From the IMG/VR virus record IMGVR_UViG_3300007512_002491: 64,000 bases of DNA; one strand, 5' to 3'. Position numbers and translations under genes: made by a program. The notes under the pieces were generated by a model. The model ran no database searches, was not told where the DNA came from, and worked only from the letters and a program-made list of their open reading frames with translations. Each line of letters begins with the position of its first letter. Within the stretch, counting starts at the first letter, position 1. This DNA is from an uncultured virus (IMG/VR IMGVR_UViG_3300007512_002491). Taxonomy: Duplodnaviria; Heunggongvirae; Uroviricota; Caudoviricetes. This document shows positions 1-64,000 of this stretch, piece by piece.

Positions 1-215
1 TGCCAACCAGAACCTTCACGAGTTTTTTCATCATAATGACACTGGTTAAAAAATACTGGATTATTAATTCCATTACGACGAAGAAAAGCTAGAGTTTCGG
101 CCTCTTCCTCAAAACTTCGACCGGTAATAATCACATCACCAGGACCAGGGCGGATTCCACAGACACTATCTCCAAGGTGAATCACTCCGTCAATATCAAA
201 ACCATTAACAACCAT
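1..215 (-). CDS. HAD-family phosphatase, 3' part runs off the window edge
   Basis: Not in the ORF track. My translation from ATG at 215 gives MVVNGFDIDGVIHLG...VIITGRS..., with HAD motif I (DxD) and motif II (T). AGGAG Shine-Dalgarno upstream. Confidence 0.7.
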   Translation of the reverse strand, partial: MVVNGFDIDGVIHLGDSVCGIRPGPGDVIITGRSFEEEAETLAFLRRNGINNPVFFNQCHYDEKTREGSGW

Positions 216-224
216 TATTTTCTC

Positions 225-941
225 CTAAACAACTTTGCGATAAAATGTGTAATCTAAAACCTTTTTCTGTCCGTACATCAAAATAGGGTGCTCTACTTTT
301 TTCCAAGTAGATTCTGGAAAAAAACGAGAAGGATATTCCGAATATGGTTTTCGAGTATTGTGAAATTCAATACCAACAACTTCTACAAAATCTGGTATCT
401 CTTTAATCGAATCTAAAATATCATACTCTTTTCCTTCGATATCAATTTTAAGAATTTCAGGCTTATATTTCTCTAATAGCCCTCCAAAAGAAAGGCCTGG
501 GACTGAAATAGTGGTTCCCGAAGCGTTTCTGCGTCGAACCGTAGAAGAAGAAACAGAATTTCTTTTAGAACTAGCATAATGAAAAACAACGCTATCAGTA
601 TCTTCTTCTGAAACTGCTGCATTTATGTTTTCAGCATTTTCAGCATTAATCTCTAGCAGTTGAAAATTATATGGGCACGGCTCTAGAGCAATAACTTGTT
701 TCGCGCCCTTTTGAAGAGCCATCCGAGCAAAACCGCCAATATTGGCACCCAGATCTAGAACAACTTTTCCGCAAGTGTCTATTTCACTATAGTTGTCTCG
801 GCACTCTCTAATAGAATTAAGATCAAAAGTGCCAGGACGATACCAAAAGTTATTACGAGGGTTTAGTTTAATAATGCATTCTTCAAAATTTCCAGCTTCA
901 GGATTAAATAATTTCCCTTTTTGCTCGTGGATTTTCGGCAT
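225..941 (-). CDS. FkbM-family SAM-dependent methyltransferase
   Basis: VLDLGANIGGF SAM motif, ALEP, LKIDIEGKE, and IEFH C-terminal motif. Confidence 0.85.
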   Translation of the reverse strand: MPKIHEQKGKLFNPEAGNFEECIIKLNPRNNFWYRPGTFDLNSIRECRDNYSEIDTCGKVVLDLGANIGGFARMALQKGAKQVIALEPCPYNFQLLEINAENAENINAAVSEEDTDSVVFHYASSKRNSVSSSTVRRRNASGTTISVPGLSFGGLLEKYKPEILKIDIEGKEYDILDSIKEIPDFVEVVGIEFHNTRKPYSEYPSRFFPESTWKKVEHPILMYGQKKVLDYTFYRKVV

Positions 942-942
942 T

Positions 943-2145
943 TTAATCTACTTCCTTGTTTCCTGCTGGGCAAGATTGATACAACTCTTCCGCACTGTAA
1001 TTTTGAGTTTGCCTCTTTGTAAATCTAGTAAGCTTTCTCTCTGAAAGAGCGTCGCATTCGTAAAGAGTTTCTGAAAACATTAATTGTTGGGGCGGGGTTT
1101 TTTGCGTAAAGGCAGATGGCCCACGCAAAGCTCCAACAATCCCCATTTCTCTCGCAACCTTTAGATATCGAGCCGCGTCGATAACAACTCCACCAGAGTT
1201 TGGAGAGTCGATTACGGAAAGTTGCGCGTCTAGAATTACTGGTGCGCCGAGGAAACCTTCCATCTCTACTCTAAAATTGGCAACCTTGTTATCTCCATAA
1301 AAACGAATATATTCTGAAGGGCCAGCATGTAAGAATGATTCTTCTGGATCAACTCCCCTGATAACATGCTGAGATCGAATTACATTTTCCTTAGAAACCT
1401 TTTTATACTTTAACCTAGATTGATCGACCATATTCAAGAAATCAGTATTTCCACCAACATTACGCTGAATATGAGCATTCACATTTAGTCCTCGGGCGAA
1501 AGCTAATTCTTGCAGCATTTGAGATAAAATAGACGCCCCAAACTGAGATTTCATATCGTCCCCAACCAAAGGAATTCCAGCATCAATAAACTTCTGTTCC
1601 CAAATTGGATTAGAAGCAATAAAGACTGGAATACAGTTAAGAAGAGAAACTCCCGTCTTTAGACACTGTTCTGCATACCACTCAGTAGCCTTCTGAGAAC
1701 CCACTGGTAGATAGTTGATTAGAATATCCACCTTTAAGTCTGTTAATATCTGAGCCACATCTACGGGCTCTAAATCAGCTGGTCTAAAAGCTTCATCGTC
1801 TGGATAAGATTTCATCAAAGACGGTACCCCATCTAACACTGGGCCCATCTGAACTATTGGACCATCGGGAACATTAGGTTCATATTCTGGAGTACAGTTT
1901 GGTTTAGCCCACATAGCTTCTCTAAAACACTTGCCGACTTTTCTTTTGTCTATATCAAACGCAGCTACAACATCGAGGTCAGCTACTGAATATCCTCCGA
2001 TTCGGCTCTTCATAACGCCGTCGCGCTCTTGGCCTTCGGTGTATCCAGCATAATATGTTAATCCTTGATAGAAAGAATTAGCGCAATTTCCGACACCGAC
2101 AATTGCAACTCGAATTGATTTATTTTTTGGCATATTTTTCTCCAT
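943..2145 (-). CDS. ino1: myo-inositol-1-phosphate synthase
   Basis: IRVAIVGVGNCA Rossmann motif, INYLPVGS, GDDMKSQFGAS, NVGGNTDFLNM, DSPNSGGVVIDA. Confidence 0.93.
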   Translation of the reverse strand: MEKNMPKNKSIRVAIVGVGNCANSFYQGLTYYAGYTEGQERDGVMKSRIGGYSVADLDVVAAFDIDKRKVGKCFREAMWAKPNCTPEYEPNVPDGPIVQMGPVLDGVPSLMKSYPDDEAFRPADLEPVDVAQILTDLKVDILINYLPVGSQKATEWYAEQCLKTGVSLLNCIPVFIASNPIWEQKFIDAGIPLVGDDMKSQFGASILSQMLQELAFARGLNVNAHIQRNVGGNTDFLNMVDQSRLKYKKVSKENVIRSQHVIRGVDPEESFLHAGPSEYIRFYGDNKVANFRVEMEGFLGAPVILDAQLSVIDSPNSGGVVIDAARYLKVAREMGIVGALRGPSAFTQKTPPQQLMFSETLYECDALSERKLTRFTKRQTQNYSAEELYQSCPAGNKEVD

Positions 2146-2147
2146 TT

Positions 2148-3206
2148 TTAGCTACTATGCAAGCTATTTAATTTATTTTCAAAAAGATCCCACCTATAAG
2201 AAACTGGGCTTAAATGAACACTTTTTGGACGCTCCATATATTCAAAATCCAACTCTTTAGAATCATTTAAAAACTCTTCGGGCCAATGGAAAGTATTCCA
2301 TTTGTTTTCTATACAAATTTTATCCACAGCGTTGTTAAATGTATTGACTAGTTTGGTTCTTTCTTCCCAAGTTCCAAAATATGGAGTCTTCTTATAGTAG
2401 CCAGTTTTTGGAAGTTTTCGAGAAATATTTTCAATTGGAAGAACGTGAACAATTTCTATGTTTGGAATGCCTAAAGATTTAAGCTGGTATCCCAATTCTA
2501 TTCCCATTGCATGGGCTTTTTCAAAAGGGTTTTCTTGTCTCATGAGGTGATGTCGAATATCAATATTACCCATATAAAACGTAAGATGAGTTAAATCTTT
2601 AGTCATCATACCCGATTTTTCTTCAATGGTTTGCTTCACTCCATTTCGTAAAGTAGAAAAAAGTGTAAGACCATCGTTTCGACAAACAGAATACCCGGGG
2701 GCATAAGTTGAGAAGCAGTGGCTGTCTCCAAAACAAAGTTTTTTCGATCTTTCTACATAGTCGATTCTACGAGTAGACTTGCAGATATCGTCTAACAAGT
2801 CTAGCTTAAGGTTTCCAACTCGACTACTAGTAGATTTATTATGAAGTCTTCCTTTGATCGTGTTTCCGATAAGGGGCATTTCATGATTTAAAATAAATGT
2901 CGGGCCTTCAAAGTCTTGAACTCTAGAAAATCTTCTAACGACATTATCATCCACTCCAAAAAAGAAATTAATGGCTCCCGAATAAGCAATTCCAGGATAA
3001 AAAATCATGGCTTCATAGCCTTCGTAAGTATCATGATTTCCCAAGACGTGAACGTCTTCCCAGCCGGCAGATTGAAGCATGTTTTTATACAAATGAACCC
3101 AAGCCGCGTTGTGACTATGTTTACGAGTTGGAATATTGCGCTCTAATCCATCAATACCGATTTTGCAACTTTTTGGTAATTCATAATCTACAAAATAATT
3201 CATCAC
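2148..3206 (-). CDS. hypothetical protein with C-terminal SGNH/GDSL-like domain (possible esterase or acyltransferase)
   Basis: FGDSH (block I-like), YMGNID (block III-like), terminal SVHLSP. N-terminal half not recognised. Confidence 0.5.
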   Translation of the reverse strand: MMNYFVDYELPKSCKIGIDGLERNIPTRKHSHNAAWVHLYKNMLQSAGWEDVHVLGNHDTYEGYEAMIFYPGIAYSGAINFFFGVDDNVVRRFSRVQDFEGPTFILNHEMPLIGNTIKGRLHNKSTSSRVGNLKLDLLDDICKSTRRIDYVERSKKLCFGDSHCFSTYAPGYSVCRNDGLTLFSTLRNGVKQTIEEKSGMMTKDLTHLTFYMGNIDIRHHLMRQENPFEKAHAMGIELGYQLKSLGIPNIEIVHVLPIENISRKLPKTGYYKKTPYFGTWEERTKLVNTFNNAVDKICIENKWNTFHWPEEFLNDSKELDFEYMERPKSVHLSPVSYRWDLFENKLNSLHSS

Positions 3207-3637
3207 TCAACTCCCGTACTTCCAAATCCGCCTTCGCCGCGCTGGGTTTGTTGTTCATAAAGATTTTCTAGTTCTACTTCTTCAATTGTGTCATAAAATA
3301 CTGGAAGTAAAACAAATTGTATAATTTTTTCTCCAGAAGAAATTTTCACTGTTTCTCTGCCAACATTGATCAAGTTAATATGGATCTCTCCTTGATAATC
3401 TTCATCAACAACGCATGCGCCGACGTGGAGATTCTTTTTTACAGCTACGCCACTCTTGTTAAATGCAATTAAAGCATGGCCTGCTGGAACATTAGCCTTT
3501 ATTCCGCTTGGCATCAAACAAGAATAACCCGGAGGTAAGCTAACAACCATTCCTTGCGGAACATAAAAATCTATGCCTGCAGATTCAGGAGTTCCTCGAG
3601 TTGGAGTTTTAACACTTCTTACTTTACTTATTTTCAT
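3203..3637 (-). CDS. dut: trimeric dUTPase
   Basis: AGIDF, NKSG, VVDEDYQGEI, RGEGGFGSTG (motifs 1, 2, 3 and 5). Confidence 0.95.
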   Translation of the reverse strand: MKISKVRSVKTPTRGTPESAGIDFYVPQGMVVSLPPGYSCLMPSGIKANVPAGHALIAFNKSGVAVKKNLHVGACVVDEDYQGEIHINLINVGRETVKISSGEKIIQFVLLPVFYDTIEEVELENLYEQQTQRGEGGFGSTGVE

Positions 3638-3905
3638 TTTTCAAACCCTTTTGAATGTAGTTATTCCACGCGCCCAGATAAGCTGCGGCATCTAAAAAAT
3701 TATCTTCTTTATAATTGTATGAGTGCCTCGAAAACTTAAGAGCTACTAAAGCAGCAAAAATATCGTCGGCAGTAAAATCTTTTCCAGTCATCCCAGAAGC
3801 AATCATTGCAGCGCGCTCTAAGCCTTCGCCCATCGGGCCATATTGTCTTTCTTTTTCTTCAGATCTTTCGTTAATAATTTTGTTAGCTTCGTCAAGAATA
3901 TTCAT
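3624..3905 (-). CDS. small all-alpha protein, DUF6378/MazG-like nucleotide pyrophosphatase candidate
   Basis: 93 aa with R..QYG, LKFSR and DNFLDAAAY pattern; lies between a TS-fold enzyme and dUTPase. Confidence 0.6.
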   Translation of the reverse strand: MNILDEANKIINERSEEKERQYGPMGEGLERAAMIASGMTGKDFTADDIFAALVALKFSRHSYNYKEDNFLDAAAYLGAWNNYIQKGLKNENK

Positions 3906-4747
3906 TGAAAGATAATCTCCCTAATCTCTTTAATCTTACTCGATATTTCGTCTTTGTCTAGGTTTTCTTCAAAAAAAGATATAAATTTTTCCATTTTTGG
4001 CCAAGTTAAATCTGGATTTAAAGTCATTTTTTCAAATGTGGGATACCCTTCTTTTCTAGCTTTCTTAAAGTAGTTTTTTGAGATTTTTTCTAGCATTTCG
4101 TAATGTCGATCATAAACATGAAAGCTTCCAGCTGAATGGTAATAATTGCCTAGCTTTAAATTAGCACCACGAGAATTTAGTTCGTTTAACATAAGCTGTT
4201 GAAACAACGCAAAAGTAAAAACGTCATTGCAAAAACCAAAAACTGCATCGTTAGATCTCATGTAAACTCCCAAGTGAAGAGCATCTCCTCTAATAAAAAA
4301 ATGAATATAATGAGTGCAGGGGTAGTCGTTAGGATTTTTCCATCGATGGTGAGGTTGGTTAATTACGCAAGTAGCTCTTCTTGTATCTCTATCGTTAAGA
4401 AGCTCGTTTACTAAATCATACCAAGCAGGCTTTATATAACTTCCATAATTTGATTCAACTAAATTATCTTCATCAGCTATTTTATTCCATATATCAGCAA
4501 ACTTCCCAATATTGCTTACTTCGCAATTGGAAGTAAGATACCAAAGCCACTCTAAAACAGCGTAATCTTCATTAAACTTGCGGGCGGGCACTTTGATCTT
4601 TAGATCTGTTGGATCTTTTATAATGAAAGAGCAAAACAATTTTTCTTTTTGCGTGAATCCTCTCGACTTAACTTCTTCACCGTTAAATTTGAGGTCTACT
4701 AATTCTTCAACAAACGCTTGATTTAAATTTATATAGTTTTCAACCAT
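3902..4747 (-). CDS. thymidylate-synthase-fold enzyme, dCMP hydroxymethylase (T4 gp42)-like
   Basis: Catalytic DYPC, then MRSNDAVFGFCND and SFHVY. Asp sits at the specificity position where ThyA has Asn. Confidence 0.8.
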   Translation of the reverse strand: MVENYINLNQAFVEELVDLKFNGEEVKSRGFTQKEKLFCSFIIKDPTDLKIKVPARKFNEDYAVLEWLWYLTSNCEVSNIGKFADIWNKIADEDNLVESNYGSYIKPAWYDLVNELLNDRDTRRATCVINQPHHRWKNPNDYPCTHYIHFFIRGDALHLGVYMRSNDAVFGFCNDVFTFALFQQLMLNELNSRGANLKLGNYYHSAGSFHVYDRHYEMLEKISKNYFKKARKEGYPTFEKMTLNPDLTWPKMEKFISFFEENLDKDEISSKIKEIREIIFQ

Positions 4748-4753
4748 AAGATT

Positions 4754-4782
4754 ATTCTACTCCGAGTTTGTGATTTTTACAA
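4754..4782 (-). promoter_or_regulatory. sigma70-like promoter, probably giving a leaderless mRNA for the modification operon
   Basis: TTGTAA-17 nt-TAGAAT, then 6 nt to ATG at 4747; no SD. Confidence 0.65.
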
Positions 4783-7700
4783 TTAAGAAAGATCATTAAA
4801 GCTAAATTTTTTGATCCTGTTCCACTTCGTAGACATTCCGAAATCATTTTTATCTACTTCTGCGATGCAAAAAGTAAAAGGATCTAAATCAGCATCTTTA
4901 GGCACTCCCCAGCAAAACATTCTATGAGATTTTCCTGTTGAAGCTATGCCGTTCAAGAGCAAATATGGCTTCTTGTTTTTTGTGAGTTTGGGGATTGCTT
5001 TTGTTAAAACAAACCAGTAAAACTCTCTACCACAATGTTCATCTAAAGAAAGAATATTTTTGTCATTCATTCTTTTTACAAATTTTTCTGGTAAAAGAGC
5101 TTCTACATTAATGGTTCCCAAAAGCTCTTGTTCAAAATTCATCATTGCGTCGAAAGACCACTCAGAAATTTCAGAGCTCTCTACAAGAATTTTAAAGAAA
5201 TTATTTTTTCCACGATAAGGATCTTTCTTAGTACGTTTTCTAAGCTCGTTAAAGTTTTCTATAACAACAGAGTGCATATGCGCATAACTCTTAAAATCTT
5301 TGTCTGGGCCGACGCACTCTAGGGAGTCAAAAGCTCTAATTTTTATCAAGGACTCTATAGCTCTCTTGTTGAATTTAGCATGCTTCCAAGTTCCATCTTC
5401 ACTCCAAAACATATCTTCAAGCGATTTGTAAGGGCGTTTTTCCAAAATTTCTTCAACCGCTGCTGCGCCCACACCTTTGCAAGACAAAAATGAGGGCATC
5501 AAAGAATTATCGTCTATGCAAGTCCAAGCTTTACCAGCTTTATTAATGTCAATTGGGACTATTTTATAGCCAAGCGCCTTTACTTCGCTTAAAGCCTTTG
5601 AAAGCTTTTTAGGATTTCCTGAACATGCTTCTAAGTAAGCTTGAATCCACTCTTGTTCAAAATAGGTCATGAACCATGCACAATGATATGAGTTCACAGC
5701 ATAAGAAACCGCGTGAGACTTATTAAATCCGTACCCAGAGAAATACAGAATCCTATCATAAAGCTCGCTAGCAATATTTTTCTCTACACCATTTTTTGAT
5801 GCGCCTTCTACAAACTTATTCTTAAGGGCGGCAGCTTTCTTTATGTTTTCATTACCAGAACCAACTGGCTTCATCATTTTTCTAAGTTTGTTACATTCAG
5901 CTTTAGGGAATCCAGCAACCACGTGGCAAAGCTCCATTACTTGCTCTTGAAAAATAATCATTCCATAAGTTGAATTAAGAACTTGTTCAATCAATGGATG
6001 ACCATAAAAAACATTTTCTGGATTGTTTTTAGCCTTAATATAAAGTTTGTCTACTTTGGCAGACAGTGGACCTGGTCGGTAAATAGAAGTCAAAGTAGCC
6101 AAATCAACTAACCCTACCGGCTTAGCTCTTTTGAAAAGCGCTTGAGCTCCTCGCTGAGTACACTGAAAAATTCCAGCCCATCTTCCAGAGTGATAAACAT
6201 TTTCATAAACTTTTTGGTCGTTGAAATCTATCACATTTGGAGCAATATGAGAATTGTACCATTCAACAATTTGCTCGAAAGAAGGATTTTCTATTCCAGA
6301 CTTTTCTAAAACAAGAGAAATAGTCCTCTCAATAATTCTAAGTGTTTCCAATCCAAGTAAATCAAATTTGATCCACCCAAATTCTTCTAGATGTTTATAG
6401 TTCATGCCTTCTACCCAAGGAGTTTGCATTTCTCCCCTAGCAACAATCAACGGCATTCTTTCTTCGATCTTTTCAGATACAATTACTCCACCAGCGTGTC
6501 GGCCGAGAGCCTTGTTTTGCTTATATAACACGTTTATAGGATCAGCAATTTGCGGGTATTTTTCTAGATAATCTCTGACTTTCGTAGAATACTTTTTAGC
6601 TTCTTCAAAACTAATATCAAAAGCTGCATCTACGCCGTCAGCTTTTCTTCCTTGGGCTACTTCTCTTTCTAATGAAGCTAAAGTTTTGTTTACTTCAGAA
6701 AACTCAATGCCGTAAAACCTAGATACATCTTTAAGAAGACTCTTGATTTTAAAAGTATTGTAATTTGAAATTGGAATTACGTTTTTATTTCCAAAATTAC
6801 TTCTAAGAATCTTGATGAGCTCATCTCTATCCGCAATATCTGTATCGATATCTGGCATTTCAGTACGCTCTGGAGACATAAAACGCTCAAACAAAAGCCC
6901 ATATTCTACAGGATCGATATCCGTAATATACAGTGCATAGTTTACTAAAGATCCCGCACCAGAGCCTCGACCTGGGCCAGCTAACATTTTTTCTCGAGCT
7001 AAATCAATAATTGCTTTCATTGTAAGAAAATACTCAGAAAAGTTTTTATCAAAAATAACTTTTAGCTCGGTTTTCATCCGCTCCACATATTCTGGCTTAT
7101 TTGCTAGCCCTCGCTTGACCAACCCCTCTTTAGAAGCTTCTAAAAGAGCTTTATTTGCTGTCACCCCTTCTGGAACGACATACGACGGAAGTTTCATTTT
7201 GCGGTCTGGGTGTATCTCGCCAATCATTTCGTGAGCTACATCGTGAGTTCTTTCGATAGCTTCAAATATTTCATCGCTATTATAAAAATCATGCTCAGCA
7301 GAAGTTTCAAGATAAGATTCCCACACCTGTTGAGCATTTTTAGGATAAAGCTCACACTTAAGATCGTCTTTAGATTTTGGAAGATTGTCTGGATTAAAGC
7401 TTTTATAATTTAGCCAGCCCAACTTTTTATAGAGTTCTCTTTCTTTCCAGTGCTCTGGAGAAGCATAATGAGAATCGCAAGTAACGACAAGTTGGTCGGT
7501 TAAAGACCGTGTTCTTGCAAATTCTAATATTGCTCTATTCACTAAGTGCTGAGCTGGAAGCTTGTTGAATTGAAGTTCTAGCATAACGTTTTCTTCGCCA
7601 ACAGCGTCTGCGAGCTGGTCATAAGAATATTCAAACTTAGAAAGAATTTTATTTCTCAAAGATTCGTCATCAAAAAGCGAAGGAATAAGATCTTCAAAGT

Positions 7701-8382
7701 TAGTTTCTTGTAGTGGTTGAAATACGTCATAAGCTAAAGGGCCGCCAATACAAGCTGTCGAAACCATTAGATGGCCTCCCTTGGCTGCCTCTTTAAGCAT
7801 CTTATAGTCCACTCTTGGAAACCTATAGAATCCTTCTGTGTACCCTCTAGAAATCAAATGAAACAACCTTTGTAGACCTTCAGACGTTTTCGGTAAAACT
7901 ACTAAATGGTGTCGACGTTTGATTGGATCGTAAAATTTTCCTGATTTCGTTTCTTCCTCGTTTTCAACAGTTAAAGAGGCACCCTCTAAACCGACATCTA
8001 AAGTTTCATCGTGTTCATCTACAAAAGCTAAAAGCGGAGTTTGAATTGCTTCTCTTTGCTTTTTTAGAATATCCAAAGCTTCTTTGTCGCCTTTTTTAGC
8101 CATTTTGTTTATTTCATAATCTAGCTTCCACACGTCTAAATCTGGGTGGACATACATTTCACAACCCGGAATAAGCTTAAAGTTGCCTCCAGCTTTATTT
8201 AATTTTTCTGTATGGAGATAAGCATGCGCAAAACCGTTCATATGACCATGATCGGTCAAAGACCAACCATCTAATCCATTTTCGCGGCAAAAGTCAATAT
8301 GCTCTTGGGGGTATCCAAGACCATCAAAAATAGAAAAACCAGAATGGGAATGCAAACCAAAAAACTTACTAGGAACCTTCAC
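4783..8382 (-). CDS. dnaE: DNA polymerase III alpha subunit (family C)
   Basis: PHP domain (LHSHSGFSIFDG, LTDHG, CDSHY), GPGRGSGAGSLV, MPDIDTD, KFDLLGL, FSGYGFNKSHAVSY. GTG start. Confidence 0.96.
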   Translation of the reverse strand: MKVPSKFFGLHSHSGFSIFDGLGYPQEHIDFCRENGLDGWSLTDHGHMNGFAHAYLHTEKLNKAGGNFKLIPGCEMYVHPDLDVWKLDYEINKMAKKGDKEALDILKKQREAIQTPLLAFVDEHDETLDVGLEGASLTVENEEETKSGKFYDPIKRRHHLVVLPKTSEGLQRLFHLISRGYTEGFYRFPRVDYKMLKEAAKGGHLMVSTACIGGPLAYDVFQPLQETNFEDLIPSLFDDESLRNKILSKFEYSYDQLADAVGEENVMLELQFNKLPAQHLVNRAILEFARTRSLTDQLVVTCDSHYASPEHWKERELYKKLGWLNYKSFNPDNLPKSKDDLKCELYPKNAQQVWESYLETSAEHDFYNSDEIFEAIERTHDVAHEMIGEIHPDRKMKLPSYVVPEGVTANKALLEASKEGLVKRGLANKPEYVERMKTELKVIFDKNFSEYFLTMKAIIDLAREKMLAGPGRGSGAGSLVNYALYITDIDPVEYGLLFERFMSPERTEMPDIDTDIADRDELIKILRSNFGNKNVIPISNYNTFKIKSLLKDVSRFYGIEFSEVNKTLASLEREVAQGRKADGVDAAFDISFEEAKKYSTKVRDYLEKYPQIADPINVLYKQNKALGRHAGGVIVSEKIEERMPLIVARGEMQTPWVEGMNYKHLEEFGWIKFDLLGLETLRIIERTISLVLEKSGIENPSFEQIVEWYNSHIAPNVIDFNDQKVYENVYHSGRWAGIFQCTQRGAQALFKRAKPVGLVDLATLTSIYRPGPLSAKVDKLYIKAKNNPENVFYGHPLIEQVLNSTYGMIIFQEQVMELCHVVAGFPKAECNKLRKMMKPVGSGNENIKKAAALKNKFVEGASKNGVEKNIASELYDRILYFSGYGFNKSHAVSYAVNSYHCAWFMTYFEQEWIQAYLEACSGNPKKLSKALSEVKALGYKIVPIDINKAGKAWTCIDDNSLMPSFLSCKGVGAAAVEEILEKRPYKSLEDMFWSEDGTWKHAKFNKRAIESLIKIRAFDSLECVGPDKDFKSYAHMHSVVIENFNELRKRTKKDPYRGKNNFFKILVESSEISEWSFDAMMNFEQELLGTINVEALLPEKFVKRMNDKNILSLDEHCGREFYWFVLTKAIPKLTKNKKPYLLLNGIASTGKSHRMFCWGVPKDADLDPFTFCIAEVDKNDFGMSTKWNRIKKFSFNDLS

Positions 8383-8384
8383 TT

Positions 8385-8434
8385 AAAAACCTCTATTGAT
8401 AATCCATTATATCAAATAACGAGAGGTTTTTCAC
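8385..8434 (-). promoter_or_regulatory. sigma70-like dnaE promoter embedded in a hairpin that covers the dnaE SD
   Basis: GTGAAA (8434-8429)-17 nt-TATAAT (8411-8406). Inverted repeat aaaaacctct 8385-8394 / agaggttttt 8422-8431, plus inner ttgata/tatcaa. Confidence 0.65.
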
Positions 8435-8435
8435 T

Positions 8436-8726
8436 TTATCCTGTTGAATTTCTTAATCTTTGTAGTTCCCTTCCGTCGTAGTTTACAGCATTAGCGTCTT
8501 TTTTGTCTATGTCTTGCTGGCGCTGCTGAGTTAATTGTTGCTCTTGCGCGCTTAGCTGTTCTTGATCTTCTGGATCTTCTGTTTCAGAAGTTTTTTCTTT
8601 CGAAGGTGCCGACAAATCGCCAAACTCTATATAACCGCTATTGTCATCGTCATCTTTAGACGGCGGCGTATAGCCAACAACTTGCTCTCTTAGAATCTCT
8701 CTAATTAACAGACGTAAAGAATTCAT
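8436..8726 (-). CDS. hypothetical acidic protein, possible internal head protein
   Basis: N-terminal LRLLIREILRE amphipathic motif followed by a low-complexity acidic/Gln-rich region. Confidence 0.5.
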   Translation of the reverse strand: MNSLRLLIREILREQVVGYTPPSKDDDDNSGYIEFGDLSAPSKEKTSETEDPEDQEQLSAQEQQLTQQRQQDIDKKDANAVNYDGRELQRLRNSTG

Positions 8727-8747
8727 TAGTATCTCACTTTATCATTA

Positions 8748-8754
8748 ATATTTA
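8748..8754 (+). promoter_or_regulatory. putative late-promoter motif ATATTTA
   Basis: About 25 nt before the only + strand gene, oriented with that gene. Confidence 0.5.
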
Positions 8755-8778
8755 TATTTTATAAAAGGAAACTAAAAA

Positions 8779-9513
8779 ATGCCTCAAAATATCAAAAAAT
8801 TGTTCGCTTTTGATTTTGATGATACGTTGGCTATCACCAACAGTATAATCGGAGTACAAAGAATTAATTCTAACAACGAATCAGATCCGCAATTTATGGA
8901 CTGGATTATCGATAACAATTTAGACTTTGAAGCTGTTGATGATCGAGAAACTTCGAGTGAAGTTGTTTGGTTCTCTTCAGAAGATTTTGCTAAATACGAA
9001 GAAAAAGCAAGAAAAGACCTAAATTTCTTAACAGCCAACGAACTAGAAGACAAGTTTGATTTTTCTAAAACAGCAAGCATTGATTTAGATACAGTTTCTC
9101 CCATAGACAATGTTTTGTCTATCGCGAAAAGCGCGCAAGGTATGCCCGGATCTATGCTAGTAATCATTACTGCTAGGTCTGGAACTTCAAACCTTCAATC
9201 GCTAGCTGGAAAAAATATAACCCCAACTAATCAAAAAGACATAGCTCAATTTTTATCTGATCAAGGACTAAGCATATCTAGCTCTGACATCAACACCGCG
9301 GGAGACAGTGGCGGTGGACCAGGAGCAAAAGCTAAAATAATGAGATCTTACATAGATCAGTATAACCCAGAAGAAGTTTATTTCTATGATGACAGCTCAG
9401 GAAACGTCAATGCTATTGCCGACCTTTGCAAAGATTATTTTCCTCACGTCAAAATCAAAACTTTTATAGTTGGTGAAGGTGGCAGCGTATCTTTAGCTAG
9501 AGAATGTTTCTAA
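8779..9513 (+). CDS. HAD-superfamily phosphatase-like protein (PNKP/RNA-repair HAD-like)
   Basis: FDFDDTL (motif I), ITAR (II), K (III), YFYDDS (IV); AAGGA SD. Confidence 0.75.
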   Translation: MPQNIKKLFAFDFDDTLAITNSIIGVQRINSNNESDPQFMDWIIDNNLDFEAVDDRETSSEVVWFSSEDFAKYEEKARKDLNFLTANELEDKFDFSKTASIDLDTVSPIDNVLSIAKSAQGMPGSMLVIITARSGTSNLQSLAGKNITPTNQKDIAQFLSDQGLSISSSDINTAGDSGGGPGAKAKIMRSYIDQYNPEEVYFYDDSSGNVNAIADLCKDYFPHVKIKTFIVGEGGSVSLARECF

Positions 9514-9770
9514 TTTACTATAGAAATTTCAGTAACGCTTAGATCTACATCGAAAATTAAAGTATCTCCAATCAAAACATCAGCTAAAAGCACATGGTTA
9601 AAAGAGTCAAATTTTTGTAATTTACATATTACTCCATAATCACCAGGCTCTATTAGAGCTGAATGGTATGTAAAAAGCTCCATTTGATTTTCTACATTTT
9701 TTAGTTTGTAGTCTGCTAAAGCTTGACCGTGGGCTGATTGCTCAAAAACAATAAGAGATCCTTCTTTCAT
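9510..9770 (-). CDS. hypothetical protein
   Basis: ORF overlapping the stop codon of the upstream gene by ATGA. Confidence 0.55.
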   Translation of the reverse strand: MKEGSLIVFEQSAHGQALADYKLKNVENQMELFTYHSALIEPGDYGVICKLQKFDSFNHVLLADVLIGDTLIFDVDLSVTEISIVN

Positions 9771-10576
9771 TTTTTTCTCATTTTCCCGATGCTTGGATGT
9801 GGGTGCGTTCCTACTTTTCTTTTTAATATTTTATCTCTTTTATTGTTTTTTTCAAAAAGAGTTTCTCCATTTTCGTATTTCTCTATAAGAGTTTTTATTG
9901 TGCTAGCATTTAAAACTGGTTTTTTCAAATAGCTTCTAACGTAAACTATTAAATTAGTCCTAGTGCTTAAATCTCCTTCAGATTCTCCCCAAGACCAAGA
10001 AACCATTGCTTTATGATCATGGATTTCAGATTTTATTTTTTTTATTTTGTTTTCTAGCATATCAATCTGCTCTTTAGGCGAAAGATCTAATTCAATATCT
10101 AAAGATTTCGATATCTCCAACAGAGCAATTCCGCTTGATGACGCTATTGCATCAGCAGCTGCAGCATATTTTTTTACTAAATCTTCTTTTTGCGATTCAG
10201 ATAAGTCGTCTCTAAATAAAACTTTGTCTGGATGCGTTTTTATCGCAATAGCTTTAAAAGCTTTTTTCATCCACGAAGGAGCAGAATTATTGTAAACTTC
10301 TCTTTCTTTTTCTTCAAAAGACTCTTTGCAAGATTGGGGGTTTTCAAGCTTAGCTTGAGGATCTTCTTTTTCTTCTCGGTTTATTATTGAAGTTTCTTCT
10401 GTTGGAGATTTAACAGATTCCCCGACCGCAAATTCTAGTTGTTGCAAAAAATCAGATAATTCTATATCATAAGCATGAAATAAATCTTTTATATCTTCAA
10501 GAGAGCTCTTCCAAAAATTCATTTCTGAATATTTTTGGCTAAGCTTTATTTTTTCTCTTTTGTTTGATGCTTTCAT
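9767..10576 (-). CDS. protein with internal J-domain-like segment (HPD motif)
   Basis: KKAFKAIAIKTHPDK. Start moved from 10606 to MKASNK at 10576, downstream of an ATACTTA motif. Confidence 0.6.
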   Translation of the reverse strand: MKASNKREKIKLSQKYSEMNFWKSSLEDIKDLFHAYDIELSDFLQQLEFAVGESVKSPTEETSIINREEKEDPQAKLENPQSCKESFEEKEREVYNNSAPSWMKKAFKAIAIKTHPDKVLFRDDLSESQKEDLVKKYAAAADAIASSSGIALLEISKSLDIELDLSPKEQIDMLENKIKKIKSEIHDHKAMVSWSWGESEGDLSTRTNLIVYVRSYLKKPVLNASTIKTLIEKYENGETLFEKNNKRDKILKRKVGTHPHPSIGKMRKK

Positions 10577-10615
10577 TGTATGACACTTGCTAATGCTAAG
10601 TATCACATTTTCGCT

Positions 10616-10894
10616 TTAAGCTTCAAAAATAGAGACGTTTCGAGAATCTAATTGAAAATTGTTTTCTTCTTCTTGGGGTTGCGAATTTTCAATTTCAGTA
10701 AACATAGATTCAATTTCCATGCCTAAAGAAGATAAAGACTTTTCTGCCGGTACAAGATTTCCAGACTCATCTAAAGAAAACTCTAGAGATCTCAAGTGGT
10801 CGACAATATCTGTGCCAGTAAGCATAGCAACCTGAACGAGCTTAGCAACGTGCGCGATTGCGTGATCTGTCATTTTATAATTATTTTCTGCCAT
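10616..10894 (-). CDS. hypothetical protein
   Basis: AGGAG SD; in series with neighbours. Confidence 0.65.
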   Translation of the reverse strand: MAENNYKMTDHAIAHVAKLVQVAMLTGTDIVDHLRSLEFSLDESGNLVPAEKSLSSLGMEIESMFTEIENSQPQEEENNFQLDSRNVSIFEA

Positions 10895-10903
10895 TTTATT
10901 CTC

Positions 10904-11710
10904 CTAAATTTGAATTTCTGGTACCCAGTGCGTCGTTCTTCCGTCTGGAGTTCGATATTTGATTACTTTGTTTCCGTGAGGATCAGTTTTCTGATTATAT
11001 ACTAAAAACTTCGAAGAGTAATCTCCAATTTCACCGTTAAAATTTTGATATGATTTAATTGTTGCTCCTCCGCTTTGGTAAGAAGCTCTAAGAACATTTT
11101 TTATAGAAGTGTTAAGCGAAACAAGCTTTTCATCATTTAACTCTGATACTGCGTTAGCTGGATTAATTTTAGCAAGCCAAAGAGATTCTGCTTTTACATA
11201 ATTTCCGACACCAGCTATTACGCTTTGATCCATGATAACTTTGCAAATGTTGTGCTTATTCTTTTTTCTTAAAGCTGAAATAAAAGTTGAGTCTTCTACG
11301 TCTTCTGAAAGCATGTCTGGTCCAAGAGACTGTAGTTTTTTTACTAGCTCAGATTTTCCCTTTACTAACTTAACAGTTCCAAAATTTCTAGTGTCGTTAA
11401 AATAAACTTGAGAGCCATCTAAAAAGCTAAATCTTATTCTAGAATGCTTTTGTTTTTCACCAGACCAAAATCCACTCATTCCCAACGTGTTCCAAAGAGA
11501 GTATTCTTTGAGCAAGATCCAATAAATAAATTTTCCATGCACGCCCACTCCAACGACGCCTACTGGCAATTCAGAAATTAAATCTGATAAACCGGAAGGC
11601 TCTTTCTTAGTATATCTGCCTCCTAAAATATCGATACCCACGATGGTCTTATTAGAGACTTCTCGAGCGAGAGACTCCCCAATCCTTTTACATTCTGGCC
11701 CTTCAGGCAT
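10904..11710 (-). CDS. Fpg/Nei-family DNA glycosylase/AP lyase, zincless-finger type
   Basis: N-terminal MPEGPE, HGKF, LGMSG, FNDTRNFG, H2TH DQSVIAGVGN, and C-terminal DGRTTHWVPEIQ with no Cys zinc finger. Confidence 0.92.
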   Translation of the reverse strand: MPEGPECKRIGESLAREVSNKTIVGIDILGGRYTKKEPSGLSDLISELPVGVVGVGVHGKFIYWILLKEYSLWNTLGMSGFWSGEKQKHSRIRFSFLDGSQVYFNDTRNFGTVKLVKGKSELVKKLQSLGPDMLSEDVEDSTFISALRKKNKHNICKVIMDQSVIAGVGNYVKAESLWLAKINPANAVSELNDEKLVSLNTSIKNVLRASYQSGGATIKSYQNFNGEIGDYSSKFLVYNQKTDPHGNKVIKYRTPDGRTTHWVPEIQI

Positions 11711-11718
11711 ATCTTCTC

Positions 11719-12528
11719 CTATCTTTCATATCCAAAACAATTAAAAGCCCAACTGCAAGTTTGAAAAACTTCCATCTTCGTATCTCTATTTAGATTTTGG
11801 CCTTCGCCGGGAGCACCCTTTCTTGGGCCGATATGGTTTGGATTAATTTTATTTTTATCTTGAATCTTTTTCCCAGCTTTAAAAGATAGAATTCTTTGAG
11901 CTTTAGATCTTTTTATATTTTTTTCTATCGATGTATCGTAAAGAACATTTTTGAACTCTTGATTTGTCAGTTTTTTATTTAAAAAGTCGCTCAAATATCT
12001 TATTCTTTGCTCTGGCTTATTCCAGACTTCTTCGTATTTTAAATACGTTATTTTTAAATCAGCGCGATAACCTAAGTTTTGAAACTGACTGACCTTTGTA
12101 AAGTTTTTTAAATCGCTCCAAATTTCTTTATTTTTTTCTTTAGAATACCACCCCAGCCTTTTCATAGAATGTGCTACATCATAAGGGTGCCTAACAGTTA
12201 TAATAATTTCGCTAAAATCATATAAAAGAGGGCAGCTATCCGCAAACCCGTGGGTTCTAACAACATGGCCATCGGTTAAAGAGTTTAAAATCTGCCAGGT
12301 AACAGTGTTTCCCGATCTTGGAATTCCTGCTAGCAAAGTTGTGATTTTTTTATCGCCATCGTAATATGGTAAAGCTGGGCGTATTGGAAGGGGATGAGCC
12401 TGGCAGAAACACTCAAATACATTCGGCAGATTTTTAAGATCATCGTAGCACGATCTTGTCTTTGGATTAATTACTTGGTCCCACCATAAACCTTTTCCAA
12501 GTAAGCGCTGGAATTCTTCATTCGTCAT
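11719..12528 (-). CDS. sulfotransferase-like protein
   Basis: GIPRSGNT (5'-PSB loop), VRHPYDVAHS (3'-PB), LKYEE. Start placed at MTNEE (12528) from promoter geometry. Confidence 0.7.
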   Translation of the reverse strand: MTNEEFQRLLGKGLWWDQVINPKTRSCYDDLKNLPNVFECFCQAHPLPIRPALPYYDGDKKITTLLAGIPRSGNTVTWQILNSLTDGHVVRTHGFADSCPLLYDFSEIIITVRHPYDVAHSMKRLGWYSKEKNKEIWSDLKNFTKVSQFQNLGYRADLKITYLKYEEVWNKPEQRIRYLSDFLNKKLTNQEFKNVLYDTSIEKNIKRSKAQRILSFKAGKKIQDKNKINPNHIGPRKGAPGEGQNLNRDTKMEVFQTCSWAFNCFGYER

Positions 12529-12563
12529 TATTTGATTATAACACAATCAAATAATCTTTACAT
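12527..12563 (-). promoter_or_regulatory. sigma70-like leaderless promoter overlapped by an 11-bp perfect inverted repeat
   Basis: ATGTAA-17 nt-TATAAT-6 nt-ATG. Inverted repeat attatttgatt 12527-12537 / aatcaaataat 12545-12555. Confidence 0.65.
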
Positions 12564-12878
12564 AAATTTCATTGCCCAAGCGAAAAACGCCATGCCAAAC
12601 TGCACAACCGCAAAGATTGTAACTGCTTTCGTTTTAAACTGTTTGAGATCATCTACTTCTTTGAGTACAGTTTGTAATTGAGATGGGGAAGCAACTTCAT
12701 CGACTTTTTCTTTCCACGCTCGAAGCTCGTCAACTCGGTCTTCGCGTTCTCTCATTCTAGCAATCTCTTGTTTGAGCTCTTGAATTTCAGAATTTAAAGA
12801 TTGTATGCTTGACGCTAAGGTTTCAAGCTCTTTAAGAACTAAACGAGAATATTCGCTCCAGCCATCTTGATCAGACAT
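12558..12878 (-). CDS. coiled-coil protein with C-terminal transmembrane helix
   Basis: Heptad-like region followed by AVTIFAVVQFGMAFFAWAM. Confidence 0.6.
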   Translation of the reverse strand: MSDQDGWSEYSRLVLKELETLASSIQSLNSEIQELKQEIARMREREDRVDELRAWKEKVDEVASPSQLQTVLKEVDDLKQFKTKAVTIFAVVQFGMAFFAWAMKFM

Positions 12879-13110
12879 TGTTGTTTTCCTTGAAGTAATG
12901 TAATATTTCTCTCAATTTTAAAGAACAATCTTTTTTAGCTGTTGTTTCATCGTCAAGCATGTCTTGAAGTTCTTGCAATCCACTTATAACATAGTCTCTT
13001 ACTTCAAAAGCTTTTTTCCATTCATCGTCATTTTTACAGAGCTTTTCTCTTAAAGTTCTTAACTTTAATATCGATTCAGAGACTTCAATGCACTTATTAG
13101 AACTAGACAT
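12871..13110 (-). CDS. hypothetical protein
   Basis: ORF preceded by the late motif at 13135-13141. Confidence 0.55.
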   Translation of the reverse strand: MSSSNKCIEVSESILKLRTLREKLCKNDDEWKKAFEVRDYVISGLQELQDMLDDETTAKKDCSLKLREILHYFKENNNV

Positions 13111-13155
13111 AAACGCTCACTGGGTTAACGTCTATAAATATAATACGTTCTTCTA

Positions 13156-13338
13156 TTAATCTATGTTCTCTTCTTGATATTCGAGAACTTTTTGATACAT
13201 GTTTTTATCAGCATTAAACTTTAGTCTATAATGCGAGTACTCATTAAAATAAATTATGGTTTCTGGGAGCTCATCAGCAATAGGATCTTTTTTTTTAAAT
13301 TTTATTTTTAAAAAATTCCAAATTTTTAGAAAAAACAT
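13156..13338 (-). CDS. hypothetical protein
   Basis: Short ORF preceded by the late motif at 13355-13361. Confidence 0.5.
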   Translation of the reverse strand: MFFLKIWNFLKIKFKKKDPIADELPETIIYFNEYSHYRLKFNADKNMYQKVLEYQEENID

Positions 13339-13372
13339 CTCTTCACCACTTCTATAAGTATAGAAGATTTAA

Positions 13373-13591
13373 TCATTGTTCTCCAGATATTTCAGACCCC
13401 AAAAGCTTTACTGTTAAAATTATTTCAGCTAATTTTTTATCATAATACATCATCATGATGTCTTGTTTTATAACGGAATCCATCTCTTCTTCAGAAATTC
13501 GTATTTCTCCACCCTCACGCTTAACCAAAGCTGTAATAAGCGTGAAAAGCATTTGCTTGTCATTAAGGGTAGATCTGTCATTTTCATTCAT
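13373..13591 (-). CDS. hypothetical protein
   Basis: Start likely MNEND at 13591, overlapping the end of thyX. Confidence 0.55.
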   Translation of the reverse strand: MNENDRSTLNDKQMLFTLITALVKREGGEIRISEEEMDSVIKQDIMMMYYDKKLAEIILTVKLLGSEISGEQ

Positions 13592-14300
13592 GAGTTTTGC
13601 CCCTAGTTTCTCTGTAACAATTAATAGTAATTGGCCACAGAGTTTCAGCAATATCTAAACAAGCTTCAGCGACTTTTTGAATTTCCCACTGAGCACCATC
13701 ATGCGTTCTAAGCTCAACAAATTTAAGCAAATTATTTAGATCGACAGTACCATAGTATTCTGTGTACATGTTTTGCGGGAGTATTCCTCTGGCTTGTTCT
13801 CGGCAAACACCAGATTCAATCAATAAATTAAAAAGTTCTAGTGAAGTATTTCGAAGTCCGACTGATGCCTCCGCAGCTGTCATCTTATATTTGCCGCCGC
13901 CCAAATTTAACTCTGGATTGATTAATTCTTTTGTATTAGACGCTTGTCGATTTGATTCATGCTGAGTTCTAAAAGATTTTGGTTCATAAAATCTAATATC
14001 TACATCCGTGTATCTGCGAGAGATCTCATTATAGGACCAAGTTCTATGACGATGATGCTGAGACCTAACGTAAAGAGGAACAGTAAAACGAAACGTAACA
14101 ATATTGTGTTCCATCGTTGAGGTGTGCTTGTGTTCCATAAGGTACTTAATAAGTTTTTCATCTCTTTTATCCATTGTCATTTTTTGCTTGCCAAATGATA
14201 CGCGAGCGCTGTTGACAATAGTAAGATCGGAACCCATGTGGTCGACATAATCTACAGAGCCAATGCCGTCTCCATAAAGCTCTATTGATTTATTTTCCAT
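13584..14300 (-). CDS. thyX: flavin-dependent thymidylate synthase
   Basis: NSARVS, HTSTMEH, RHRTWSYNEISRRY (RHRx7S), REQARGILP, HDGAQWEI. Start at MENKS after a GAGG SD. Confidence 0.95.
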   Translation of the reverse strand: MENKSIELYGDGIGSVDYVDHMGSDLTIVNSARVSFGKQKMTMDKRDEKLIKYLMEHKHTSTMEHNIVTFRFTVPLYVRSQHHRHRTWSYNEISRRYTDVDIRFYEPKSFRTQHESNRQASNTKELINPELNLGGGKYKMTAAEASVGLRNTSLELFNLLIESGVCREQARGILPQNMYTEYYGTVDLNNLLKFVELRTHDGAQWEIQKVAEACLDIAETLWPITINCYRETRGKTHE

Positions 14301-14706
14301 CTTTATTTCCTCTTTCAATGGGCCGAGCGAATTTTTGGTGAATATGGGGAGGGATAGGCACAGCCTCTCCATCACCATCGATTCTAACAAAAACCATCTG
14401 ACATTTACAAACTGGTTTTTGCGTTCCGTTATAAATACTGTGTCTCCTAGCTTCTACTTCTATCGTCAAAGACGTTTTTCCAACTTTTAAAATCTTTCCA
14501 TAAATCTTAATAAGCTGGCCTGGCCTGACAGGGCTTTGAAAGTTTACTTCTGAAATATGTTTCGTAACAATTTTTCCCGTCTCTGTAAACTCAGCCGATA
14601 AAGCAGCTCCTGCTTCGTCGAGCCAAGCTAAAAGCTTACCTCCAAAAAGATTTCCATGAAATCCAACGTCGCTAGTTTTACACAGATGCGTAGAAACTAA
14701 ACTCAT
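14290..14706 (-). CDS. hotdog-fold acyl-CoA thioesterase (YciA-like)
   Basis: HGNLFGGKLLAWLDE, VGKTSL, MVFVRID. Confidence 0.88.
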   Translation of the reverse strand: MSLVSTHLCKTSDVGFHGNLFGGKLLAWLDEAGAALSAEFTETGKIVTKHISEVNFQSPVRPGQLIKIYGKILKVGKTSLTIEVEARRHSIYNGTQKPVCKCQMVFVRIDGDGEAVPIPPHIHQKFARPIERGNKDGK

Positions 14707-14737
14707 CGTTCTCCAGCGATTTTTTATGTTTGCCATT

Positions 14738-15673
14738 TTAGTCGTCCAAACAATACTTTGGAGAATTTATAACATCTTGAAGAAGAGAGGGAAGGTCTAA
14801 GCCAGCGCAGTCTATTTTGTTTCTAGTAAAATTATAATGATTACAAAAACCAGCGAACTTACCCTTTGAAACATCTTTGTGGACCCCAGTTTCAATATAT
14901 CCATCAGAATTTTTTGGATATTCTAGAGGAACACCAAGTCCAAGGTGAACAGCTTTCCACAGAGCTTTAAGCGCTTCGAGTTGAACTGGATAAAAATCGG
15001 TGAACGGGTCTAGAGTTCTGCCGTGTACGTAACCGTGTTCTTGAATTGGTCTTTCTCCGAATCCATTTTTAACATACCAGTTTTGGTATTTTGTGTAATA
15101 AGCATTGCTTATCTCTACGCCAATCCCTTGTTTGTTTCCATAAACGTTTCCAGCGTGCCAAGCTCCGTGTTGAGTGTCCAAAATTTGGTATATTGTTCCA
15201 TCGTTATCAATGCAAAAATGTACGGAAACCCCTCTTTTGTTAAGAACTTTTACGCACGACTCAGAAGAAAGGCATACATCCCAATGATTCACGAAATGTG
15301 AGGGATTTCTATCTGGTTTGCCACCATAATCGTAATATGTACCTGGCTTCATTTTTAATCCACCCTCATCAGACCATAACACGACTTTATCCCACTCTAT
15401 GTGGATTGGCTTACTGTTGTGAATGATAAAATTACGATCTTTTGCTTTATGATGATAAGGTATATAGTTTCCTATTTCAGCGTCTCTTTCTGTCCAGATT
15501 CTTCTATACGTCGCTGGTCCACAAAGCCCGTCGGCTGTTAAGCCCCTTTCTTTTTGCCAAGCTCGAATTGCTTTAACTAGATCTTCATCATGATATTTCG
15601 CGTTGAACCAATCTGGTTTCCAACCCAAAGAATCTGCTGAGCTCTTGTTATAAAAAACTTTGTCTATAGCCAT
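14738..15673 (-). CDS. N-acetylmuramoyl-L-alanine amidase (endolysin) with N-terminal peptidoglycan-binding domain
   Basis: AIRAWQKERGLTADGLCGPAT (PG-binding), then SVHFCID, AWHAG, GIGVEI, NH...KIDC (Amidase_2-like). Confidence 0.85.
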   Translation of the reverse strand: MAIDKVFYNKSSADSLGWKPDWFNAKYHDEDLVKAIRAWQKERGLTADGLCGPATYRRIWTERDAEIGNYIPYHHKAKDRNFIIHNSKPIHIEWDKVVLWSDEGGLKMKPGTYYDYGGKPDRNPSHFVNHWDVCLSSESCVKVLNKRGVSVHFCIDNDGTIYQILDTQHGAWHAGNVYGNKQGIGVEISNAYYTKYQNWYVKNGFGERPIQEHGYVHGRTLDPFTDFYPVQLEALKALWKAVHLGLGVPLEYPKNSDGYIETGVHKDVSKGKFAGFCNHYNFTRNKIDCAGLDLPSLLQDVINSPKYCLDD

Positions 15674-15687
15674 TTTGTAGCTCCTAT

Positions 15688-16290
15688 CTACTCAAAATCT
15701 AAGTCTACATTTACTTTAACGTGTAAAACCGGAACTCTGACGTGATTTGCTAGCCCGTGCTTTTTAGCTTCATTAGCGTCTAAGAACCAATCGGCGTGCT
15801 TTTTCTTGTCTACAAGCTTCATGAAATAATCGTCTTTTTTACCACAGTTTTGTGCCATCATTTTATACACAATTTGATTTAATCGATCTGCTTCCATTGC
15901 TCCAGCTTTTAATTCTTCAACCTTACCCATATCCATAGAAGAAACGTCATGAATCATTACTGTTGCATCAGCATCCATAAACCTATAGCCGGCTGTACCG
16001 AAAGAAAACAATATAGCACCGCACGACATAGCCTTGCCCTCAACTATTGTGGCTACAGGAAGCTCAGAGTTTTTAATAGCGCTAATCATAGACATTAAAC
16101 TATATACTTGCCCTCCGTAAGAATCTATTACTACTGGAATAACTTTTTGGCCAGTGTTATGAGCTTGCGCTACTTCCTGACTAAACTTTTTAGCTGCTTC
16201 TTCATCGAACTTATTTACTCGAATAATAATCGGGTTTTTTCTCAATTCAAATTCTTTAACTAATGGAGATATTTTCGTAATCCACTTCAT
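15688..16290 (-). CDS. clpP: ClpP-family protease subunit
   Basis: IDSYGG, GKAMSCG (catalytic Ser), VMIHD (His), DWFLDANEA. Confidence 0.9.
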   Translation of the reverse strand: MKWITKISPLVKEFELRKNPIIIRVNKFDEEAAKKFSQEVAQAHNTGQKVIPVVIDSYGGQVYSLMSMISAIKNSELPVATIVEGKAMSCGAILFSFGTAGYRFMDADATVMIHDVSSMDMGKVEELKAGAMEADRLNQIVYKMMAQNCGKKDDYFMKLVDKKKHADWFLDANEAKKHGLANHVRVPVLHVKVNVDLDFE

Positions 16291-16329
16291 TTCTCTTCTC
16301 TACTTTTATAAATTTTATCCGTTACAGAT

Positions 16330-18771
16330 TTATCCACACTTAGCATGTCCGCAAGTCAGACAAGTAGCGCACCCTTCTTGATACACCACTTTAGAATGCT
16401 CTCTATTTTCACAATTACAATCTATGATTCCGTTGCTTACTTTTGTTCCGTCTTTAATATATTTTTTTAGCACTCTAGCTATAACTTTACTGAAAGAAAA
16501 TAAATCAGCTTCTTTATCTTTTTGAAGCTGCTCTACTAAATACTGGACTGGCACTCCGTGGCGCATCGACAGTGAAATAGTCCTTGTAAAAGCTGTATGG
16601 TTAGGGTTTCTAAAAACGCTTACTACATCTTTTATAGTTAATTCGTCTTCTCCTTCACCTAAAATTAGATCATATTTTGATTCTACTGTTTTTCTAGACC
16701 TTTTTCTAATTTTTCCGCTAGTATGCTTTCTAGGGATCTCTACATATTCTGAAAGACCTCCGAAAATTTCGTATGGCTTTCCATCGTACAACCCAACTAA
16801 AATAGTCCAATCATCTCCTGTTATAGAAGCTCTATGTATCTCACAACTCAACATTTCTTCTCTTTTTGGAGCAGAGTGGTACTGTAGTTTGGACTTCTTT
16901 TCTTTTTTAGTGATTAGCACTCCAGCTCTAGATCCGTCAACGTAAACTGTCACCCCTTTCAAACCATGCTTCCAAGCTTTTCTGTAAAGGGTGTCGACAA
17001 CTTCTGGTTTAGTGTTGGCGGGTAAATTAATAGTACTGCTTATGGAGTGATCGATGTGGCGCTGGATGGCAGCTTGAACTTCGATTCTTTTAGACCAGTC
17101 AATTTCTTCAGAAGTAATAAAATAGTTTGGAAGATTATCTTTATTTTTTTTGTTAATCTCCATGTATTGTTTTACGGAATGATGATATATTTCAAACTCT
17201 TTCCATTTATCTCCAAGGCTATCAACGAAATCTGGTTTTTCATTTTCGTCTGGATTTATTTTTTTTCTTCTTGTGTAGCTTAACCTAAAAATAGGCTCAA
17301 TTCCGCTTGAAGTTTGAGCTGCAATTGAACACGTGCCAGTAGGGGCGTTTGTTAAACAAGCTATGTTTCGGCGGCCGTGTTTTTTAATAGCAGACTTGAG
17401 ACTTTCAGGGAGCCGCTTAATAAAAGAGTTGTCTTTTTCTTTTTCCCAATCCCAAACTTTAAAAGGGCCCCTTTCTTCAGAAAGAATAACGCTTTCTGTA
17501 TAAGCTGATATTTTTAAGCTTTCGTATATCTTTTCTATAAGAAAAATAGATTCTTCAGAACCATAAACCAAACCAAGAGAGGCTAATACATCACCCAAAC
17601 CAAGAGTTCCTAAACCGGTTCTCCTACCGTTTAAGCAAGCTTTTAAAAGTTTTGTCCATAAAATTTTTTCATCTTCCGTATCTACTTTTTCCAATATAGT
17701 TTTTAATTTTTCTGCTTCTAAATCAATAAGATCATCGCTTAATCTCATCGCGTATCTTGAGATCATTTTGAATTTTTCAAAATCAAAAGCGGCGCTCGCT
17801 TCAAATGGATTGTTTACGAAACTAGTTAAATTAATGGCTATTAATCTGCAAGAATCGTAAGCGCTTAAAGGAATTTCTCCGCAAGGGTTCGTGGTAATCG
17901 TTTTAAATCCATCGCTACTATAAGATTCTGCCGGGAGATCTTCGAGGATATTATCCCACATCATTAATCCGGGCTCTGCTGTTTTCGTAGCGCTATCTAT
18001 AATAACGCTCCATAAAGATTGCGCGTCTATTTCTTTAACTATAGTTGGATTATCTGAGTCTATTGGAAACTGCAGAGTAAATGGCTGTTTATTTTCCACA
18101 GCTCTCATGAATTCATCGTTTATTTTTACAGAAACATTAGCGCCAGTAACTTTCTTGAGATCATGCTTCATAGTTACAAAATTTTCGATGTCGGGATGAC
18201 GAACGTCGAGAGTGATCATTAAAGCACCACGGCGACCATTTTGACCTATCATACGACAAACGTAACTATAAAAATCTGCAAAGCTCCAAGCACCAGTTGT
18301 TGTTCTTGCAGAATTTGAAACAAAAGTCCCTTCTGGCCGGAGCGTCGATATATCAATTCCAACCCCGCACCTTCTTTTAAACAAATTCGCTAAATCTTTA
18401 CCCCGATTTAAAATAGAACTTATATCATCTGCTGGCGAATCAACAACTACACAATTTGAAAGACTTGCGATGGCATAATCATTTCCAATCCCGAACATGG
18501 GAGAACCCTGGGGAATAATTTGCTTGAAATTCTTTAACAAATCATAAATTTGATTTTCGTCAAGAGCTCTAGATCCGTTATACTTTTTTTCTATTCTAGC
18601 AAACTCTTTAGATAACCTTTTATGCATTTGGTCTGGATTTTTTTCTAACCAATTTCCCTCAGCGTCTCTAAGCAAGTATTTGTTTACTATAGCGCTAGTT
18701 GCTAATTCATCTCCACCAAAATATAGATTAGTTTCTTTTATTACCTCTTCCTTTTGATAGATTTTAGCCAT
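16330..18771 (-). CDS. nrdJ: class II (B12-dependent) ribonucleotide reductase
   Basis: LSNC, RRGALM, ANVSV, TNPCGEIPL, RRTGLG, APTGT, SSGIEP, KGVTVY and a C-terminal Cys-rich tail; no small-subunit gene adjacent. Confidence 0.9.
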   Translation of the reverse strand: MAKIYQKEEVIKETNLYFGGDELATSAIVNKYLLRDAEGNWLEKNPDQMHKRLSKEFARIEKKYNGSRALDENQIYDLLKNFKQIIPQGSPMFGIGNDYAIASLSNCVVVDSPADDISSILNRGKDLANLFKRRCGVGIDISTLRPEGTFVSNSARTTTGAWSFADFYSYVCRMIGQNGRRGALMITLDVRHPDIENFVTMKHDLKKVTGANVSVKINDEFMRAVENKQPFTLQFPIDSDNPTIVKEIDAQSLWSVIIDSATKTAEPGLMMWDNILEDLPAESYSSDGFKTITTNPCGEIPLSAYDSCRLIAINLTSFVNNPFEASAAFDFEKFKMISRYAMRLSDDLIDLEAEKLKTILEKVDTEDEKILWTKLLKACLNGRRTGLGTLGLGDVLASLGLVYGSEESIFLIEKIYESLKISAYTESVILSEERGPFKVWDWEKEKDNSFIKRLPESLKSAIKKHGRRNIACLTNAPTGTCSIAAQTSSGIEPIFRLSYTRRKKINPDENEKPDFVDSLGDKWKEFEIYHHSVKQYMEINKKNKDNLPNYFITSEEIDWSKRIEVQAAIQRHIDHSISSTINLPANTKPEVVDTLYRKAWKHGLKGVTVYVDGSRAGVLITKKEKKSKLQYHSAPKREEMLSCEIHRASITGDDWTILVGLYDGKPYEIFGGLSEYVEIPRKHTSGKIRKRSRKTVESKYDLILGEGEDELTIKDVVSVFRNPNHTAFTRTISLSMRHGVPVQYLVEQLQKDKEADLFSFSKVIARVLKKYIKDGTKVSNGIIDCNCENREHSKVVYQEGCATCLTCGHAKCG

Positions 18772-20176
18772 TTCTCTGTATTCCTCTCACTTCTTGCCAT
18801 CGAAGGCGAAGCTGATCTTTCATTTCATTATTATCTTGTTTTACTGCTTCGTTTAGTGTAAGGTGATTTTCATCTAAAATCTCGAATTTAGATTTCGCGG
18901 TGTCGATTGAGAGTGGAAAAAGAAGGCCGTCTCGCCCAGCTCGATTTTTTGCAATAAAAAGTCTACCTTTTCCAGAAGCTTTTTCAGTAGCTTTTCTCGA
19001 TATAGAAACCACCAAATCAGCAACCATTGCCTTGCCATAAGCTTCTGACATATTTTCGAGTCCGACAATATCAGAATTTGCTGAATCTCTATTAGCTTGA
19101 GATGCCGTCCACACTGGAATGCTAAGTTCCATAGCTAAATTTCTTAATTCTTCGTAAACTAATTTCAATTCATGCCTCAAAGAATCAAAAGACCTTGTTG
19201 ATCTCATAATATCAGCATAATCTACAATGATAATGTGCGGCTTGAAATTTTTCAAAAGTAATTTGTCTAAATGGTTCTTTAAAGTTAAAACGCTAGCTGA
19301 CCCTGTTGGGTACTCTTTGATTATTAATTTACCCATCTCGTTGTCTTTATAGTGATCAACTACGCTCTCTTTGTGATTTACGATATCATTATTTGCAATA
19401 TCACAAAGATTTGAATCATACCTGAGGCCAACGGCTTCTTCAGAAAGCTCGAAAGTGTAATGAACAACATTTTTGCCAGCACGCATTGCATTAGCGCCCA
19501 TCTCCACAAGCCAATGAGATTTTCCCACGCCAGTATTTGCGGTTATGACGCCAATTTCTCCCCTGCCAAGGCCTCCGCGCAAAATGTCGTGTGCATCTAA
19601 TCTAGCAAGACCCGTAGGGATTACGATTCTAGTATTCTTAACAAATCTAGAGTCCATATCTTCGAAAAAATCGTGACCCAAACTACTTGGCATACCAACA
19701 GAAACTGCTTCTTTCATGAGCCCGACAACAGAATCAAATTTTTCAGTAGAAATAAGATCTACAGCCTTGTCTAAAGCTTCTTTGAAAACTTGGCATTTGC
19801 AGAAATCTAAAGCCTTGTCTTTGACATAGCTTTGGTCTCCCAAATCTGGATTTGATTTGAGCCTATGAAGAAATTCTACAACTTGCTCTTTAAGAAGAAT
19901 GTCGCCAGTATCAGATAAATCTTCCTTTACTATAGAGATCAACAACTGTGGAGTGGGAAACGTATTATATTTTTCAAAATAAGAAAAGTATTTTTCTGAA
20001 AGATATGTCAAGTATTTAAGTTCAAAAAAATCAGGATGCATTACCTCCATTATTTGGGCAGCCCATCGATGGTCTGTCAATAGACCCTGAAATATTTTTT
20101 CTTGAAAATGCTTTCCATATTTAGAGAAATATGAAACTCCCGAGCTGGGAGACACGTCATAATTTTCTGATAGCAC
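18764..20176 (-). CDS. dnaB: DnaB-like replicative helicase
   Basis: Walker A ANTGVGKS, IIVDYAD, WTASQANR, IAKNRAG. Confidence 0.93.
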   Translation of the reverse strand: MLSENYDVSPSSGVSYFSKYGKHFQEKIFQGLLTDHRWAAQIMEVMHPDFFELKYLTYLSEKYFSYFEKYNTFPTPQLLISIVKEDLSDTGDILLKEQVVEFLHRLKSNPDLGDQSYVKDKALDFCKCQVFKEALDKAVDLISTEKFDSVVGLMKEAVSVGMPSSLGHDFFEDMDSRFVKNTRIVIPTGLARLDAHDILRGGLGRGEIGVITANTGVGKSHWLVEMGANAMRAGKNVVHYTFELSEEAVGLRYDSNLCDIANNDIVNHKESVVDHYKDNEMGKLIIKEYPTGSASVLTLKNHLDKLLLKNFKPHIIIVDYADIMRSTRSFDSLRHELKLVYEELRNLAMELSIPVWTASQANRDSANSDIVGLENMSEAYGKAMVADLVVSISRKATEKASGKGRLFIAKNRAGRDGLLFPLSIDTAKSKFEILDENHLTLNEAVKQDNNEMKDQLRLRWQEVRGIQRNG

Positions 20177-20184
20177 AATTACTC

Positions 20185-21147
20185 CTAATAGCTCATTGCT
20201 TTCATGCTCATGAAGAATTTTTCTACATCGAAATCTTGAATTCCTTCTCTTAGAATAATCCTCATAAAATCCATTTTATTCATTTTTGGAATCTCGGATT
20301 CCAGTTGACTTTTTATTTTTTGTATTTGGTTAAACGAGAGATTGGAAGTATCTAAGTACATCAATTTCCAATTTCTCCTGACTATTTCATCATCTTTGAT
20401 GATATTTTGATAGATCTGAAGTTTGCTGTTCACCGCTTTGGATCTACTTAAACTAACTATTTCTTCTACATTCATCGATCCAGAAGAAGCTAAATCTGGA
20501 AATCGTTTCACTAATGATCGAAAACCAACACCTTTTATTCCCGGAATGCCGTCAGAACCATCGCCAGTAAAGCATCGACATAGGCAATAATTGGCAGCAG
20601 TGACACCAAATTTTTTTAAAATTTTTTCAGAAGTTACGAAATCTTTCTGGCCTGGAGACCAGACTCTTATTTTTTCATCTTCTAAAAGTTGATAATAATC
20701 TTTGTCTGACGAAACTATCACTTTTTGGTTTTCTTTAAATTCTCTTTTGCAAACGTAGCCTATAACATCATCTGCTTCGCAATCCGAGGTGTATATTTGT
20801 TTTATGCCTGACCTTTTTAAAAGGTTGACTATAAGATTAACTTGATAGTTTCGATTTTCTATCGTGTTTGGAATATCTCCCTCGTAAAACCTATTAAGCT
20901 TTACTGGTCGTTTGTTTTTCTTGTATTCGGGAAATATGTTTCTTCTTCGAGGCGAGCCGCCCCCTTCCCAGACCACATATACACACTCTGGGTTTAATAA
21001 ATCGGCTAAATATCCCAAGCCCCTTAAGAACCCTAAAGCTCCGCCTACATGCTGGCCATTCACACCAACTGAAGGGTTTACTGTGAAATGACGCATAAAA
21101 AAATTCAAAGCATCGATAAAAACTATTGGTCTTTCTTTTTTATTCAT
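20185..21147 (-). CDS. 5'-3' exonuclease / flap endonuclease (T4 RNase H-like)
   Basis: FIDALN, EYKKNK, EADDVIG, SSDKDYYQL, GDGSDGIPGIKGVG. Confidence 0.93.
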   Translation of the reverse strand: MNKKERPIVFIDALNFFMRHFTVNPSVGVNGQHVGGALGFLRGLGYLADLLNPECVYVVWEGGGSPRRRNIFPEYKKNKRPVKLNRFYEGDIPNTIENRNYQVNLIVNLLKRSGIKQIYTSDCEADDVIGYVCKREFKENQKVIVSSDKDYYQLLEDEKIRVWSPGQKDFVTSEKILKKFGVTAANYCLCRCFTGDGSDGIPGIKGVGFRSLVKRFPDLASSGSMNVEEIVSLSRSKAVNSKLQIYQNIIKDDEIVRRNWKLMYLDTSNLSFNQIQKIKSQLESEIPKMNKMDFMRIILREGIQDFDVEKFFMSMKAMSY

Positions 21148-22333
21148 TAGACTCTAATAACAAATCTGCTTCCATTGCTAGAGATCTTACTTCTTCAAAT
21201 GATTCAATGTCTAAATCCATGCTTTCGGGATCTTTTAAAGTTTTTACTAAACAACAATTAAGCAGCTTCTCAATATACGGCTCATATTCAGGGTTTTTCC
21301 AAACTTCTCCAAAGTCAGCTTTATAAAATTTCTTCTCTACTAAAATTTCACCCGTTTCTACATTTACGACTGCGAGATTTTTCCAAGCTCCTGTACCAGA
21401 TATGTTAATTTCGTTTCCATCTACGATTTCTGGACCATGCTTTCTCAATAAATCAAAGACTTGCTCGTGTTCATATACACCTTTGCCAAAATGTATCTCA
21501 AAATTAGCAGTCCGAAATGGTGGCGCAACTTTATTCTTGATAGTCTTTGCAGACACGTTGATACCAATGACTTCTTTGTCTTTGTTTTGGATCTGCTGGC
21601 CAGCTCCAAGCTTAATTCTAACAGAAGAGTGGAATGGAATTGCTTTCCCGCCAGGGGTCGTAGTTGGATCTCCATACATTACGCCAATCTTAGTTCTAAT
21701 TTGATTAAGAATCACGAACAAAGCATTCGTTTGACCGATGACGCCAGTTATTTTACGCATTCCTTTGGAAATAGCTCTCGCCTGAAGTCCGATAGAGTTT
21801 TGCTCATAAGTACCATTTAGTTCAGCCTTCGGAGAAGAAGCCGCTACAGAATCCCAAATAATAGTAATTGGGACATCCTTCTCCATCGCTCTTGCTTTTA
21901 GAATCGTTGACTCTGCTATTGATAACACTTCTTCGGTGCAATGAGTGTCGACGTACACAAAACGTTTAGAAATGTTAACGCCTAAATTGCCCAAGTTTTC
22001 AACTGAGGTAGCATTTTCAGTATCGATATAAACTACAATTCCTCCCATTTTTTGAGTTGTGCGTGCAATTTGAATAGCAATGTGAGATTTCCCAATAGAT
22101 GGAGGACCGAATATTTCAATAATTCTTCCCTCTGGCAATCCACCATTCGGACGATTAGAAACAATATAGTCTAGTTGTTTGCAGCCCGTGCTTATCCAGC
22201 GTTTGATATGCGTAGGAGATTCATCATTTTCTAAATTGTAGGCAACTTTAGAGCCGTGTTCCTTGTTGAGCTGCTTTATTAAATCGCTAGTAAAATCATC
22301 AGCTTGAGTTTTTTCTTTTTTCTTTTTTGCCAT
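21140..22333 (-). CDS. recA: RecA recombinase
   Basis: GGLPEGRIIEIFGPPSIGKS, YIDTE, WDSVAA, NQIR, TTPGGKAIPFHSSVR, KNKVAPPF. Confidence 0.96.
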   Translation of the reverse strand: MAKKKKEKTQADDFTSDLIKQLNKEHGSKVAYNLENDESPTHIKRWISTGCKQLDYIVSNRPNGGLPEGRIIEIFGPPSIGKSHIAIQIARTTQKMGGIVVYIDTENATSVENLGNLGVNISKRFVYVDTHCTEEVLSIAESTILKARAMEKDVPITIIWDSVAASSPKAELNGTYEQNSIGLQARAISKGMRKITGVIGQTNALFVILNQIRTKIGVMYGDPTTTPGGKAIPFHSSVRIKLGAGQQIQNKDKEVIGINVSAKTIKNKVAPPFRTANFEIHFGKGVYEHEQVFDLLRKHGPEIVDGNEINISGTGAWKNLAVVNVETGEILVEKKFYKADFGEVWKNPEYEPYIEKLLNCCLVKTLKDPESMDLDIESFEEVRSLAMEADLLLESNE

Positions 22334-22352
22334 AAATTAATTCTCCTATTGT

Positions 22353-22381
22353 AATATAAAAAAAGAGTCTTCGATGTTCAT
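22353..22381 (-). promoter_or_regulatory. sigma70-like promoter upstream of recA
   Basis: ATGAAC-17 nt-TATATT, followed by AGGAG SD. Confidence 0.55.
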
Positions 22382-22382
22382 C

Positions 22383-22424
22383 AAAAAAGGCGCCGGCTAA
22401 ACTCTTTTAAAGAAAGCCGGCGCC
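22383..22424 (-). terminator. intrinsic terminator after the SSB gene
   Basis: Stem ggcgccggct/agccggcgcc followed by T6 on the - strand. Confidence 0.85.
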
Positions 22425-22455
22425 CCGAAATTAAGATGATGCTTTAATCTATATC

Positions 22456-23265
22456 TTAGAAATCTTTTTCGATATCAGCGAAAGCGTCATCGAGACTTGC
22501 ATACTTCTCAGCCATTTTAGAATTATCTGCCTCGGTTGTTTGAGGCGTTTTCGGCTGAGTTGTCGTGTTTCCTCCACGAGTGGAGCCATAGTCGTTAGAA
22601 TTTTCTTCAGTATCTCCGTTGAGCCATGCGTTAACAATAGTTTCCAACTCTTCATAAGTTTTGCATTGGTACAAATCATCCAAATCTGGAATTTCTGAGA
22701 GCCACTGCTTAGCTTGCTTTGCGCTCTCTGCTAGATCCGAAGTACTCATACGAGGACGAACTTCAGTCGTGGCCCACATCCGGCCGGGGGGTTTCGTGCA
22801 AGTTACTTTAATGTCGCGGCCGGTTGTTGGATCTGTAATATCGCCCACTTCATCATCAAGCATCAAGTTGAGAAGTGACTGATACACCGTCTTTCCAAAA
22901 GACCAGAGACGAACTCCTTGCGATTCTTCTCCTCGAACAATCACTGGAGCGTAAGCTCGCATTTTTGGATAAAGCTTCTTAGCTAGCTCATAAGACTCCT
23001 TAGTTCCATCATTCCTAAGAGTGTTGATCAGATCTTGAATAGGATCTGGTTGACCAAACTGGTGAGGCGCAAGGAGGCCTGGATTGTTGCCAATATTATA
23101 ATAGAACCAACGCTCCTTAAAGGGTTGTCCGTCGTTATCAGAAAAAGCTAGAATTCGAACTGTGTGATCTTCTCCCTCTTGGGGACGCCACATCGAATTA
23201 CGCTTTGAATTGTTGCCAGAAAGCTGATTTAGCTTCTTGCGGATTGCATCTAGATCGATTGCCAT
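22456..23265 (-). CDS. single-stranded DNA-binding protein, T4 gp32-like
   Basis: WRP..G...VRIL, VIVRGEE..GVRLWSFGKTVY, GDITDP..GRDI and an acidic tail DDAFADIEKDF; next to recA. Confidence 0.85.
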   Translation of the reverse strand: MAIDLDAIRKKLNQLSGNNSKRNSMWRPQEGEDHTVRILAFSDNDGQPFKERWFYYNIGNNPGLLAPHQFGQPDPIQDLINTLRNDGTKESYELAKKLYPKMRAYAPVIVRGEESQGVRLWSFGKTVYQSLLNLMLDDEVGDITDPTTGRDIKVTCTKPPGRMWATTEVRPRMSTSDLAESAKQAKQWLSEIPDLDDLYQCKTYEELETIVNAWLNGDTEENSNDYGSTRGGNTTTQPKTPQTTEADNSKMAEKYASLDDAFADIEKDF

Positions 23266-23332
23266 TTTTAACTCCTTAAATGTTTAAATGTGCAGATTTT
23301 TAGTTTGAAGTGTGGTAGATAACCACATAATA

Positions 23333-23361
23333 AATCTATAACTTTATAGTGAATTGTTCAA
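23333..23361 (-). promoter_or_regulatory. sigma70-like promoter upstream of SSB
   Basis: TTGAAC-17 nt-TAGATT. Confidence 0.55.
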
Positions 23362-23362
23362 T

Positions 23363-23803
23363 TTAATTTCTTTGCAAAACCATTAAACTTGAAAAGGGTA
23401 CTTCTTTCATTTCATTGTCATGAATTATTGTTGCTTTTGATGGCCGGCCGAACTTATAAACTATTTTATACAATATTCCAGTTATTTCAACAGGTTCTTC
23501 TTTTTTGAACGCTTCTCTTATATAAGAAAGGACTAAATCTCCAATCTTCGGTTCCAAGCATCGCGCTTTGACCACAACGGTCGGATCAATTTCGATCTTA
23601 ACGCATATATCTTTAGGGACTATATAAAAAAGCTTTCTAACGGAATAAGAATCAGACTTTTCTTCTACCATTAGATCACTTTGGCCGACTGATATTATTT
23701 CACAGAAATAAACTTTGTCGGCACTTTCTGTCTCTTGTTTTATCTCTCCACCAAAGACTGCTATCAAATCGCCCACGTTGAATTGTGGTTTCGTTTTTTT
23801 CAT
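23363..23803 (-). CDS. hypothetical protein, possibly two SH3/KOW-like halves
   Basis: FNVGDLI and PKIGDLV begin two similar beta-rich halves. Confidence 0.6.
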   Translation of the reverse strand: MKKTKPQFNVGDLIAVFGGEIKQETESADKVYFCEIISVGQSDLMVEEKSDSYSVRKLFYIVPKDICVKIEIDPTVVVKARCLEPKIGDLVLSYIREAFKKEEPVEITGILYKIVYKFGRPSKATIIHDNEMKEVPFSSLMVLQRN

Positions 23804-23845
23804 GTTGGAACCTTATATTATTAGATATAAGATTTCGAGAGCGAT

Positions 23846-24628
23846 TTATTTATTTTTCTTTGCGGGCTTGTATATCTCTCCGCCTCCGAAAGCTCTTTTA
23901 TTAGCGTCTATCGCTCTTTTTCTTGGAGAATTTTTCTTCTTTTTTCCTTTTCCGCCGTCAGGTCCAGTCCCAAGAGGCGTTACAACTCCGGCTACGTTAG
24001 CTGAAACACTATATTCGTCTTTTGTTTCATCGTCCTGCCTTTCATCTTCTTGCGAAAGATCTGGCTCACCCAAAAGCTCTTCATCTACTCCGTGATGAGA
24101 TTCATCTTTTGGTTTTTCTTCTTTTTTCTTTTCTCCTTTGCCCCACGAATATTTCTTTTTAGCCACATATACCAAAACTCCCTTACCAAAAATCTCTATT
24201 TGGACTTCTTTTTTAGGGAGCGGTAAATATCCAGATTCTAAACCCGCAGTTACTGTATGCTGTATATATCTTCTTCCGTCTCTTGGCGGAATTGTTCCAG
24301 CTCCGCCCTTGATAGAATTGAGCGGGATTGATACTCCCTGGTGCCCGGCCTTGTCTTCTTTTCTTATGGGTTTACCATAAACTAGCCTCATTTCTTCTAC
24401 GCCACCAGCAGCGGAACCAAGAAAAGAAGCAAGCTTTTGTCCGGTCGAATCACCCGATGCTTTCTTTGCTTTTAAGCGTTTCATTAGTTCGCCAGGGGGA
24501 ACAAGTTTCAAGGATTCAATTTCCTTCTTGTATCTACCACCTTTAAGCTTCTCAGTTTCTTGAGGTTCTTTTTTAGCTTGCTCTTTTATAATTTTCTGAA
24601 TATATTTTCTAAGTTGAGCTTCTCTCAT
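23846..24628 (-). CDS. basic hypothetical protein, possible internal head protein
   Basis: N-terminal QLRKYIQKIIKE; late motif at 24646-24652; start moved to MREAQ. Confidence 0.6.
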   Translation of the reverse strand: MREAQLRKYIQKIIKEQAKKEPQETEKLKGGRYKKEIESLKLVPPGELMKRLKAKKASGDSTGQKLASFLGSAAGGVEEMRLVYGKPIRKEDKAGHQGVSIPLNSIKGGAGTIPPRDGRRYIQHTVTAGLESGYLPLPKKEVQIEIFGKGVLVYVAKKKYSWGKGEKKKEEKPKDESHHGVDEELLGEPDLSQEDERQDDETKDEYSVSANVAGVVTPLGTGPDGGKGKKKKNSPRKRAIDANKRAFGGGEIYKPAKKNK

Positions 24629-24651
24629 TTTCAACACCTTTGATATAAATA

Positions 24652-25857
24652 TCACTTTTCGGATAGGTATTCCAACGAAAGTGGAAAATTGCCCAAAGCG
24701 TCTATAAAAACATTAATATCGCTCTCAGGTTCTAATTTTTCGATCATTTCTGGAGACGCGTCAATTATTAAAGCGTCGTGAATTAAAAAGAGAGGATTAA
24801 ATTTTATATTGAAGTCTCTGAACCTCTTTATCAATTTTCTAAACCCAAGTAAAGAGACATCAACCGCTGAAGATTGAACCCAATTATTGAAAATGATAGA
24901 ATCTCGATCAGATGAAGGAATTATTTTTCTTCCAAAAAAATTAGTCATCTCAGAATCTTCTTGAAGTTCTTTTTTCTTGGTTTCTACTAAATTAGAAAAA
25001 TTCATTGCTTCTCTAACATTTTTCACCGCCTTAGAAGGAGAAATGTTTTCTGGCAATATTTTCTTTAAAGTTCTTGTACCTGCTCCGTACAGAGCGCACA
25101 GCACGAGCTTTTTAATTTGAGAGCGCTCTAAAGAATTAGCAAAATAAACTTCATTAAACATCTTGTAAACATCTTGAACAAAATCATTTTCAGCAGCATA
25201 CAAAGCCACTCTTGGCTCGAGAGATACGAAATCTAACTGAATTATCTTTCCATTTTTGTATCTAGATTTTAAAAATTTTCTAATTTCTTTGTTAGCCGTC
25301 AAAAGTTGCGGTCCAGACTGTGTTACTATCCTTCCAGTCCTTGTAGAATAATTGTTGTAAGAGACTCTTTCTAGATACCCAAAGCGATTTGTGGCAAAAG
25401 ATTTTTTAACTTTTTTGTCTATACTTTTACCCAAGCACCACCGATTAAATGAGGTTGTGTCAAACATAGCCGCTTCCATACCCTGAAGTAACTCTAGTTC
25501 TTCTTGGAACGTCTTTATATAGGAATACCCATCTAAATTTTCGTATATATCAGAAGCCCATTCTGTGATTTTTTCTAAGCGCTTTTTAAATTTTTCTGAA
25601 GGGTAAATCCACATAGTTGGAATTTCTGATGTAGACACTCCAAGTTCTTCAAAAGATTTTTTTTGAGCTTCATCAAGAAGTGAAGGTTTTTCTAGCTTAA
25701 GCAAAGAACAAAGATGATCTATAGCGTAACTCTTGTGCGGATCACCACACAAAATTAAAGAATCATTGTCAATTGACGAAACCCAAGAATAATTTTCGCC
25801 ATCATAAGCTAAATGCTTATCTTTTCCAAAATTAGATGACGCTATCAATAGTTTCAT
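24652..25857 (-). CDS. family A DNA polymerase, polymerase domain only
   Basis: TRTGRI, motif A DFVSLEPR, motif B RSQIKKLVLCALYG, NNWVQSSAVD, motif C IHDAL; about 400 aa with no exonuclease motifs. Confidence 0.85.
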   Translation of the reverse strand: MKLLIASSNFGKDKHLAYDGENYSWVSSIDNDSLILCGDPHKSYAIDHLCSLLKLEKPSLLDEAQKKSFEELGVSTSEIPTMWIYPSEKFKKRLEKITEWASDIYENLDGYSYIKTFQEELELLQGMEAAMFDTTSFNRWCLGKSIDKKVKKSFATNRFGYLERVSYNNYSTRTGRIVTQSGPQLLTANKEIRKFLKSRYKNGKIIQLDFVSLEPRVALYAAENDFVQDVYKMFNEVYFANSLERSQIKKLVLCALYGAGTRTLKKILPENISPSKAVKNVREAMNFSNLVETKKKELQEDSEMTNFFGRKIIPSSDRDSIIFNNWVQSSAVDVSLLGFRKLIKRFRDFNIKFNPLFLIHDALIIDASPEMIEKLEPESDINVFIDALGNFPLSLEYLSEK

Positions 25858-25901
25858 GATATTATAAAATAACCACGAAACCATAAATGGTTAGCTATAA
25901 A

Positions 25902-28900
25902 TTATTCGCCTTCTTGAGCTCTTTCAACTATACCAGAAGCTTTTTGAATCATGGTGTCTAAAGATTCGTAAGCTCCATAAGCATCTCCAAATGGAACCAT
26001 ATCAAAACTTGTTTCAAAAGTGCCAGGAGAAAGGTCGTGAGTTAAGCCATTTACTGCATAAGTGTTGTCAACCGAAGTTCCTGTAAAGAAGTCTACAAAC
26101 ATTTGCTGACCGTGAGAAACTAAAGGACAACCCAAAGACTTGATTTTTATTTTCATTGGCATCATTCTTAACGGAAGGCCACGGTCTTGTTCTCCGGGAG
26201 CATTAGCGTCTGAAGACGCATTTCTTTGAGCTCTTTGCATATGAATAGTAGTATCTTTAGAGTTATGCATAGAATCTGCAGATATTGATTTCACAGAACA
26301 GTTTTGGCTCCCATAATTTATTGTTGGCATTGACATTTTGACAAAGTGTTTAAGTCTTGGTACTCCACCAACAGGACGCCAGAATTCTCCACCTCCAGCT
26401 GCTGCACTAGCGACAACTTTTTCTAGCAGTCCGTGCTCTACAGCTGATTCCATAGTTTGTTTGAACTGAATGCCGTGCTGGCTTTGATCTCCATCTTCTG
26501 TCGATATAACATCTCTTAAAACAGAAGCTATAGATCCTATATCGCTATTTCTTGACGCTTTAATTAAATCTGCTTCCCCAGCATATTTTGTTGCAACAGC
26601 ATCAAAGAAATGTAGCCGAAGTATTGTGTTTCCGTGGCCGGGTCTCCAAGGTTCACCTGCTTCGCTTGGATCTACATCTGCGGTATGAGGAACGGCTTCA
26701 ACATACATTTGTACTCTTGGAAGTTTAAATACTAAGCCTTCTGTTGTACCGTAAGCCTCTTCAAGGACCGCATCCTTAAACGTCTTAGTGTCTCCAGGAT
26801 TGTTGTTTGAAGTTTCGGTGACTTCAACTTTTCCGTCGTCATTTCTTGTGTATAGTTTAGAGAATCCATATGCTTCTGCGGCCTGATTGCTTAAAAAGTT
26901 AGTATTCATAAAATTTATAAATCTAGCAGGAGAAACTTGAATTTTCTCTTCTTGATATGCTGTGAAAAGTTTATCAAATCCATTATCCCCATCTATTCTA
27001 ACTGGATAAGAGCCTATATTGTATTTAGCCATATGGCTTGCTCTATCATTAAAGCAATAAAATATCATTTGAACTTCTTCAAATCTTCCGCTCTCTGCAA
27101 TAGGCAAACCTAAAAATAAGTTCATTATTTTTGCTAATGAACAGTAGTTCGCATTGTCTTCTGGAGATATAGTAGCGCTTCCCCTCCCCTGCCAAGAAGG
27201 TTGAATCCATGGAGTTATTAAAGGATCTCCATTTCTTTTAACTAAAAAAGGGTCTCCCACAGCTTTTGCTTGAGTTATTTTAGCAGCGATCACATCACCA
27301 ATCGTAGTATTAAAACTTTCTACACTACTCTTTAAGTCATTCATATATGTGGCAAGATCAGCCATATCTTCATTTTCACTATTAAGACTATTTGAAATAA
27401 AGGCATTAAGCTCTTGAAGTTTTTCTCCATCAAAAGCGTCTCCAATGTTGCTAGGGCTTAAAGAAGAAATTACACTCATTCCAATTACATCTCTCATACC
27501 CTCATCAGAAAGAACTTGTCTTCTTACTTGACGGATTTTTTCGATCAGCTTTTCCATGAAATACCACTTAGCTTGAACTTCACTGCTCATGCCGATGTCA
27601 GTAATATTCATATGGGCAGTACCTTTAGTTACCATATCTAGCGTAATTTTAACCTGGCCCGCGTCATCAAAGCTGTAAGCTGTATTGTAGACACCAAATT
27701 TCTCTTTAACTCTTAAACAATTTATAAATTTTCCGTATTCATTTGTAGCCCAATCGGGATGACTCCAGCCGTACTCTAGCAAGATTTCCGTTTGGCCAAA
27801 ACTAGAAGGTTTTACGAATTCAGCTATTTCAGCCAATCTAGATCTATCATGAAGAGTAAGCTTCATTTTTGCAGATTTATGAGACATCATTCCGTTAGTT
27901 GGCTTGACGCTAATATTTACATCGTTGATGCTCATAAATGGCCGCATCCGATCTAAAATGGGGGCGGGCCGCGTAGATCCTGGCTCTCCGGGAAAAAAGA
28001 ATTCTTGGTTATTAGCTCTTTCTTCTGCCGACATGGCAGCTCCTATATCTGCGATTCCACCCTCTATATGACTATAAGCAATCCCTTCAAAAGATCTATA
28101 TTGTTCGTCTGCATTTATTAGTGTCTGGGGAGCAGTAAAAATTTCCATCCCGGCAGAAGAATATGTTGCTGGAGCAGCCTCTTCGTCACTCTGGAGCTCT
28201 TCGGGTAAATCTGCCTGTCTATTTTCTTCTATGGCTGCATCTATTATAGCGGCAGCATTCATTCCTGCAACGTCGGCAGAGACTGCATTTGCCATTATTT
28301 CATCGGGAGAGCCACCAGAATCACTTTGGACGAATGCAGTGCCCATTAAAAATCTCATTAAACCCATTTTTTGAATGAATCCACCCTGAATTACATTGCC
28401 TGGACTTATTACTTCGGCTGATAGATAAGGAACCGCTCTGGACCACTCAATTGTAGGAATAGCATTAAGAAAAATTTGAAGGGCACCAGTATCTCTATTA
28501 GAAAAGTTAAGCTTAACTGGTAAAACCTGGATAGTGGAAAGCGCGGGTTGAGATCTCATGTAAGGCTGATTTTGGTTTACTCCTGCTGCTGTAGCTCCCA
28601 ACATATCAGCCATCGTTACTGCTTCGTGCCGTAAGCCAGCTGGGTCTCCAACATCATCTTTACAGACAAAAATAAAAGCATTTTGAAGCGCAGATTTAGA
28701 TTCTGCGTCTATTCCATCAAATTTGCTAGATGACAAAAGTTCATACGAATATTTTCCGCCATCAACTATAGATACTACTTCTTTAGCTAGCTCATCGTCT
28801 ACTTTATAATAGACGATCATCACAGACCCATCTGGTTGTTCCACAAACTCTGGATTAGTTTCTAAAACTTTGTCCATAAAGCGATCTTTTGTGTTGGCAC

Positions 28901-28973
28901 CAAAATACCCACCAAGGGATTGGCAAGCCTGTTCTAGCATTTCTGCTTTTCCCATAGTGGCCCCCTTAAACAA
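25902..28973 (-). CDS. putative baseplate hub / tail structural protein
   Basis: Follows the LysM-like gene. LEYGWSHP and C-terminal LGCP...FVDF.TGT..DN.Y.V..LTH.L.PG.FET resemble hub (gp27/gpD-like) proteins. Confidence 0.6.
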   Translation of the reverse strand: MFKGATMGKAEMLEQACQSLGGYFGANTKDRFMDKVLETNPEFVEQPDGSVMIVYYKVDDELAKEVVSIVDGGKYSYELLSSSKFDGIDAESKSALQNAFIFVCKDDVGDPAGLRHEAVTMADMLGATAAGVNQNQPYMRSQPALSTIQVLPVKLNFSNRDTGALQIFLNAIPTIEWSRAVPYLSAEVISPGNVIQGGFIQKMGLMRFLMGTAFVQSDSGGSPDEIMANAVSADVAGMNAAAIIDAAIEENRQADLPEELQSDEEAAPATYSSAGMEIFTAPQTLINADEQYRSFEGIAYSHIEGGIADIGAAMSAEERANNQEFFFPGEPGSTRPAPILDRMRPFMSINDVNISVKPTNGMMSHKSAKMKLTLHDRSRLAEIAEFVKPSSFGQTEILLEYGWSHPDWATNEYGKFINCLRVKEKFGVYNTAYSFDDAGQVKITLDMVTKGTAHMNITDIGMSSEVQAKWYFMEKLIEKIRQVRRQVLSDEGMRDVIGMSVISSLSPSNIGDAFDGEKLQELNAFISNSLNSENEDMADLATYMNDLKSSVESFNTTIGDVIAAKITQAKAVGDPFLVKRNGDPLITPWIQPSWQGRGSATISPEDNANYCSLAKIMNLFLGLPIAESGRFEEVQMIFYCFNDRASHMAKYNIGSYPVRIDGDNGFDKLFTAYQEEKIQVSPARFINFMNTNFLSNQAAEAYGFSKLYTRNDDGKVEVTETSNNNPGDTKTFKDAVLEEAYGTTEGLVFKLPRVQMYVEAVPHTADVDPSEAGEPWRPGHGNTILRLHFFDAVATKYAGEADLIKASRNSDIGSIASVLRDVISTEDGDQSQHGIQFKQTMESAVEHGLLEKVVASAAAGGGEFWRPVGGVPRLKHFVKMSMPTINYGSQNCSVKSISADSMHNSKDTTIHMQRAQRNASSDANAPGEQDRGLPLRMMPMKIKIKSLGCPLVSHGQQMFVDFFTGTSVDNTYAVNGLTHDLSPGTFETSFDMVPFGDAYGAYESLDTMIQKASGIVERAQEGE

Positions 28974-29259
28974 ACATCGCTATATCTTCTAAATTAGAAG
29001 GTATTCTTAAAACTACGCCTGGCGGAACTTGAGTTCCCCACCCGATACCAGAAGCTGCGGCTATGATCCACCACAGGGACGCGTTGCCCCAAACTTCTCC
29101 AGCGATAGTGTCTAAGCGCTCGCCCTCTTTGGATACTCTTCTGTAGTAACTAATTTGGCCGCGCTTAACAGCATAATAAATGGCTGTGGAACCTTTAGAA
29201 GTGCCATACTGAGTACCACCTTTTACAATTTGTGTTCTTCCATATCTAGAAACGCTCAT
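28966..29259 (-). CDS. LysM-like baseplate wedge protein (gp53/P2 gpX-like)
   Basis: GERLDTIAGEVWGNASLWWIIAAAS...VPPGVVLRIP. Confidence 0.8.
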   Translation of the reverse strand: MSVSRYGRTQIVKGGTQYGTSKGSTAIYYAVKRGQISYYRRVSKEGERLDTIAGEVWGNASLWWIIAAASGIGWGTQVPPGVVLRIPSNLEDIAMFV

Positions 29260-29262
29260 TTT

Positions 29263-32200
29263 TTATTCCAGTTCCGGTGTAGTAGTGGGCGGAGGTGGCG
29301 GAGTAGTCATTGACTTAAACACTTCGAGGGCCCTGAAGTACGCTTCGTCTCCATATCCTGCGTTTGGAGCTCCATACAAGCCCCTAACTTTACTTCCAAC
29401 TGGATGTGAAACTGCCCTCATTGAACCGTCGTGCGCCAAGCCAAGAGGAATATCATGTATTGGAGAAAATCCAATAGAAACTTTAACCATTTGTGGAGCT
29501 CTGCTTCCAGGAGCAGTTTCCCAACCAACCTTGTCTATCATATAATCAAAATCTAGCGCGTTTATTACCCCAGCTATTCCTTGTCCACCCGCAGACTTAA
29601 ATGACCGAACAACTGCATTTTCTTCAGCAGAAAAGAATTTTCTCACTTCTTCTGCATAAAACCACTCTGCGTCGTTTGCTATTCCAGCCCTGCCACTAGT
29701 ATCACCAGCAGCTCCTGGCATACCAGCTGGCGGTATTGCGGCTCCACCAGCTGCAAAAGCTTCGGCTATAAAAGCGTTTATGTACCGCTGTTGAATGTTT
29801 GATTTTTCTGTTGACACATTTGCTTGATTCGCTATAACAACTACTGGATCGTCCCCCAAAGAAGGTAGTTCAACAATATATTTGACTTCTGGCGGTTGCT
29901 CCGCTTCTTGGCCAGCTTTAGAAACATCATCTTCCGACATTCCCAAAGTGATCATGGGTGTGGCAATCCAGCCCTTCACGACACCTTCTCTATTTTGCGC
30001 TTCTGTTAATTGTATCTCTCCAGCAGCTGAATCGATTTCGAAAGTTCCAGGAACTAAGCCAGATTTTGCCCGCGGGAACTTGTTGGCTGTTACTTCAACG
30101 GGCATATCTGGAGCAAAGCCCTGGGCTGGCATGACCGGCAGGCCTAAAGAAAGAGTAGTTATGAGGCCAAGGACATCACCATACGGAGGAGGGCCGAGAT
30201 TTGCTTTTTCTAATAAAGCACGAGCATTAGCGCTGGCAGCTTCAATTTTTTCTTGAATCTCTTGTGATTTTTCTGCATCGTCTACAACTAAGCCAAAAGC
30301 ATTGGTCACAATTCCAAAAAGCCTTTCAAGATTTAAATCAGAATAATTTGTTTTAAATAATTCTCCTACCCTCAACCTGACTAATGGTGAAGCAGTTGGA
30401 ATTTGCGAAAATGGCTGAATAAACTTATTACCTTCAGCGTCTTGCCGCTGAATTCCTTTAGACCACTGTGGATACACCATTGCGACCAATCTGTTTATAG
30501 AATACCACATTTCATCATGATCATCTGGATTAGTTGCAGCTATATAAAAGTTTATCCCCATTTTTCGCTGAGTGTTTTGGTATATTTGGACTGGGTCCAT
30601 TCGACCAAAGCCTTCTTCTTCTTTCCATTTTGGCGCGAAACTATCTGTGATCGCTTCAAAAAACGCATGGAAAGAAAGAATTTCATTAGTTCTTACATCA
30701 TGTAAATAAAATGGCATATAAGAAGTATCTAAAATGTTTTCTATCCTATCTACTTCCTCTTGGTCTATTCTAAATTTACCAGCTGGCATACGTTGTATTT
30801 TTTCATATCCGTTTGGATTATCAGTAGAATCTGCCTCAGAAGTAAAAGCATTTTTTAGAGATAATCCTGGCCAATTTTTTCTTTTCACGTAAGTATCAAA
30901 ACCAGCAGGAAGTAAATGCATAGACGGAGTAGATCCAAATCTCCATGATAAAGAAGTAGAATCATCTGTTTGCCCAGCAACCAGTGTTCTAGACTTTGTG
31001 TGTGCAACAGCAAGCGTTGGCTTAATTTGTTCAGGCGGAATTCCATCTGGATAAGGGCTTTGAGTCCATGGACCTTTGCCGCCCCACCCGCCAGTGAGAT
31101 AACCAATATCGCCTATTTTGGCTATAGTGTTTAAAAAATTAAACGTTGTAGAAGTTGCAAATGCCTCCATTATCATAAACAAGCCTGCGATAAAGCCTAT
31201 CGGATCTGTAATTGATGGCATATTTGAAAAAGCGTCAGCTATTTGCTCTACATCTCGAATTGCGGCTCTAGACACTATAGTATAATATCCGGCGCTCACT
31301 CCCAAAAGCTTAGAGTAAAACTGAACTGCGCCCAAGGACATACATTTCCAGAATGGCTCTCCAGATCTAAGAACTGGCATGTTTAAAAACTTTTTAATAC
31401 TTTGGCCAGTGCCACCTCTTCCATATGCGGGAGTTCCAGATGCAGCTCCCAATGGATATATTTGCCCAGGTTGAGTAGCGTCTACATTTGGAAATATTAA
31501 GATTATTAAATCTAAAAATAGGCCGATGATGACTCCAGCAACTAAAGTTGCTAACGCAGATAAAACAGCCAATAAAATCATTGAAGTTGGGAGTGGTCCT
31601 CCAAAAGGCTCGAGATAACTGTTTAGTTGCCCGAATGATTTTTTGCTTTCAGCATCTAGAGGCTCTGTAGCAGAACCCTTTCTGCGTATACCTTTCTCAT
31701 CAATATAGTTAAAAGTAGATCCTTCAGTGGTGATTCCTGCAACTGAATCTAGGGTGGCAGCAGCATCTAAATCTACCACATCCACTTTTTTCATTGCTAG
31801 CTGAGGTAATATTCCAGTTAACATCGCGCCACCAGTGCCTTGACTATCTGGATCAGAATTATCTCCTGTTGCTCTTAACATAAGGGATAGACCAACTTTT
31901 GCTAAATCTTCCAAAGAAGGAGTTTTTCCATTTTCATCGAACTCGCCAAACTTTGTTTGATTAGCCCAAATTCCTCTTGAGTACTCTCTGTCTTGGATAT
32001 ACGGAGACTCTCCTCCAGGGCTAAATCTATTATATCTTAAGACTCCGTTTATCCTTCCCTGCAAAGCAGTTTTAGAACTATCTCCATAGTTTGTAGTGCC
32101 AGCTGTATTAAAGGGGTCTCCTTCGACGCTAGACAATAGTGTGTTTCCCGTTTTTGCTTCATCTGCAGATTGTGGGTTATTTTTTTCTAATAAAGTAGCT

Positions 32201-32562
32201 AATTGAGTTGGTGTAAAAGTTCCGCCCTCGCGGGTGTCAGGTGTACCACCAGCGGTAATGTTTTCAAAATAAGAAGAAGCTTGATCTAACACATCATCAA
32301 AAAATACCCTTGCACTAGAACTTTCTCCCCCAGTTACAATTGGAGGTCTTTCTATTTGCCCTTGGAATGCTGGATTTCTCTCTAACCCGCTTGCTGGGCC
32401 GTATGTATTTTTTGAAGTTGTGTCTGCAAGCCAATCTCCCAAAGTTTGCTTAGGGGGATCAGCGCTAGTGATACCTTGGATCTCATCGGGTAAATCAATA
32501 TTAACTGTCCCGTCAGCATTAGACGGCTCAGGAGCAAAATCAGAATCTTTTATTTCACTCAT
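29263..32562 (-). CDS. putative baseplate/tail-tube initiator protein with hydrophobic segments
   Basis: FHAFFEAITDSFAPKW...GRMDPVQIYQNTQRKMGINF...LVAMVYP...PLVRLRVGE resembles tube-initiator domains; lies after the tape measure gene. Confidence 0.6.
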   Translation of the reverse strand: MSEIKDSDFAPEPSNADGTVNIDLPDEIQGITSADPPKQTLGDWLADTTSKNTYGPASGLERNPAFQGQIERPPIVTGGESSSARVFFDDVLDQASSYFENITAGGTPDTREGGTFTPTQLATLLEKNNPQSADEAKTGNTLLSSVEGDPFNTAGTTNYGDSSKTALQGRINGVLRYNRFSPGGESPYIQDREYSRGIWANQTKFGEFDENGKTPSLEDLAKVGLSLMLRATGDNSDPDSQGTGGAMLTGILPQLAMKKVDVVDLDAAATLDSVAGITTEGSTFNYIDEKGIRRKGSATEPLDAESKKSFGQLNSYLEPFGGPLPTSMILLAVLSALATLVAGVIIGLFLDLIILIFPNVDATQPGQIYPLGAASGTPAYGRGGTGQSIKKFLNMPVLRSGEPFWKCMSLGAVQFYSKLLGVSAGYYTIVSRAAIRDVEQIADAFSNMPSITDPIGFIAGLFMIMEAFATSTTFNFLNTIAKIGDIGYLTGGWGGKGPWTQSPYPDGIPPEQIKPTLAVAHTKSRTLVAGQTDDSTSLSWRFGSTPSMHLLPAGFDTYVKRKNWPGLSLKNAFTSEADSTDNPNGYEKIQRMPAGKFRIDQEEVDRIENILDTSYMPFYLHDVRTNEILSFHAFFEAITDSFAPKWKEEEGFGRMDPVQIYQNTQRKMGINFYIAATNPDDHDEMWYSINRLVAMVYPQWSKGIQRQDAEGNKFIQPFSQIPTASPLVRLRVGELFKTNYSDLNLERLFGIVTNAFGLVVDDAEKSQEIQEKIEAASANARALLEKANLGPPPYGDVLGLITTLSLGLPVMPAQGFAPDMPVEVTANKFPRAKSGLVPGTFEIDSAAGEIQLTEAQNREGVVKGWIATPMITLGMSEDDVSKAGQEAEQPPEVKYIVELPSLGDDPVVVIANQANVSTEKSNIQQRYINAFIAEAFAAGGAAIPPAGMPGAAGDTSGRAGIANDAEWFYAEEVRKFFSAEENAVVRSFKSAGGQGIAGVINALDFDYMIDKVGWETAPGSRAPQMVKVSIGFSPIHDIPLGLAHDGSMRAVSHPVGSKVRGLYGAPNAGYGDEAYFRALEVFKSMTTPPPPPTTTPELE

Positions 32563-32609
32563 TTTATCTCCTTTTAATTTATTTACCGCTATTCATAAAT
32601 AGCAAGGCT

Positions 32610-32909
32610 TTATTTTTTCCAGCCATCTATTATCATTTTTCTTAAACGCTGTTTCGACTCTGGATCTTTTAACGCTTCTTTAAAACCATCAAACACTTTT
32701 TGCCAAGCATCTGTTTGCTTTTGGACATCTTCTAAAACTTTTTCTTTTTGTTCTTCTGGGCACTGATCTAAAAAGTGAGAATATGCTTCTAGGGACTCCA
32801 AGGTGCCCTTCACATCAAATTCTGGAATGGCGCTGTCATTCAATTTTTGATTTACGTCTTTTAACTGCTCTTCCGTAAATGCATCTTCTTTTTTATCGTC
32901 TTTACTCAC
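32610..32909 (-). CDS. hypothetical charged protein
   Basis: GTG start with GAGG SD, directly after the tape measure gene. Confidence 0.6.
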   Translation of the reverse strand: MSKDDKKEDAFTEEQLKDVNQKLNDSAIPEFDVKGTLESLEAYSHFLDQCPEEQKEKVLEDVQKQTDAWQKVFDGFKEALKDPESKQRLRKMIIDGWKK

Positions 32910-32920
32910 TTATTTCCTCT

Positions 32921-35900
32921 CTAGTTTGGGTTTTGATTTTCCATGCCTGTTCCGGCTACAACAAGTTTCTTTTCAACTAGCACTTCTGCTAAGTCGTCAG
33001 CTTCCATAGTAACGTTAAGGCTTAACTGAATTGTAAGCCCATTATCTTGGACTGTAATCTGATCTCTGTTGACTTGCAGCCCTGTTTCAACTGCAGACAT
33101 AATAGCGTCAATGTTTATGGGGTCTATTCTTGTTAGTTCTTGAGAAACTGCATTATAAGCATCTACTGCGGTGCCAACAGCAGTGCCAATTGCCAAAGAT
33201 GATGTGCCACTAATTGTCTCCATTATCGCTGTTGAGTGATTTATAAATTGCGCAACGTGTTCAATCATTTGACCAGCGATTTCTAAGTTTGTGCCCGTAC
33301 TTCTACTAATTGGAAGATCATTAATAGCTGTCACCAGATCCCGCATGCTAGACTTGCCTTCCATAGACTTTCCGTGGCCTGTAATAATGGTTGTCACTAT
33401 ATCAAATGCGTTAGTTGCATCAGCGGCAAAAGCTAATGCTCCTCCTGCATCGCCCATATCTCCACCGATGCCTTTTATAACTCTTCCAAACTGAGCCACT
33501 CTTTCTAAGACAGCACTTACTACTTCTAATTTGCCCATTGCAGCTTGGGGATTTCCAATCTCTACACTTAATAAAGCCTCAACTAATCCAGGTATGGCGT
33601 CTTTAACAGCATCAACTATGTCTCTTATATCGTTGGTCAACTGAGCCGCCCTATCTGGATCATCGGCGAATGGGTTCCAAGAATCATCTTCTGGTATTAA
33701 AGAAGCGATTGATCCTATCCCTGAAGCAAAAGACCCAACAGCAGTAAGAGCTTTAGATACAACTTCCATGCTTTTCAATGCTTTTTCTGGATTGTCTATC
33801 TTTTTAGCAGCTTCGATAACTACTTCTAGCATTTCTGGAATGTGCTGTTTCATGGATTTCATAATAGATACAATCGCGCCATTATAAGTTTTCATAGTAT
33901 CAGTCATACTAGCATCATTACTATACCAATGGCGCTGATTTTCATGGATGCACATCATTTCAGCTGCCATACCACCCATAGTAGCTGCCATCTTGCCTAT
34001 TGCGTCTATTGCAATAGCGATGGCTTGCATTTTTTGTATTGCTTTACAGGGGTCTTCGCCTAGATCAAGCTCCATAATAGATTTAAGCATTGGCGGTAAG
34101 TGCTTTGTCATAGTCTTCATGATTCGTACTACTGCGCCACCATAGGCTCCCATAATTCCCGCCACGTCTGGAGCTTGCCTTGACACTCCAAGCATTCCAA
34201 CACTATATGATGGTTTCATAGCTTCAAGTAAAGCGGGTGGAGGCTGAAGTGATGTCATTAAAGTCGATATTGAGGCTATAAGACTGCCCATTGCACCAAG
34301 TTTTCCTATATCATCTTCGCCTATTAAGTTTGTCATCAACACCATGGCATCTATTAGATCGACCATACCGCCAAGCATTGAATCTATAAACGAAGCTGCT
34401 CCCTCTAGTATCGCTCCAGCTTCGCCGCCTTCGGCCGTTGCTATGGTATCTAATACAGCAATTTTTATTGCCATATCTCCGAATTTTTCAGTAGCTTCAA
34501 TAATTTGAAAAATAGCATCCATCTTTTTCTCAAAAGCGGTTGGATCTCCGATTCGCATGGCGCCTATTGTTTCTATAGCTGGAACTAACGATTCAGCCAT
34601 CGAGGAAGCAAGTTCTCCAATAACTTTAAATCCTTTTTTCACAACAGCGATCCCCATTCCAAAAGAAGCCATGGCTACCAAGCCTAAAGCAGCGGCAATT
34701 GGCATGAACAAAGTAACCATTAGCAGAACTTGACCCATTGCTGATAAAAGAAGAATCATTCTTGTTGCGTCTATACCAGACATTGCATTATAAAACTCTA
34801 TCATCGCAGCGCCTAGAACTGTTGACATGACTACAAACAAAGCGCCAGCAGCCAAACTACCAATTAATGCAAGGCCGATGGCTACGAGAGAAGAGCCTAA
34901 TGTAGCTCCAACCATAACCATCCCCCAAGTTGCTAATAGTGCCATTCCCAACATCGCCATGACTTCGATCATTCTCATGAGATCAATACCGGCCATGGTA
35001 TCGTGTAAAGCCACTAAGCCAGCACCGAATATTGGAGCAGTAATCAAGAACAATAATCCAGCAGCGAGCATTCCGAGAGCTGTCATGGCCATCATGACTC
35101 CACCATCGGCTACCAGCAAAGAACCCAAAAGGATCATACCCCAAGTTGCTAGCAGAGCCATACCAAGCATAGCCATAACCTCTACCATTCGCAACAACGG
35201 AATGCCCTCGAGAACACCGTGCATAAGTTTTAAGCCTGTAGCATATAAATAACCAGATACCAAAAACATTCCCGCCGCGGCCAACATACCCATAGAAGCT
35301 TTCATGATATCAGCTTTCTTCATCATTTTAGCAAATTGAATCATTACCCAAGTTGCACCTAATGCCGAAGCTAATCCTACTATGCCCTTCACCATTTCTT
35401 CTACTGAAAGAGCACCTAATATTTTAGATACCAAAAAGAAAGCTCCAGCCAACGCTACCATAGCTATAGAAACGAACGCGACTAAATACATTCCAATTTT
35501 AAAAGCTTTTTTGATGTCTTTCTCAGTAATTTCCTTTAGAGCTTCTATTATTCCTTTATTAGACCTGACTCCGTCTTCTGCGCCTTCACCGACTGCGCCG
35601 CCAACACCTTTACCAGCTGTCTTAGCAATCTTATCAGCCGCACCTTTTGGAAAAAACTTATTCTTTAACCACTCGACAAACATTGCTTGCCCAGCAGCCA
35701 TTGCTAAACCAAGAGCAAATCTGGCGCCGACAAACATACCAAGAGCAGTTGCAGCTTTCTTAAACAGCGCGCTCTTCATAAGAGCATCAAATATTTGCGC
35801 CATAAATTCAGCTAATTTTTTGGCTAGCCAACCAACAATACCCTGGATAGCCCCCCACATTTTTTGTAGACCTTCTTGCATCATGCTAGAGCCTTCGTTA

Positions 35901-37678
35901 CCAGCAAAAAAGTCAGTAAAAATAGTTTTAATTTTTTCTATCAAGTTATCCATTGCAGCTTCTGGATCTGTCTCTAACAGAATAAAGAACTCTCTAAAAG
36001 CTTCAACGACATCTCCCATCATGGCTTTCCATTGTTCAGGATTAAGAAGCTCAGCAAAACCACCCGCAAACTGTTCCATTCCGGGAAAGAGCTCCATGAA
36101 CATTTTACCGACTTCTTTTCCAGCGTTGTAGATAGTCATTAAGACTTCTCGGAAATTATTTAAAATCTCTCTCATTTGTGGAGACTTCATTATTCCCTGA
36201 GTTACACCCTGCAAAAACGCATCTAGCGGTCCGCCAACGTTTGTCATTCCACCAAAAGCTTCCGTAAGCTTTTCAATAGATTTAGCTAACATCACATTGG
36301 CTTCTTCTTGAGTGATTGCTCCATCGGCAGCATCTTGAGCTGCGGCTTCGAGCTCATCAAAAGATAAACCAGCATTAGCTGGATCTAACATTGTCTCGAG
36401 TTCTTTAGTTGAGAGTCCGCCTGAAAGCTCTGCCAACCTGGCCTTTTCTTGCCTGGACATATCTGCGAAAGATTTTCCTGCTGCGTGGAAACTGTCTCTG
36501 AGCATCCCTATTTTCTCAGCTGGATCCGCATTCATCATATCCATAGTGTCAATAGCCATGCCAAAGCTGGCTGCCAATTCAGAAGCTCCTTCCGCCGCAC
36601 TGGCAAAATCGTCCCATTTTTTAGTAACGCTTGCCAGGGATTTAATCTCAACACCAAGCTTCGCAGCAAAAGCTGCAGTCGCAGTTAACTGCTTTTGAGA
36701 CATTCCTCCGAATGTCTCATGTGCCTCTGCCATTTCGGACAAATTCTTTCCCATCTGCTTGACGGATACGCCATACTCTTTAGAGAGATGACCCACCATC
36801 TTTGCCTGCATCTTTAAAACATCGGAAGTCTTTTTTCCACCAGCCATGGCTTCTTTGTTTATATTTGCTAAAGCTTCGGCCGAGAGTCCCAAGCCCTTAT
36901 AAGCAAGCATATACTGGCCAGCATTTTTTTCAAAGTCGTCGCCTAGCTTGTTGAACTCAGTTCCCATCTCTTTAGCTAGTTCAGTTATATCTTCTAAGGC
37001 TGCAGCCATACCATCTGGGCCTCGGCCATAAATGGCCGTGAGAGAAACTCCAGCCTCTCCCATTGCGTTGGAGCCAGATTTTATATTATCAAAAGCTCCG
37101 CGCACATTTTTTGCTTGCGCTGAAGATTCCCCAAACGCGGCATTTAGTTTGTTCATTGCGTTAGCAAAGCCAACATTAGCATTTCCAGCCTGCATAGCTT
37201 TATCAGCTAAAAAACCTATTCCAGCAGAAACAGCGCCCATTATAGCGCCGCCAATATTCATCAAAGAACTGCCTAATCCACTAACAGTATCCCAAAGGCC
37301 ATGGAGAGAAGTTTTTACGCCCTTAAACGCATTCATCGCCCCAACGGCGCCCGTGGCTTTTGGAGCAATATCTGCTAATTCACTAACTAAATTATTCGCT
37401 GAGCTGGCAGAATCCTCCGCGGCTTCGCCGATGTCAACTAGGGTTGAATCCATATCCCTAGCAGAATCTCCCGCTCTATTAAGAGCTTCGTGGAAACCAT
37501 CCATCCTCTCTTGCATGCCTTCGAGATCTTCGCAATCTAAAGCCTTGCATAATTCCTGGGCCATTGAAACTTGCGCGCTTATTTCAGAAGTCACATTTTT
37601 CATTAGCGCAGCACGAGCTTCGATAACTTTATTTATCTGTGATTGGATGTCTAACTGGTGCTGATCGTCATTGGCCAT
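32921..37678 (-). CDS. tail tape measure protein
   Basis: 1585 aa, Ala/Gly/Met-rich and helical, with a central hydrophobic repeat region; downstream of the tube and chaperone genes. Confidence 0.85.
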   Translation of the reverse strand: MANDDQHQLDIQSQINKVIEARAALMKNVTSEISAQVSMAQELCKALDCEDLEGMQERMDGFHEALNRAGDSARDMDSTLVDIGEAAEDSASSANNLVSELADIAPKATGAVGAMNAFKGVKTSLHGLWDTVSGLGSSLMNIGGAIMGAVSAGIGFLADKAMQAGNANVGFANAMNKLNAAFGESSAQAKNVRGAFDNIKSGSNAMGEAGVSLTAIYGRGPDGMAAALEDITELAKEMGTEFNKLGDDFEKNAGQYMLAYKGLGLSAEALANINKEAMAGGKKTSDVLKMQAKMVGHLSKEYGVSVKQMGKNLSEMAEAHETFGGMSQKQLTATAAFAAKLGVEIKSLASVTKKWDDFASAAEGASELAASFGMAIDTMDMMNADPAEKIGMLRDSFHAAGKSFADMSRQEKARLAELSGGLSTKELETMLDPANAGLSFDELEAAAQDAADGAITQEEANVMLAKSIEKLTEAFGGMTNVGGPLDAFLQGVTQGIMKSPQMREILNNFREVLMTIYNAGKEVGKMFMELFPGMEQFAGGFAELLNPEQWKAMMGDVVEAFREFFILLETDPEAAMDNLIEKIKTIFTDFFAGNEGSSMMQEGLQKMWGAIQGIVGWLAKKLAEFMAQIFDALMKSALFKKAATALGMFVGARFALGLAMAAGQAMFVEWLKNKFFPKGAADKIAKTAGKGVGGAVGEGAEDGVRSNKGIIEALKEITEKDIKKAFKIGMYLVAFVSIAMVALAGAFFLVSKILGALSVEEMVKGIVGLASALGATWVMIQFAKMMKKADIMKASMGMLAAAGMFLVSGYLYATGLKLMHGVLEGIPLLRMVEVMAMLGMALLATWGMILLGSLLVADGGVMMAMTALGMLAAGLLFLITAPIFGAGLVALHDTMAGIDLMRMIEVMAMLGMALLATWGMVMVGATLGSSLVAIGLALIGSLAAGALFVVMSTVLGAAMIEFYNAMSGIDATRMILLLSAMGQVLLMVTLFMPIAAALGLVAMASFGMGIAVVKKGFKVIGELASSMAESLVPAIETIGAMRIGDPTAFEKKMDAIFQIIEATEKFGDMAIKIAVLDTIATAEGGEAGAILEGAASFIDSMLGGMVDLIDAMVLMTNLIGEDDIGKLGAMGSLIASISTLMTSLQPPPALLEAMKPSYSVGMLGVSRQAPDVAGIMGAYGGAVVRIMKTMTKHLPPMLKSIMELDLGEDPCKAIQKMQAIAIAIDAIGKMAATMGGMAAEMMCIHENQRHWYSNDASMTDTMKTYNGAIVSIMKSMKQHIPEMLEVVIEAAKKIDNPEKALKSMEVVSKALTAVGSFASGIGSIASLIPEDDSWNPFADDPDRAAQLTNDIRDIVDAVKDAIPGLVEALLSVEIGNPQAAMGKLEVVSAVLERVAQFGRVIKGIGGDMGDAGGALAFAADATNAFDIVTTIITGHGKSMEGKSSMRDLVTAINDLPISRSTGTNLEIAGQMIEHVAQFINHSTAIMETISGTSSLAIGTAVGTAVDAYNAVSQELTRIDPINIDAIMSAVETGLQVNRDQITVQDNGLTIQLSLNVTMEADDLAEVLVEKKLVVAGTGMENQNPN

Positions 37679-37764
37679 TAATATTCTCTACATGCAATTT
37701 TACGACTTATGTAATAAATATCTTCTCCAGAAATTTATGGTGTTAAATCTGAAGCTGTAGTAAA

Positions 37765-38025
37765 CTAAAATGGCCAGCGAATGCCCGTTTTGTTATATAA
37801 GTCTCTTGCTTTCTTATTCTTTTCTTCAATTAAAGCCAAAACTGCACTTGAGTCTTCACTTATCTCTAAAGCTTCGTAAAGATTTCTAGAGGCTGCTATT
37901 GTTTTTTTATAAGCTTCTACTTGGACTGGGGTTCCACGTATCGTTTGAACGGGACCCAAACCCAAAATATAAGCAGCTGAAGCTGCGAATAATTTTTTCT
38001 CACCAGCATTGTTTTTCTTTGACAT
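37765..38025 (-). CDS. hypothetical protein
   Basis: Start MSKKNN after a GAGG SD; late motif at 38042-38048. Confidence 0.55.
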   Translation of the reverse strand: MSKKNNAGEKKLFAASAAYILGLGPVQTIRGTPVQVEAYKKTIAASRNLYEALEISEDSSAVLALIEEKNKKARDLYNKTGIRWPF

Positions 38026-38054
38026 TTTGCGCCTCTCAATATAACTATTACCCA

Positions 38055-38324
38055 TCAAGTAAATCTTCTTAATTTACTGGGCACATTTGATCGAGCTCGA
38101 TTCATCATGGCTCTTGTTTGAGGATCGTTGTGATGCGCGGCGTGAGACTGACCTTGCGATTTCTTTATTTCTTCATTAATTCGATTAATAAACCACACCC
38201 TCTGCCATATCGGCATATTATAGCACTCAATGTAAGAAAAACCGCTATAATACATAAGCAAGAAAGTGTGTTCTAAAAACACTTTTTTATCTTCAGGATT
38301 CAGGCCAAAAAAAGCTTGCGCCAA
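38055..38324 (-). CDS. tail assembly chaperone, frameshift extension (gpT-like)
   Basis: Overlaps the end of the upstream gene in the +1 frame across a T7 run; only a TTG start without SD. Confidence 0.65.
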   Translation of the reverse strand: MAQAFFGLNPEDKKVFLEHTFLLMYYSGFSYIECYNMPIWQRVWFINRINEEIKKSQGQSHAAHHNDPQTRAMMNRARSNVPSKLRRFT

Positions 38325-39159
38325 GCGGCATTTTTACCTCCGAAGACTCAAAACAAGATGGGCATTCCATCCAAGCCTTCATTTCTATTCCTGGTTCGTT
38401 AGCATCAATATATCTTCTCAAGAAAAGAGAGTCTTTAGCTGGCATGCTTCTAATAAAAATATTAAGCTTAGATTTATCGGTAATACCGCCAATAGAAACT
38501 AGAGAATATTGAAGTCTTGTCGTAACTAAATTATCAGTTCTCTGACCCGCCTTCTTTCTTCTTTCAGAAACAGTAGATATTTCTTGCTCATCAGAGCCTA
38601 TTAAAAACTTAAACCGTGCTGTTTTCTTAGTTACCGGTAAATCAACTTCGAACAAATTAGCGCCATCGGAAACTGGATTTATTTCTAATCTTTTGACTGG
38701 AAGTTCTGCAAGATTAAAATCTTGTTTAGATCTTTCACTACATGCTGGACAATTAACTTCCACACTATACTCAGCACCATAGCCCGTGATCCTCAGAGCT
38801 GTCATCAGGGCATTCCGGTCGCCAGTTAACATATTCATAGGCTCGAAGCCTTCGTCAACAATACAGGACTTTAGAAGCTCGGAAATAACCGTTCCATTTT
38901 TAATAAGAGCTCTAGAAGTTAAAATATCTTCTTCTCTAGCTGTCATTGCTCTGATGGAAACTGTTTCCTTTCCATACATCGCAGAATCTACTGGGTAGAC
39001 TACCCCCTTCGAAGGCAATGGAACGATGTCGACTGGAATATCCAAGCCAAAATCGTCTTTCATTACATTTCTAGTCGGCATGCCGGGAGCGTGACCAGTA
39101 GGTCCGTTGCCAGATCCGAAAACTTCGTTTCTTTTTGCTCTATCACTGTTATCAGACAT
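38293..39159 (-). CDS. tail/baseplate assembly chaperone (T4 gp26-like, gpG position)
   Basis: VPLPSKG, RAMTAREEDIL, two CxxC motifs, ends FFWPES; between tube and tape measure genes. Confidence 0.75.
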   Translation of the reverse strand: MSDNSDRAKRNEVFGSGNGPTGHAPGMPTRNVMKDDFGLDIPVDIVPLPSKGVVYPVDSAMYGKETVSIRAMTAREEDILTSRALIKNGTVISELLKSCIVDEGFEPMNMLTGDRNALMTALRITGYGAEYSVEVNCPACSERSKQDFNLAELPVKRLEINPVSDGANLFEVDLPVTKKTARFKFLIGSDEQEISTVSERRKKAGQRTDNLVTTRLQYSLVSIGGITDKSKLNIFIRSMPAKDSLFLRRYIDANEPGIEMKAWMECPSCFESSEVKMPLGASFFWPES

Positions 39160-39212
39160 TTAATCTCCTAAATAAAGATCTTACTGTAATTTTTACCAAT
39201 TTCAGCAAATGT

Positions 39213-39245
39213 AAAATAAAACAGCTCCGTCGTTAAACGGAGCTG
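39213..39245 (-). terminator. intrinsic terminator after the tail tube gene
   Basis: Stem cagctccgt/acggagctg followed by TTTTATTTT on the - strand. Confidence 0.85.
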
Positions 39246-39283
39246 CTAAGCAGTTCAAAACTAAAAAGAAAATGGAGAAAATA

Positions 39284-39772
39284 TCAGTATTGAAGTACGC
39301 AATTGTCGAATCTAATCGTCAAAGCAATTTCGGTTGGATCTTCAGCTGTATAATCTAGATCGTTAAAGTTAGCATTAGTTAAAAAGCATCCCTTAAGATC
39401 CCAGAGCTCCACTACTGTTCCTACTGGATCTAGCATTTTAAGCTGGCAATCTCTTTTATAGAAATCAGCATAACCAGATCTACCAGAAACAGATTCTGAA
39501 TGTGTACGAACCCACTCCATGACCTGTTGAGCTCCAGATGGAGCAATTGGATCATAAAGGGTAACACTGATTGGATCATAATTCATCTTACCAGCAAGGT
39601 ATCTCCGTGAATTAATGAAGTGCAATTCCTGTTCAGAAATTGTAACGTTGGGGCGAGCCGCTGCCTTCATTAAGAAAGCATCGATTCCTTCGATAGCAAA
39701 TATCCATCTAAATTTTCTTTTTGGCTCAAATTTATTTGGAAGCATGTCTTGAACTGCGAGAGTTTCGGCCAT
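39284..39772 (-). CDS. tail tube protein (T4 gp19-like)
   Basis: FEPKRKFRW, YLAGK, LYDPI, W.L.GCF, F.DLDY, LTIRFD; follows the sheath genes. Confidence 0.9.
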   Translation of the reverse strand: MAETLAVQDMLPNKFEPKRKFRWIFAIEGIDAFLMKAAARPNVTISEQELHFINSRRYLAGKMNYDPISVTLYDPIAPSGAQQVMEWVRTHSESVSGRSGYADFYKRDCQLKMLDPVGTVVELWDLKGCFLTNANFNDLDYTAEDPTEIALTIRFDNCVLQY

Positions 39773-39812
39773 TTTCTTTTTCTCCTATGGTATAAACTAA
39801 GTATTACGCAAA

Positions 39813-42800
39813 CTAAATCTCTGTCCCATTATTTGTAACAACGAAATCAAGAGATATGAACTCGACAGAGCGAGTGGGCTGCAAGAATATTTTTCCTCTA
39901 ATAGTATTATTTTCTACATCAGCCTGGGTGGTGGTTGTGGTGTCAATTAAGACCTTGAACCTATCGAGACCCTGCTGTTGCTGAATTCTTGTAAGAACAG
40001 GCGTTACTGAAGCAGAGAATCTAGCAAGAGTATCTTCTCGGTTAGGCTCAAAGAGGAAAGTATCTGCAATTTTTCTAACTTTTCTACGAATATCGATAAG
40101 AAGCCTTCTAACGTTTACTCTATCCAAAGCGCTAGCAGACCGGAGTATTGTCTTTTGACCGAATACTACGACCCCGTTAGAAGTTGGGAAGTTTGTTATT
40201 GGGTTAATATCAGCATCATAAAGTGTGTCTAAATTAGCTCGACTCAACTGGACGTGAGCCCAAAGAGTAGTAGACAGAGCGCCTCGAGTAAATCCTGCTG
40301 GAGCATACCATGGATATGCAACTGCATCGTTTAACGACATAGCTCCTAAAACTGAAACTGATGGTGGACACCTTACATTGGTTCCAGTCGCTGGATCAGT
40401 AATATAGGTGTCTGGGAAGTAAGCAGCTCCAAATGAGCTATCAAGATTTCTAGATTTAAAATTAGTAACAGTGTTATTAACACCAATTATCTCTAGAGAT
40501 CCAGTTACTACATTATTCTGAGTGTCTCTTTCTTCAATATCCATGACGTACATAGCATCGAAACGCTCTTCAGTTCTGTCTAGTGCGTGATCAGTAATTT
40601 TTGTCTCGCGGATTCCAGGAATAGCTAAGAGCATAATATCAGCATCTGATTTTTCAGACATTACATCGATAGCTTTCATGTAAGTTGCAACTGTTGGACC
40701 TTGCGCGTAGCCTTGGTTCTCATCATCCATCTCGCGGGATGCAGCAGCATTATTAAGCTTAGCTTTATCTTCATCGAAGATATTAACGCCGTCAAATCCT
40801 CCCTGCATAAACATCGTAAATTTCATGTATTTGCGAGAAGCTACATCTCCAAAGTCTTTATCGACATTTAAGAAGCGACCAGTTGAATAAGTTCCATCGC
40901 TCTTTAGAAGTGAAGAACTTAACACCCCTGATCTTCTATAGACTGAGAATGCCCACTCTTTAGAATCTACTTTGTCTTCTGAAGATTTAGTGTGAACTTG
41001 AACTCTTTCGAGCGTGAAGATATTGTTATTAAATTTATCTGAGTCTAATACGGTTCCACTAGCGTCTAAAGCTCCGGCGTTATTCCCGACTGAAACGTGT
41101 CGTTGGCCGGTGGCGAACCGAGGAAAGTATTTAGTATAAGAAGCTAATGACTCTTCCAAAACGTTACTAGCGTTAGGGCCTTTTTCATAAATCCTATCTT
41201 GCTTAGTAAACTGGACACCCCAATAATAAGAGCTATTAGCCGTTCTTTTATCTCCTGTGTTGTTTGAGATACAAAGTCTATAAGGGATAGGGGGTTCTAC
41301 CATTCTTTCGCCCCAAGTTGATTGCGCGATTACAGTTCCTTGGGCCATGACCCCACTACCGTCAGCGTCAGCAGCTGAGCCTGTAATAGTATTCATTGCA
41401 GGATAACCTGGATCTGAGAATATGTCTGAACCAGATGTAACTAAGTGATAAGGACCACGATATCCTATCGGTAAGGAAGTGACCGGAGTATTTTGAACAT
41501 CTACTTCGTTGTGCACTTCTACCCTAACGTATTTACTCATGTTTGGATGAATGCCTTCAATTACCAATTTTTGACTTGCGACCTTGTGGTCAAAATCAAA
41601 GTATTGGTGGACATTTCCAATTCTTCTTGCAATGTAATCATCAGAAGTTGGATCTAAATTAACTCCAAGGTAGGATTCTAAAACTTGTTTTTCAGCGTCG
41701 GTGTCTCCGAAAGCCCTAATTTCTACATCGAAAGTTCCATAATTTTCTTCAGTGGCACCCTTTTTAAAATTACTAATAGAAACTTTTGTTAAAGTGTTTG
41801 GATATTGGCCGTCATCTAAGCAGTGGAATCTAAACAAGTTTTTATATTTTCCACCGAATTTCTGAGATATTGCCCAAGGAGAGAAAGCTGTTCGGAACCT
41901 GTCAGAGAAGTTTTCGTAATTAGGTTTAGTAGTCGTTCCTTGGTTAACTCCATCAGAAGCTGTTAGAACGAATAAGCAGGGCTCATAGTTCGAAGCTGCA
42001 TAAGATCCGGTCCAAGCATTGACTGAAACTACTCCGGTACCAGTAACAACCGCAAGAGTTGGAGCAATATCATAATGCGTGTACATATAATATCCAGCTT
42101 GCTGTAGTTTAGTTGGATCTGTGTTGAATACATTTGTAAAATATGAAGGGCTCCAAGGAGACATAGAAGCTGTAATTGTATTTGGATAAGCCGAGGTGTT
42201 CTTGTGCCCGTTTAACAGCATTGTAAAGTTGTAGTGGTTTGCCGAGGTAAGATCTAGCTCTCCCCAACTTGCACCGCCGTCAAACGCAGAGCTTAATATT
42301 CCCTTTGTTCCTGTGGCAGAAGCTGTTACAACTCCAGCGCCCGGCCCTTTAACTAAGTTGCCAGAAAGTCCTAAAGTAACACCAGATGCAACCATTAAAA
42401 CAGCTCTTAAAATTGGAACTGCTTTTGCGCCATATCCAATCCACGAATAATTTTTGCTCTGCAAACCCGCATCGGAAAATATTGTACTTCCTGCAGATTC
42501 AGACATTAGTGCGCCAAACATATATGTTCCGCCAGCTACACCATAGTCGTAAGCATAAACGTTAGTGTTGAGGTATCCTTTATCGTTTAATTGTTTGGTC
42601 CCTACAATAAATCCTGCATTTTTTACTGCTCCAGGATAAATGTCGTAACCACCAGCATCTGTTGTTTGCGATGTAATTCTCTTTTTTCCATCGCCAACGC
42701 CGAGAACTCTTAGATAAGTACCCGCCTTTGCATTTCTCATCCATTCGTTCATAGCTAACGGTCCAAATTTCTCGCCATCGGAAGCTCCGAATGTTGCGAT

Positions 42801-42962
42801 GAAATCTTGGTAAGTAGCAACTGTCACTGGAACAAAAGCTCGACCTTGATTTGCCGTAGCGATTATTCCAGCTGGGGTACCTTGAGGGGCAACACTAGTC
42901 GGACCTGAAAGGTCAATCTCCCTTGTTGCAACTCCCGGACTTTTAAAAGTTAATTCAGCCAT
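39813..42962 (-). CDS. tail sheath protein, copy 2
   Basis: FKSPGV..REIDLS, WYAPAGFTRG, INPI, FGQKT, ALDRVNVRRLL, FEPN, EFISLDF. Confidence 0.92.
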   Translation of the reverse strand: MAELTFKSPGVATREIDLSGPTSVAPQGTPAGIIATANQGRAFVPVTVATYQDFIATFGASDGEKFGPLAMNEWMRNAKAGTYLRVLGVGDGKKRITSQTTDAGGYDIYPGAVKNAGFIVGTKQLNDKGYLNTNVYAYDYGVAGGTYMFGALMSESAGSTIFSDAGLQSKNYSWIGYGAKAVPILRAVLMVASGVTLGLSGNLVKGPGAGVVTASATGTKGILSSAFDGGASWGELDLTSANHYNFTMLLNGHKNTSAYPNTITASMSPWSPSYFTNVFNTDPTKLQQAGYYMYTHYDIAPTLAVVTGTGVVSVNAWTGSYAASNYEPCLFVLTASDGVNQGTTTKPNYENFSDRFRTAFSPWAISQKFGGKYKNLFRFHCLDDGQYPNTLTKVSISNFKKGATEENYGTFDVEIRAFGDTDAEKQVLESYLGVNLDPTSDDYIARRIGNVHQYFDFDHKVASQKLVIEGIHPNMSKYVRVEVHNEVDVQNTPVTSLPIGYRGPYHLVTSGSDIFSDPGYPAMNTITGSAADADGSGVMAQGTVIAQSTWGERMVEPPIPYRLCISNNTGDKRTANSSYYWGVQFTKQDRIYEKGPNASNVLEESLASYTKYFPRFATGQRHVSVGNNAGALDASGTVLDSDKFNNNIFTLERVQVHTKSSEDKVDSKEWAFSVYRRSGVLSSSLLKSDGTYSTGRFLNVDKDFGDVASRKYMKFTMFMQGGFDGVNIFDEDKAKLNNAAASREMDDENQGYAQGPTVATYMKAIDVMSEKSDADIMLLAIPGIRETKITDHALDRTEERFDAMYVMDIEERDTQNNVVTGSLEIIGVNNTVTNFKSRNLDSSFGAAYFPDTYITDPATGTNVRCPPSVSVLGAMSLNDAVAYPWYAPAGFTRGALSTTLWAHVQLSRANLDTLYDADINPITNFPTSNGVVVFGQKTILRSASALDRVNVRRLLIDIRRKVRKIADTFLFEPNREDTLARFSASVTPVLTRIQQQQGLDRFKVLIDTTTTTQADVENNTIRGKIFLQPTRSVEFISLDFVVTNNGTEI

Positions 42963-43003
42963 TTATTTGTGCTCCTAAAATTTCTCTTACAAGTAACTAT
43001 TCA

Positions 43004-46000
43004 TTACATGAACAATACGCCACTATTTGTGATAATAAAGTCAATAGCAATGAATTCAACAGAACGAGTGGGAACAACCACTATTCTACCATTCAGTTTA
43101 TTTTGCTCTACATCTTGTGGCGAATTGTTTGTGTCGTCCATGACCACAGAAAACTTCTCTATACCTGCCTGTGATTGAACTAGTGCTAAAATTGGTGCAA
43201 CTTGAGAAATAAATCTCGATCTTGTTGCCGGTGTGTTTGGTTCGAATAACAGTCTATCTGCTACTTGAACCACTAATCTCTTGACTTCAAGTAACATTCT
43301 TCGAACGTTTACCCTGTCAAGCGCACTCTTGTTGATCTGCAGGGTCTTTTGGCCGAAGATGACGAATCCGCCATTTGGAAAATTAGCTATAGGATTAACT
43401 CTAGCATCATATAGCTCATCTCTATCTCCAGCAGTTAATCTCACCGCAGTATTTCTAACGTTGTCTAATGATCCGCGGTTAAATCCAGCAGGCGCGAACC
43501 AAGGATATGCTACAGTGTCGTTATAACCCAAAGCCCCCATAGCAACTACAGATGAAGGAACTAAAACACTCTTATTATTAACTGGGTCATCGATATATAC
43601 GTCGGGGAAGTAAGTCGCAGCATAGTTGTTATTAACTCTACGGCCTTCAAACTGCTCGGCAGTTTCTCTTACATCTCGCTTCGCAGTGTCAGAATCAAAC
43701 AGTCTATTTTCATCTTCGTCGTACTGCTGAATGTCCATAACATACATAGCCATTGAATAATCTCTAGTTCTATCAGCAGCAAGATCAGTAATGAATGGAT
43801 CTCTTATGCCTGGTACCGCAAGAAGATTAGTGTTGACTATCATTGGATCAGTCATAATCTCTACAGCTTTTCTGTAAGAGAAAACTACGTTGTTTTGGCG
43901 TCCCAGCCCAGACATTGATCCGTTTCCAGCTGTTCCGCCAAGACCGAGTCCACCGCCCGGTGGATCATCCCCAGCAAGACCTTTTGGATCTGTAGAGGCT
44001 GCTCTATCATTCATAAGCGCGTTAGCTTTATTTAAAACGTTTAGTCCATCAAAACCGCCATAGAACGGAAGAGTAAACTTCGCGTAATCTTGGAACCGGT
44101 TAAACTTAATAGAACTAGAATTTATTAAAGTCGCCAAAGTAAGTCTTCCAGACCTGACGCCATCACTAAGTGTATAATCAGTAGAACTATAAATTCCGTT
44201 TCTAATATACGCAGCATCGAGCATGTGCTCATTGGCAGAGCCAGTAATTTTGCTCAAGTTTGTCTCAGTGTTATAAAGAGCTACTCTAGCAAGAGTAAAC
44301 TTGTTATTATTAAACGCATCTGCACCAGAGCCAGTAACTAAGTTGTCTAGTTTCACAATCCCCTGGAATGTTGTATATCCCTTAACCAAGTTGTTGGTTA
44401 AGCTTCCGATATTAGCATCATAAGTAGCGTGAGTTACTGAAGCTGTGAGAGGTAAACGCGTGGGCATTGTTCCCCAATAAAGTCTTGAATCTGCTCTCTC
44501 GTTTTTGCCTGGATCACCAGCAAATGCCGGAGATGAATCCACTTGACCTCTTGTGCACTTAAATCTATATGGTAGTGGAGGTAAAATAGAACCAGAAAGT
44601 CCAGAAGCTGTGTCCCGGTTCAAAACTCCGCAAACCCTTGTGCCGGTCGAACCCCAGCCTCCTTCCCAGCCAGTAATTGTACTGCTTGGAATATCAGTAA
44701 ATGTATCAGTGGTTTTAAGTACTGGAATACCGCGGAAACCGAAAGGCAAGGAAGCTTTCGGAACTTCTCCGTTATATACAGCGTTATTAACTACCACTCT
44801 AATATTTGGAGAGCGATTAGGATATTTCCCTTCGACTACTAGTCTACGCTCTTCTGGATCTTCAGAGTCAAAATCATAAAATACTTTTTTATCACCAATC
44901 TGAAGTCCAATAAATCTATCACTCTTAGGATCAAGAGTACACTCTGGATAAACCTCAATCACTTCTTTTGAAAGGTCGTTATCATCAAATTTTCTTAGCT
45001 GAACTTCGAAAGTACCATATGGGTAATTTTCGTCTGTAGAAGCCCGGAGATTGGCAATAGAGACCTTATGCTTCGAGTTTGCATAGGAACCATCAGAAAG
45101 AGACTCAAAGTGGAACAGATCATATTCTGTGCCACCGAAAGGCTGTGATATAAGAGATGGTGTTCGTGGTGCCGTGTATCTAGTATCAAATCTACCGAAA
45201 GAATCTCTCCAATTCTCGCTTAATCCAATCCCATTTGTAGCGTTTGTACCGGAAAGAATCCCAATGGCGCCTGCGCCCTCGGATACTGGAGCCAATTCAT
45301 TTTCTACAGGGAAATCAGCCCATAAGATATGTTGCTCTTCTCCAAACTTCCACGGATCTGTATTTAAGACTTTAGAAATATAATTGTCATTATTCGGATC
45401 TAAAGAGGCTGAATAAATTCTAAAGCCAGCTACAGCATCATCATTTGCAAAACCTGTACCTGCCGAAGAAGAAATAATAATTTTAAAAGTATTATAAGCT
45501 TCAGCGGTTGGATTATCGTTTCTAGTAGCAATATCTTCAGTTGGAGGCGAATATGAAGACCCCCCAATAGATTCATCCCAATTAGCTAACATAACTCTAG
45601 TTCCTGATGCTGGAATTATCATTCCACGAACTAAGTTGATAACGTTGATAGTTCCACGGGTACTAACAGAAGACAGCCCCGGAAAGGAATCGTTATCGTC
45701 GAAAATTGGATATCCAACTGAGCCTTCAGAAGCTGAAAGGTAGTGGCGAGCGCATAAGAACTGCACGCATCCGCGATGTCGCTGATCTCCACTGCCCGCT
45801 CCGGTAGAGCCAACTACCCGAGACCCGGAAACAACGAATCCAGCTTTGGAAACGATTCCATAATTTTGTGTGTTGCTTATTTCAGAACTGGTGTCGTTAG
45901 ATCCTGCACCAAGTACTCTTAGATAAGTTATTGCATCTTTGTTTTTTAAGTATTCTCTAACTGCATAGGGACCAAAACGGTTTGAATCTAATGTACCAAA

Positions 46001-46168
46001 TCGCGTTTCGAAATCTGCAAAAGAACCGACAATCACAGGTACGAAAGCTGGACCCTTTTGTGAGGTTCCAATAATACCCGCAGGAGTACCTACAGGAGCT
46101 TTCTCTCTCTGTGAAAGATCTATCTCTTGTTCAAAAAACCCTGGAGAACGGAAGGTCTGTTCAGCCAT
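43004..46168 (-). CDS. tail sheath protein, copy 1
   Basis: FRSPGF..QEIDLS, WFAPAGFNRG, VNPI, FGQKT, ALDRVNVRRML, FEPN, EFIAIDF. Confidence 0.92.
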   Translation of the reverse strand: MAEQTFRSPGFFEQEIDLSQREKAPVGTPAGIIGTSQKGPAFVPVIVGSFADFETRFGTLDSNRFGPYAVREYLKNKDAITYLRVLGAGSNDTSSEISNTQNYGIVSKAGFVVSGSRVVGSTGAGSGDQRHRGCVQFLCARHYLSASEGSVGYPIFDDNDSFPGLSSVSTRGTINVINLVRGMIIPASGTRVMLANWDESIGGSSYSPPTEDIATRNDNPTAEAYNTFKIIISSSAGTGFANDDAVAGFRIYSASLDPNNDNYISKVLNTDPWKFGEEQHILWADFPVENELAPVSEGAGAIGILSGTNATNGIGLSENWRDSFGRFDTRYTAPRTPSLISQPFGGTEYDLFHFESLSDGSYANSKHKVSIANLRASTDENYPYGTFEVQLRKFDDNDLSKEVIEVYPECTLDPKSDRFIGLQIGDKKVFYDFDSEDPEERRLVVEGKYPNRSPNIRVVVNNAVYNGEVPKASLPFGFRGIPVLKTTDTFTDIPSSTITGWEGGWGSTGTRVCGVLNRDTASGLSGSILPPLPYRFKCTRGQVDSSPAFAGDPGKNERADSRLYWGTMPTRLPLTASVTHATYDANIGSLTNNLVKGYTTFQGIVKLDNLVTGSGADAFNNNKFTLARVALYNTETNLSKITGSANEHMLDAAYIRNGIYSSTDYTLSDGVRSGRLTLATLINSSSIKFNRFQDYAKFTLPFYGGFDGLNVLNKANALMNDRAASTDPKGLAGDDPPGGGLGLGGTAGNGSMSGLGRQNNVVFSYRKAVEIMTDPMIVNTNLLAVPGIRDPFITDLAADRTRDYSMAMYVMDIQQYDEDENRLFDSDTAKRDVRETAEQFEGRRVNNNYAATYFPDVYIDDPVNNKSVLVPSSVVAMGALGYNDTVAYPWFAPAGFNRGSLDNVRNTAVRLTAGDRDELYDARVNPIANFPNGGFVIFGQKTLQINKSALDRVNVRRMLLEVKRLVVQVADRLLFEPNTPATRSRFISQVAPILALVQSQAGIEKFSVVMDDTNNSPQDVEQNKLNGRIVVVPTRSVEFIAIDFIITNSGVLFM

Positions 46169-46230
46169 TTAAATCTCTCCTCAAGCATATTTGCTGTCTT
46201 TCATAAATATTCATTTCAAACCCAAAAATC

Positions 46231-47511
46231 TCATTCTGGTTCAATTACTAGATCTCCCAAGTCATAAGTTAGCAATTCTTTATAAACTGTTTCACCTTTT
46301 CTTTGGTTTCTAGTTCTCACTGTGAGTTGTTTTTTAATTGTTTGCCCGGTAACAGGGTCAATTTCTATTCTTTTTACTGTTAAGGGCACATTACCAGCTT
46401 GTGAACCACCAACGCTGGTATTTTTAAAATATTTTCCTGGAACCACGCCTTTTCCACCAACTAAGCTTGAAATAGACGGATCTTCTATAGAAGAAATATC
46501 TTGCAAAATATAGTCGTTTGGATTTCCACTTGGAATTCCCTCTACCATTATCTTATTCGGTATTGCGTTTACTTGTGTCATATCAAATGAAATCGATGGA
46601 GCCGATATATACCGGCGGTGGGTCGGCATAGACCCGGGATACTCTGGATTGACTATATATCCCGGAACTTCTACCGTGAACGTGTTTCTAACTATTCTTT
46701 CGCTATCCGTAAAATCATCAAAATTATTATCAGTTCCAATAGATGCTCCAAAATAAGCAACAAAATAATAACCTTTTTCAGTCTCTATTCTAAAAGTTCT
46801 TTGCCCATAAGAGTGATAAGAAGTCATAATGGCAGTTAAAAGATTATTCATTTGCTGAGTATATTGTGCCCAAACAGTTATTTCATATTGAGCGACAAAA
46901 TACTTCGGCGGTTGAAGCGTGTAAATTTCGTAAATATTATTTGATAAACTATCAGAAATTAGTTTTCCCTCAGAGAATTTCTGCTTTTTATTAGGAGCTT
47001 TTCTTCGAGTCGCAACGGTGCCAGGAGAAGCGCCGCGGCCTTGGCCGCCTTTGGTTTCGCTAGTCGTTAATTCGTGGTTAGGGGTAGCTCTCTCATCTGA
47101 GTTTTGTAATCTTTCTTTGTTTAAAATTTGTTGATATGTAGAATCTCCAGGAGAAAGCTTTTTCTTAATTGTTATAGGAGATGTTTGATTTGTAGCGTTG
47201 CCCTTTGTTGGAGATTGCTCTATTCCAGTTCTTTGAATAGATATAAGCGGCAAAATTATAGCGCCAGCTTTGTCTCTAAGTGGTTGCTTTCTTCTCAAAA
47301 CCGCAAATCTTTCTCCGGTGGCAAAAATTATCGGAACTTTTTTAGTAGTTTTCTTTTGCTCAAAAATTAAATTTAAATCTTTGTCAAACAAATTAAACAG
47401 AGCCCTATCTACATCTTCTACGGTGCAAGAAGGAAGATTAAAATCAGGATCTATACTCGAGCCCATTGGCATAAAGTTTGGAGAAGTTTCTTTTCTAGTA
47501 GACATTAACAA
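46231..47511 (-). CDS. tail terminator / sheath stabiliser (T4 gp15-like)
   Basis: VPIIFA.GER, ILPLISIQRTGI, Y.ITVWAQY..QMN; between neck and sheath genes. Confidence 0.7.
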   Translation of the reverse strand: MLMSTRKETSPNFMPMGSSIDPDFNLPSCTVEDVDRALFNLFDKDLNLIFEQKKTTKKVPIIFATGERFAVLRRKQPLRDKAGAIILPLISIQRTGIEQSPTKGNATNQTSPITIKKKLSPGDSTYQQILNKERLQNSDERATPNHELTTSETKGGQGRGASPGTVATRRKAPNKKQKFSEGKLISDSLSNNIYEIYTLQPPKYFVAQYEITVWAQYTQQMNNLLTAIMTSYHSYGQRTFRIETEKGYYFVAYFGASIGTDNNFDDFTDSERIVRNTFTVEVPGYIVNPEYPGSMPTHRRYISAPSISFDMTQVNAIPNKIMVEGIPSGNPNDYILQDISSIEDPSISSLVGGKGVVPGKYFKNTSVGGSQAGNVPLTVKRIEIDPVTGQTIKKQLTVRTRNQRKGETVYKELLTYDLGDLVIEPE

Positions 47512-48173
47512 TCATCTCCATAAAACGAAGAAGAAATACCTTCTTCATCTCCCTTTGGAGAAACTTCTACTGGACCATCGGGAGCTTTTTGAAGTTTTCC
47601 CTGTTGTTGAAGGACTCTCACGTCACCAGTTGGTCCATTTTTATTTTCTTTAAACCCTCTCTGCTGAACAAATGTTTTCTCAACTGCATCAGCGTCTGAA
47701 TATGCTTCGTCAGTAGGACCGAGCGGAATTTTATCTATAAGACCCTTTCTAGCTTGCTTACAAGTCATTTTATAGCCAGTAGAATATTCTATTTCGCCGA
47801 AAATAGTACTATCAATAACCGATGTAACTATTTCAAAAAAAGTATCTCCGTAACTTACATAATCACCTTCTTGAACGTCTATTTCTTTATCTAGCACGTC
47901 TCTATATTGTACGTAAACCGTTATAGTGCTATATTCTTCTGAGCCGAATTGATTGGTTCGTATTTCTGCTTGATTCCATTCAATTCTCGCATCTAAATCT
48001 ATTGGCGGATCGAATATTTTTTGGTGTGATTCTTCATAAACGTCATGAACTTCAGATAAATCTTCACGGACTTTATAATAATAAACTTTTTGCCCAATGA
48101 CGTCTTTGACAATCTCCTTATTAATATCGGAAATTAGATCTATTTCTCTGGGGGTAATAAAAAGTCTAGCCAT
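47505..48173 (-). CDS. neck / head-closure protein (T4 gp14-like)
   Basis: IGQKVYYY, DVYEES, EGDYV.YG..FFEI; position in the neck cluster. Confidence 0.7.
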   Translation of the reverse strand: MARLFITPREIDLISDINKEIVKDVIGQKVYYYKVREDLSEVHDVYEESHQKIFDPPIDLDARIEWNQAEIRTNQFGSEEYSTITVYVQYRDVLDKEIDVQEGDYVSYGDTFFEIVTSVIDSTIFGEIEYSTGYKMTCKQARKGLIDKIPLGPTDEAYSDADAVEKTFVQQRGFKENKNGPTGDVRVLQQQGKLQKAPDGPVEVSPKGDEEGISSSFYGDDC

Positions 48174-48182
48174 TTATTTAAT

Positions 48183-49370
48183 TCATCCAATTATAATGCA
48201 TTTACCCATAGGGATGGGTATTGTCTTTAAGACAGTTTGTAAGTTTCCAGCTTTTCCAGCTTCGCCCTCTAGCATCTTATCGTAAGTCAGACTATCTAGC
48301 AGTTCTTTCATTGAGGTTCTTAGTTTCTCTTGGTCTTCCCTGCCCTGAGAGACTAAATTAGACCCATCTAATTGCAAATCTCCACCTGGTATAGGAACTG
48401 AAGAGAATTTACTGCGAACTAAACCAAGCAGCTCTTTAGAAGAAGCTAAACAAAACTCTCTAATCCACTGTCGACCCATACTGTTAATATTTTCAAATTT
48501 TATATTATCGTATGGAATGTTAGAAAAATCGCTTACACCATTTATGGTTCCGTCATTATAAGCTGGGTTAAATGGATCGCTCCCAAACCCAACTCTTATC
48601 CAAAGCTTTCTATTTTTTTCAGCCACACTATTTCCATCATTAAAAGTTGGAGATGGAAAAATTCTTATTTTCGTTCCCTGAGTCCTGAAAGAGTAGTTAG
48701 ATCTTCTTACTCGATTAGATAAGCTCATTTGACCTCCGCGGAGGACGTCTTCGAAAACTGGAAGAACATAAAACACTGTCTCTGGAGTAAATGACTCAAA
48801 AGAAAATTCGTTATTGAGATAATTTATTGCTGAAGTTGTATCAAAGAATCTATAGGCTGCTTGGGGACTGAAGTGGAAAACTTCTAGTATTTTCATTTTT
48901 CCAGAACCATTATTGTTCAAACTAGAAGAAAAAATTAAATTTCCTGAATCGTCTTTTAGTTCGCTGTAAATATCATAATCTTGACGTCCAGATTCCAATT
49001 TAATAGATCCAGACAGCGTATTATAAGACCCTCCAATCCCTGCATCTTGAGCATAAGGCTCAGCTAATCTAAGGATGAAATCAAGAGTTTCATGAGCATA
49101 TTTACCCTGAATATTAGAACCTGTAGAAGCCCCTAAAACGTTACTAAGCTGCGATTTAGTTTGAAATTCGTTTACTAAAGAGCCATACTCTAATGTTGAT
49201 TCTTCCAAACACGCCCATATTTGTTTTTTAGTTAACTCTACACTTAAAATATCGTCGCCTAGCTTTCTTTTAACATACGTGATCATAGAATCAGCTTCTT
49301 TTTGAAAATCTAAATCGTCGTCAAAAAAGCCAAAAGGCGTTGGATTTAATGTTTGAAAAAATTTTGACAT
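48183..49370 (-). CDS. neck protein (T4 gp13-like)
   Basis: KLG...VELT..QI, WIREF.LA..KE.LG.VRSKF..VPIPGG...LDG; start moved to MSKFF at 49370. Confidence 0.8.
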   Translation of the reverse strand: MSKFFQTLNPTPFGFFDDDLDFQKEADSMITYVKRKLGDDILSVELTKKQIWACLEESTLEYGSLVNEFQTKSQLSNVLGASTGSNIQGKYAHETLDFILRLAEPYAQDAGIGGSYNTLSGSIKLESGRQDYDIYSELKDDSGNLIFSSSLNNNGSGKMKILEVFHFSPQAAYRFFDTTSAINYLNNEFSFESFTPETVFYVLPVFEDVLRGGQMSLSNRVRRSNYSFRTQGTKIRIFPSPTFNDGNSVAEKNRKLWIRVGFGSDPFNPAYNDGTINGVSDFSNIPYDNIKFENINSMGRQWIREFCLASSKELLGLVRSKFSSVPIPGGDLQLDGSNLVSQGREDQEKLRTSMKELLDSLTYDKMLEGEAGKAGNLQTVLKTIPIPMGKCIIIG

Positions 49371-49424
49371 AAAAAAACTCGGCAACTATGACTAACTATT
49401 AAGTTAAAGTTCATAATTACCGAG
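49371..49424 (-). terminator. terminator-like hairpin abutting the neck-gene start, with a late-promoter motif in its loop
   Basis: On the - strand, ctcggtaattatga pairs with tcatagttgccgag (two G-U pairs), then T7 and ATG. ATAGTTA at 49399-49393 lies in the loop. Confidence 0.7.
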
Positions 49425-49508
49425 CTAGATTGTTGCCCTAACAAATTTCTACGTGTAATTAATCACATAAATACTCATTCATTAAGACTATATTTTTTTC
49501 AAAAAAAC

Positions 49509-49787
49509 TTATTTAAACCAAATACCACTGCTTTTCAAGAGCTCTCTTCCAAACTTTTTTTCTAAGAATAGCTTAAGTGAACTCCATCTCTCTTCAGAAA
49601 GTCCGCCGCCTGAATTAGCTACTGGTTTAGCCTTTTCCAACTTAGCACACTTAGCTTCAAGGGTATCAACGCGAAGTTGAAGTCGAGCCAACGCATTTTT
49701 TACTGCATCAAGATCAGTGTTGGTTTCTTTTTTTGCAGTTGTTTTTCTAGTTGTGCGAGGTTTCGTAGTTTTAGTAGTTTCAGGCAT
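49509..49787 (-). CDS. small basic coiled-coil hypothetical protein
   Basis: K/T/R-rich N-terminus; GGAG SD; preceded by TTAAAC-16 nt-TATAAT. Confidence 0.6.
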   Translation of the reverse strand: MPETTKTTKPRTTRKTTAKKETNTDLDAVKNALARLQLRVDTLEAKCAKLEKAKPVANSGGGLSEERWSSLKLFLEKKFGRELLKSSGIWFK

Positions 49788-49842
49788 GATAAGAATCTCC
49801 AAATTCAGATTAGATTATATTTTTTTCTCAGAAACGTTTAAT

Positions 49843-49877
49843 AAAAACAAAAGGGGCGGCACATTAAGTGCCGCCCC
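49843..49877 (-). terminator. intrinsic terminator after the capsid gene pair
   Basis: Perfect 10-bp stem ggggcggcac/gtgccgcccc followed by TTTTGTTTTT on the - strand. Confidence 0.9.
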
Positions 49878-49897
49878 AACTATTATCTAAACAGTTA

Positions 49898-51787
49898 TCA
49901 GATTACGTTAAGATCTGCAACCGTAACAGTACCATAAAAATCGCTTCTAACCATCTTCTTGCCATAGCGAGTCATAACGCCCTTACGCGGCGTGAAGTCC
50001 TCTGGAGCGAAGATTGTTGGAGTAACGATTAGAGGCACATAAGGTGCGTATACATAACCGGTCTCAAGATAGCTTCCGCCCTTGAATCCTACGAGAACCT
50101 TATTTCTTGGGAAGTAAGGATCTTTGTATACCGTGAAACGGTTACTAAGGGTTCCAACCTGTTCGGCTCCAATACTCATTGGAGTTCCGACTTGGCCGTC
50201 TCCGTCCAAGCTATAAGTAGGTCTATACAGAACTGAAGCTTCGAGGATAGTTGCAATATCTGGAGAAACTACGATGAAGTTAGCTGATCCGCGTAATGTA
50301 AGCCTATGAATCTCATTAGCAACATCAATAATGGTCTCAACTAGAGTCTCATACCATTCACGAACTGTACCGGTGAAGCTTGGACCAATGTTCCCTGCTC
50401 CGCCTGGAGTAACTAGAGCGCCACTCCGCTTGTTCATGAACTTACCTGGTGAGCGCGACCAGTAGAAGTTCGTCTTAGCCTGAGTGAGTAGATCATTAAG
50501 AATTTCACGATCCAACTCAAGAGCAATTTGTTCAGAAAGGATCTGAGTAAGCTCAACTTCTGCGTCTAAAGAGTGATACGCGTTAAGATCTTGAGCAAGC
50601 TCTGGTGACCAGCGAGCGCGGAGCTTTCTAGTAACTGCAGTAACCGCAATAGATTCAACTTTAATATCAATCTCTGGAATCTCTGGTGAAGGTGTAGTAC
50701 CGAAGTTAGACTCAAAGGTTGGAATCGTTAGCGCGTCTCCATCACTGCCGACATTTAAGCTTGGTGATAAAATATAATCAATATCCATTCCCTCAGAGAA
50801 AGAATCTGTACCTGAGATAATCATCAATATTGCAGCGTTTGAATCACCCGCCTTAGTTAACGGATCGTGAGTGAATGAAGTTCCATCCCATTTACCAATC
50901 TGGTTAAGTCGTCTAACGTTAATAACCTTGTTTCCTGAAATTTGAACGTCTTGATCTTTAAGAGTCTGCGAGGGACCTGCAAAGTTAATAGCGGATGCCG
51001 ATGGTATAAGAGCGAAATCCTTAACCATTGAAAGATCACCATTACTAAACTGAGTAGAGTTCAGGTCTACAAAAACAGCAGTGAAAACGCCTAAGCCTTC
51101 GCTGTTTGGATGATCTTCGATCAGCCTACAAATCTGTTCGTCAAACTGGAGAAGCTTACCATCAGAACCGGTAGCGGTCATGCGTTTATAGCTAGTGCCA
51201 CCGCCCGAGAACGTAGTAGTTCCCTGGTATGCTCCAGAAGCAAGTAGAGTAATAGTGTTAGCTAACTGGTGGACTCTTGAATAACCAGAGCCAGCAAGAT
51301 TGTACTGGCCACCGATTCCAAGAGAACCAGAACGTACGCCTTTACCCGTAGGAGCATTATAAATAGAGCTTCCTGAAGGGTACGTAGCAGAATCACCATC
51401 AGACTGGCCACCTACAGAGGTTCCATATGTGTAGTCTAGATAAAAAAGCAATCCAGACGGAAGGCTCATTGGCTGAACTGACACTAATTCATTAGCAACT
51501 AGTCCGCCGAAAACTCTGCGAACAATTGGAAATGCGATATTCTGAAAACCACGAAGATCTCCAGACGAAGTTAAGTTTCCACCACCGGTGGAAATTGAGT
51601 TGGCTTCACGAAGTACTTGCGATGCTTGGTTTTCAAGTAAGGTCGCCATATTTTCGCGAGTGGTACCTTCCAATCCCCTAAGGAGACCAGTGCGGGACCA
51701 CTTTTCAATTAACCTTCTGTTACCCGTTCCAACGTTGCGTTGGCGAATACCTTCAGTTAACTGATTCAGTGTAAATTTTTTTGACAT
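49898..51787 (-). CDS. major capsid protein paralog 2 (T4 gp23-like)
   Basis: VSVQPMSLPSGLLFY, TRKLRARWSPELAQDLNAYH, YAPYVPL, FTPRKGVMTRY. Confidence 0.95.
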   Translation of the reverse strand: MSKKFTLNQLTEGIRQRNVGTGNRRLIEKWSRTGLLRGLEGTTRENMATLLENQASQVLREANSISTGGGNLTSSGDLRGFQNIAFPIVRRVFGGLVANELVSVQPMSLPSGLLFYLDYTYGTSVGGQSDGDSATYPSGSSIYNAPTGKGVRSGSLGIGGQYNLAGSGYSRVHQLANTITLLASGAYQGTTTFSGGGTSYKRMTATGSDGKLLQFDEQICRLIEDHPNSEGLGVFTAVFVDLNSTQFSNGDLSMVKDFALIPSASAINFAGPSQTLKDQDVQISGNKVINVRRLNQIGKWDGTSFTHDPLTKAGDSNAAILMIISGTDSFSEGMDIDYILSPSLNVGSDGDALTIPTFESNFGTTPSPEIPEIDIKVESIAVTAVTRKLRARWSPELAQDLNAYHSLDAEVELTQILSEQIALELDREILNDLLTQAKTNFYWSRSPGKFMNKRSGALVTPGGAGNIGPSFTGTVREWYETLVETIIDVANEIHRLTLRGSANFIVVSPDIATILEASVLYRPTYSLDGDGQVGTPMSIGAEQVGTLSNRFTVYKDPYFPRNKVLVGFKGGSYLETGYVYAPYVPLIVTPTIFAPEDFTPRKGVMTRYGKKMVRSDFYGTVTVADLNVI

Positions 51788-51826
51788 TTTGTTTTATTCC
51801 TTTTAAATGGATGCTTTTTAATCTGA

Positions 51827-51860
51827 GACGGCGCCCCGACGCTATGCGCAGGACGCCGCC
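51827..51860 (-). promoter_or_regulatory. GC-rich intercistronic stem-loop without a U-tract
   Basis: On the - strand, ggcggcgtcctg pairs with cggggcgccgtc (three G-U pairs) around an inner cgc/gcg stem. Confidence 0.7.
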
Positions 51861-51880
51861 ATTCGATTAATCAAACATTA

Positions 51881-53779
51881 TTAGATTACGTTAAGATCTG
51901 CAACTGTAACAGTACCATAGAAGTCAGAACGAACCATCTTCTTACCATAGCGAGTCATAACACCCTTACGTGGGGTGAAGTCCTCTGGAGCGAAGATTGT
52001 TGGAGTGACAATAAGTGGTACGTATGGAGCGTATACATAACCGGTCTCAAGATAGCTTCCGCCCTTGAATCCTACGAGAACTTTGTTGCGTGGGAAGTAA
52101 GGATCTTTGTATACCGTGAAACGGTTACTAAGGGTTCCCATCTTCTCTGCACCAATGCTCATTGGAGTACCAACCTGGCCATCACCATCTAAGCTGTAGC
52201 TTGGACGGTAAAGAACAGACGCTTCAAGAATAGTCGCGATGTCGGGTGACACTACGATGAAGTTAGCTGATCCTCTTAGAGTAAGTCTGTGGATCTCATT
52301 AGCAACATCAATAATGGTCTCGACCAGAGTCTCATACCATTCGCGGACGGTGCCTGTGAAGCTTGGACCAATAGAACCAGCTCCACCAGGAGTGACAAGG
52401 TTACCATTTCTCTTGTTCATGAACTTGCCTGGTGAACGTGACCAGTAGAAGTTCGTCTTAGCCTGAGTGAGTAGATCATTAAGGATCTCTCTATCAAGCT
52501 CAAGAGCAATCTGCTCGGAAAGGATCTGAGTAAGCTCAACTTCAGCGTCAAGACTGTGATAAGCATTCAAGTCCTGTGCGAGTTCTGGTGACCAGCGAGC
52601 GCGGAGCTTACGGGTTACTGCAGTAACTGCGATTGACTCTACCTTAATGTCGATCTCTGGGATCTCTGGTGAAGGCGAAGTAGCGAAGTTAGACTCAAAG
52701 GTTGGAATAGTAAGAGCATCACCATCTGACCCTGCATCAAGACTTGGGCTGAGAACATAGTCAACGCTATAAGTCTGCTCGGCCGTGCTGCCCTTAGTAC
52801 CAGAAACGATCATTAGAATAGCTGCGTTAGCATCACCAGCTCTAACTAGCGGATCTGCGGTGAACGAAGTTCCATCCCACTTACCAAGCTGATTAAGCCT
52901 ACGAACATTAAGCACTCTATCGCCACTTGCTTGAATATCCTGAGATTTCAAGGTTGGTGAAAGAATAGTCGGCGCAGTGCCATCAGGTGGTATAAGAGCA
53001 AAGTCTTTTACCATAGTGGCGTCTGCATTACTAAACTTGCCTGAACTAAAGTCAACAAAGTAAGCCTTGAATACGCCGAGGCCTGCATCGTTGGGGTTAT
53101 CTTCAATAATTCTACAAATCTGCTCATCGAACTGTAGAAGCTTGCCATCAGAACCAGTAGCGACCATACGTCTTACTTCATCGATAGCGTCAGCTGAGAA
53201 TGTTGTATTCCCCATATAGGCGCCAGATGCAAGGAGCGTTACGCTCGAAGCAATCTTATGTACTCTTGAATAACCAGAGCCAGCAAGATTATACTGACCG
53301 CCGATTCCAAGAGAACCAGAACGTATGCCTTTACCGACTGGAGAATTGTAAATTGAACTTCCAGATGGGTAAGATGCATCGATACCTGAGTCGTCGCGAC
53401 CACCAACGTTGGTTCCGTAGGTGTAATCAAGATAGAAAAGGAGGCCAGATGGAAGGCTCATGGGCTGTACAGATACAAGCTCATTAGCAACCAGGCCGCC
53501 GAAAACTCTACGAACGATTGGGAATGCAATGTTTTGAAAACCGCGGAGGTCTCCAGAACTAGTTAAGTTTCCACCACCGGTGGAAATTGAGTTAGCCTCG
53601 CGTAAGACCTGTGATGCCTGATTTTCAAGCAGCGTAGCCATATTTTCGCGAGTGGTGCCCTCAAGGCCTCTAAGGAGACCAGTGCGGGACCACTTTTCAA
53701 TTAACCTTCTGTTACCCGTTCCAACATTACGTTGACGAATACCCTCGGTTAACTGATTCAGTGTAAATTTCTTAGACAT
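51881..53779 (-). CDS. major capsid protein paralog 1 (T4 gp23-like)
   Basis: Same gp23 motifs as paralog 2; directly downstream of the scaffold gene; AAGGAG SD. Confidence 0.95.
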   Translation of the reverse strand: MSKKFTLNQLTEGIRQRNVGTGNRRLIEKWSRTGLLRGLEGTTRENMATLLENQASQVLREANSISTGGGNLTSSGDLRGFQNIAFPIVRRVFGGLVANELVSVQPMSLPSGLLFYLDYTYGTNVGGRDDSGIDASYPSGSSIYNSPVGKGIRSGSLGIGGQYNLAGSGYSRVHKIASSVTLLASGAYMGNTTFSADAIDEVRRMVATGSDGKLLQFDEQICRIIEDNPNDAGLGVFKAYFVDFSSGKFSNADATMVKDFALIPPDGTAPTILSPTLKSQDIQASGDRVLNVRRLNQLGKWDGTSFTADPLVRAGDANAAILMIVSGTKGSTAEQTYSVDYVLSPSLDAGSDGDALTIPTFESNFATSPSPEIPEIDIKVESIAVTAVTRKLRARWSPELAQDLNAYHSLDAEVELTQILSEQIALELDREILNDLLTQAKTNFYWSRSPGKFMNKRNGNLVTPGGAGSIGPSFTGTVREWYETLVETIIDVANEIHRLTLRGSANFIVVSPDIATILEASVLYRPSYSLDGDGQVGTPMSIGAEKMGTLSNRFTVYKDPYFPRNKVLVGFKGGSYLETGYVYAPYVPLIVTPTIFAPEDFTPRKGVMTRYGKKMVRSDFYGTVTVADLNVI

Positions 53780-53803
53780 TTGAATTTCTCCTTTATGTTT
53801 ATT

Positions 53804-55492
53804 CTATTTGTCTGACGTTAACCCGGCGAGTAAAGCCCAACGATCTACCTCATTCCCATTGCTGGCAGGCGCGCCTGACCGGGTTGATTTGGATGAAGAT
53901 GCGAGCAATCGGGAGCGACTCTCAGATAGAGTCTTACCGGAACCCCGATTTAGAGATGCACTCAAACTCTTATAAAGGAGTTTGGCTTCTCTGATTGTGC
54001 GTGCTTTGTCGAGTGCTTCGACTACTACACGCTGCTGCTTTGTTGAAAGCCCACGATTTTGCATGAGCTTATTAGCAAACAGAAGCTTAGCGTTAAAAAG
54101 ATTCATTTCTGCAAGCTGCTTCTTTAATTTAGTAACAGTTCTTTCAGCCATGACGGCTCTTTTAGTGTTACGGGCTGGAGCAGCTCTTCTGGTGCGACGT
54201 GACTCTGAAATTCTTCTGTTTCTACGAGTTCCACGAGTTCTACGATTACGTCGCTGTGATTCAGCTAACTGGCGGCTTGCTCTGCGGAGTCTACGGCGAA
54301 TAAAAGCTTCAACCTGCGGTGCAGGAACTCCAGGATCACCTAGTTCATCAGCGAGAGCGTTAAGAAGAGCGTCTTCGTCGACATCGACAATAACGTCACC
54401 TTCATCTTCTCCACCATGTGCAAGTGCAGGATCGGCTGCGGCAGCTCTTCCCTCTTCTTGCTCACGAAGTCTTCTCATTTTAAAGAGCTCACGACGTAGC
54501 GCAGCTTCATCAATTTCGTAAACTTCGTCAAGATCTTCTCCGTCCCCGTCGTCAGAATCATCACTTTCTAAAGTAATTTCTTCTTCTTCTTCGACATCTT
54601 CCTCGACTTCAACCTCTTCTTCGGCTGGTGCGACTTCAACGTCGAGACCGAGTGCGGCCCCAAGATCTAATATTGCGTCTTCAGCTGCTTCCACATCGGG
54701 TTCAGCTGCGACTTCTACGTCTTCCTCGACATCTACATCGAGGTCAACTTCTTCTTCTTCTTGTTCAAACATGCCCACTTCCTCAAGACTCTCATCCTTT
54801 GTTAACTCTTCAAAGAGTCTCCTGAAAGCTGCTGCGTCACGTCTTCTAGACATTTTGCTCATCTCCTTTATTAGTTGAGTTAATTGTAATTCGAGTCTAT
54901 TGTCAATGGACTCTTTCATAAGTATTAAATTATTAGATAAAGTAATAACTTCTTCTAACAGACGACCATAAAATATAATCGCTGTTTGTTTTTCAACAGA
55001 GCTACATCTATTAAGATTTACTCCATCAATCGCTTCTCTTAGCATGTTGAATTTTCTAGATAAAGAAACAACACGGCCAGAAATATTCTTTGTTTTTGAC
55101 ACATTATGCAAAAAATTCTCTAAACGCAAAAAAGACTCTTGACTTAAAATAAGATCTTCTTCTTCGTCATCATCACCCTCGCCAAGATCCATATCTAGAT
55201 CACCCTGAACAGTAATCGATACAGTGGGAGCAGCGGGGGGTGGCTCTTCTGCCGGCGCAGCCATTGGCAATTCTTCAATTGCTAAATCTACCATTTCTTC
55301 TGCAGATTCTTCTGCTTCATCCCCTATTACTAAATCTGATTCTTCTTCAACATCATCAATAAGCTGCTGTTCAATAAGACTTCTGATTCTAGGAGTAACG
55401 GCTTCAATAATTTTATTTTTTGCGTTTTGTTCAGCCATGTCACGCAGTTGTTTTGCTTCTGCGATGGCTTCGTTATAAAGATTTTTGCTCAT
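53804..55492 (-). CDS. prohead core / scaffold protein
   Basis: Very acidic, helical, many (L/I)xE sites, LAEMNLFNAKLLFANKL; directly upstream of the MCP genes. Confidence 0.8.
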   Translation of the reverse strand: MSKNLYNEAIAEAKQLRDMAEQNAKNKIIEAVTPRIRSLIEQQLIDDVEEESDLVIGDEAEESAEEMVDLAIEELPMAAPAEEPPPAAPTVSITVQGDLDMDLGEGDDDEEEDLILSQESFLRLENFLHNVSKTKNISGRVVSLSRKFNMLREAIDGVNLNRCSSVEKQTAIIFYGRLLEEVITLSNNLILMKESIDNRLELQLTQLIKEMSKMSRRRDAAAFRRLFEELTKDESLEEVGMFEQEEEEVDLDVDVEEDVEVAAEPDVEAAEDAILDLGAALGLDVEVAPAEEEVEVEEDVEEEEEITLESDDSDDGDGEDLDEVYEIDEAALRRELFKMRRLREQEEGRAAAADPALAHGGEDEGDVIVDVDEDALLNALADELGDPGVPAPQVEAFIRRRLRRASRQLAESQRRNRRTRGTRRNRRISESRRTRRAAPARNTKRAVMAERTVTKLKKQLAEMNLFNAKLLFANKLMQNRGLSTKQQRVVVEALDKARTIREAKLLYKSLSASLNRGSGKTLSESRSRLLASSSKSTRSGAPASNGNEVDRWALLAGLTSDK

Positions 55493-55577
55493 TTCCCTCT
55501 CTCTTTAGAAGAAACTAATATCACTATGTATTCGTAAATATTCATCTAAAAGCGAAGATTTAATTCTATAAGCCAAA

Positions 55578-56162
55578 TTATTTCCCATATTTTTGAATTT
55601 GATGAATTTTTTCAGTTTGATTTTGAAGTCTTTCTATGTGCGCCAAGTCTTCATCTCCAAAAATAATATCTTCTAAAGAATAGTTGGGGCCATTTAAGTC
55701 TTGTAAAATTTCAATTGGCTCTGGTGCAGAAGAATAACCTTTTTTTGTGCCCGTTGGTCTAGAAACTGTTCTAAAAGTATTAGTTGGACCGGGGTGTGGT
55801 AAAGCAGCACCCGACCCGCCAGTTCCAGAGCCAGTCCTTCCTCTATACATTTTTGGAAAAGGAACCATTCCTTTAGATGTCGAATTTTCTGACATTTTTG
55901 TAGCTCCATCAACAAAATGAAACGGATCATTTCCATATTTGGCGTATGGATCAGAAGGCTCATAGCCTAAAGCTTTAGTCAGTATAGATTCGTAAGTATC
56001 ATCATCTATAAACTCTTCAGCTTCTATATCCTCTTCGTCTTTTTCTGGATACTGAACAAAAGATCGCGATAAATCAAACTTTCTTTTTAGACGACCATAG
56101 CCCAGGTCATCCCGTGGATCATAAGGTGCGGGGTGACCGAGGCCATGATTTTTTAGTGGCAT
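55578..56162 (-). CDS. hypothetical protein in head module
   Basis: ORF in series, Pro/Gly-rich. Confidence 0.6.
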   Translation of the reverse strand: MPLKNHGLGHPAPYDPRDDLGYGRLKRKFDLSRSFVQYPEKDEEDIEAEEFIDDDTYESILTKALGYEPSDPYAKYGNDPFHFVDGATKMSENSTSKGMVPFPKMYRGRTGSGTGGSGAALPHPGPTNTFRTVSRPTGTKKGYSSAPEPIEILQDLNGPNYSLEDIIFGDEDLAHIERLQNQTEKIHQIQKYGK

Positions 56163-56178
56163 TACTCACTCTAACTCG

Positions 56179-56703
56179 TCAAGTTCCGTAAGGTGAACTA
56201 CCAAACGCGAGTTCTCCGATAGCAGATGTATTTTGTGCCGTGGAAGAATCAGTAATGCTCAAGCCAGAACCAACTCCAACGCCAGGCGGATCGCTTGGCT
56301 CCATGTTAGCTAAGCTGTCTGGAGCAGCAGGCTGATCTGCTGGGTTTGAGCTGCCTTCGCCCGGAGATACAGTGTTGGGCACCCATTGGTTTGCTGGAGC
56401 TCCTCCACCATCATTAGAAATATCTCCAGCTGGAATATTTAATCCCCAATCCATCGGCTGCTCGCCGAAAGTATGCCCACCATCGTTGATAGTCGCTTGG
56501 AGTACATTTGCAGTATACCATGCAGCCATTGTCGATGGAGAACCGCTTCCATCATCTAAGAGTTGGTCAGCATTATTCAATGGCGAACCAGGGAAACTAG
56601 CTATAATTTCTCCATGATTAGCGGATCCTTTAGATCTTGCGGTTCCTGTTCCGTATCCGGTTCCCGGAATTGGAGTAACGGTTCCTTGTTTGTGGGTGGG
56701 CAT
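56179..56703 (-). CDS. hypothetical Gly/Ser/Pro-rich protein, possible virion component
   Basis: AGGAG SD; located in the head module. Confidence 0.6.
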   Translation of the reverse strand: MPTHKQGTVTPIPGTGYGTGTARSKGSANHGEIIASFPGSPLNNADQLLDDGSGSPSTMAAWYTANVLQATINDGGHTFGEQPMDWGLNIPAGDISNDGGGAPANQWVPNTVSPGEGSSNPADQPAAPDSLANMEPSDPPGVGVGSGLSITDSSTAQNTSAIGELAFGSSPYGT

Positions 56704-56724
56704 TTGTTTTCTCCTGAAAAAATA

Positions 56725-57015
56725 TTAAAGTGCTTTAAGTACTCTTCGACCAAGGCGCTTTCTTGCTTCGTGAACTTTAGTAAGTTCGCGTCTAAGTTTG
56801 CCTTCCTTAATTTTAAGAGCTTTGAGATGGTCTAAATCTTTCTCTAAACTACCTGCAAGTTCGTCGGCATCTACTTCTTCAGCGTGAACATAAGATGGAT
56901 CTTCAACTCCTGACGCAACTGGGTCAGAAGTCTCTACCATTTTCTTTCTTTCTTGCAATACCAATCTTCTTAAAAGGGATGGTGTTAATTTCTTTGTGCT
57001 TCTTCTTTTCGACAT
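56725..57015 (-). CDS. hypothetical protein in head module
   Basis: Start MSKRRS after AGGAG SD; KLTPSLLRRLVLQE motif. Confidence 0.6.
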   Translation of the reverse strand: MSKRRSTKKLTPSLLRRLVLQERKKMVETSDPVASGVEDPSYVHAEEVDADELAGSLEKDLDHLKALKIKEGKLRRELTKVHEARKRLGRRVLKAL

Positions 57016-57072
57016 TTTAAAACTCCTAGAACGGGGTTGTTCCTTATTACTTATCATCTTCCCGCGTTTTTT

Positions 57073-57504
57073 TTACTTATCAAACGCTAATTTTGCCCAA
57101 TTATCTGCACCGTCAAAGATGTCCATTGGGTCATTTTGGGCCATTGCTTTAGTTGCAGCATCGCCGTGGGTCATCCTTTGGGCGGTAGAATTTTTTGTCT
57201 CAGCTAATACTTGTGTTTGAAATGTATTAGCAGCAGTATCTGCAAAAATACTCGCCATTATGGGATCTTTTACATCTGGTACTATCGGATTGATAGATTC
57301 TTCTCTTTTCTGCATTTTAATATGATCTAATGCGGGCCTTCGAGTAGTGGGGGTTGATTTTTTAGAGCCGGCTTTGGTTCTTGTTTTAGATCTAGACTCT
57401 TTTAGACTTGAAGCAGGGCTGTCTGCAAGAAGGCCCTCTGCAAGAATTTCTACCAAGCACTCTTTTACGATGCCCTTCAACATAGATTTTGAAATTTTTG
57501 CCAT
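57073..57504 (-). CDS. hypothetical protein in head module
   Basis: MAKISKSMLKGIVKECLVEILAE N-terminus. Confidence 0.65.
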   Translation of the reverse strand: MAKISKSMLKGIVKECLVEILAEGLLADSPASSLKESRSKTRTKAGSKKSTPTTRRPALDHIKMQKREESINPIVPDVKDPIMASIFADTAANTFQTQVLAETKNSTAQRMTHGDAATKAMAQNDPMDIFDGADNWAKLAFDK

Positions 57505-57959
57505 TATCCAACTCCTCGGAAACCAAGGGATCCTGTGAGTTTAAAGAATTCTGAAGGTCTAATATTAGTAAGCCCAGCTACCAATGAAAATCCAGTTCCG
57601 CCAGATTCACCCGATGTAAAAAACAATTTATCGCAACGAAGCTCCCACAAAACAGTGGAAGTTCCGTCAAGTGAGCCGGTTGGTATTATATAATAATTGC
57701 GGCTATTACCCTGTGCTTCAACGGCTGAGCCTGAAACAGACCCGCCTCTTCCATCAACTCCATTTTCGGTAAAACCAACTCTTAATTCTTTAGCGCCGAT
57801 ATTTCTAATTTGGACCCATCTTGTAACAGTTGGAAACTTAACACTTACCACACCACTACTGCTGATTTCATCATAATTGCTTGATGTTACAAAAGGCGTG
57901 CCAGAACACTGGTATTCCGGCGCAAAGTTCCAACCGGGGCCAGTTCTATAATTTGACAT
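57504..57959 (-). CDS. hypothetical beta-rich protein, possible virion component
   Basis: Directly after the protease gene; Gly/Ser/Thr-rich. Confidence 0.6.
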   Translation of the reverse strand: MSNYRTGPGWNFAPEYQCSGTPFVTSSNYDEISSSGVVSVKFPTVTRWVQIRNIGAKELRVGFTENGVDGRGGSVSGSAVEAQGNSRNYYIIPTGSLDGTSTVLWELRCDKLFFTSGESGGTGFSLVAGLTNIRPSEFFKLTGSLGFRGVG

Positions 57960-57962
57960 TTT

Positions 57963-58574
57963 TTACTCCCAATCTAAAATATCGTTAAATATTCTATCAA
58001 TTCTATCTGTTTTATTAAAATGCTTATTTAAATCAGACCTTCTAACTTCTACACCTTCACGCATCATAAAAGCTCCTGGAGTCGAAGGCTCACTAACGAA
58101 ATCCCAGCAAATTAATTGAAAATCGTCTTGAACTACTTGGTGATCTCCCTCATTTTTAGTAGATCCAACTCCTCGAGATGATATACCTAAAGTCACTCCA
58201 GATTCGACTAAACTCTGGAGTATTTTTCCAGCTGGAGTATCTAAAAGCTCTACAGTTCCATAGCATATATCTCCGTCCATATAAGCTTCTCTTACTATGT
58301 GAGACACGTTTTTAAGTTCGACAACTGAAGAGTCGGGATGATCGCACTCTCCAAGCGCTCGATTTTCTGCTATGAATTTTTGATAGTTTCTAACTTCTCT
58401 ATCTAAGATAACGCGAGGATAGACTCTGCCGTTTTGATTAAGCGTATCAGACTTTTGAAGTACGCCTCGCATTAAAATTTTTCCGCCGTTATTTTCTCTA
58501 GATTCTTTAATTTGATCTACAGTATATTCAAACGGAGTCCAACTCGTGAGCAAATGTAATTTAGAATCGCTCAT
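57963..58574 (-). CDS. prohead core protease (T4 gp21-like)
   Basis: NQNGRVYP, ALGECDHP, LGISSRGVGS, WDFVSEPSTPGAF. Confidence 0.95.
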   Translation of the reverse strand: MSDSKLHLLTSWTPFEYTVDQIKESRENNGGKILMRGVLQKSDTLNQNGRVYPRVILDREVRNYQKFIAENRALGECDHPDSSVVELKNVSHIVREAYMDGDICYGTVELLDTPAGKILQSLVESGVTLGISSRGVGSTKNEGDHQVVQDDFQLICWDFVSEPSTPGAFMMREGVEVRRSDLNKHFNKTDRIDRIFNDILDWE

Positions 58575-59410
58575 ACTGAATCCTCCTTAAGTTCTTCTGA
58601 AAGTTTAGAAAGCAACAAGAATCTAGAAATATTTTCGTCATCATGAATATTTTCGTCTAATCTAGAAATGTTATTTTTAACTTTGTTAACTTTTTCACAA
58701 ATGACCTTATTGCTATGCGAATTTGGAACTTGGGATATTTCGTGCATGGCAGCAATTTTTACTTCGTTTAATAAACTCTTTAAAGAATTTTCTCCAGAAC
58801 AAAAAACGTATTCTTTAATTATTTTTGTTTGCATTTGATTTAAGCTAGAATCATATTTTTTATTAAATTTTTCTAACATTATTTTCACAGTTAGCTTATT
58901 TACATCTTCAGTTTTTTCATCTTCGAAATTATGCTGGTCTTCTTCTCTTAGAAGCATGTCCTGCACTAAAGATTCATATCTGATGGCTTCTTGTAGCGAT
59001 CCCGCCTCACCTTTTTCCCACAAGTTTAAAAGATTTTGAACGGTTGCGTATTCTTTATATTCTTGGACTCTCTGGTTATAAAAATTAGAATTGCCCATTT
59101 TGTAATTTATGTCTTTTATCAACATAGATTTTTCTCTTTGGAGTTTTTTTGCATTTCTATTAACAGAAGCTGTTTTTGCCTCTCCTAATATTTTAATAGC
59201 TAAAGACTCTCGAGGCACCTTTGTTTTAACCATAGCTTGAAAAAGCCTAAACTCTTTATAGAGCTCTGTTCCAGGCTTGAAGTGTTTATCAATGATTCCT
59301 TTTACTATTTTAACTTCTCCATTTTTGCCCTCTACTAAAGCGCGTGATAGAGAAGAAAGTAGTTGTTCATAGATAATTCCAACATTTCTTTTTTTATTAT
59401 GCTTCGGCAT
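58571..59410 (-). CDS. hypothetical helical protein between portal and protease
   Basis: KHNKKRNVGIIYEQL N-terminus; coupled to both neighbours. Confidence 0.65.
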   Translation of the reverse strand: MPKHNKKRNVGIIYEQLLSSLSRALVEGKNGEVKIVKGIIDKHFKPGTELYKEFRLFQAMVKTKVPRESLAIKILGEAKTASVNRNAKKLQREKSMLIKDINYKMGNSNFYNQRVQEYKEYATVQNLLNLWEKGEAGSLQEAIRYESLVQDMLLREEDQHNFEDEKTEDVNKLTVKIMLEKFNKKYDSSLNQMQTKIIKEYVFCSGENSLKSLLNEVKIAAMHEISQVPNSHSNKVICEKVNKVKNNISRLDENIHDDENISRFLLLSKLSEELKEDSV

Positions 59411-59411
59411 T

Positions 59412-61412
59412 TTATCCTTCATCCATTTCGTTTAAATCTTCTAGATCAAATTCTAAAGCAGAGTCATCTTGTTCAGAAAGAAGACCCCTACTATGATTAT
59501 CTATAATATTTGAAAGGTTACTTATAACATCTTTCATAGAAGCATCCATTCTCGGCGCATTTACGCTATGATCTAAAAGTGTCGATACTTCTGAATTCAT
59601 GTTTTCGCCAAAAGGATTTTTAAAAAATTCAGAATCGTAAGGGCTGTTCATAGAATCCCTCTTCCTTGTAGAAGACCCTACTCCGGTCATAGATTTAAAA
59701 TCTGGAGAATGCAATCTTTGCGATTTAGAAGATCTAGATTTTTTTATAGGTTCATTCCATATATTTTTAACCATGTTGTCTACACGAGCTGGTCCTGATT
59801 CATCATCTAAAGAAAACTTTATAATTTCATCGTCATCTTCATCGTCATCTTCATCGTCATCTTCATTTATTGAATCTGCTTCTGGAAGTGGAGAAACTCC
59901 TATTGGGAGGACGTTACCATCTAGTACATCACCAACTACTTGATCAGCTGCGAATAAGCCACCTTCATCTCCGCCTTCATCTCCGCCACCAGCGTCGTCA
60001 CCACCGCCCTCTCCACCCGAAGCTTCAAGTTCTGCGTCTCTCTTTTTGTCATTTGCTCTTCCCTCTTCCACTAATGCTATTTCTTCATTAGTAAGACCTA
60101 AAACATTTTTTCTAACCCAATCTTTATCCAACATTCCTTCTGGCACTTTTCCAGCAATGTCGAATTTTTGAGAAATTAGTTCTAGTTTCTGTTGCTGGGC
60201 TATGCTTGAGGGGTTAGAGAGTTTTAAGTCAAAATCTACCAAATCATCGCCAGTAAATCCATGAGAATAAAGATGAATCATTGCAAGCTTATTCAACTCT
60301 GATATAACCGTTTTTTGAATTCTTTGAATTGTCCTACTAAATCTTATATCTTCTTGAGCCAACGTTGCTTTTGACCCTATTTCTTCGTCATATCCAAGAT
60401 ATGCTTTTGGAATTTTAAGAGCTGCAAATAATTTCTTTTGAATATACTCTACATCTTCAATAGCTGACGTGTTTTGTCCTCCAGCCAGAGAAGATATATC
60501 GGTCCCTGAGTCACCTCCGCGAACCGGGATGAAGTAATCCTCATCCACGGAAAGAGGGTTATATCTGAGATCTACTCTGCCATCCGATTTATTAACAACT
60601 GGCTCTCTCTTAAGAGAAGTTTTAGCTTGCTCAAGATATTCGGCCACATTTTCCGGTGGAACATTTCCTACGTCAATTTTAAATACACGGCGCTCAGGTG
60701 CGCGTATGATACGATAAACTAACATCGCATCTTCGATGAGAATCAACTGTCTCCAAATTCTTCGAGCTGACTCTAATACGCTAGAGCCGTATGGAAGAAA
60801 CGCGTCGTTGCCAAGTAAGCGAAAGTGGGTGATTTGCCAATTTTCAAGAATCTGATTTCCTTGCGTCATCCAGCGAAACCTAACCGCTCCTGGATTTTCA
60901 GGATCGTAACCTTCTTCTCTTTCTATTTCAGAGATTGGAATTGGATAGCAAGCTATTACACCAAACTCAGGAGAAACATCGTTAAACAAGAAAAAATCTC
61001 CGTACTTACATAAATTTCTAACCCACATTGGAAGATTAAAATCTAAATTCAGAGTATCATAAAAAAGAGTAAACAATAGCTCTCTTATTTTTCTATTTTC
61101 AGAATATATGTGGAGTACATTCCCTTTATCGTCTACTGATGCAGTTTCTTCTGAATATATGTCTAAAGCAGAAGAAATCTCTGGAGTGGCTTCCATTTCT
61201 GAAAAATCAGAATATCTTGCCATCCTGTCAAAAGACCCATATGCGGACATTGTATTTGTGTATATGTCGCTATGTGATTTCCTAAACTGCTGTAAAGAAC
61301 TCGCGGGTCCAGGATTTTTACCATCAAAAGACTTTATTCTTCTTTTAATAGACGGACCAGCTCTAAAAAGAGCAGTTAATCTTCTAAATAAACTTGGTGA
61401 GTTATCAGCCAT
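59412..61412 (-). CDS. portal protein (T4 gp20-like)
   Basis: EDAMLVYRIIRAPERRVFKIDVGN, EDYFIPVRG, LAGG, KKLFAALKIPK, EDIRFSR; acidic C-terminal extension. Confidence 0.95.
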   Translation of the reverse strand: MADNSPSLFRRLTALFRAGPSIKRRIKSFDGKNPGPASSLQQFRKSHSDIYTNTMSAYGSFDRMARYSDFSEMEATPEISSALDIYSEETASVDDKGNVLHIYSENRKIRELLFTLFYDTLNLDFNLPMWVRNLCKYGDFFLFNDVSPEFGVIACYPIPISEIEREEGYDPENPGAVRFRWMTQGNQILENWQITHFRLLGNDAFLPYGSSVLESARRIWRQLILIEDAMLVYRIIRAPERRVFKIDVGNVPPENVAEYLEQAKTSLKREPVVNKSDGRVDLRYNPLSVDEDYFIPVRGGDSGTDISSLAGGQNTSAIEDVEYIQKKLFAALKIPKAYLGYDEEIGSKATLAQEDIRFSRTIQRIQKTVISELNKLAMIHLYSHGFTGDDLVDFDLKLSNPSSIAQQQKLELISQKFDIAGKVPEGMLDKDWVRKNVLGLTNEEIALVEEGRANDKKRDAELEASGGEGGGDDAGGGDEGGDEGGLFAADQVVGDVLDGNVLPIGVSPLPEADSINEDDDEDDDEDDDEIIKFSLDDESGPARVDNMVKNIWNEPIKKSRSSKSQRLHSPDFKSMTGVGSSTRKRDSMNSPYDSEFFKNPFGENMNSEVSTLLDHSVNAPRMDASMKDVISNLSNIIDNHSRGLLSEQDDSALEFDLEDLNEMDEG
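59826..59866. repeat. 12-bp tandem repeat (about 3.4 copies) encoding EDDD in the portal tail
   Basis: ttcatcgtcatc x3 plus ttcat. Confidence 0.85.
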
Positions 61413-61466
61413 TTTCTATATCACTCTTGTTCTTACAATAAATATTCATTTTTATTCTAGAATAAA

Positions 61467-63062
61467 CTATTTCAACAGCCAGCCAAAACTATATGGCTTT
61501 TTTTCGTCATCTTCCATATCAGCTTCATCTAAAATGACTGGCTTAAATGGATTGATTTGATTGACTGTTTTAAGCTTAGGATCTAAAATGCCCTTTGGAG
61601 CATTACTCATCACGCCCATAGCTTGAAGCATTGCTTGGTTGAGATCGACACTCTGTTTGTTGAAGGCTTCACTGGTGTCATAAAGCCATAACCCTATAGC
61701 TAAAGCCATAACTAGATCATCGTTTTTATCACGCATAGCTTGCGCTTTATTGTTTTTCCAAATAAAAGTTTTCATCTCTTCATAAAATCTGGAAGAATAT
61801 ATTTTTATCTGCTTGTTTCTTAAAACTTCTTCTAGACGAGTAAGAATTTTTCCACGGTTATTACCCTGGGTAGAAAAACCAGCTTTGCCGATGCTTCCAT
61901 TTCCATATAAGACGTCATATTTTTCTTTCTCTTTTGCAAAATATATGTTGGTGTATCCAAGTTCTTTTAATTTAACTAAAACTGCATAACCGTATGTATT
62001 AGACTCTGGACAGATCACGGCGTTGTTAAATCTTTTTCCAGCTTCAACTAACAATATTCCAAATTGGTCTGGCGGGATTTTTCCTTTAAATTCGCAAACT
62101 ATTTCAGATTCATTAGTGTCTATAACATGAAAAGCTGAATAGTCTTTAGAGTCTCCCCTAGAAACATCTGCGGAAATGATATAATCGTGATCAGTAAGAG
62201 AATATTTCCATTGCCAACAAGCCATTTCAGGACCCCATCTTTCCATGGGCGATTTTACCATGTATCGAAGATATTCTACATCTTCTGCTTTTAAAAATGT
62301 TTCTCCAGAAGCAGCAAAATCACACAACAGCTCTTGAGCGACTTGTTTGTCGGAAAGGTTTTTGCACTCTTCTTCAAACCATGCATCGTCTCTTTCCGGA
62401 TGCACGTCCCATTGAAGTTTTATAGGGTTAAATTCATTCTCTTTAGATTCGGCCTTAATATAAAGATCATAATATTGTCCTCCCACGCCATTTGGTGTCG
62501 AAAGTATTATTGCTCTACCGCCAGTGGACAAAGTGGGATATAGCCCCATCCAAAGCTCATCAAAATTTCTAACAAATGCAGCCTCATCTACGATAAGCAG
62601 TGATAACGCTTCAGATCTACCAGCGTCTTCGGAAGTTGGAACAGCTTTTATTTGTGAGCCATTACTAAATTCTACGCTCTGCTTATTGTTTCCAGTTATC
62701 TCTGGCAAAACTAACCATGGAGGTAATCCCCGCATAGCTGTTTTAACTTTTTTAATAAAGTTCATAGCCACGCTTAATTTTGTCGCAATAATTAAGACAT
62801 TTTTATCTTTATAGAATAAAGCTAACCAAGCGGCGTAAGCTGCCGCAAGAGTAGATAAGCCGAGCTGTCTAGACTTTAAAACAACGTTGAACCTGTGTTC
62901 AACAAAATCATTAACGCAATCATTTTGAAAAGGGTACGTTTTAAAATCTATAGTCCCTCGCAAAGGATGCTGAATTTTGACATAAGTGTTAATGAAGTAA
63001 AGAGGGTCTTTTCCGCACTTTATTATTTCTTTAACTTGTCTTTTTTTATTTTGCGGAGCCAT
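61467..63062 (-). CDS. terL: terminase large subunit (T4 gp17-like)
   Basis: KSRQLGLST, LLIVDEAAF, STPNG, ADVSRG.. DYS, NDDLVMAL. Confidence 0.96.
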   Translation of the reverse strand: MAPQNKKRQVKEIIKCGKDPLYFINTYVKIQHPLRGTIDFKTYPFQNDCVNDFVEHRFNVVLKSRQLGLSTLAAAYAAWLALFYKDKNVLIIATKLSVAMNFIKKVKTAMRGLPPWLVLPEITGNNKQSVEFSNGSQIKAVPTSEDAGRSEALSLLIVDEAAFVRNFDELWMGLYPTLSTGGRAIILSTPNGVGGQYYDLYIKAESKENEFNPIKLQWDVHPERDDAWFEEECKNLSDKQVAQELLCDFAASGETFLKAEDVEYLRYMVKSPMERWGPEMACWQWKYSLTDHDYIISADVSRGDSKDYSAFHVIDTNESEIVCEFKGKIPPDQFGILLVEAGKRFNNAVICPESNTYGYAVLVKLKELGYTNIYFAKEKEKYDVLYGNGSIGKAGFSTQGNNRGKILTRLEEVLRNKQIKIYSSRFYEEMKTFIWKNNKAQAMRDKNDDLVMALAIGLWLYDTSEAFNKQSVDLNQAMLQAMGVMSNAPKGILDPKLKTVNQINPFKPVILDEADMEDDEKKPYSFGWLLK

Positions 63063-63078
63063 CTCTACCCATCGTTAG

Positions 63079-63450
63079 TTAGCTTATGGAAAAATCTACA
63101 AATTTTCTATAGAGCGCTACTCGACGGGGATTTACTGAAGATGCTTGAACTAGCTCTACACTGTCTCTTTGAGATTCTTCTTTTAGTCCTAAAGCTTCGC
63201 CTGAAATATCTTTATACTGTTGTTTACAGTTTGATATGAGTCCCGCGATTCGTTCATTTGCTTCTTCGGCAACTCTTGGAATTTGAACTTCCATTCCTCG
63301 CTCTGATGCTAAATACACTATCGTGCTAAACATTACTCTAAGAGTATTTTCTCCAACTAAATTAGCTTTACAGCTATAAGTTTGGCTACTCTTACCCCAA
63401 GAAGTTTCTAAAATCTGTCCGAGTACATTGGTTTGTTGAATTGAAAGCAT
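63079..63450 (-). CDS. hypothetical protein
   Basis: GAGG SD; near-match late motif at 63475-63481. Confidence 0.6.
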   Translation of the reverse strand: MLSIQQTNVLGQILETSWGKSSQTYSCKANLVGENTLRVMFSTIVYLASERGMEVQIPRVAEEANERIAGLISNCKQQYKDISGEALGLKEESQRDSVELVQASSVNPRRVALYRKFVDFSIS

Positions 63451-63461
63451 TTTGTAATCCT

Positions 63462-63725
63462 CTACTTCACATAATAACTAGGCAACTCTAATCGTTTTTT
63501 TCTCATCTGTGCCTTCTTTCTTTTGCCAGGCCTCCAATTTCGATCCCAGCGCTTCTTATTTGGCCACACTACTTCGTCTACGCAAAGAGAGCAACATCCA
63601 TATTTATTAATCGTAGAGCAATCATGATTATCTCTCATTAAAGTAAGACAAACCGGACAATCGAAAGGAATAAAATTTTCTTTGTTTGTTTTGTCTACTA
63701 TGTTTAAAAATTCAAATTTATTCAT
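63462..63725 (-). CDS. small zinc-binding hypothetical protein
   Basis: CPVC...CCSLC. Confidence 0.6.
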   Translation of the reverse strand: MNKFEFLNIVDKTNKENFIPFDCPVCLTLMRDNHDCSTINKYGCCSLCVDEVVWPNKKRWDRNWRPGKRKKAQMRKKRLELPSYYVK

Positions 63726-64000
63726 GAATCACCTGCGAATCAATACCTTTTGAAAATATATCTAAAATAGTATCTACGCTATCTTTCACAGCATCTACGT
63801 GAGAAATAACTAAAATATTCTTAAACCATTTTTTCAATGATTGAAGAAGTCTATTACAAGCTTCGACGTTAGTTTCATCTAAAGCTCCGAATCCTTCATC
63901 AATTATAAACGTGTCGCACTTTGGTAAAGAAGAAACATTTACTAACGCCACTCTAATAGCTATAGAGGATATCATTTTCTCCATGCCTGAAGCGCATTCA
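63718..64000 (-). CDS. SbcC/Rad50 (T4 gp46-like) ATPase, C-terminal part only
   Basis: Signature ASGMEK, Walker B/D-loop FIIDEGFGALD, H-loop LVISH; frame is open to the window edge. Confidence 0.9.
   Translation of the reverse strand, partial: ECASGMEKMISSIAIRVALVNVSSLPKCDTFIIDEGFGALDETNVEACNRLLQSLKKWFKNILVISHVDAVKDSVDTILDIFSKGIDSQVIHE

Follow-up and report, generated by a model that had tools for sequence, protein, structure and literature searches.

Thymidine hypermodification, as described for phages ViI, M6, PaMx11, PhiW-14 and SP10, involves a dUMP hydroxymethylase, a P-loop 5-hmdU DNA kinase and an amino-acid:DNA transferase (aGPT-Pplase2/ADDT/PUGT) (PMC8989533, PMC11472151). PUGT is described as using Glu243/Thr244/Cys247, and ViI gp247 makes O-serinyl-thymidine, a precedent for a hydroxyl nucleophile (PMC8989533). 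In the T-even pathway to glucosylated 5-hydroxymethylcytosine (hmC), the T4 gp42 dCMP hydroxymethylase is followed by α/β-glucosyltransferases. RB69 and DLP3 carry arabinosylated 5-hydroxycytosine; according to PMC13326640, their thymidylate synthase (TS) homologues have a D169N change, yield 5-hydroxy-dCMP and sit among sugar-supply genes, one of them for a small HAD phosphatase, near DNA-level transferases, much as in the cassette described below, and the system includes a nucleotidyltransferase and GT4 arabinosyltransferases. The same source assigns N177D plus L143D/E to the hmC type and D169N to the 5-hydroxy-C type. Aeromonas phage 44RR2.8t (44RR) encodes ORF233c (795 residues; relatives in phages 31, 25, Aes508 and others), the closest cultured counterpart of the u352/P0121 pair described below.

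The window (the whole stretch of 64,000 nucleotides from an uncultured virus that was analysed) is a fragment of the complete 293-kb genome of a marine jumbo phage, and the greater part of a conserved phage cassette lies at its left end. Seven closely spaced genes of the minus strand are confirmed there. They encode a TS-fold pyrimidine hydroxymethylase of the cytosine type (281 residues, 3902..4747; PF00303 3.6e-16), a DUF6378 protein (93 residues, 3624..3905; PF19905 2.7e-11), a dUTPase (144 residues, 3203..3637; PF00692 2.5e-25, phrog_135 5.4e-40), the protein u352 (352 residues, 2148..3206), a myo-inositol-1-phosphate synthase homologue named Ino1 (400 residues, 943..2145; PF01658 7.5e-22), an FkbM-family SAM methyltransferase (238 residues, 225..941; PF05050 1.2e-14) and a small HAD phosphatase, of which the window includes only the 5' part (1..215; phrog_415 4.2e-7). 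The first four genes overlap successively by 4, 14 and 4 nt, and gaps of 2, 1 and 9 nt separate u352, Ino1, FkbM and HAD. A 293-kb record near-identical to the window (6 mismatches in 12,145 nt) reveals the genes left of position 1, where the row does continue, as the earlier note had expected. The HAD gene is complete there (138 residues, L009:11931-12347), and the first gene past position 1 encodes P0121 (481 residues, L009:12340-13785), with a PF18723 core (3.4e-7) and a winged helix.

The gene for a DnaE-type replicative polymerase (1199 residues, 4783..8382, minus strand; PF07733 4.3e-58, PF17657, PF02811, PF14579) ends 35 nt before the start of the TS-fold gene. It is the upstream neighbour, outside the cassette proper, and is conserved in this position in close relatives; elsewhere the replicase next to the cassette varies, being PolB in loci L022, L068 and L113 and PolA in L026 and L028. 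The gene identities and the continuing row of the earlier note hold; its promoter, its seven-gene unit and its MazG-like label for DUF6378 were not confirmed. The proposed promoter (TTGTAA-17-TAGAAT, 4782-4754) is a 9/12 match, and 20 sites of this type were observed in 9.6 kb compared with 25.1 ± 5.4 in shuffled sequence; it is therefore not above chance. A better promoter-like site lies upstream of dnaE (8434-8406). Since 94 of the 96 ORFs in a 127-kb record share one strand, the seven genes do not constitute a delimited operon.

The nearest solved structures to the TS-fold enzyme are the CMP hydroxymethylase MilA (2.2e-22) and the T4 dCMP hydroxymethylase (2.7e-18), compared with 4.8e-11 for the best thymidylate synthase chain and ∼1e-5 for E. 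coli-type ThyA. At the positions of ThyA L143, C146, D169 and N177 it carries D, C, D and D, identical to gp42 of 44RR. The Asp at the N177 position, which the earlier note had singled out, thus belongs to a hydroxymethyl-dCMP signature, and dTMP synthesis is covered by a ThyX encoded elsewhere in the window (13584-14390). From its sequence the enzyme is predicted to be a gp42-type dCMP hydroxymethylase converting dCMP to 5-hydroxymethyl-dCMP. It shares the gp42 active-site signature with the T-even system and, like the enzymes of thymidine hypermodification, would provide a 5-hydroxymethylpyrimidine; the base is of the cytosine type (Asp), unlike the Asn-type thymidine systems, and D169 is kept, unlike in RB69 and DLP3. 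This Asp stands in 26 full-length and four partial TS-like ORFs from loci with u352, and Asn in 2 of 2 from ADDT loci, so that, as judged from these residues, base type tracks the type of modification enzyme. The DUF6378 gene accompanies a TS-like gene in L022, L068 and L075. No link from DUF6378 to a PDB structure, to MazG or to the Cr30 dATP/dGTP diphosphohydrolase was found, and a role as a dNTP pyrophosphatase is only a guess. The analysis recognised neither a dCTPase nor a dNMP kinase.

A DNA-directed transferase had been anticipated left of position 1, and P0121 is a candidate. It scores 30.4 bits against PF18723 (cut-off 25). The top structural matches of its helical core (residues 23-379) are the 5-PmdU glycinyltransferase PaMx11 gp46 (8z2m; Z 9.3 over 231 aligned residues, a borderline score when proteins are helical) and Qng1 (7ugk; Z 9.2), and its C-terminus is a winged helix (Z ∼10). 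The profile alignment of P0121 with ADDT was below significance (E 0.55). Residues E345, I346, C349 and Q350 are invariant across 26 sequences and give a motif, E-x3-C-Q, that resembles the catalytic Glu/Cys reported for PUGT. The E...C[QE] motif is present in six of eight PF18723 proteins checked and missing in the two with a separate ADDT gene. A PF18723/aGPT-Pplase-type protein beside tailoring genes is another likeness to thymidine hypermodification, from which this complete genome differs in lacking a P-loop kinase and a PF18724 protein. ADDT, the P-loop 5-hmdU kinase and TAGT are absent from the complete genome (G001) and from 44RR, and the cassette contains no glycosyltransferase or nucleotidyltransferase, unlike the T-even and RB69/DLP3 systems respectively, nor a GT4 arabinosyltransferase; a T4-type glucosyltransferase was unlisted in every Pfam scan. 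The analogy with T-even phages drawn in the earlier note (a pyrophosphatase followed by sugar transfer) thus does not fit, and the likely chemistry is nearer to thymidine hypermodification.

u352 consists of an N-terminal α/β part (residues ∼1-150) and an SGNH/GDSL-fold domain (∼150-352) with a GDSH motif. It has no Pfam match, but the SGNH-like assignment is supported by the predicted structure (pLDDT 90.9), for which Foldseek found matches with E values of 3e-4 to 6e-3 (probability 1.0) and which aligns with 2hsj over 177 residues (VIA Z 12.9). Residues G160, D161, S162, H163, G179, N214 and H331 are invariant. SGNH enzymes are esterases or acyltransferases. u352 is predicted to be the catalytic partner of P0121: 44RR ORF233c combines u352-like and P0121-like domains in one protein (42% identity, 8e-103), and P0187 is a fusion of the two in the opposite order. 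An SGNH-fold protein as the fused partner has no parallel in thymidine hypermodification. P0199 joins an FkbM homologue (35% identity, 3e-29) to a P0121-like domain. Ino1 lies within 6 kb in only 21 of the best 80 viral u352 loci. The remaining 59 (identity ≤43%) have no cassette genes nearby, and in this distant clade Ino1 and the P0121 family are both absent from all five long records, one of them complete; this counts against the reading proposed below.

Pfam matches support the dUTPase, Ino1 and FkbM identities. The small HAD has no significant Pfam match (E 0.29), but 10 homologues preserve its four motifs (DxDGV, T-G-R, H-K and D-D) with little or no variation, in keeping with its assignment as a phosphatase. 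We surveyed the 87 viral Ino1 loci most similar to the one in this window, with marker HMMs built from those same loci. u352 lies within 10 kb in 70 of them and is accompanied by PF18723 (P0121) in 58; HAD occurs in 71, FkbM in 44, ADDT in five and 7-deazaguanine genes (QueC/FolE) in three. Many of these loci are fragments of related phages and therefore are not independent events. Ino1 and the small HAD recur in base-modification clusters of unrelated phages: in Cr30, ADDT (1.3e-52) lies two genes upstream of Ino1; in RP13, PF18723 (3e-47) lies ∼3 kb upstream; in Mendera, the Ino1-HAD pair is flanked by FolE and QueC; and in Ps15, the MIPS gene (ORF137) lies within a que cluster. A tie between ino1 and the TS-fold gene does not hold, as Mendera has no TS-fold gene and Cr30 only a true ThyA. 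Nine loci have neither u352, ADDT nor 7-deazaguanine genes, and eight of these resemble giant-virus contigs; the presence of Ino1 there, away from DNA-modification neighbours, counts against a DNA-modification role.

Our best reading, to which we give about even odds, is that the cassette puts 5-hydroxymethylcytosine into DNA and then, after replication, attaches a phage-made inositol or other cyclitol, possibly O-methylated. The TS-fold enzyme would make 5-hydroxymethyl-dCMP for incorporation at replication, Ino1 would convert glucose-6-phosphate to inositol phosphate, and the HAD would strip the phosphate before or after attachment. u352 would most likely turn the hydroxymethyl into a leaving group, for example by esterification, and so would replace the missing P-loop kinase; this is the weakest step, and no donor of the activating group is evident. 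P0121 may bind DNA and attack the modified cytosine at C6, and an inositol hydroxyl would add to the exocyclic methylene to give an ether, in parallel with serine addition by ViI gp247. FkbM, given its fusion to a P0121-like domain, could O-methylate this group once it is on DNA. In mass the adduct would equal glucosyl-hmC, with an ether to a carbocycle in place of the T-even glycosidic bond and a cyclitol in place of the amino acid or polyamine of thymidine hypermodification. We infer the attachment of inositol to DNA from gene linkage only; such linkage is the basis of all that goes further than the family assignments, and the inositol-bearing base is a candidate. The inositol-cytosine reading of the earlier note gains from the hmC signature, the transferase candidate and the recurrence in modification clusters, and loses the T-even analogy and the ino1/TS-fold tie. 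As that note had stated, such a base appears to be undescribed: our literature search found no paper describing one. If the reading is correct, the cassette would make a sugar-alcohol-decorated DNA base that is not known from chemical work so far, in the manner of thymidine hypermodification but with different enzymes.

Alternatively, u352 and P0121 may modify hmC with something else, for instance an acyl ester or a host metabolite, while Ino1 and HAD serve a separate purpose, for example draining glucose-6-phosphate or making an anti-defence small molecule. The pair would then sit there only because phages group their counter-defence genes, a tendency that can make adjacency by itself misleading. 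Acyl transfer is the chemistry of SGNH domains, and none of 66 longer Ino1 forms is joined to a DNA-modification domain (these carry inteins or lipid-pathway domains). A u352 homologue occurs in 43 cultured phage records, mostly of Aeromonas T4-like phages, with no overlap with 19 Ino1-bearing records; the pair is therefore not dependent on phage-made inositol. 44RR, the one record opened among the 43, has the fused pair and, like its relatives, gp42, and lacks Ino1, HAD and FkbM. However, a vSGLT-like Na+/solute symporter, a sugar/polyol-type transporter, adjoins ORF233c in Ino1's stead. Moreover, in 58 of the 87 loci Ino1 and HAD separate u352 from P0121, a precise insertion unexpected of an unrelated module, and the pair also sits within two other kinds of base-modification cluster (bona fide kinase/ADDT and 7-deazaguanine). 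We regard this alternative as unlikely.

Among the solved relatives of Ino1, an Ari2-type five-membered-cyclitol-phosphate synthase (6k96) ranks second (5.8e-48), and Ino1 might yield a cyclitol phosphate other than myo-inositol phosphate, either such a carbocycle or another inosose-derived ring, which would then be attached or otherwise used. This is very improbable, given the far stronger match to M. tuberculosis Ino1 (1gr0; 1.4e-88 over residues 9-355) and the longer cellular relatives fused to phosphatidylinositol-type enzymes. Those lipid-enzyme fusions could instead suggest that Ino1, FkbM and HAD contribute to glycans or lipids in the virion or infected cell, unrelated to DNA. FkbM enzymes often methylate sugars, and the phage invests heavily in glycans, with a ∼30 kb island whose products include NeuB, transferases of the GT2, GT4, GT9 and GT29 families and a carbamoyltransferase. 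We consider this explanation remote: Ino1 is inside a glycan cluster in none of the 78 phage-type loci with DNA-modification markers, and in the complete genome, counter to any association of ino1 with virion-glycan genes, the island lies more than 100 kb from Ino1.

The cassette comprises seven minus-strand genes that begin 35 nt downstream of dnaE (4783–8382, minus strand) and whose neighbours overlap or lie 1–9 nt apart: a thymidylate-synthase-fold (TS-fold) protein (3902–4747), DUF6378 (3624–3905), dUTPase (3203–3637), a 352-residue protein termed u352 (2148–3206), inositol-1-phosphate synthase (Ino1; 943–2145), an FkbM methyltransferase (225–941) and a HAD gene (3–215) that is cut by the window edge. 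Pfam names five of the seven (TS fold, DUF6378, dUTPase, Ino1 and FkbM), and u352 matches two phage families of unknown function. In the near-identical overlapping locus L009, which differs from the window record at 6 of 12,145 overlapping bases, the HAD protein has its full length of 138 residues. Beyond position 1 its gene overlaps that of a 481-residue protein, P0121 (L009:12340–13785), which is followed in order by a C5 DNA methyltransferase, an NAD epimerase, thymidine kinase, a cupin-like protein, a DHH phosphoesterase and dCMP deaminase. The earlier note had described the seven genes as an operon with its own promoter. A site exists at 4782–4754, but such sites number 20, against 25.1 ± 5.4 in shuffled sequence, and are thus not in excess; since promoter-like sites occur at chance frequency and one strand holds 94 of the 96 ORFs of the 127,284-bp record, the seven genes are not established as a delimited operon.

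The window is the second half of this 127,284-bp record, itself an internal fragment (positions 102,764–230,047) of a phage genome that is complete at 293,409 bp and bears terminal repeats. Circular joining of the contig ends, which would bring Ino1 next to a NeuB/glycosyltransferase cluster, was rejected because the record is internal and its ends lie 127 kb apart in the complete genome. The phage encodes a T4-like portal, a prohead protease and two gp23-like capsid proteins, together with chaperonins, DnaK/DnaJ and a sigma factor. It is present in marine and seawater metagenomes (nine marine, seawater or vent metagenome runs listed), and a megablast search of window positions 1–8400 against cultured phages gave no match.

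The TS-fold protein (PF00303, 59.5 bits against a cut-off of 24.3) is nearest in the PDB to MilA (2.2e-22) and T4 dCMP hydroxymethylase (2.7e-18), not to thymidylate synthases; MilA, the best solved relative, acts on CMP. At the positions of ThyA L143/C146/D169/N177 it carries D, C, D and D, as does gp42 of Aeromonas phage 44RR2.8t (44RR), and the two true ThyA proteins of Cr30 and 44RR carry L, C, D and N. According to PMC13326640, the mark of a hydroxymethyl-dCMP synthase is N177D with L143D/E, where Asp at 177 confers cytosine preference and the acidic residue at 143 lets water in, and D169N marks the newly described 5-hydroxy-dCMP synthases. The Asn that replaces D169 in the latter (RB69 gp48/DLP3 gp80 type) is absent from the TS-fold protein, which retains Asp in the motif R-S-N-D, as in T4 and 44RR gp42. 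The cytosine-type Asp recorded earlier therefore stands, with a signature of the hydroxymethyl-dCMP synthase kind, and the enzyme is predicted to be of this type and not of the 5-hydroxy-dCMP type. Synthesis of dTMP is covered by ThyX elsewhere in the window. The description of the DUF6378 protein as MazG-like found no support: its best PDB match (E = 0.23) is unusable and it has no similarity to the Cr30 dATP/dGTP diphosphohydrolase.

Ino1 (PF01658, 78 bits against a cut-off of 27) matches Mycobacterium tuberculosis Ino1 (1gr0) at 1.4e-88 over residues 9–355, nearly its whole length, and the five-membered-cyclitol synthase of the aristeromycin (Ari2) type at 5.8e-48; by profile and full-length likeness it is predicted to be a myo-inositol-1-phosphate synthase. 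The 66 longer Ino1 forms found contain inteins or are fused to lipid-type domains, in no case to one for DNA modification. The FkbM protein matches PF05050 with 55.2 bits (cut-off 22.7). In the HAD protein all four motifs are kept across ten homologues from distant phages (D7, D9, G10 and V11; T31, at 90%, G32 and R33; H72 and K73; D93 and D94), and its matches to curated profiles are a weak one to Pfam Hydrolase_6 (E = 0.29) and one to phrog_415, polynucleotide kinase/phosphatase (4.2e-7).

The SGNH-like character suggested for u352 is borne out by structure prediction (pLDDT 90.9). Residues ∼150–352 form an SGNH/GDSL domain (Foldseek probability 1.0), with a VIA Z score of 12.9 to the best match (2hsj) and scores of 12.9 to 9.1 across the 50 SGNH entries listed, which include sialate O-acetylesterases and peptidoglycan O-acetyltransferases. 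The sequence itself matches no Pfam family even at E = 10, and no curated SGNH family. Invariant residues are G160, D161, S162 and H163 (G-D-S-H), G179, N214 and H331, with G213 kept in at least 90% of homologues; as read from the sequence, they are candidates for SGNH blocks I (GDS), II (G), III (GxN) and V (His), but an Asp three residues ahead of the His is not evident. The N-terminal ∼150 residues gave no fold match, the whole-protein match list being filled by the SGNH domain, and the protein atlas returned nothing usable.

P0121 contains PF18723 (30.4 bits against a cut-off of 25), the 5-hmdU DNA kinase helical domain, aGPT-Pplase clade 1, which most of the 120 P0121 homologues listed also carry; the aGPT-Pplases were reportedly named by Iyer et al. 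in 2013. In the predicted model (pLDDT 86.6) the C-terminal 70 residues form a winged helix, and the helical core best matches, by VIA-align, the PaMx11 5-PmdU glycinyltransferase (PUGT; 8z2m, Z = 9.3, 231 residues aligned) and the queuine-salvage enzyme Qng1; a Z of 9.3 lies in the grey zone for helical proteins, yet PUGT and Qng1 are the relatives expected from the Pfam assignment. A sequence search of the PDB with P0121 yielded nothing (best E = 0.29), and Foldseek with the whole model found no match for the helical core (best E = 0.55). The family has an invariant E345-x3-C349-Q350. According to PMC11472151, PUGT uses Glu243, Thr244 and Cys247, and the cysteine attacks C6 of the pyrimidine. 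The amino-acid:DNA transferases (ADDT; PF18724) found here have an invariant E-S-x-x-C; comparison of the P0121 family with ADDT by hhalign is not significant (E = 0.55), its sole aligned segment pairing E345…C349-Q350 with ADDT E258…C262-Q263. The Glu/Cys motif is present in six of the eight PF18723 proteins checked, and the two that miss it are accompanied by a separate ADDT gene. P0121 is itself a candidate for the transferase. A conserved Walker A motif is absent from its sequence, PF18748 (P-loop 5-hmdU DNA kinase) has no match in the complete genome or in 44RR, and PF18724 (ADDT/PUGT) has none in the complete genome; neither phage has an ADDT, a P-loop 5-hmdU kinase or a TET-associated glycosyltransferase.

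Fusions in other phages connect the cassette proteins. A single 795-residue protein of 44RR2.8t (ORF233c) consists of a u352-like half and a P0121-like half (42% identity, 8e-103), P0187 is a fusion of the same two parts in reverse order, and in P0199 an FkbM domain, 35% identical to that of the cassette, is joined to a P0121-like domain. Given these fusions, and with no ADDT, kinase or TET-associated glycosyltransferase in either the complete genome or 44RR, the most likely site of action of u352 and FkbM is that of P0121, the DNA. Complex prediction for u352 with residues 1–380 of P0121 scored 0.00 in both uncontrolled runs and speaks neither for nor against a complex.

We tentatively propose, as a reading that could well prove wrong, that phages make a family of bases bearing ether-linked inositol, here O-methylated and carried on 5-hydroxymethylcytosine, in other lineages on 5-hydroxymethyluracil and perhaps on 7-deazaguanine derivatives; u352 and P0121 would form a new route from hydroxymethylcytosine that uses neither a kinase nor a glycosyltransferase, and the product would be the first cyclitol-modified nucleic acid. 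In the mechanism judged most likely, hydroxymethyl-dCMP would be produced before replication. After replication P0121 would bind the DNA and attack C6 of hydroxymethylcytosine, a feature it would share with PUGT of PaMx11, acting on 5-PmdU. In what is the least secure step, u352 would stand in for the absent kinase and convert the hydroxymethyl group to a leaving group. A hydroxyl of inositol would then add to the exocyclic methylene, much as the serine side chain does in phage ViI (PMC8989533), a hydroxyl being the nucleophile in both. HAD would strip the phosphate before or after attachment, and FkbM would methylate the product. The C5 cytosine DNA methyltransferase gene directly after that of P0121 (L009:13785–14963; PF00145, 3.1e-19) is kept in close relatives and is odd beside such a cassette if the hydroxymethyl derivative fully replaces cytosine.

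The genomic company of Ino1 was surveyed in 87 viral loci (the best 80 of 500 IMG/VR stretches with an Ino1 relative, pooled with the 23 loci of an earlier scan), which are related to one another and fragmentary, with markers scored within 10 kb of Ino1 using HMMs built from the loci in hand. u352 is present in 70 of the 87, and in 58 it occurs together with a PF18723 protein; most of the 12 u352 loci that lack the latter terminate about 1–2.4 kb past Ino1. ADDT was found in five loci, which also have Tet/JBP oxygenases or a PF18723 protein with a P-loop kinase, and QueC or FolE in three. HAD accompanies Ino1 in 71 of 87 loci and FkbM in 44 of 87. The base type follows the enzyme type: TS-like genes have Asp in the u352 loci (26 complete and four partial ORFs) and Asn in the ADDT loci (2/2). 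The replicase beside the cassette varies, being DnaE here, PolB in L022, L068 and L113, and PolA in L026 and L028. In other lineages (L113:13275–13772, L075:13431–13844) the PF18723 gene is followed by one for a protein with a cREC_REC (cyclic-phosphate-processing receiver) domain. A gene for a PLP-dependent PALP enzyme (L075:9017–9895) separates u352 from Ino1 in L075; our phage has a PALP gene at a distant site (L037:4313–5182).

None of the DNA-modification markers lies within 10 kb of Ino1 in nine of the 87 loci: four are named giant-virus MAGs, four have giant-virus-like genes and one is a 5-kb fragment with only a P-loop nucleotide kinase. The giant-virus MAGs and the contigs with giant-virus-like genes (TFIIB, protein kinase, GT7) are L031, L052–L054, L056, L057, L107 and L112. 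In a rough Ino1 tree, with an outgroup of five cellular sequences only, 51 u352-class and six giant-virus sequences fall in one clade (support 1.0), with sequences of the ADDT and deazaguanine classes intermingled at the base of that clade.

Cultured phages conform to the pattern of the survey. Cr30 has an ADDT (1.3e-52) two genes ahead of Ino1, RP13 has a PF18723 protein ∼3 kb upstream, and in Mendera and Ps15 the Ino1–HAD pair lies between FolE and QueC, inside a que/DpdA-type cluster; the Ps15 paper mentions the synthase solely among genes of bacterial origin. Ino1 has no strict tie to the TS-fold gene as such: Mendera is without any TS-fold gene and Cr30 has a true ThyA only. Literature searches found no inositol-bearing DNA base, the results mentioning inositol only within the name of MshA, and nothing relevant on DNA modification in Cr30. 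A gene annotated as cysteine dioxygenase lies ∼3.5 kb upstream of Ino1 in Cr30, and a 146-residue protein downstream of the cassette matches the PHROG family ‘cysteine dioxygenase’ (6.8e-15); compared by tblastn at E = 1e-5, the two (L009:16527–16967 and L006:5031–5480) show no direct similarity.

The u352/P0121 pair also functions without phage-made inositol, since the 43 cultured phage records with a u352 homologue and the 19 with Ino1 have none in common; among the 43, the u352/P0121-like fusion was established in the one examined, 44RR. There the fused pair adjoins a vSGLT-like Na+/solute symporter, whose substrate may or may not be of the same kind. Ino1 lies within 6 kb of u352 in only 21 of the 80 best viral loci for that protein, namely all loci at least 48% identical to ours and the partial match L140 (51%). 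In the remaining 59 (L127–L186 range, 38–43% identity) no Ino1, HAD, PF18723 or TS-like gene lies within 6 kb, and five long records of this distant u352 clade, one of them complete, are without Ino1 and without the P0121 family.

Hypermodified bases are the main means by which phages escape restriction enzymes and CRISPR, and they supply enzymes for labelling DNA and for sequencing chemistry. If phage-made inositol is indeed placed on hydroxymethylcytosine, this carbocyclic sugar alcohol would add a new chemical class to the modifications of DNA, and with the u352/P0121 pair cytosine would gain its first counterpart of the thymidine kinase/transferase pathway. The adduct, calculated at about 419.4 Da for an inositol ether of hm-dC, would have the same mass as glucosyl-hmC and so would easily be missed by mass spectrometry; lacking a glycosidic bond, it should resist glycosidases, and defences against glucosylated DNA might fail to recognize it. 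Cultured carriers exist, with the Ino1–HAD module in Cr30, RP13 and Menderaviruses and the fused pair in Aeromonas phages 44RR, 31 and 25.

A glycan island of roughly 30 kb (about 82–113 kb in the complete genome; L041:10049–19321, L042:1311–13021, L001:1–10582) lies more than 100 kb from Ino1, ahead of the structural genes. It encodes transferases of families GT2 (four), GT4 (three) and GT9 and a GT29 sialyltransferase, together with NeuB, PseB/PseC-like enzymes, two formyltransferases, a cytidylyltransferase, a PfkB kinase, a carbamoyltransferase, UDP-glucose dehydrogenase and several epimerases, and looks like a set for nonulosonic-acid glycan synthesis by the phage. Two sulfotransferase-family genes are located at window 11719–12546 (minus strand), ∼7 kb from the cassette, and at L037:9890–10615, and an Fpg DNA glycosylase gene (window 10904–11710) is kept in relatives. 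The window also contains adjacent paralogues of the gp23-like major capsid protein (629 and 632 residues; 49898–51787 and 51881–53779, minus strand) and of the tail sheath (∼1050 residues each; 39813–42962 and 43004–46168, minus strand). A 410-residue protein (window 24652–25884, minus strand) has only part of a family A DNA polymerase domain, alongside DnaE, and a 1110-residue protein contains a PT-HINT domain (L003:7237–10569). A DUF444–SpoVR–PrkA trio (Pfam 6e-110, 9e-123 and 5e-137), a bacterial three-gene set linked to stress or sporulation, is found at L040:10556–14992 (about 64.5–69 kb in the complete genome).
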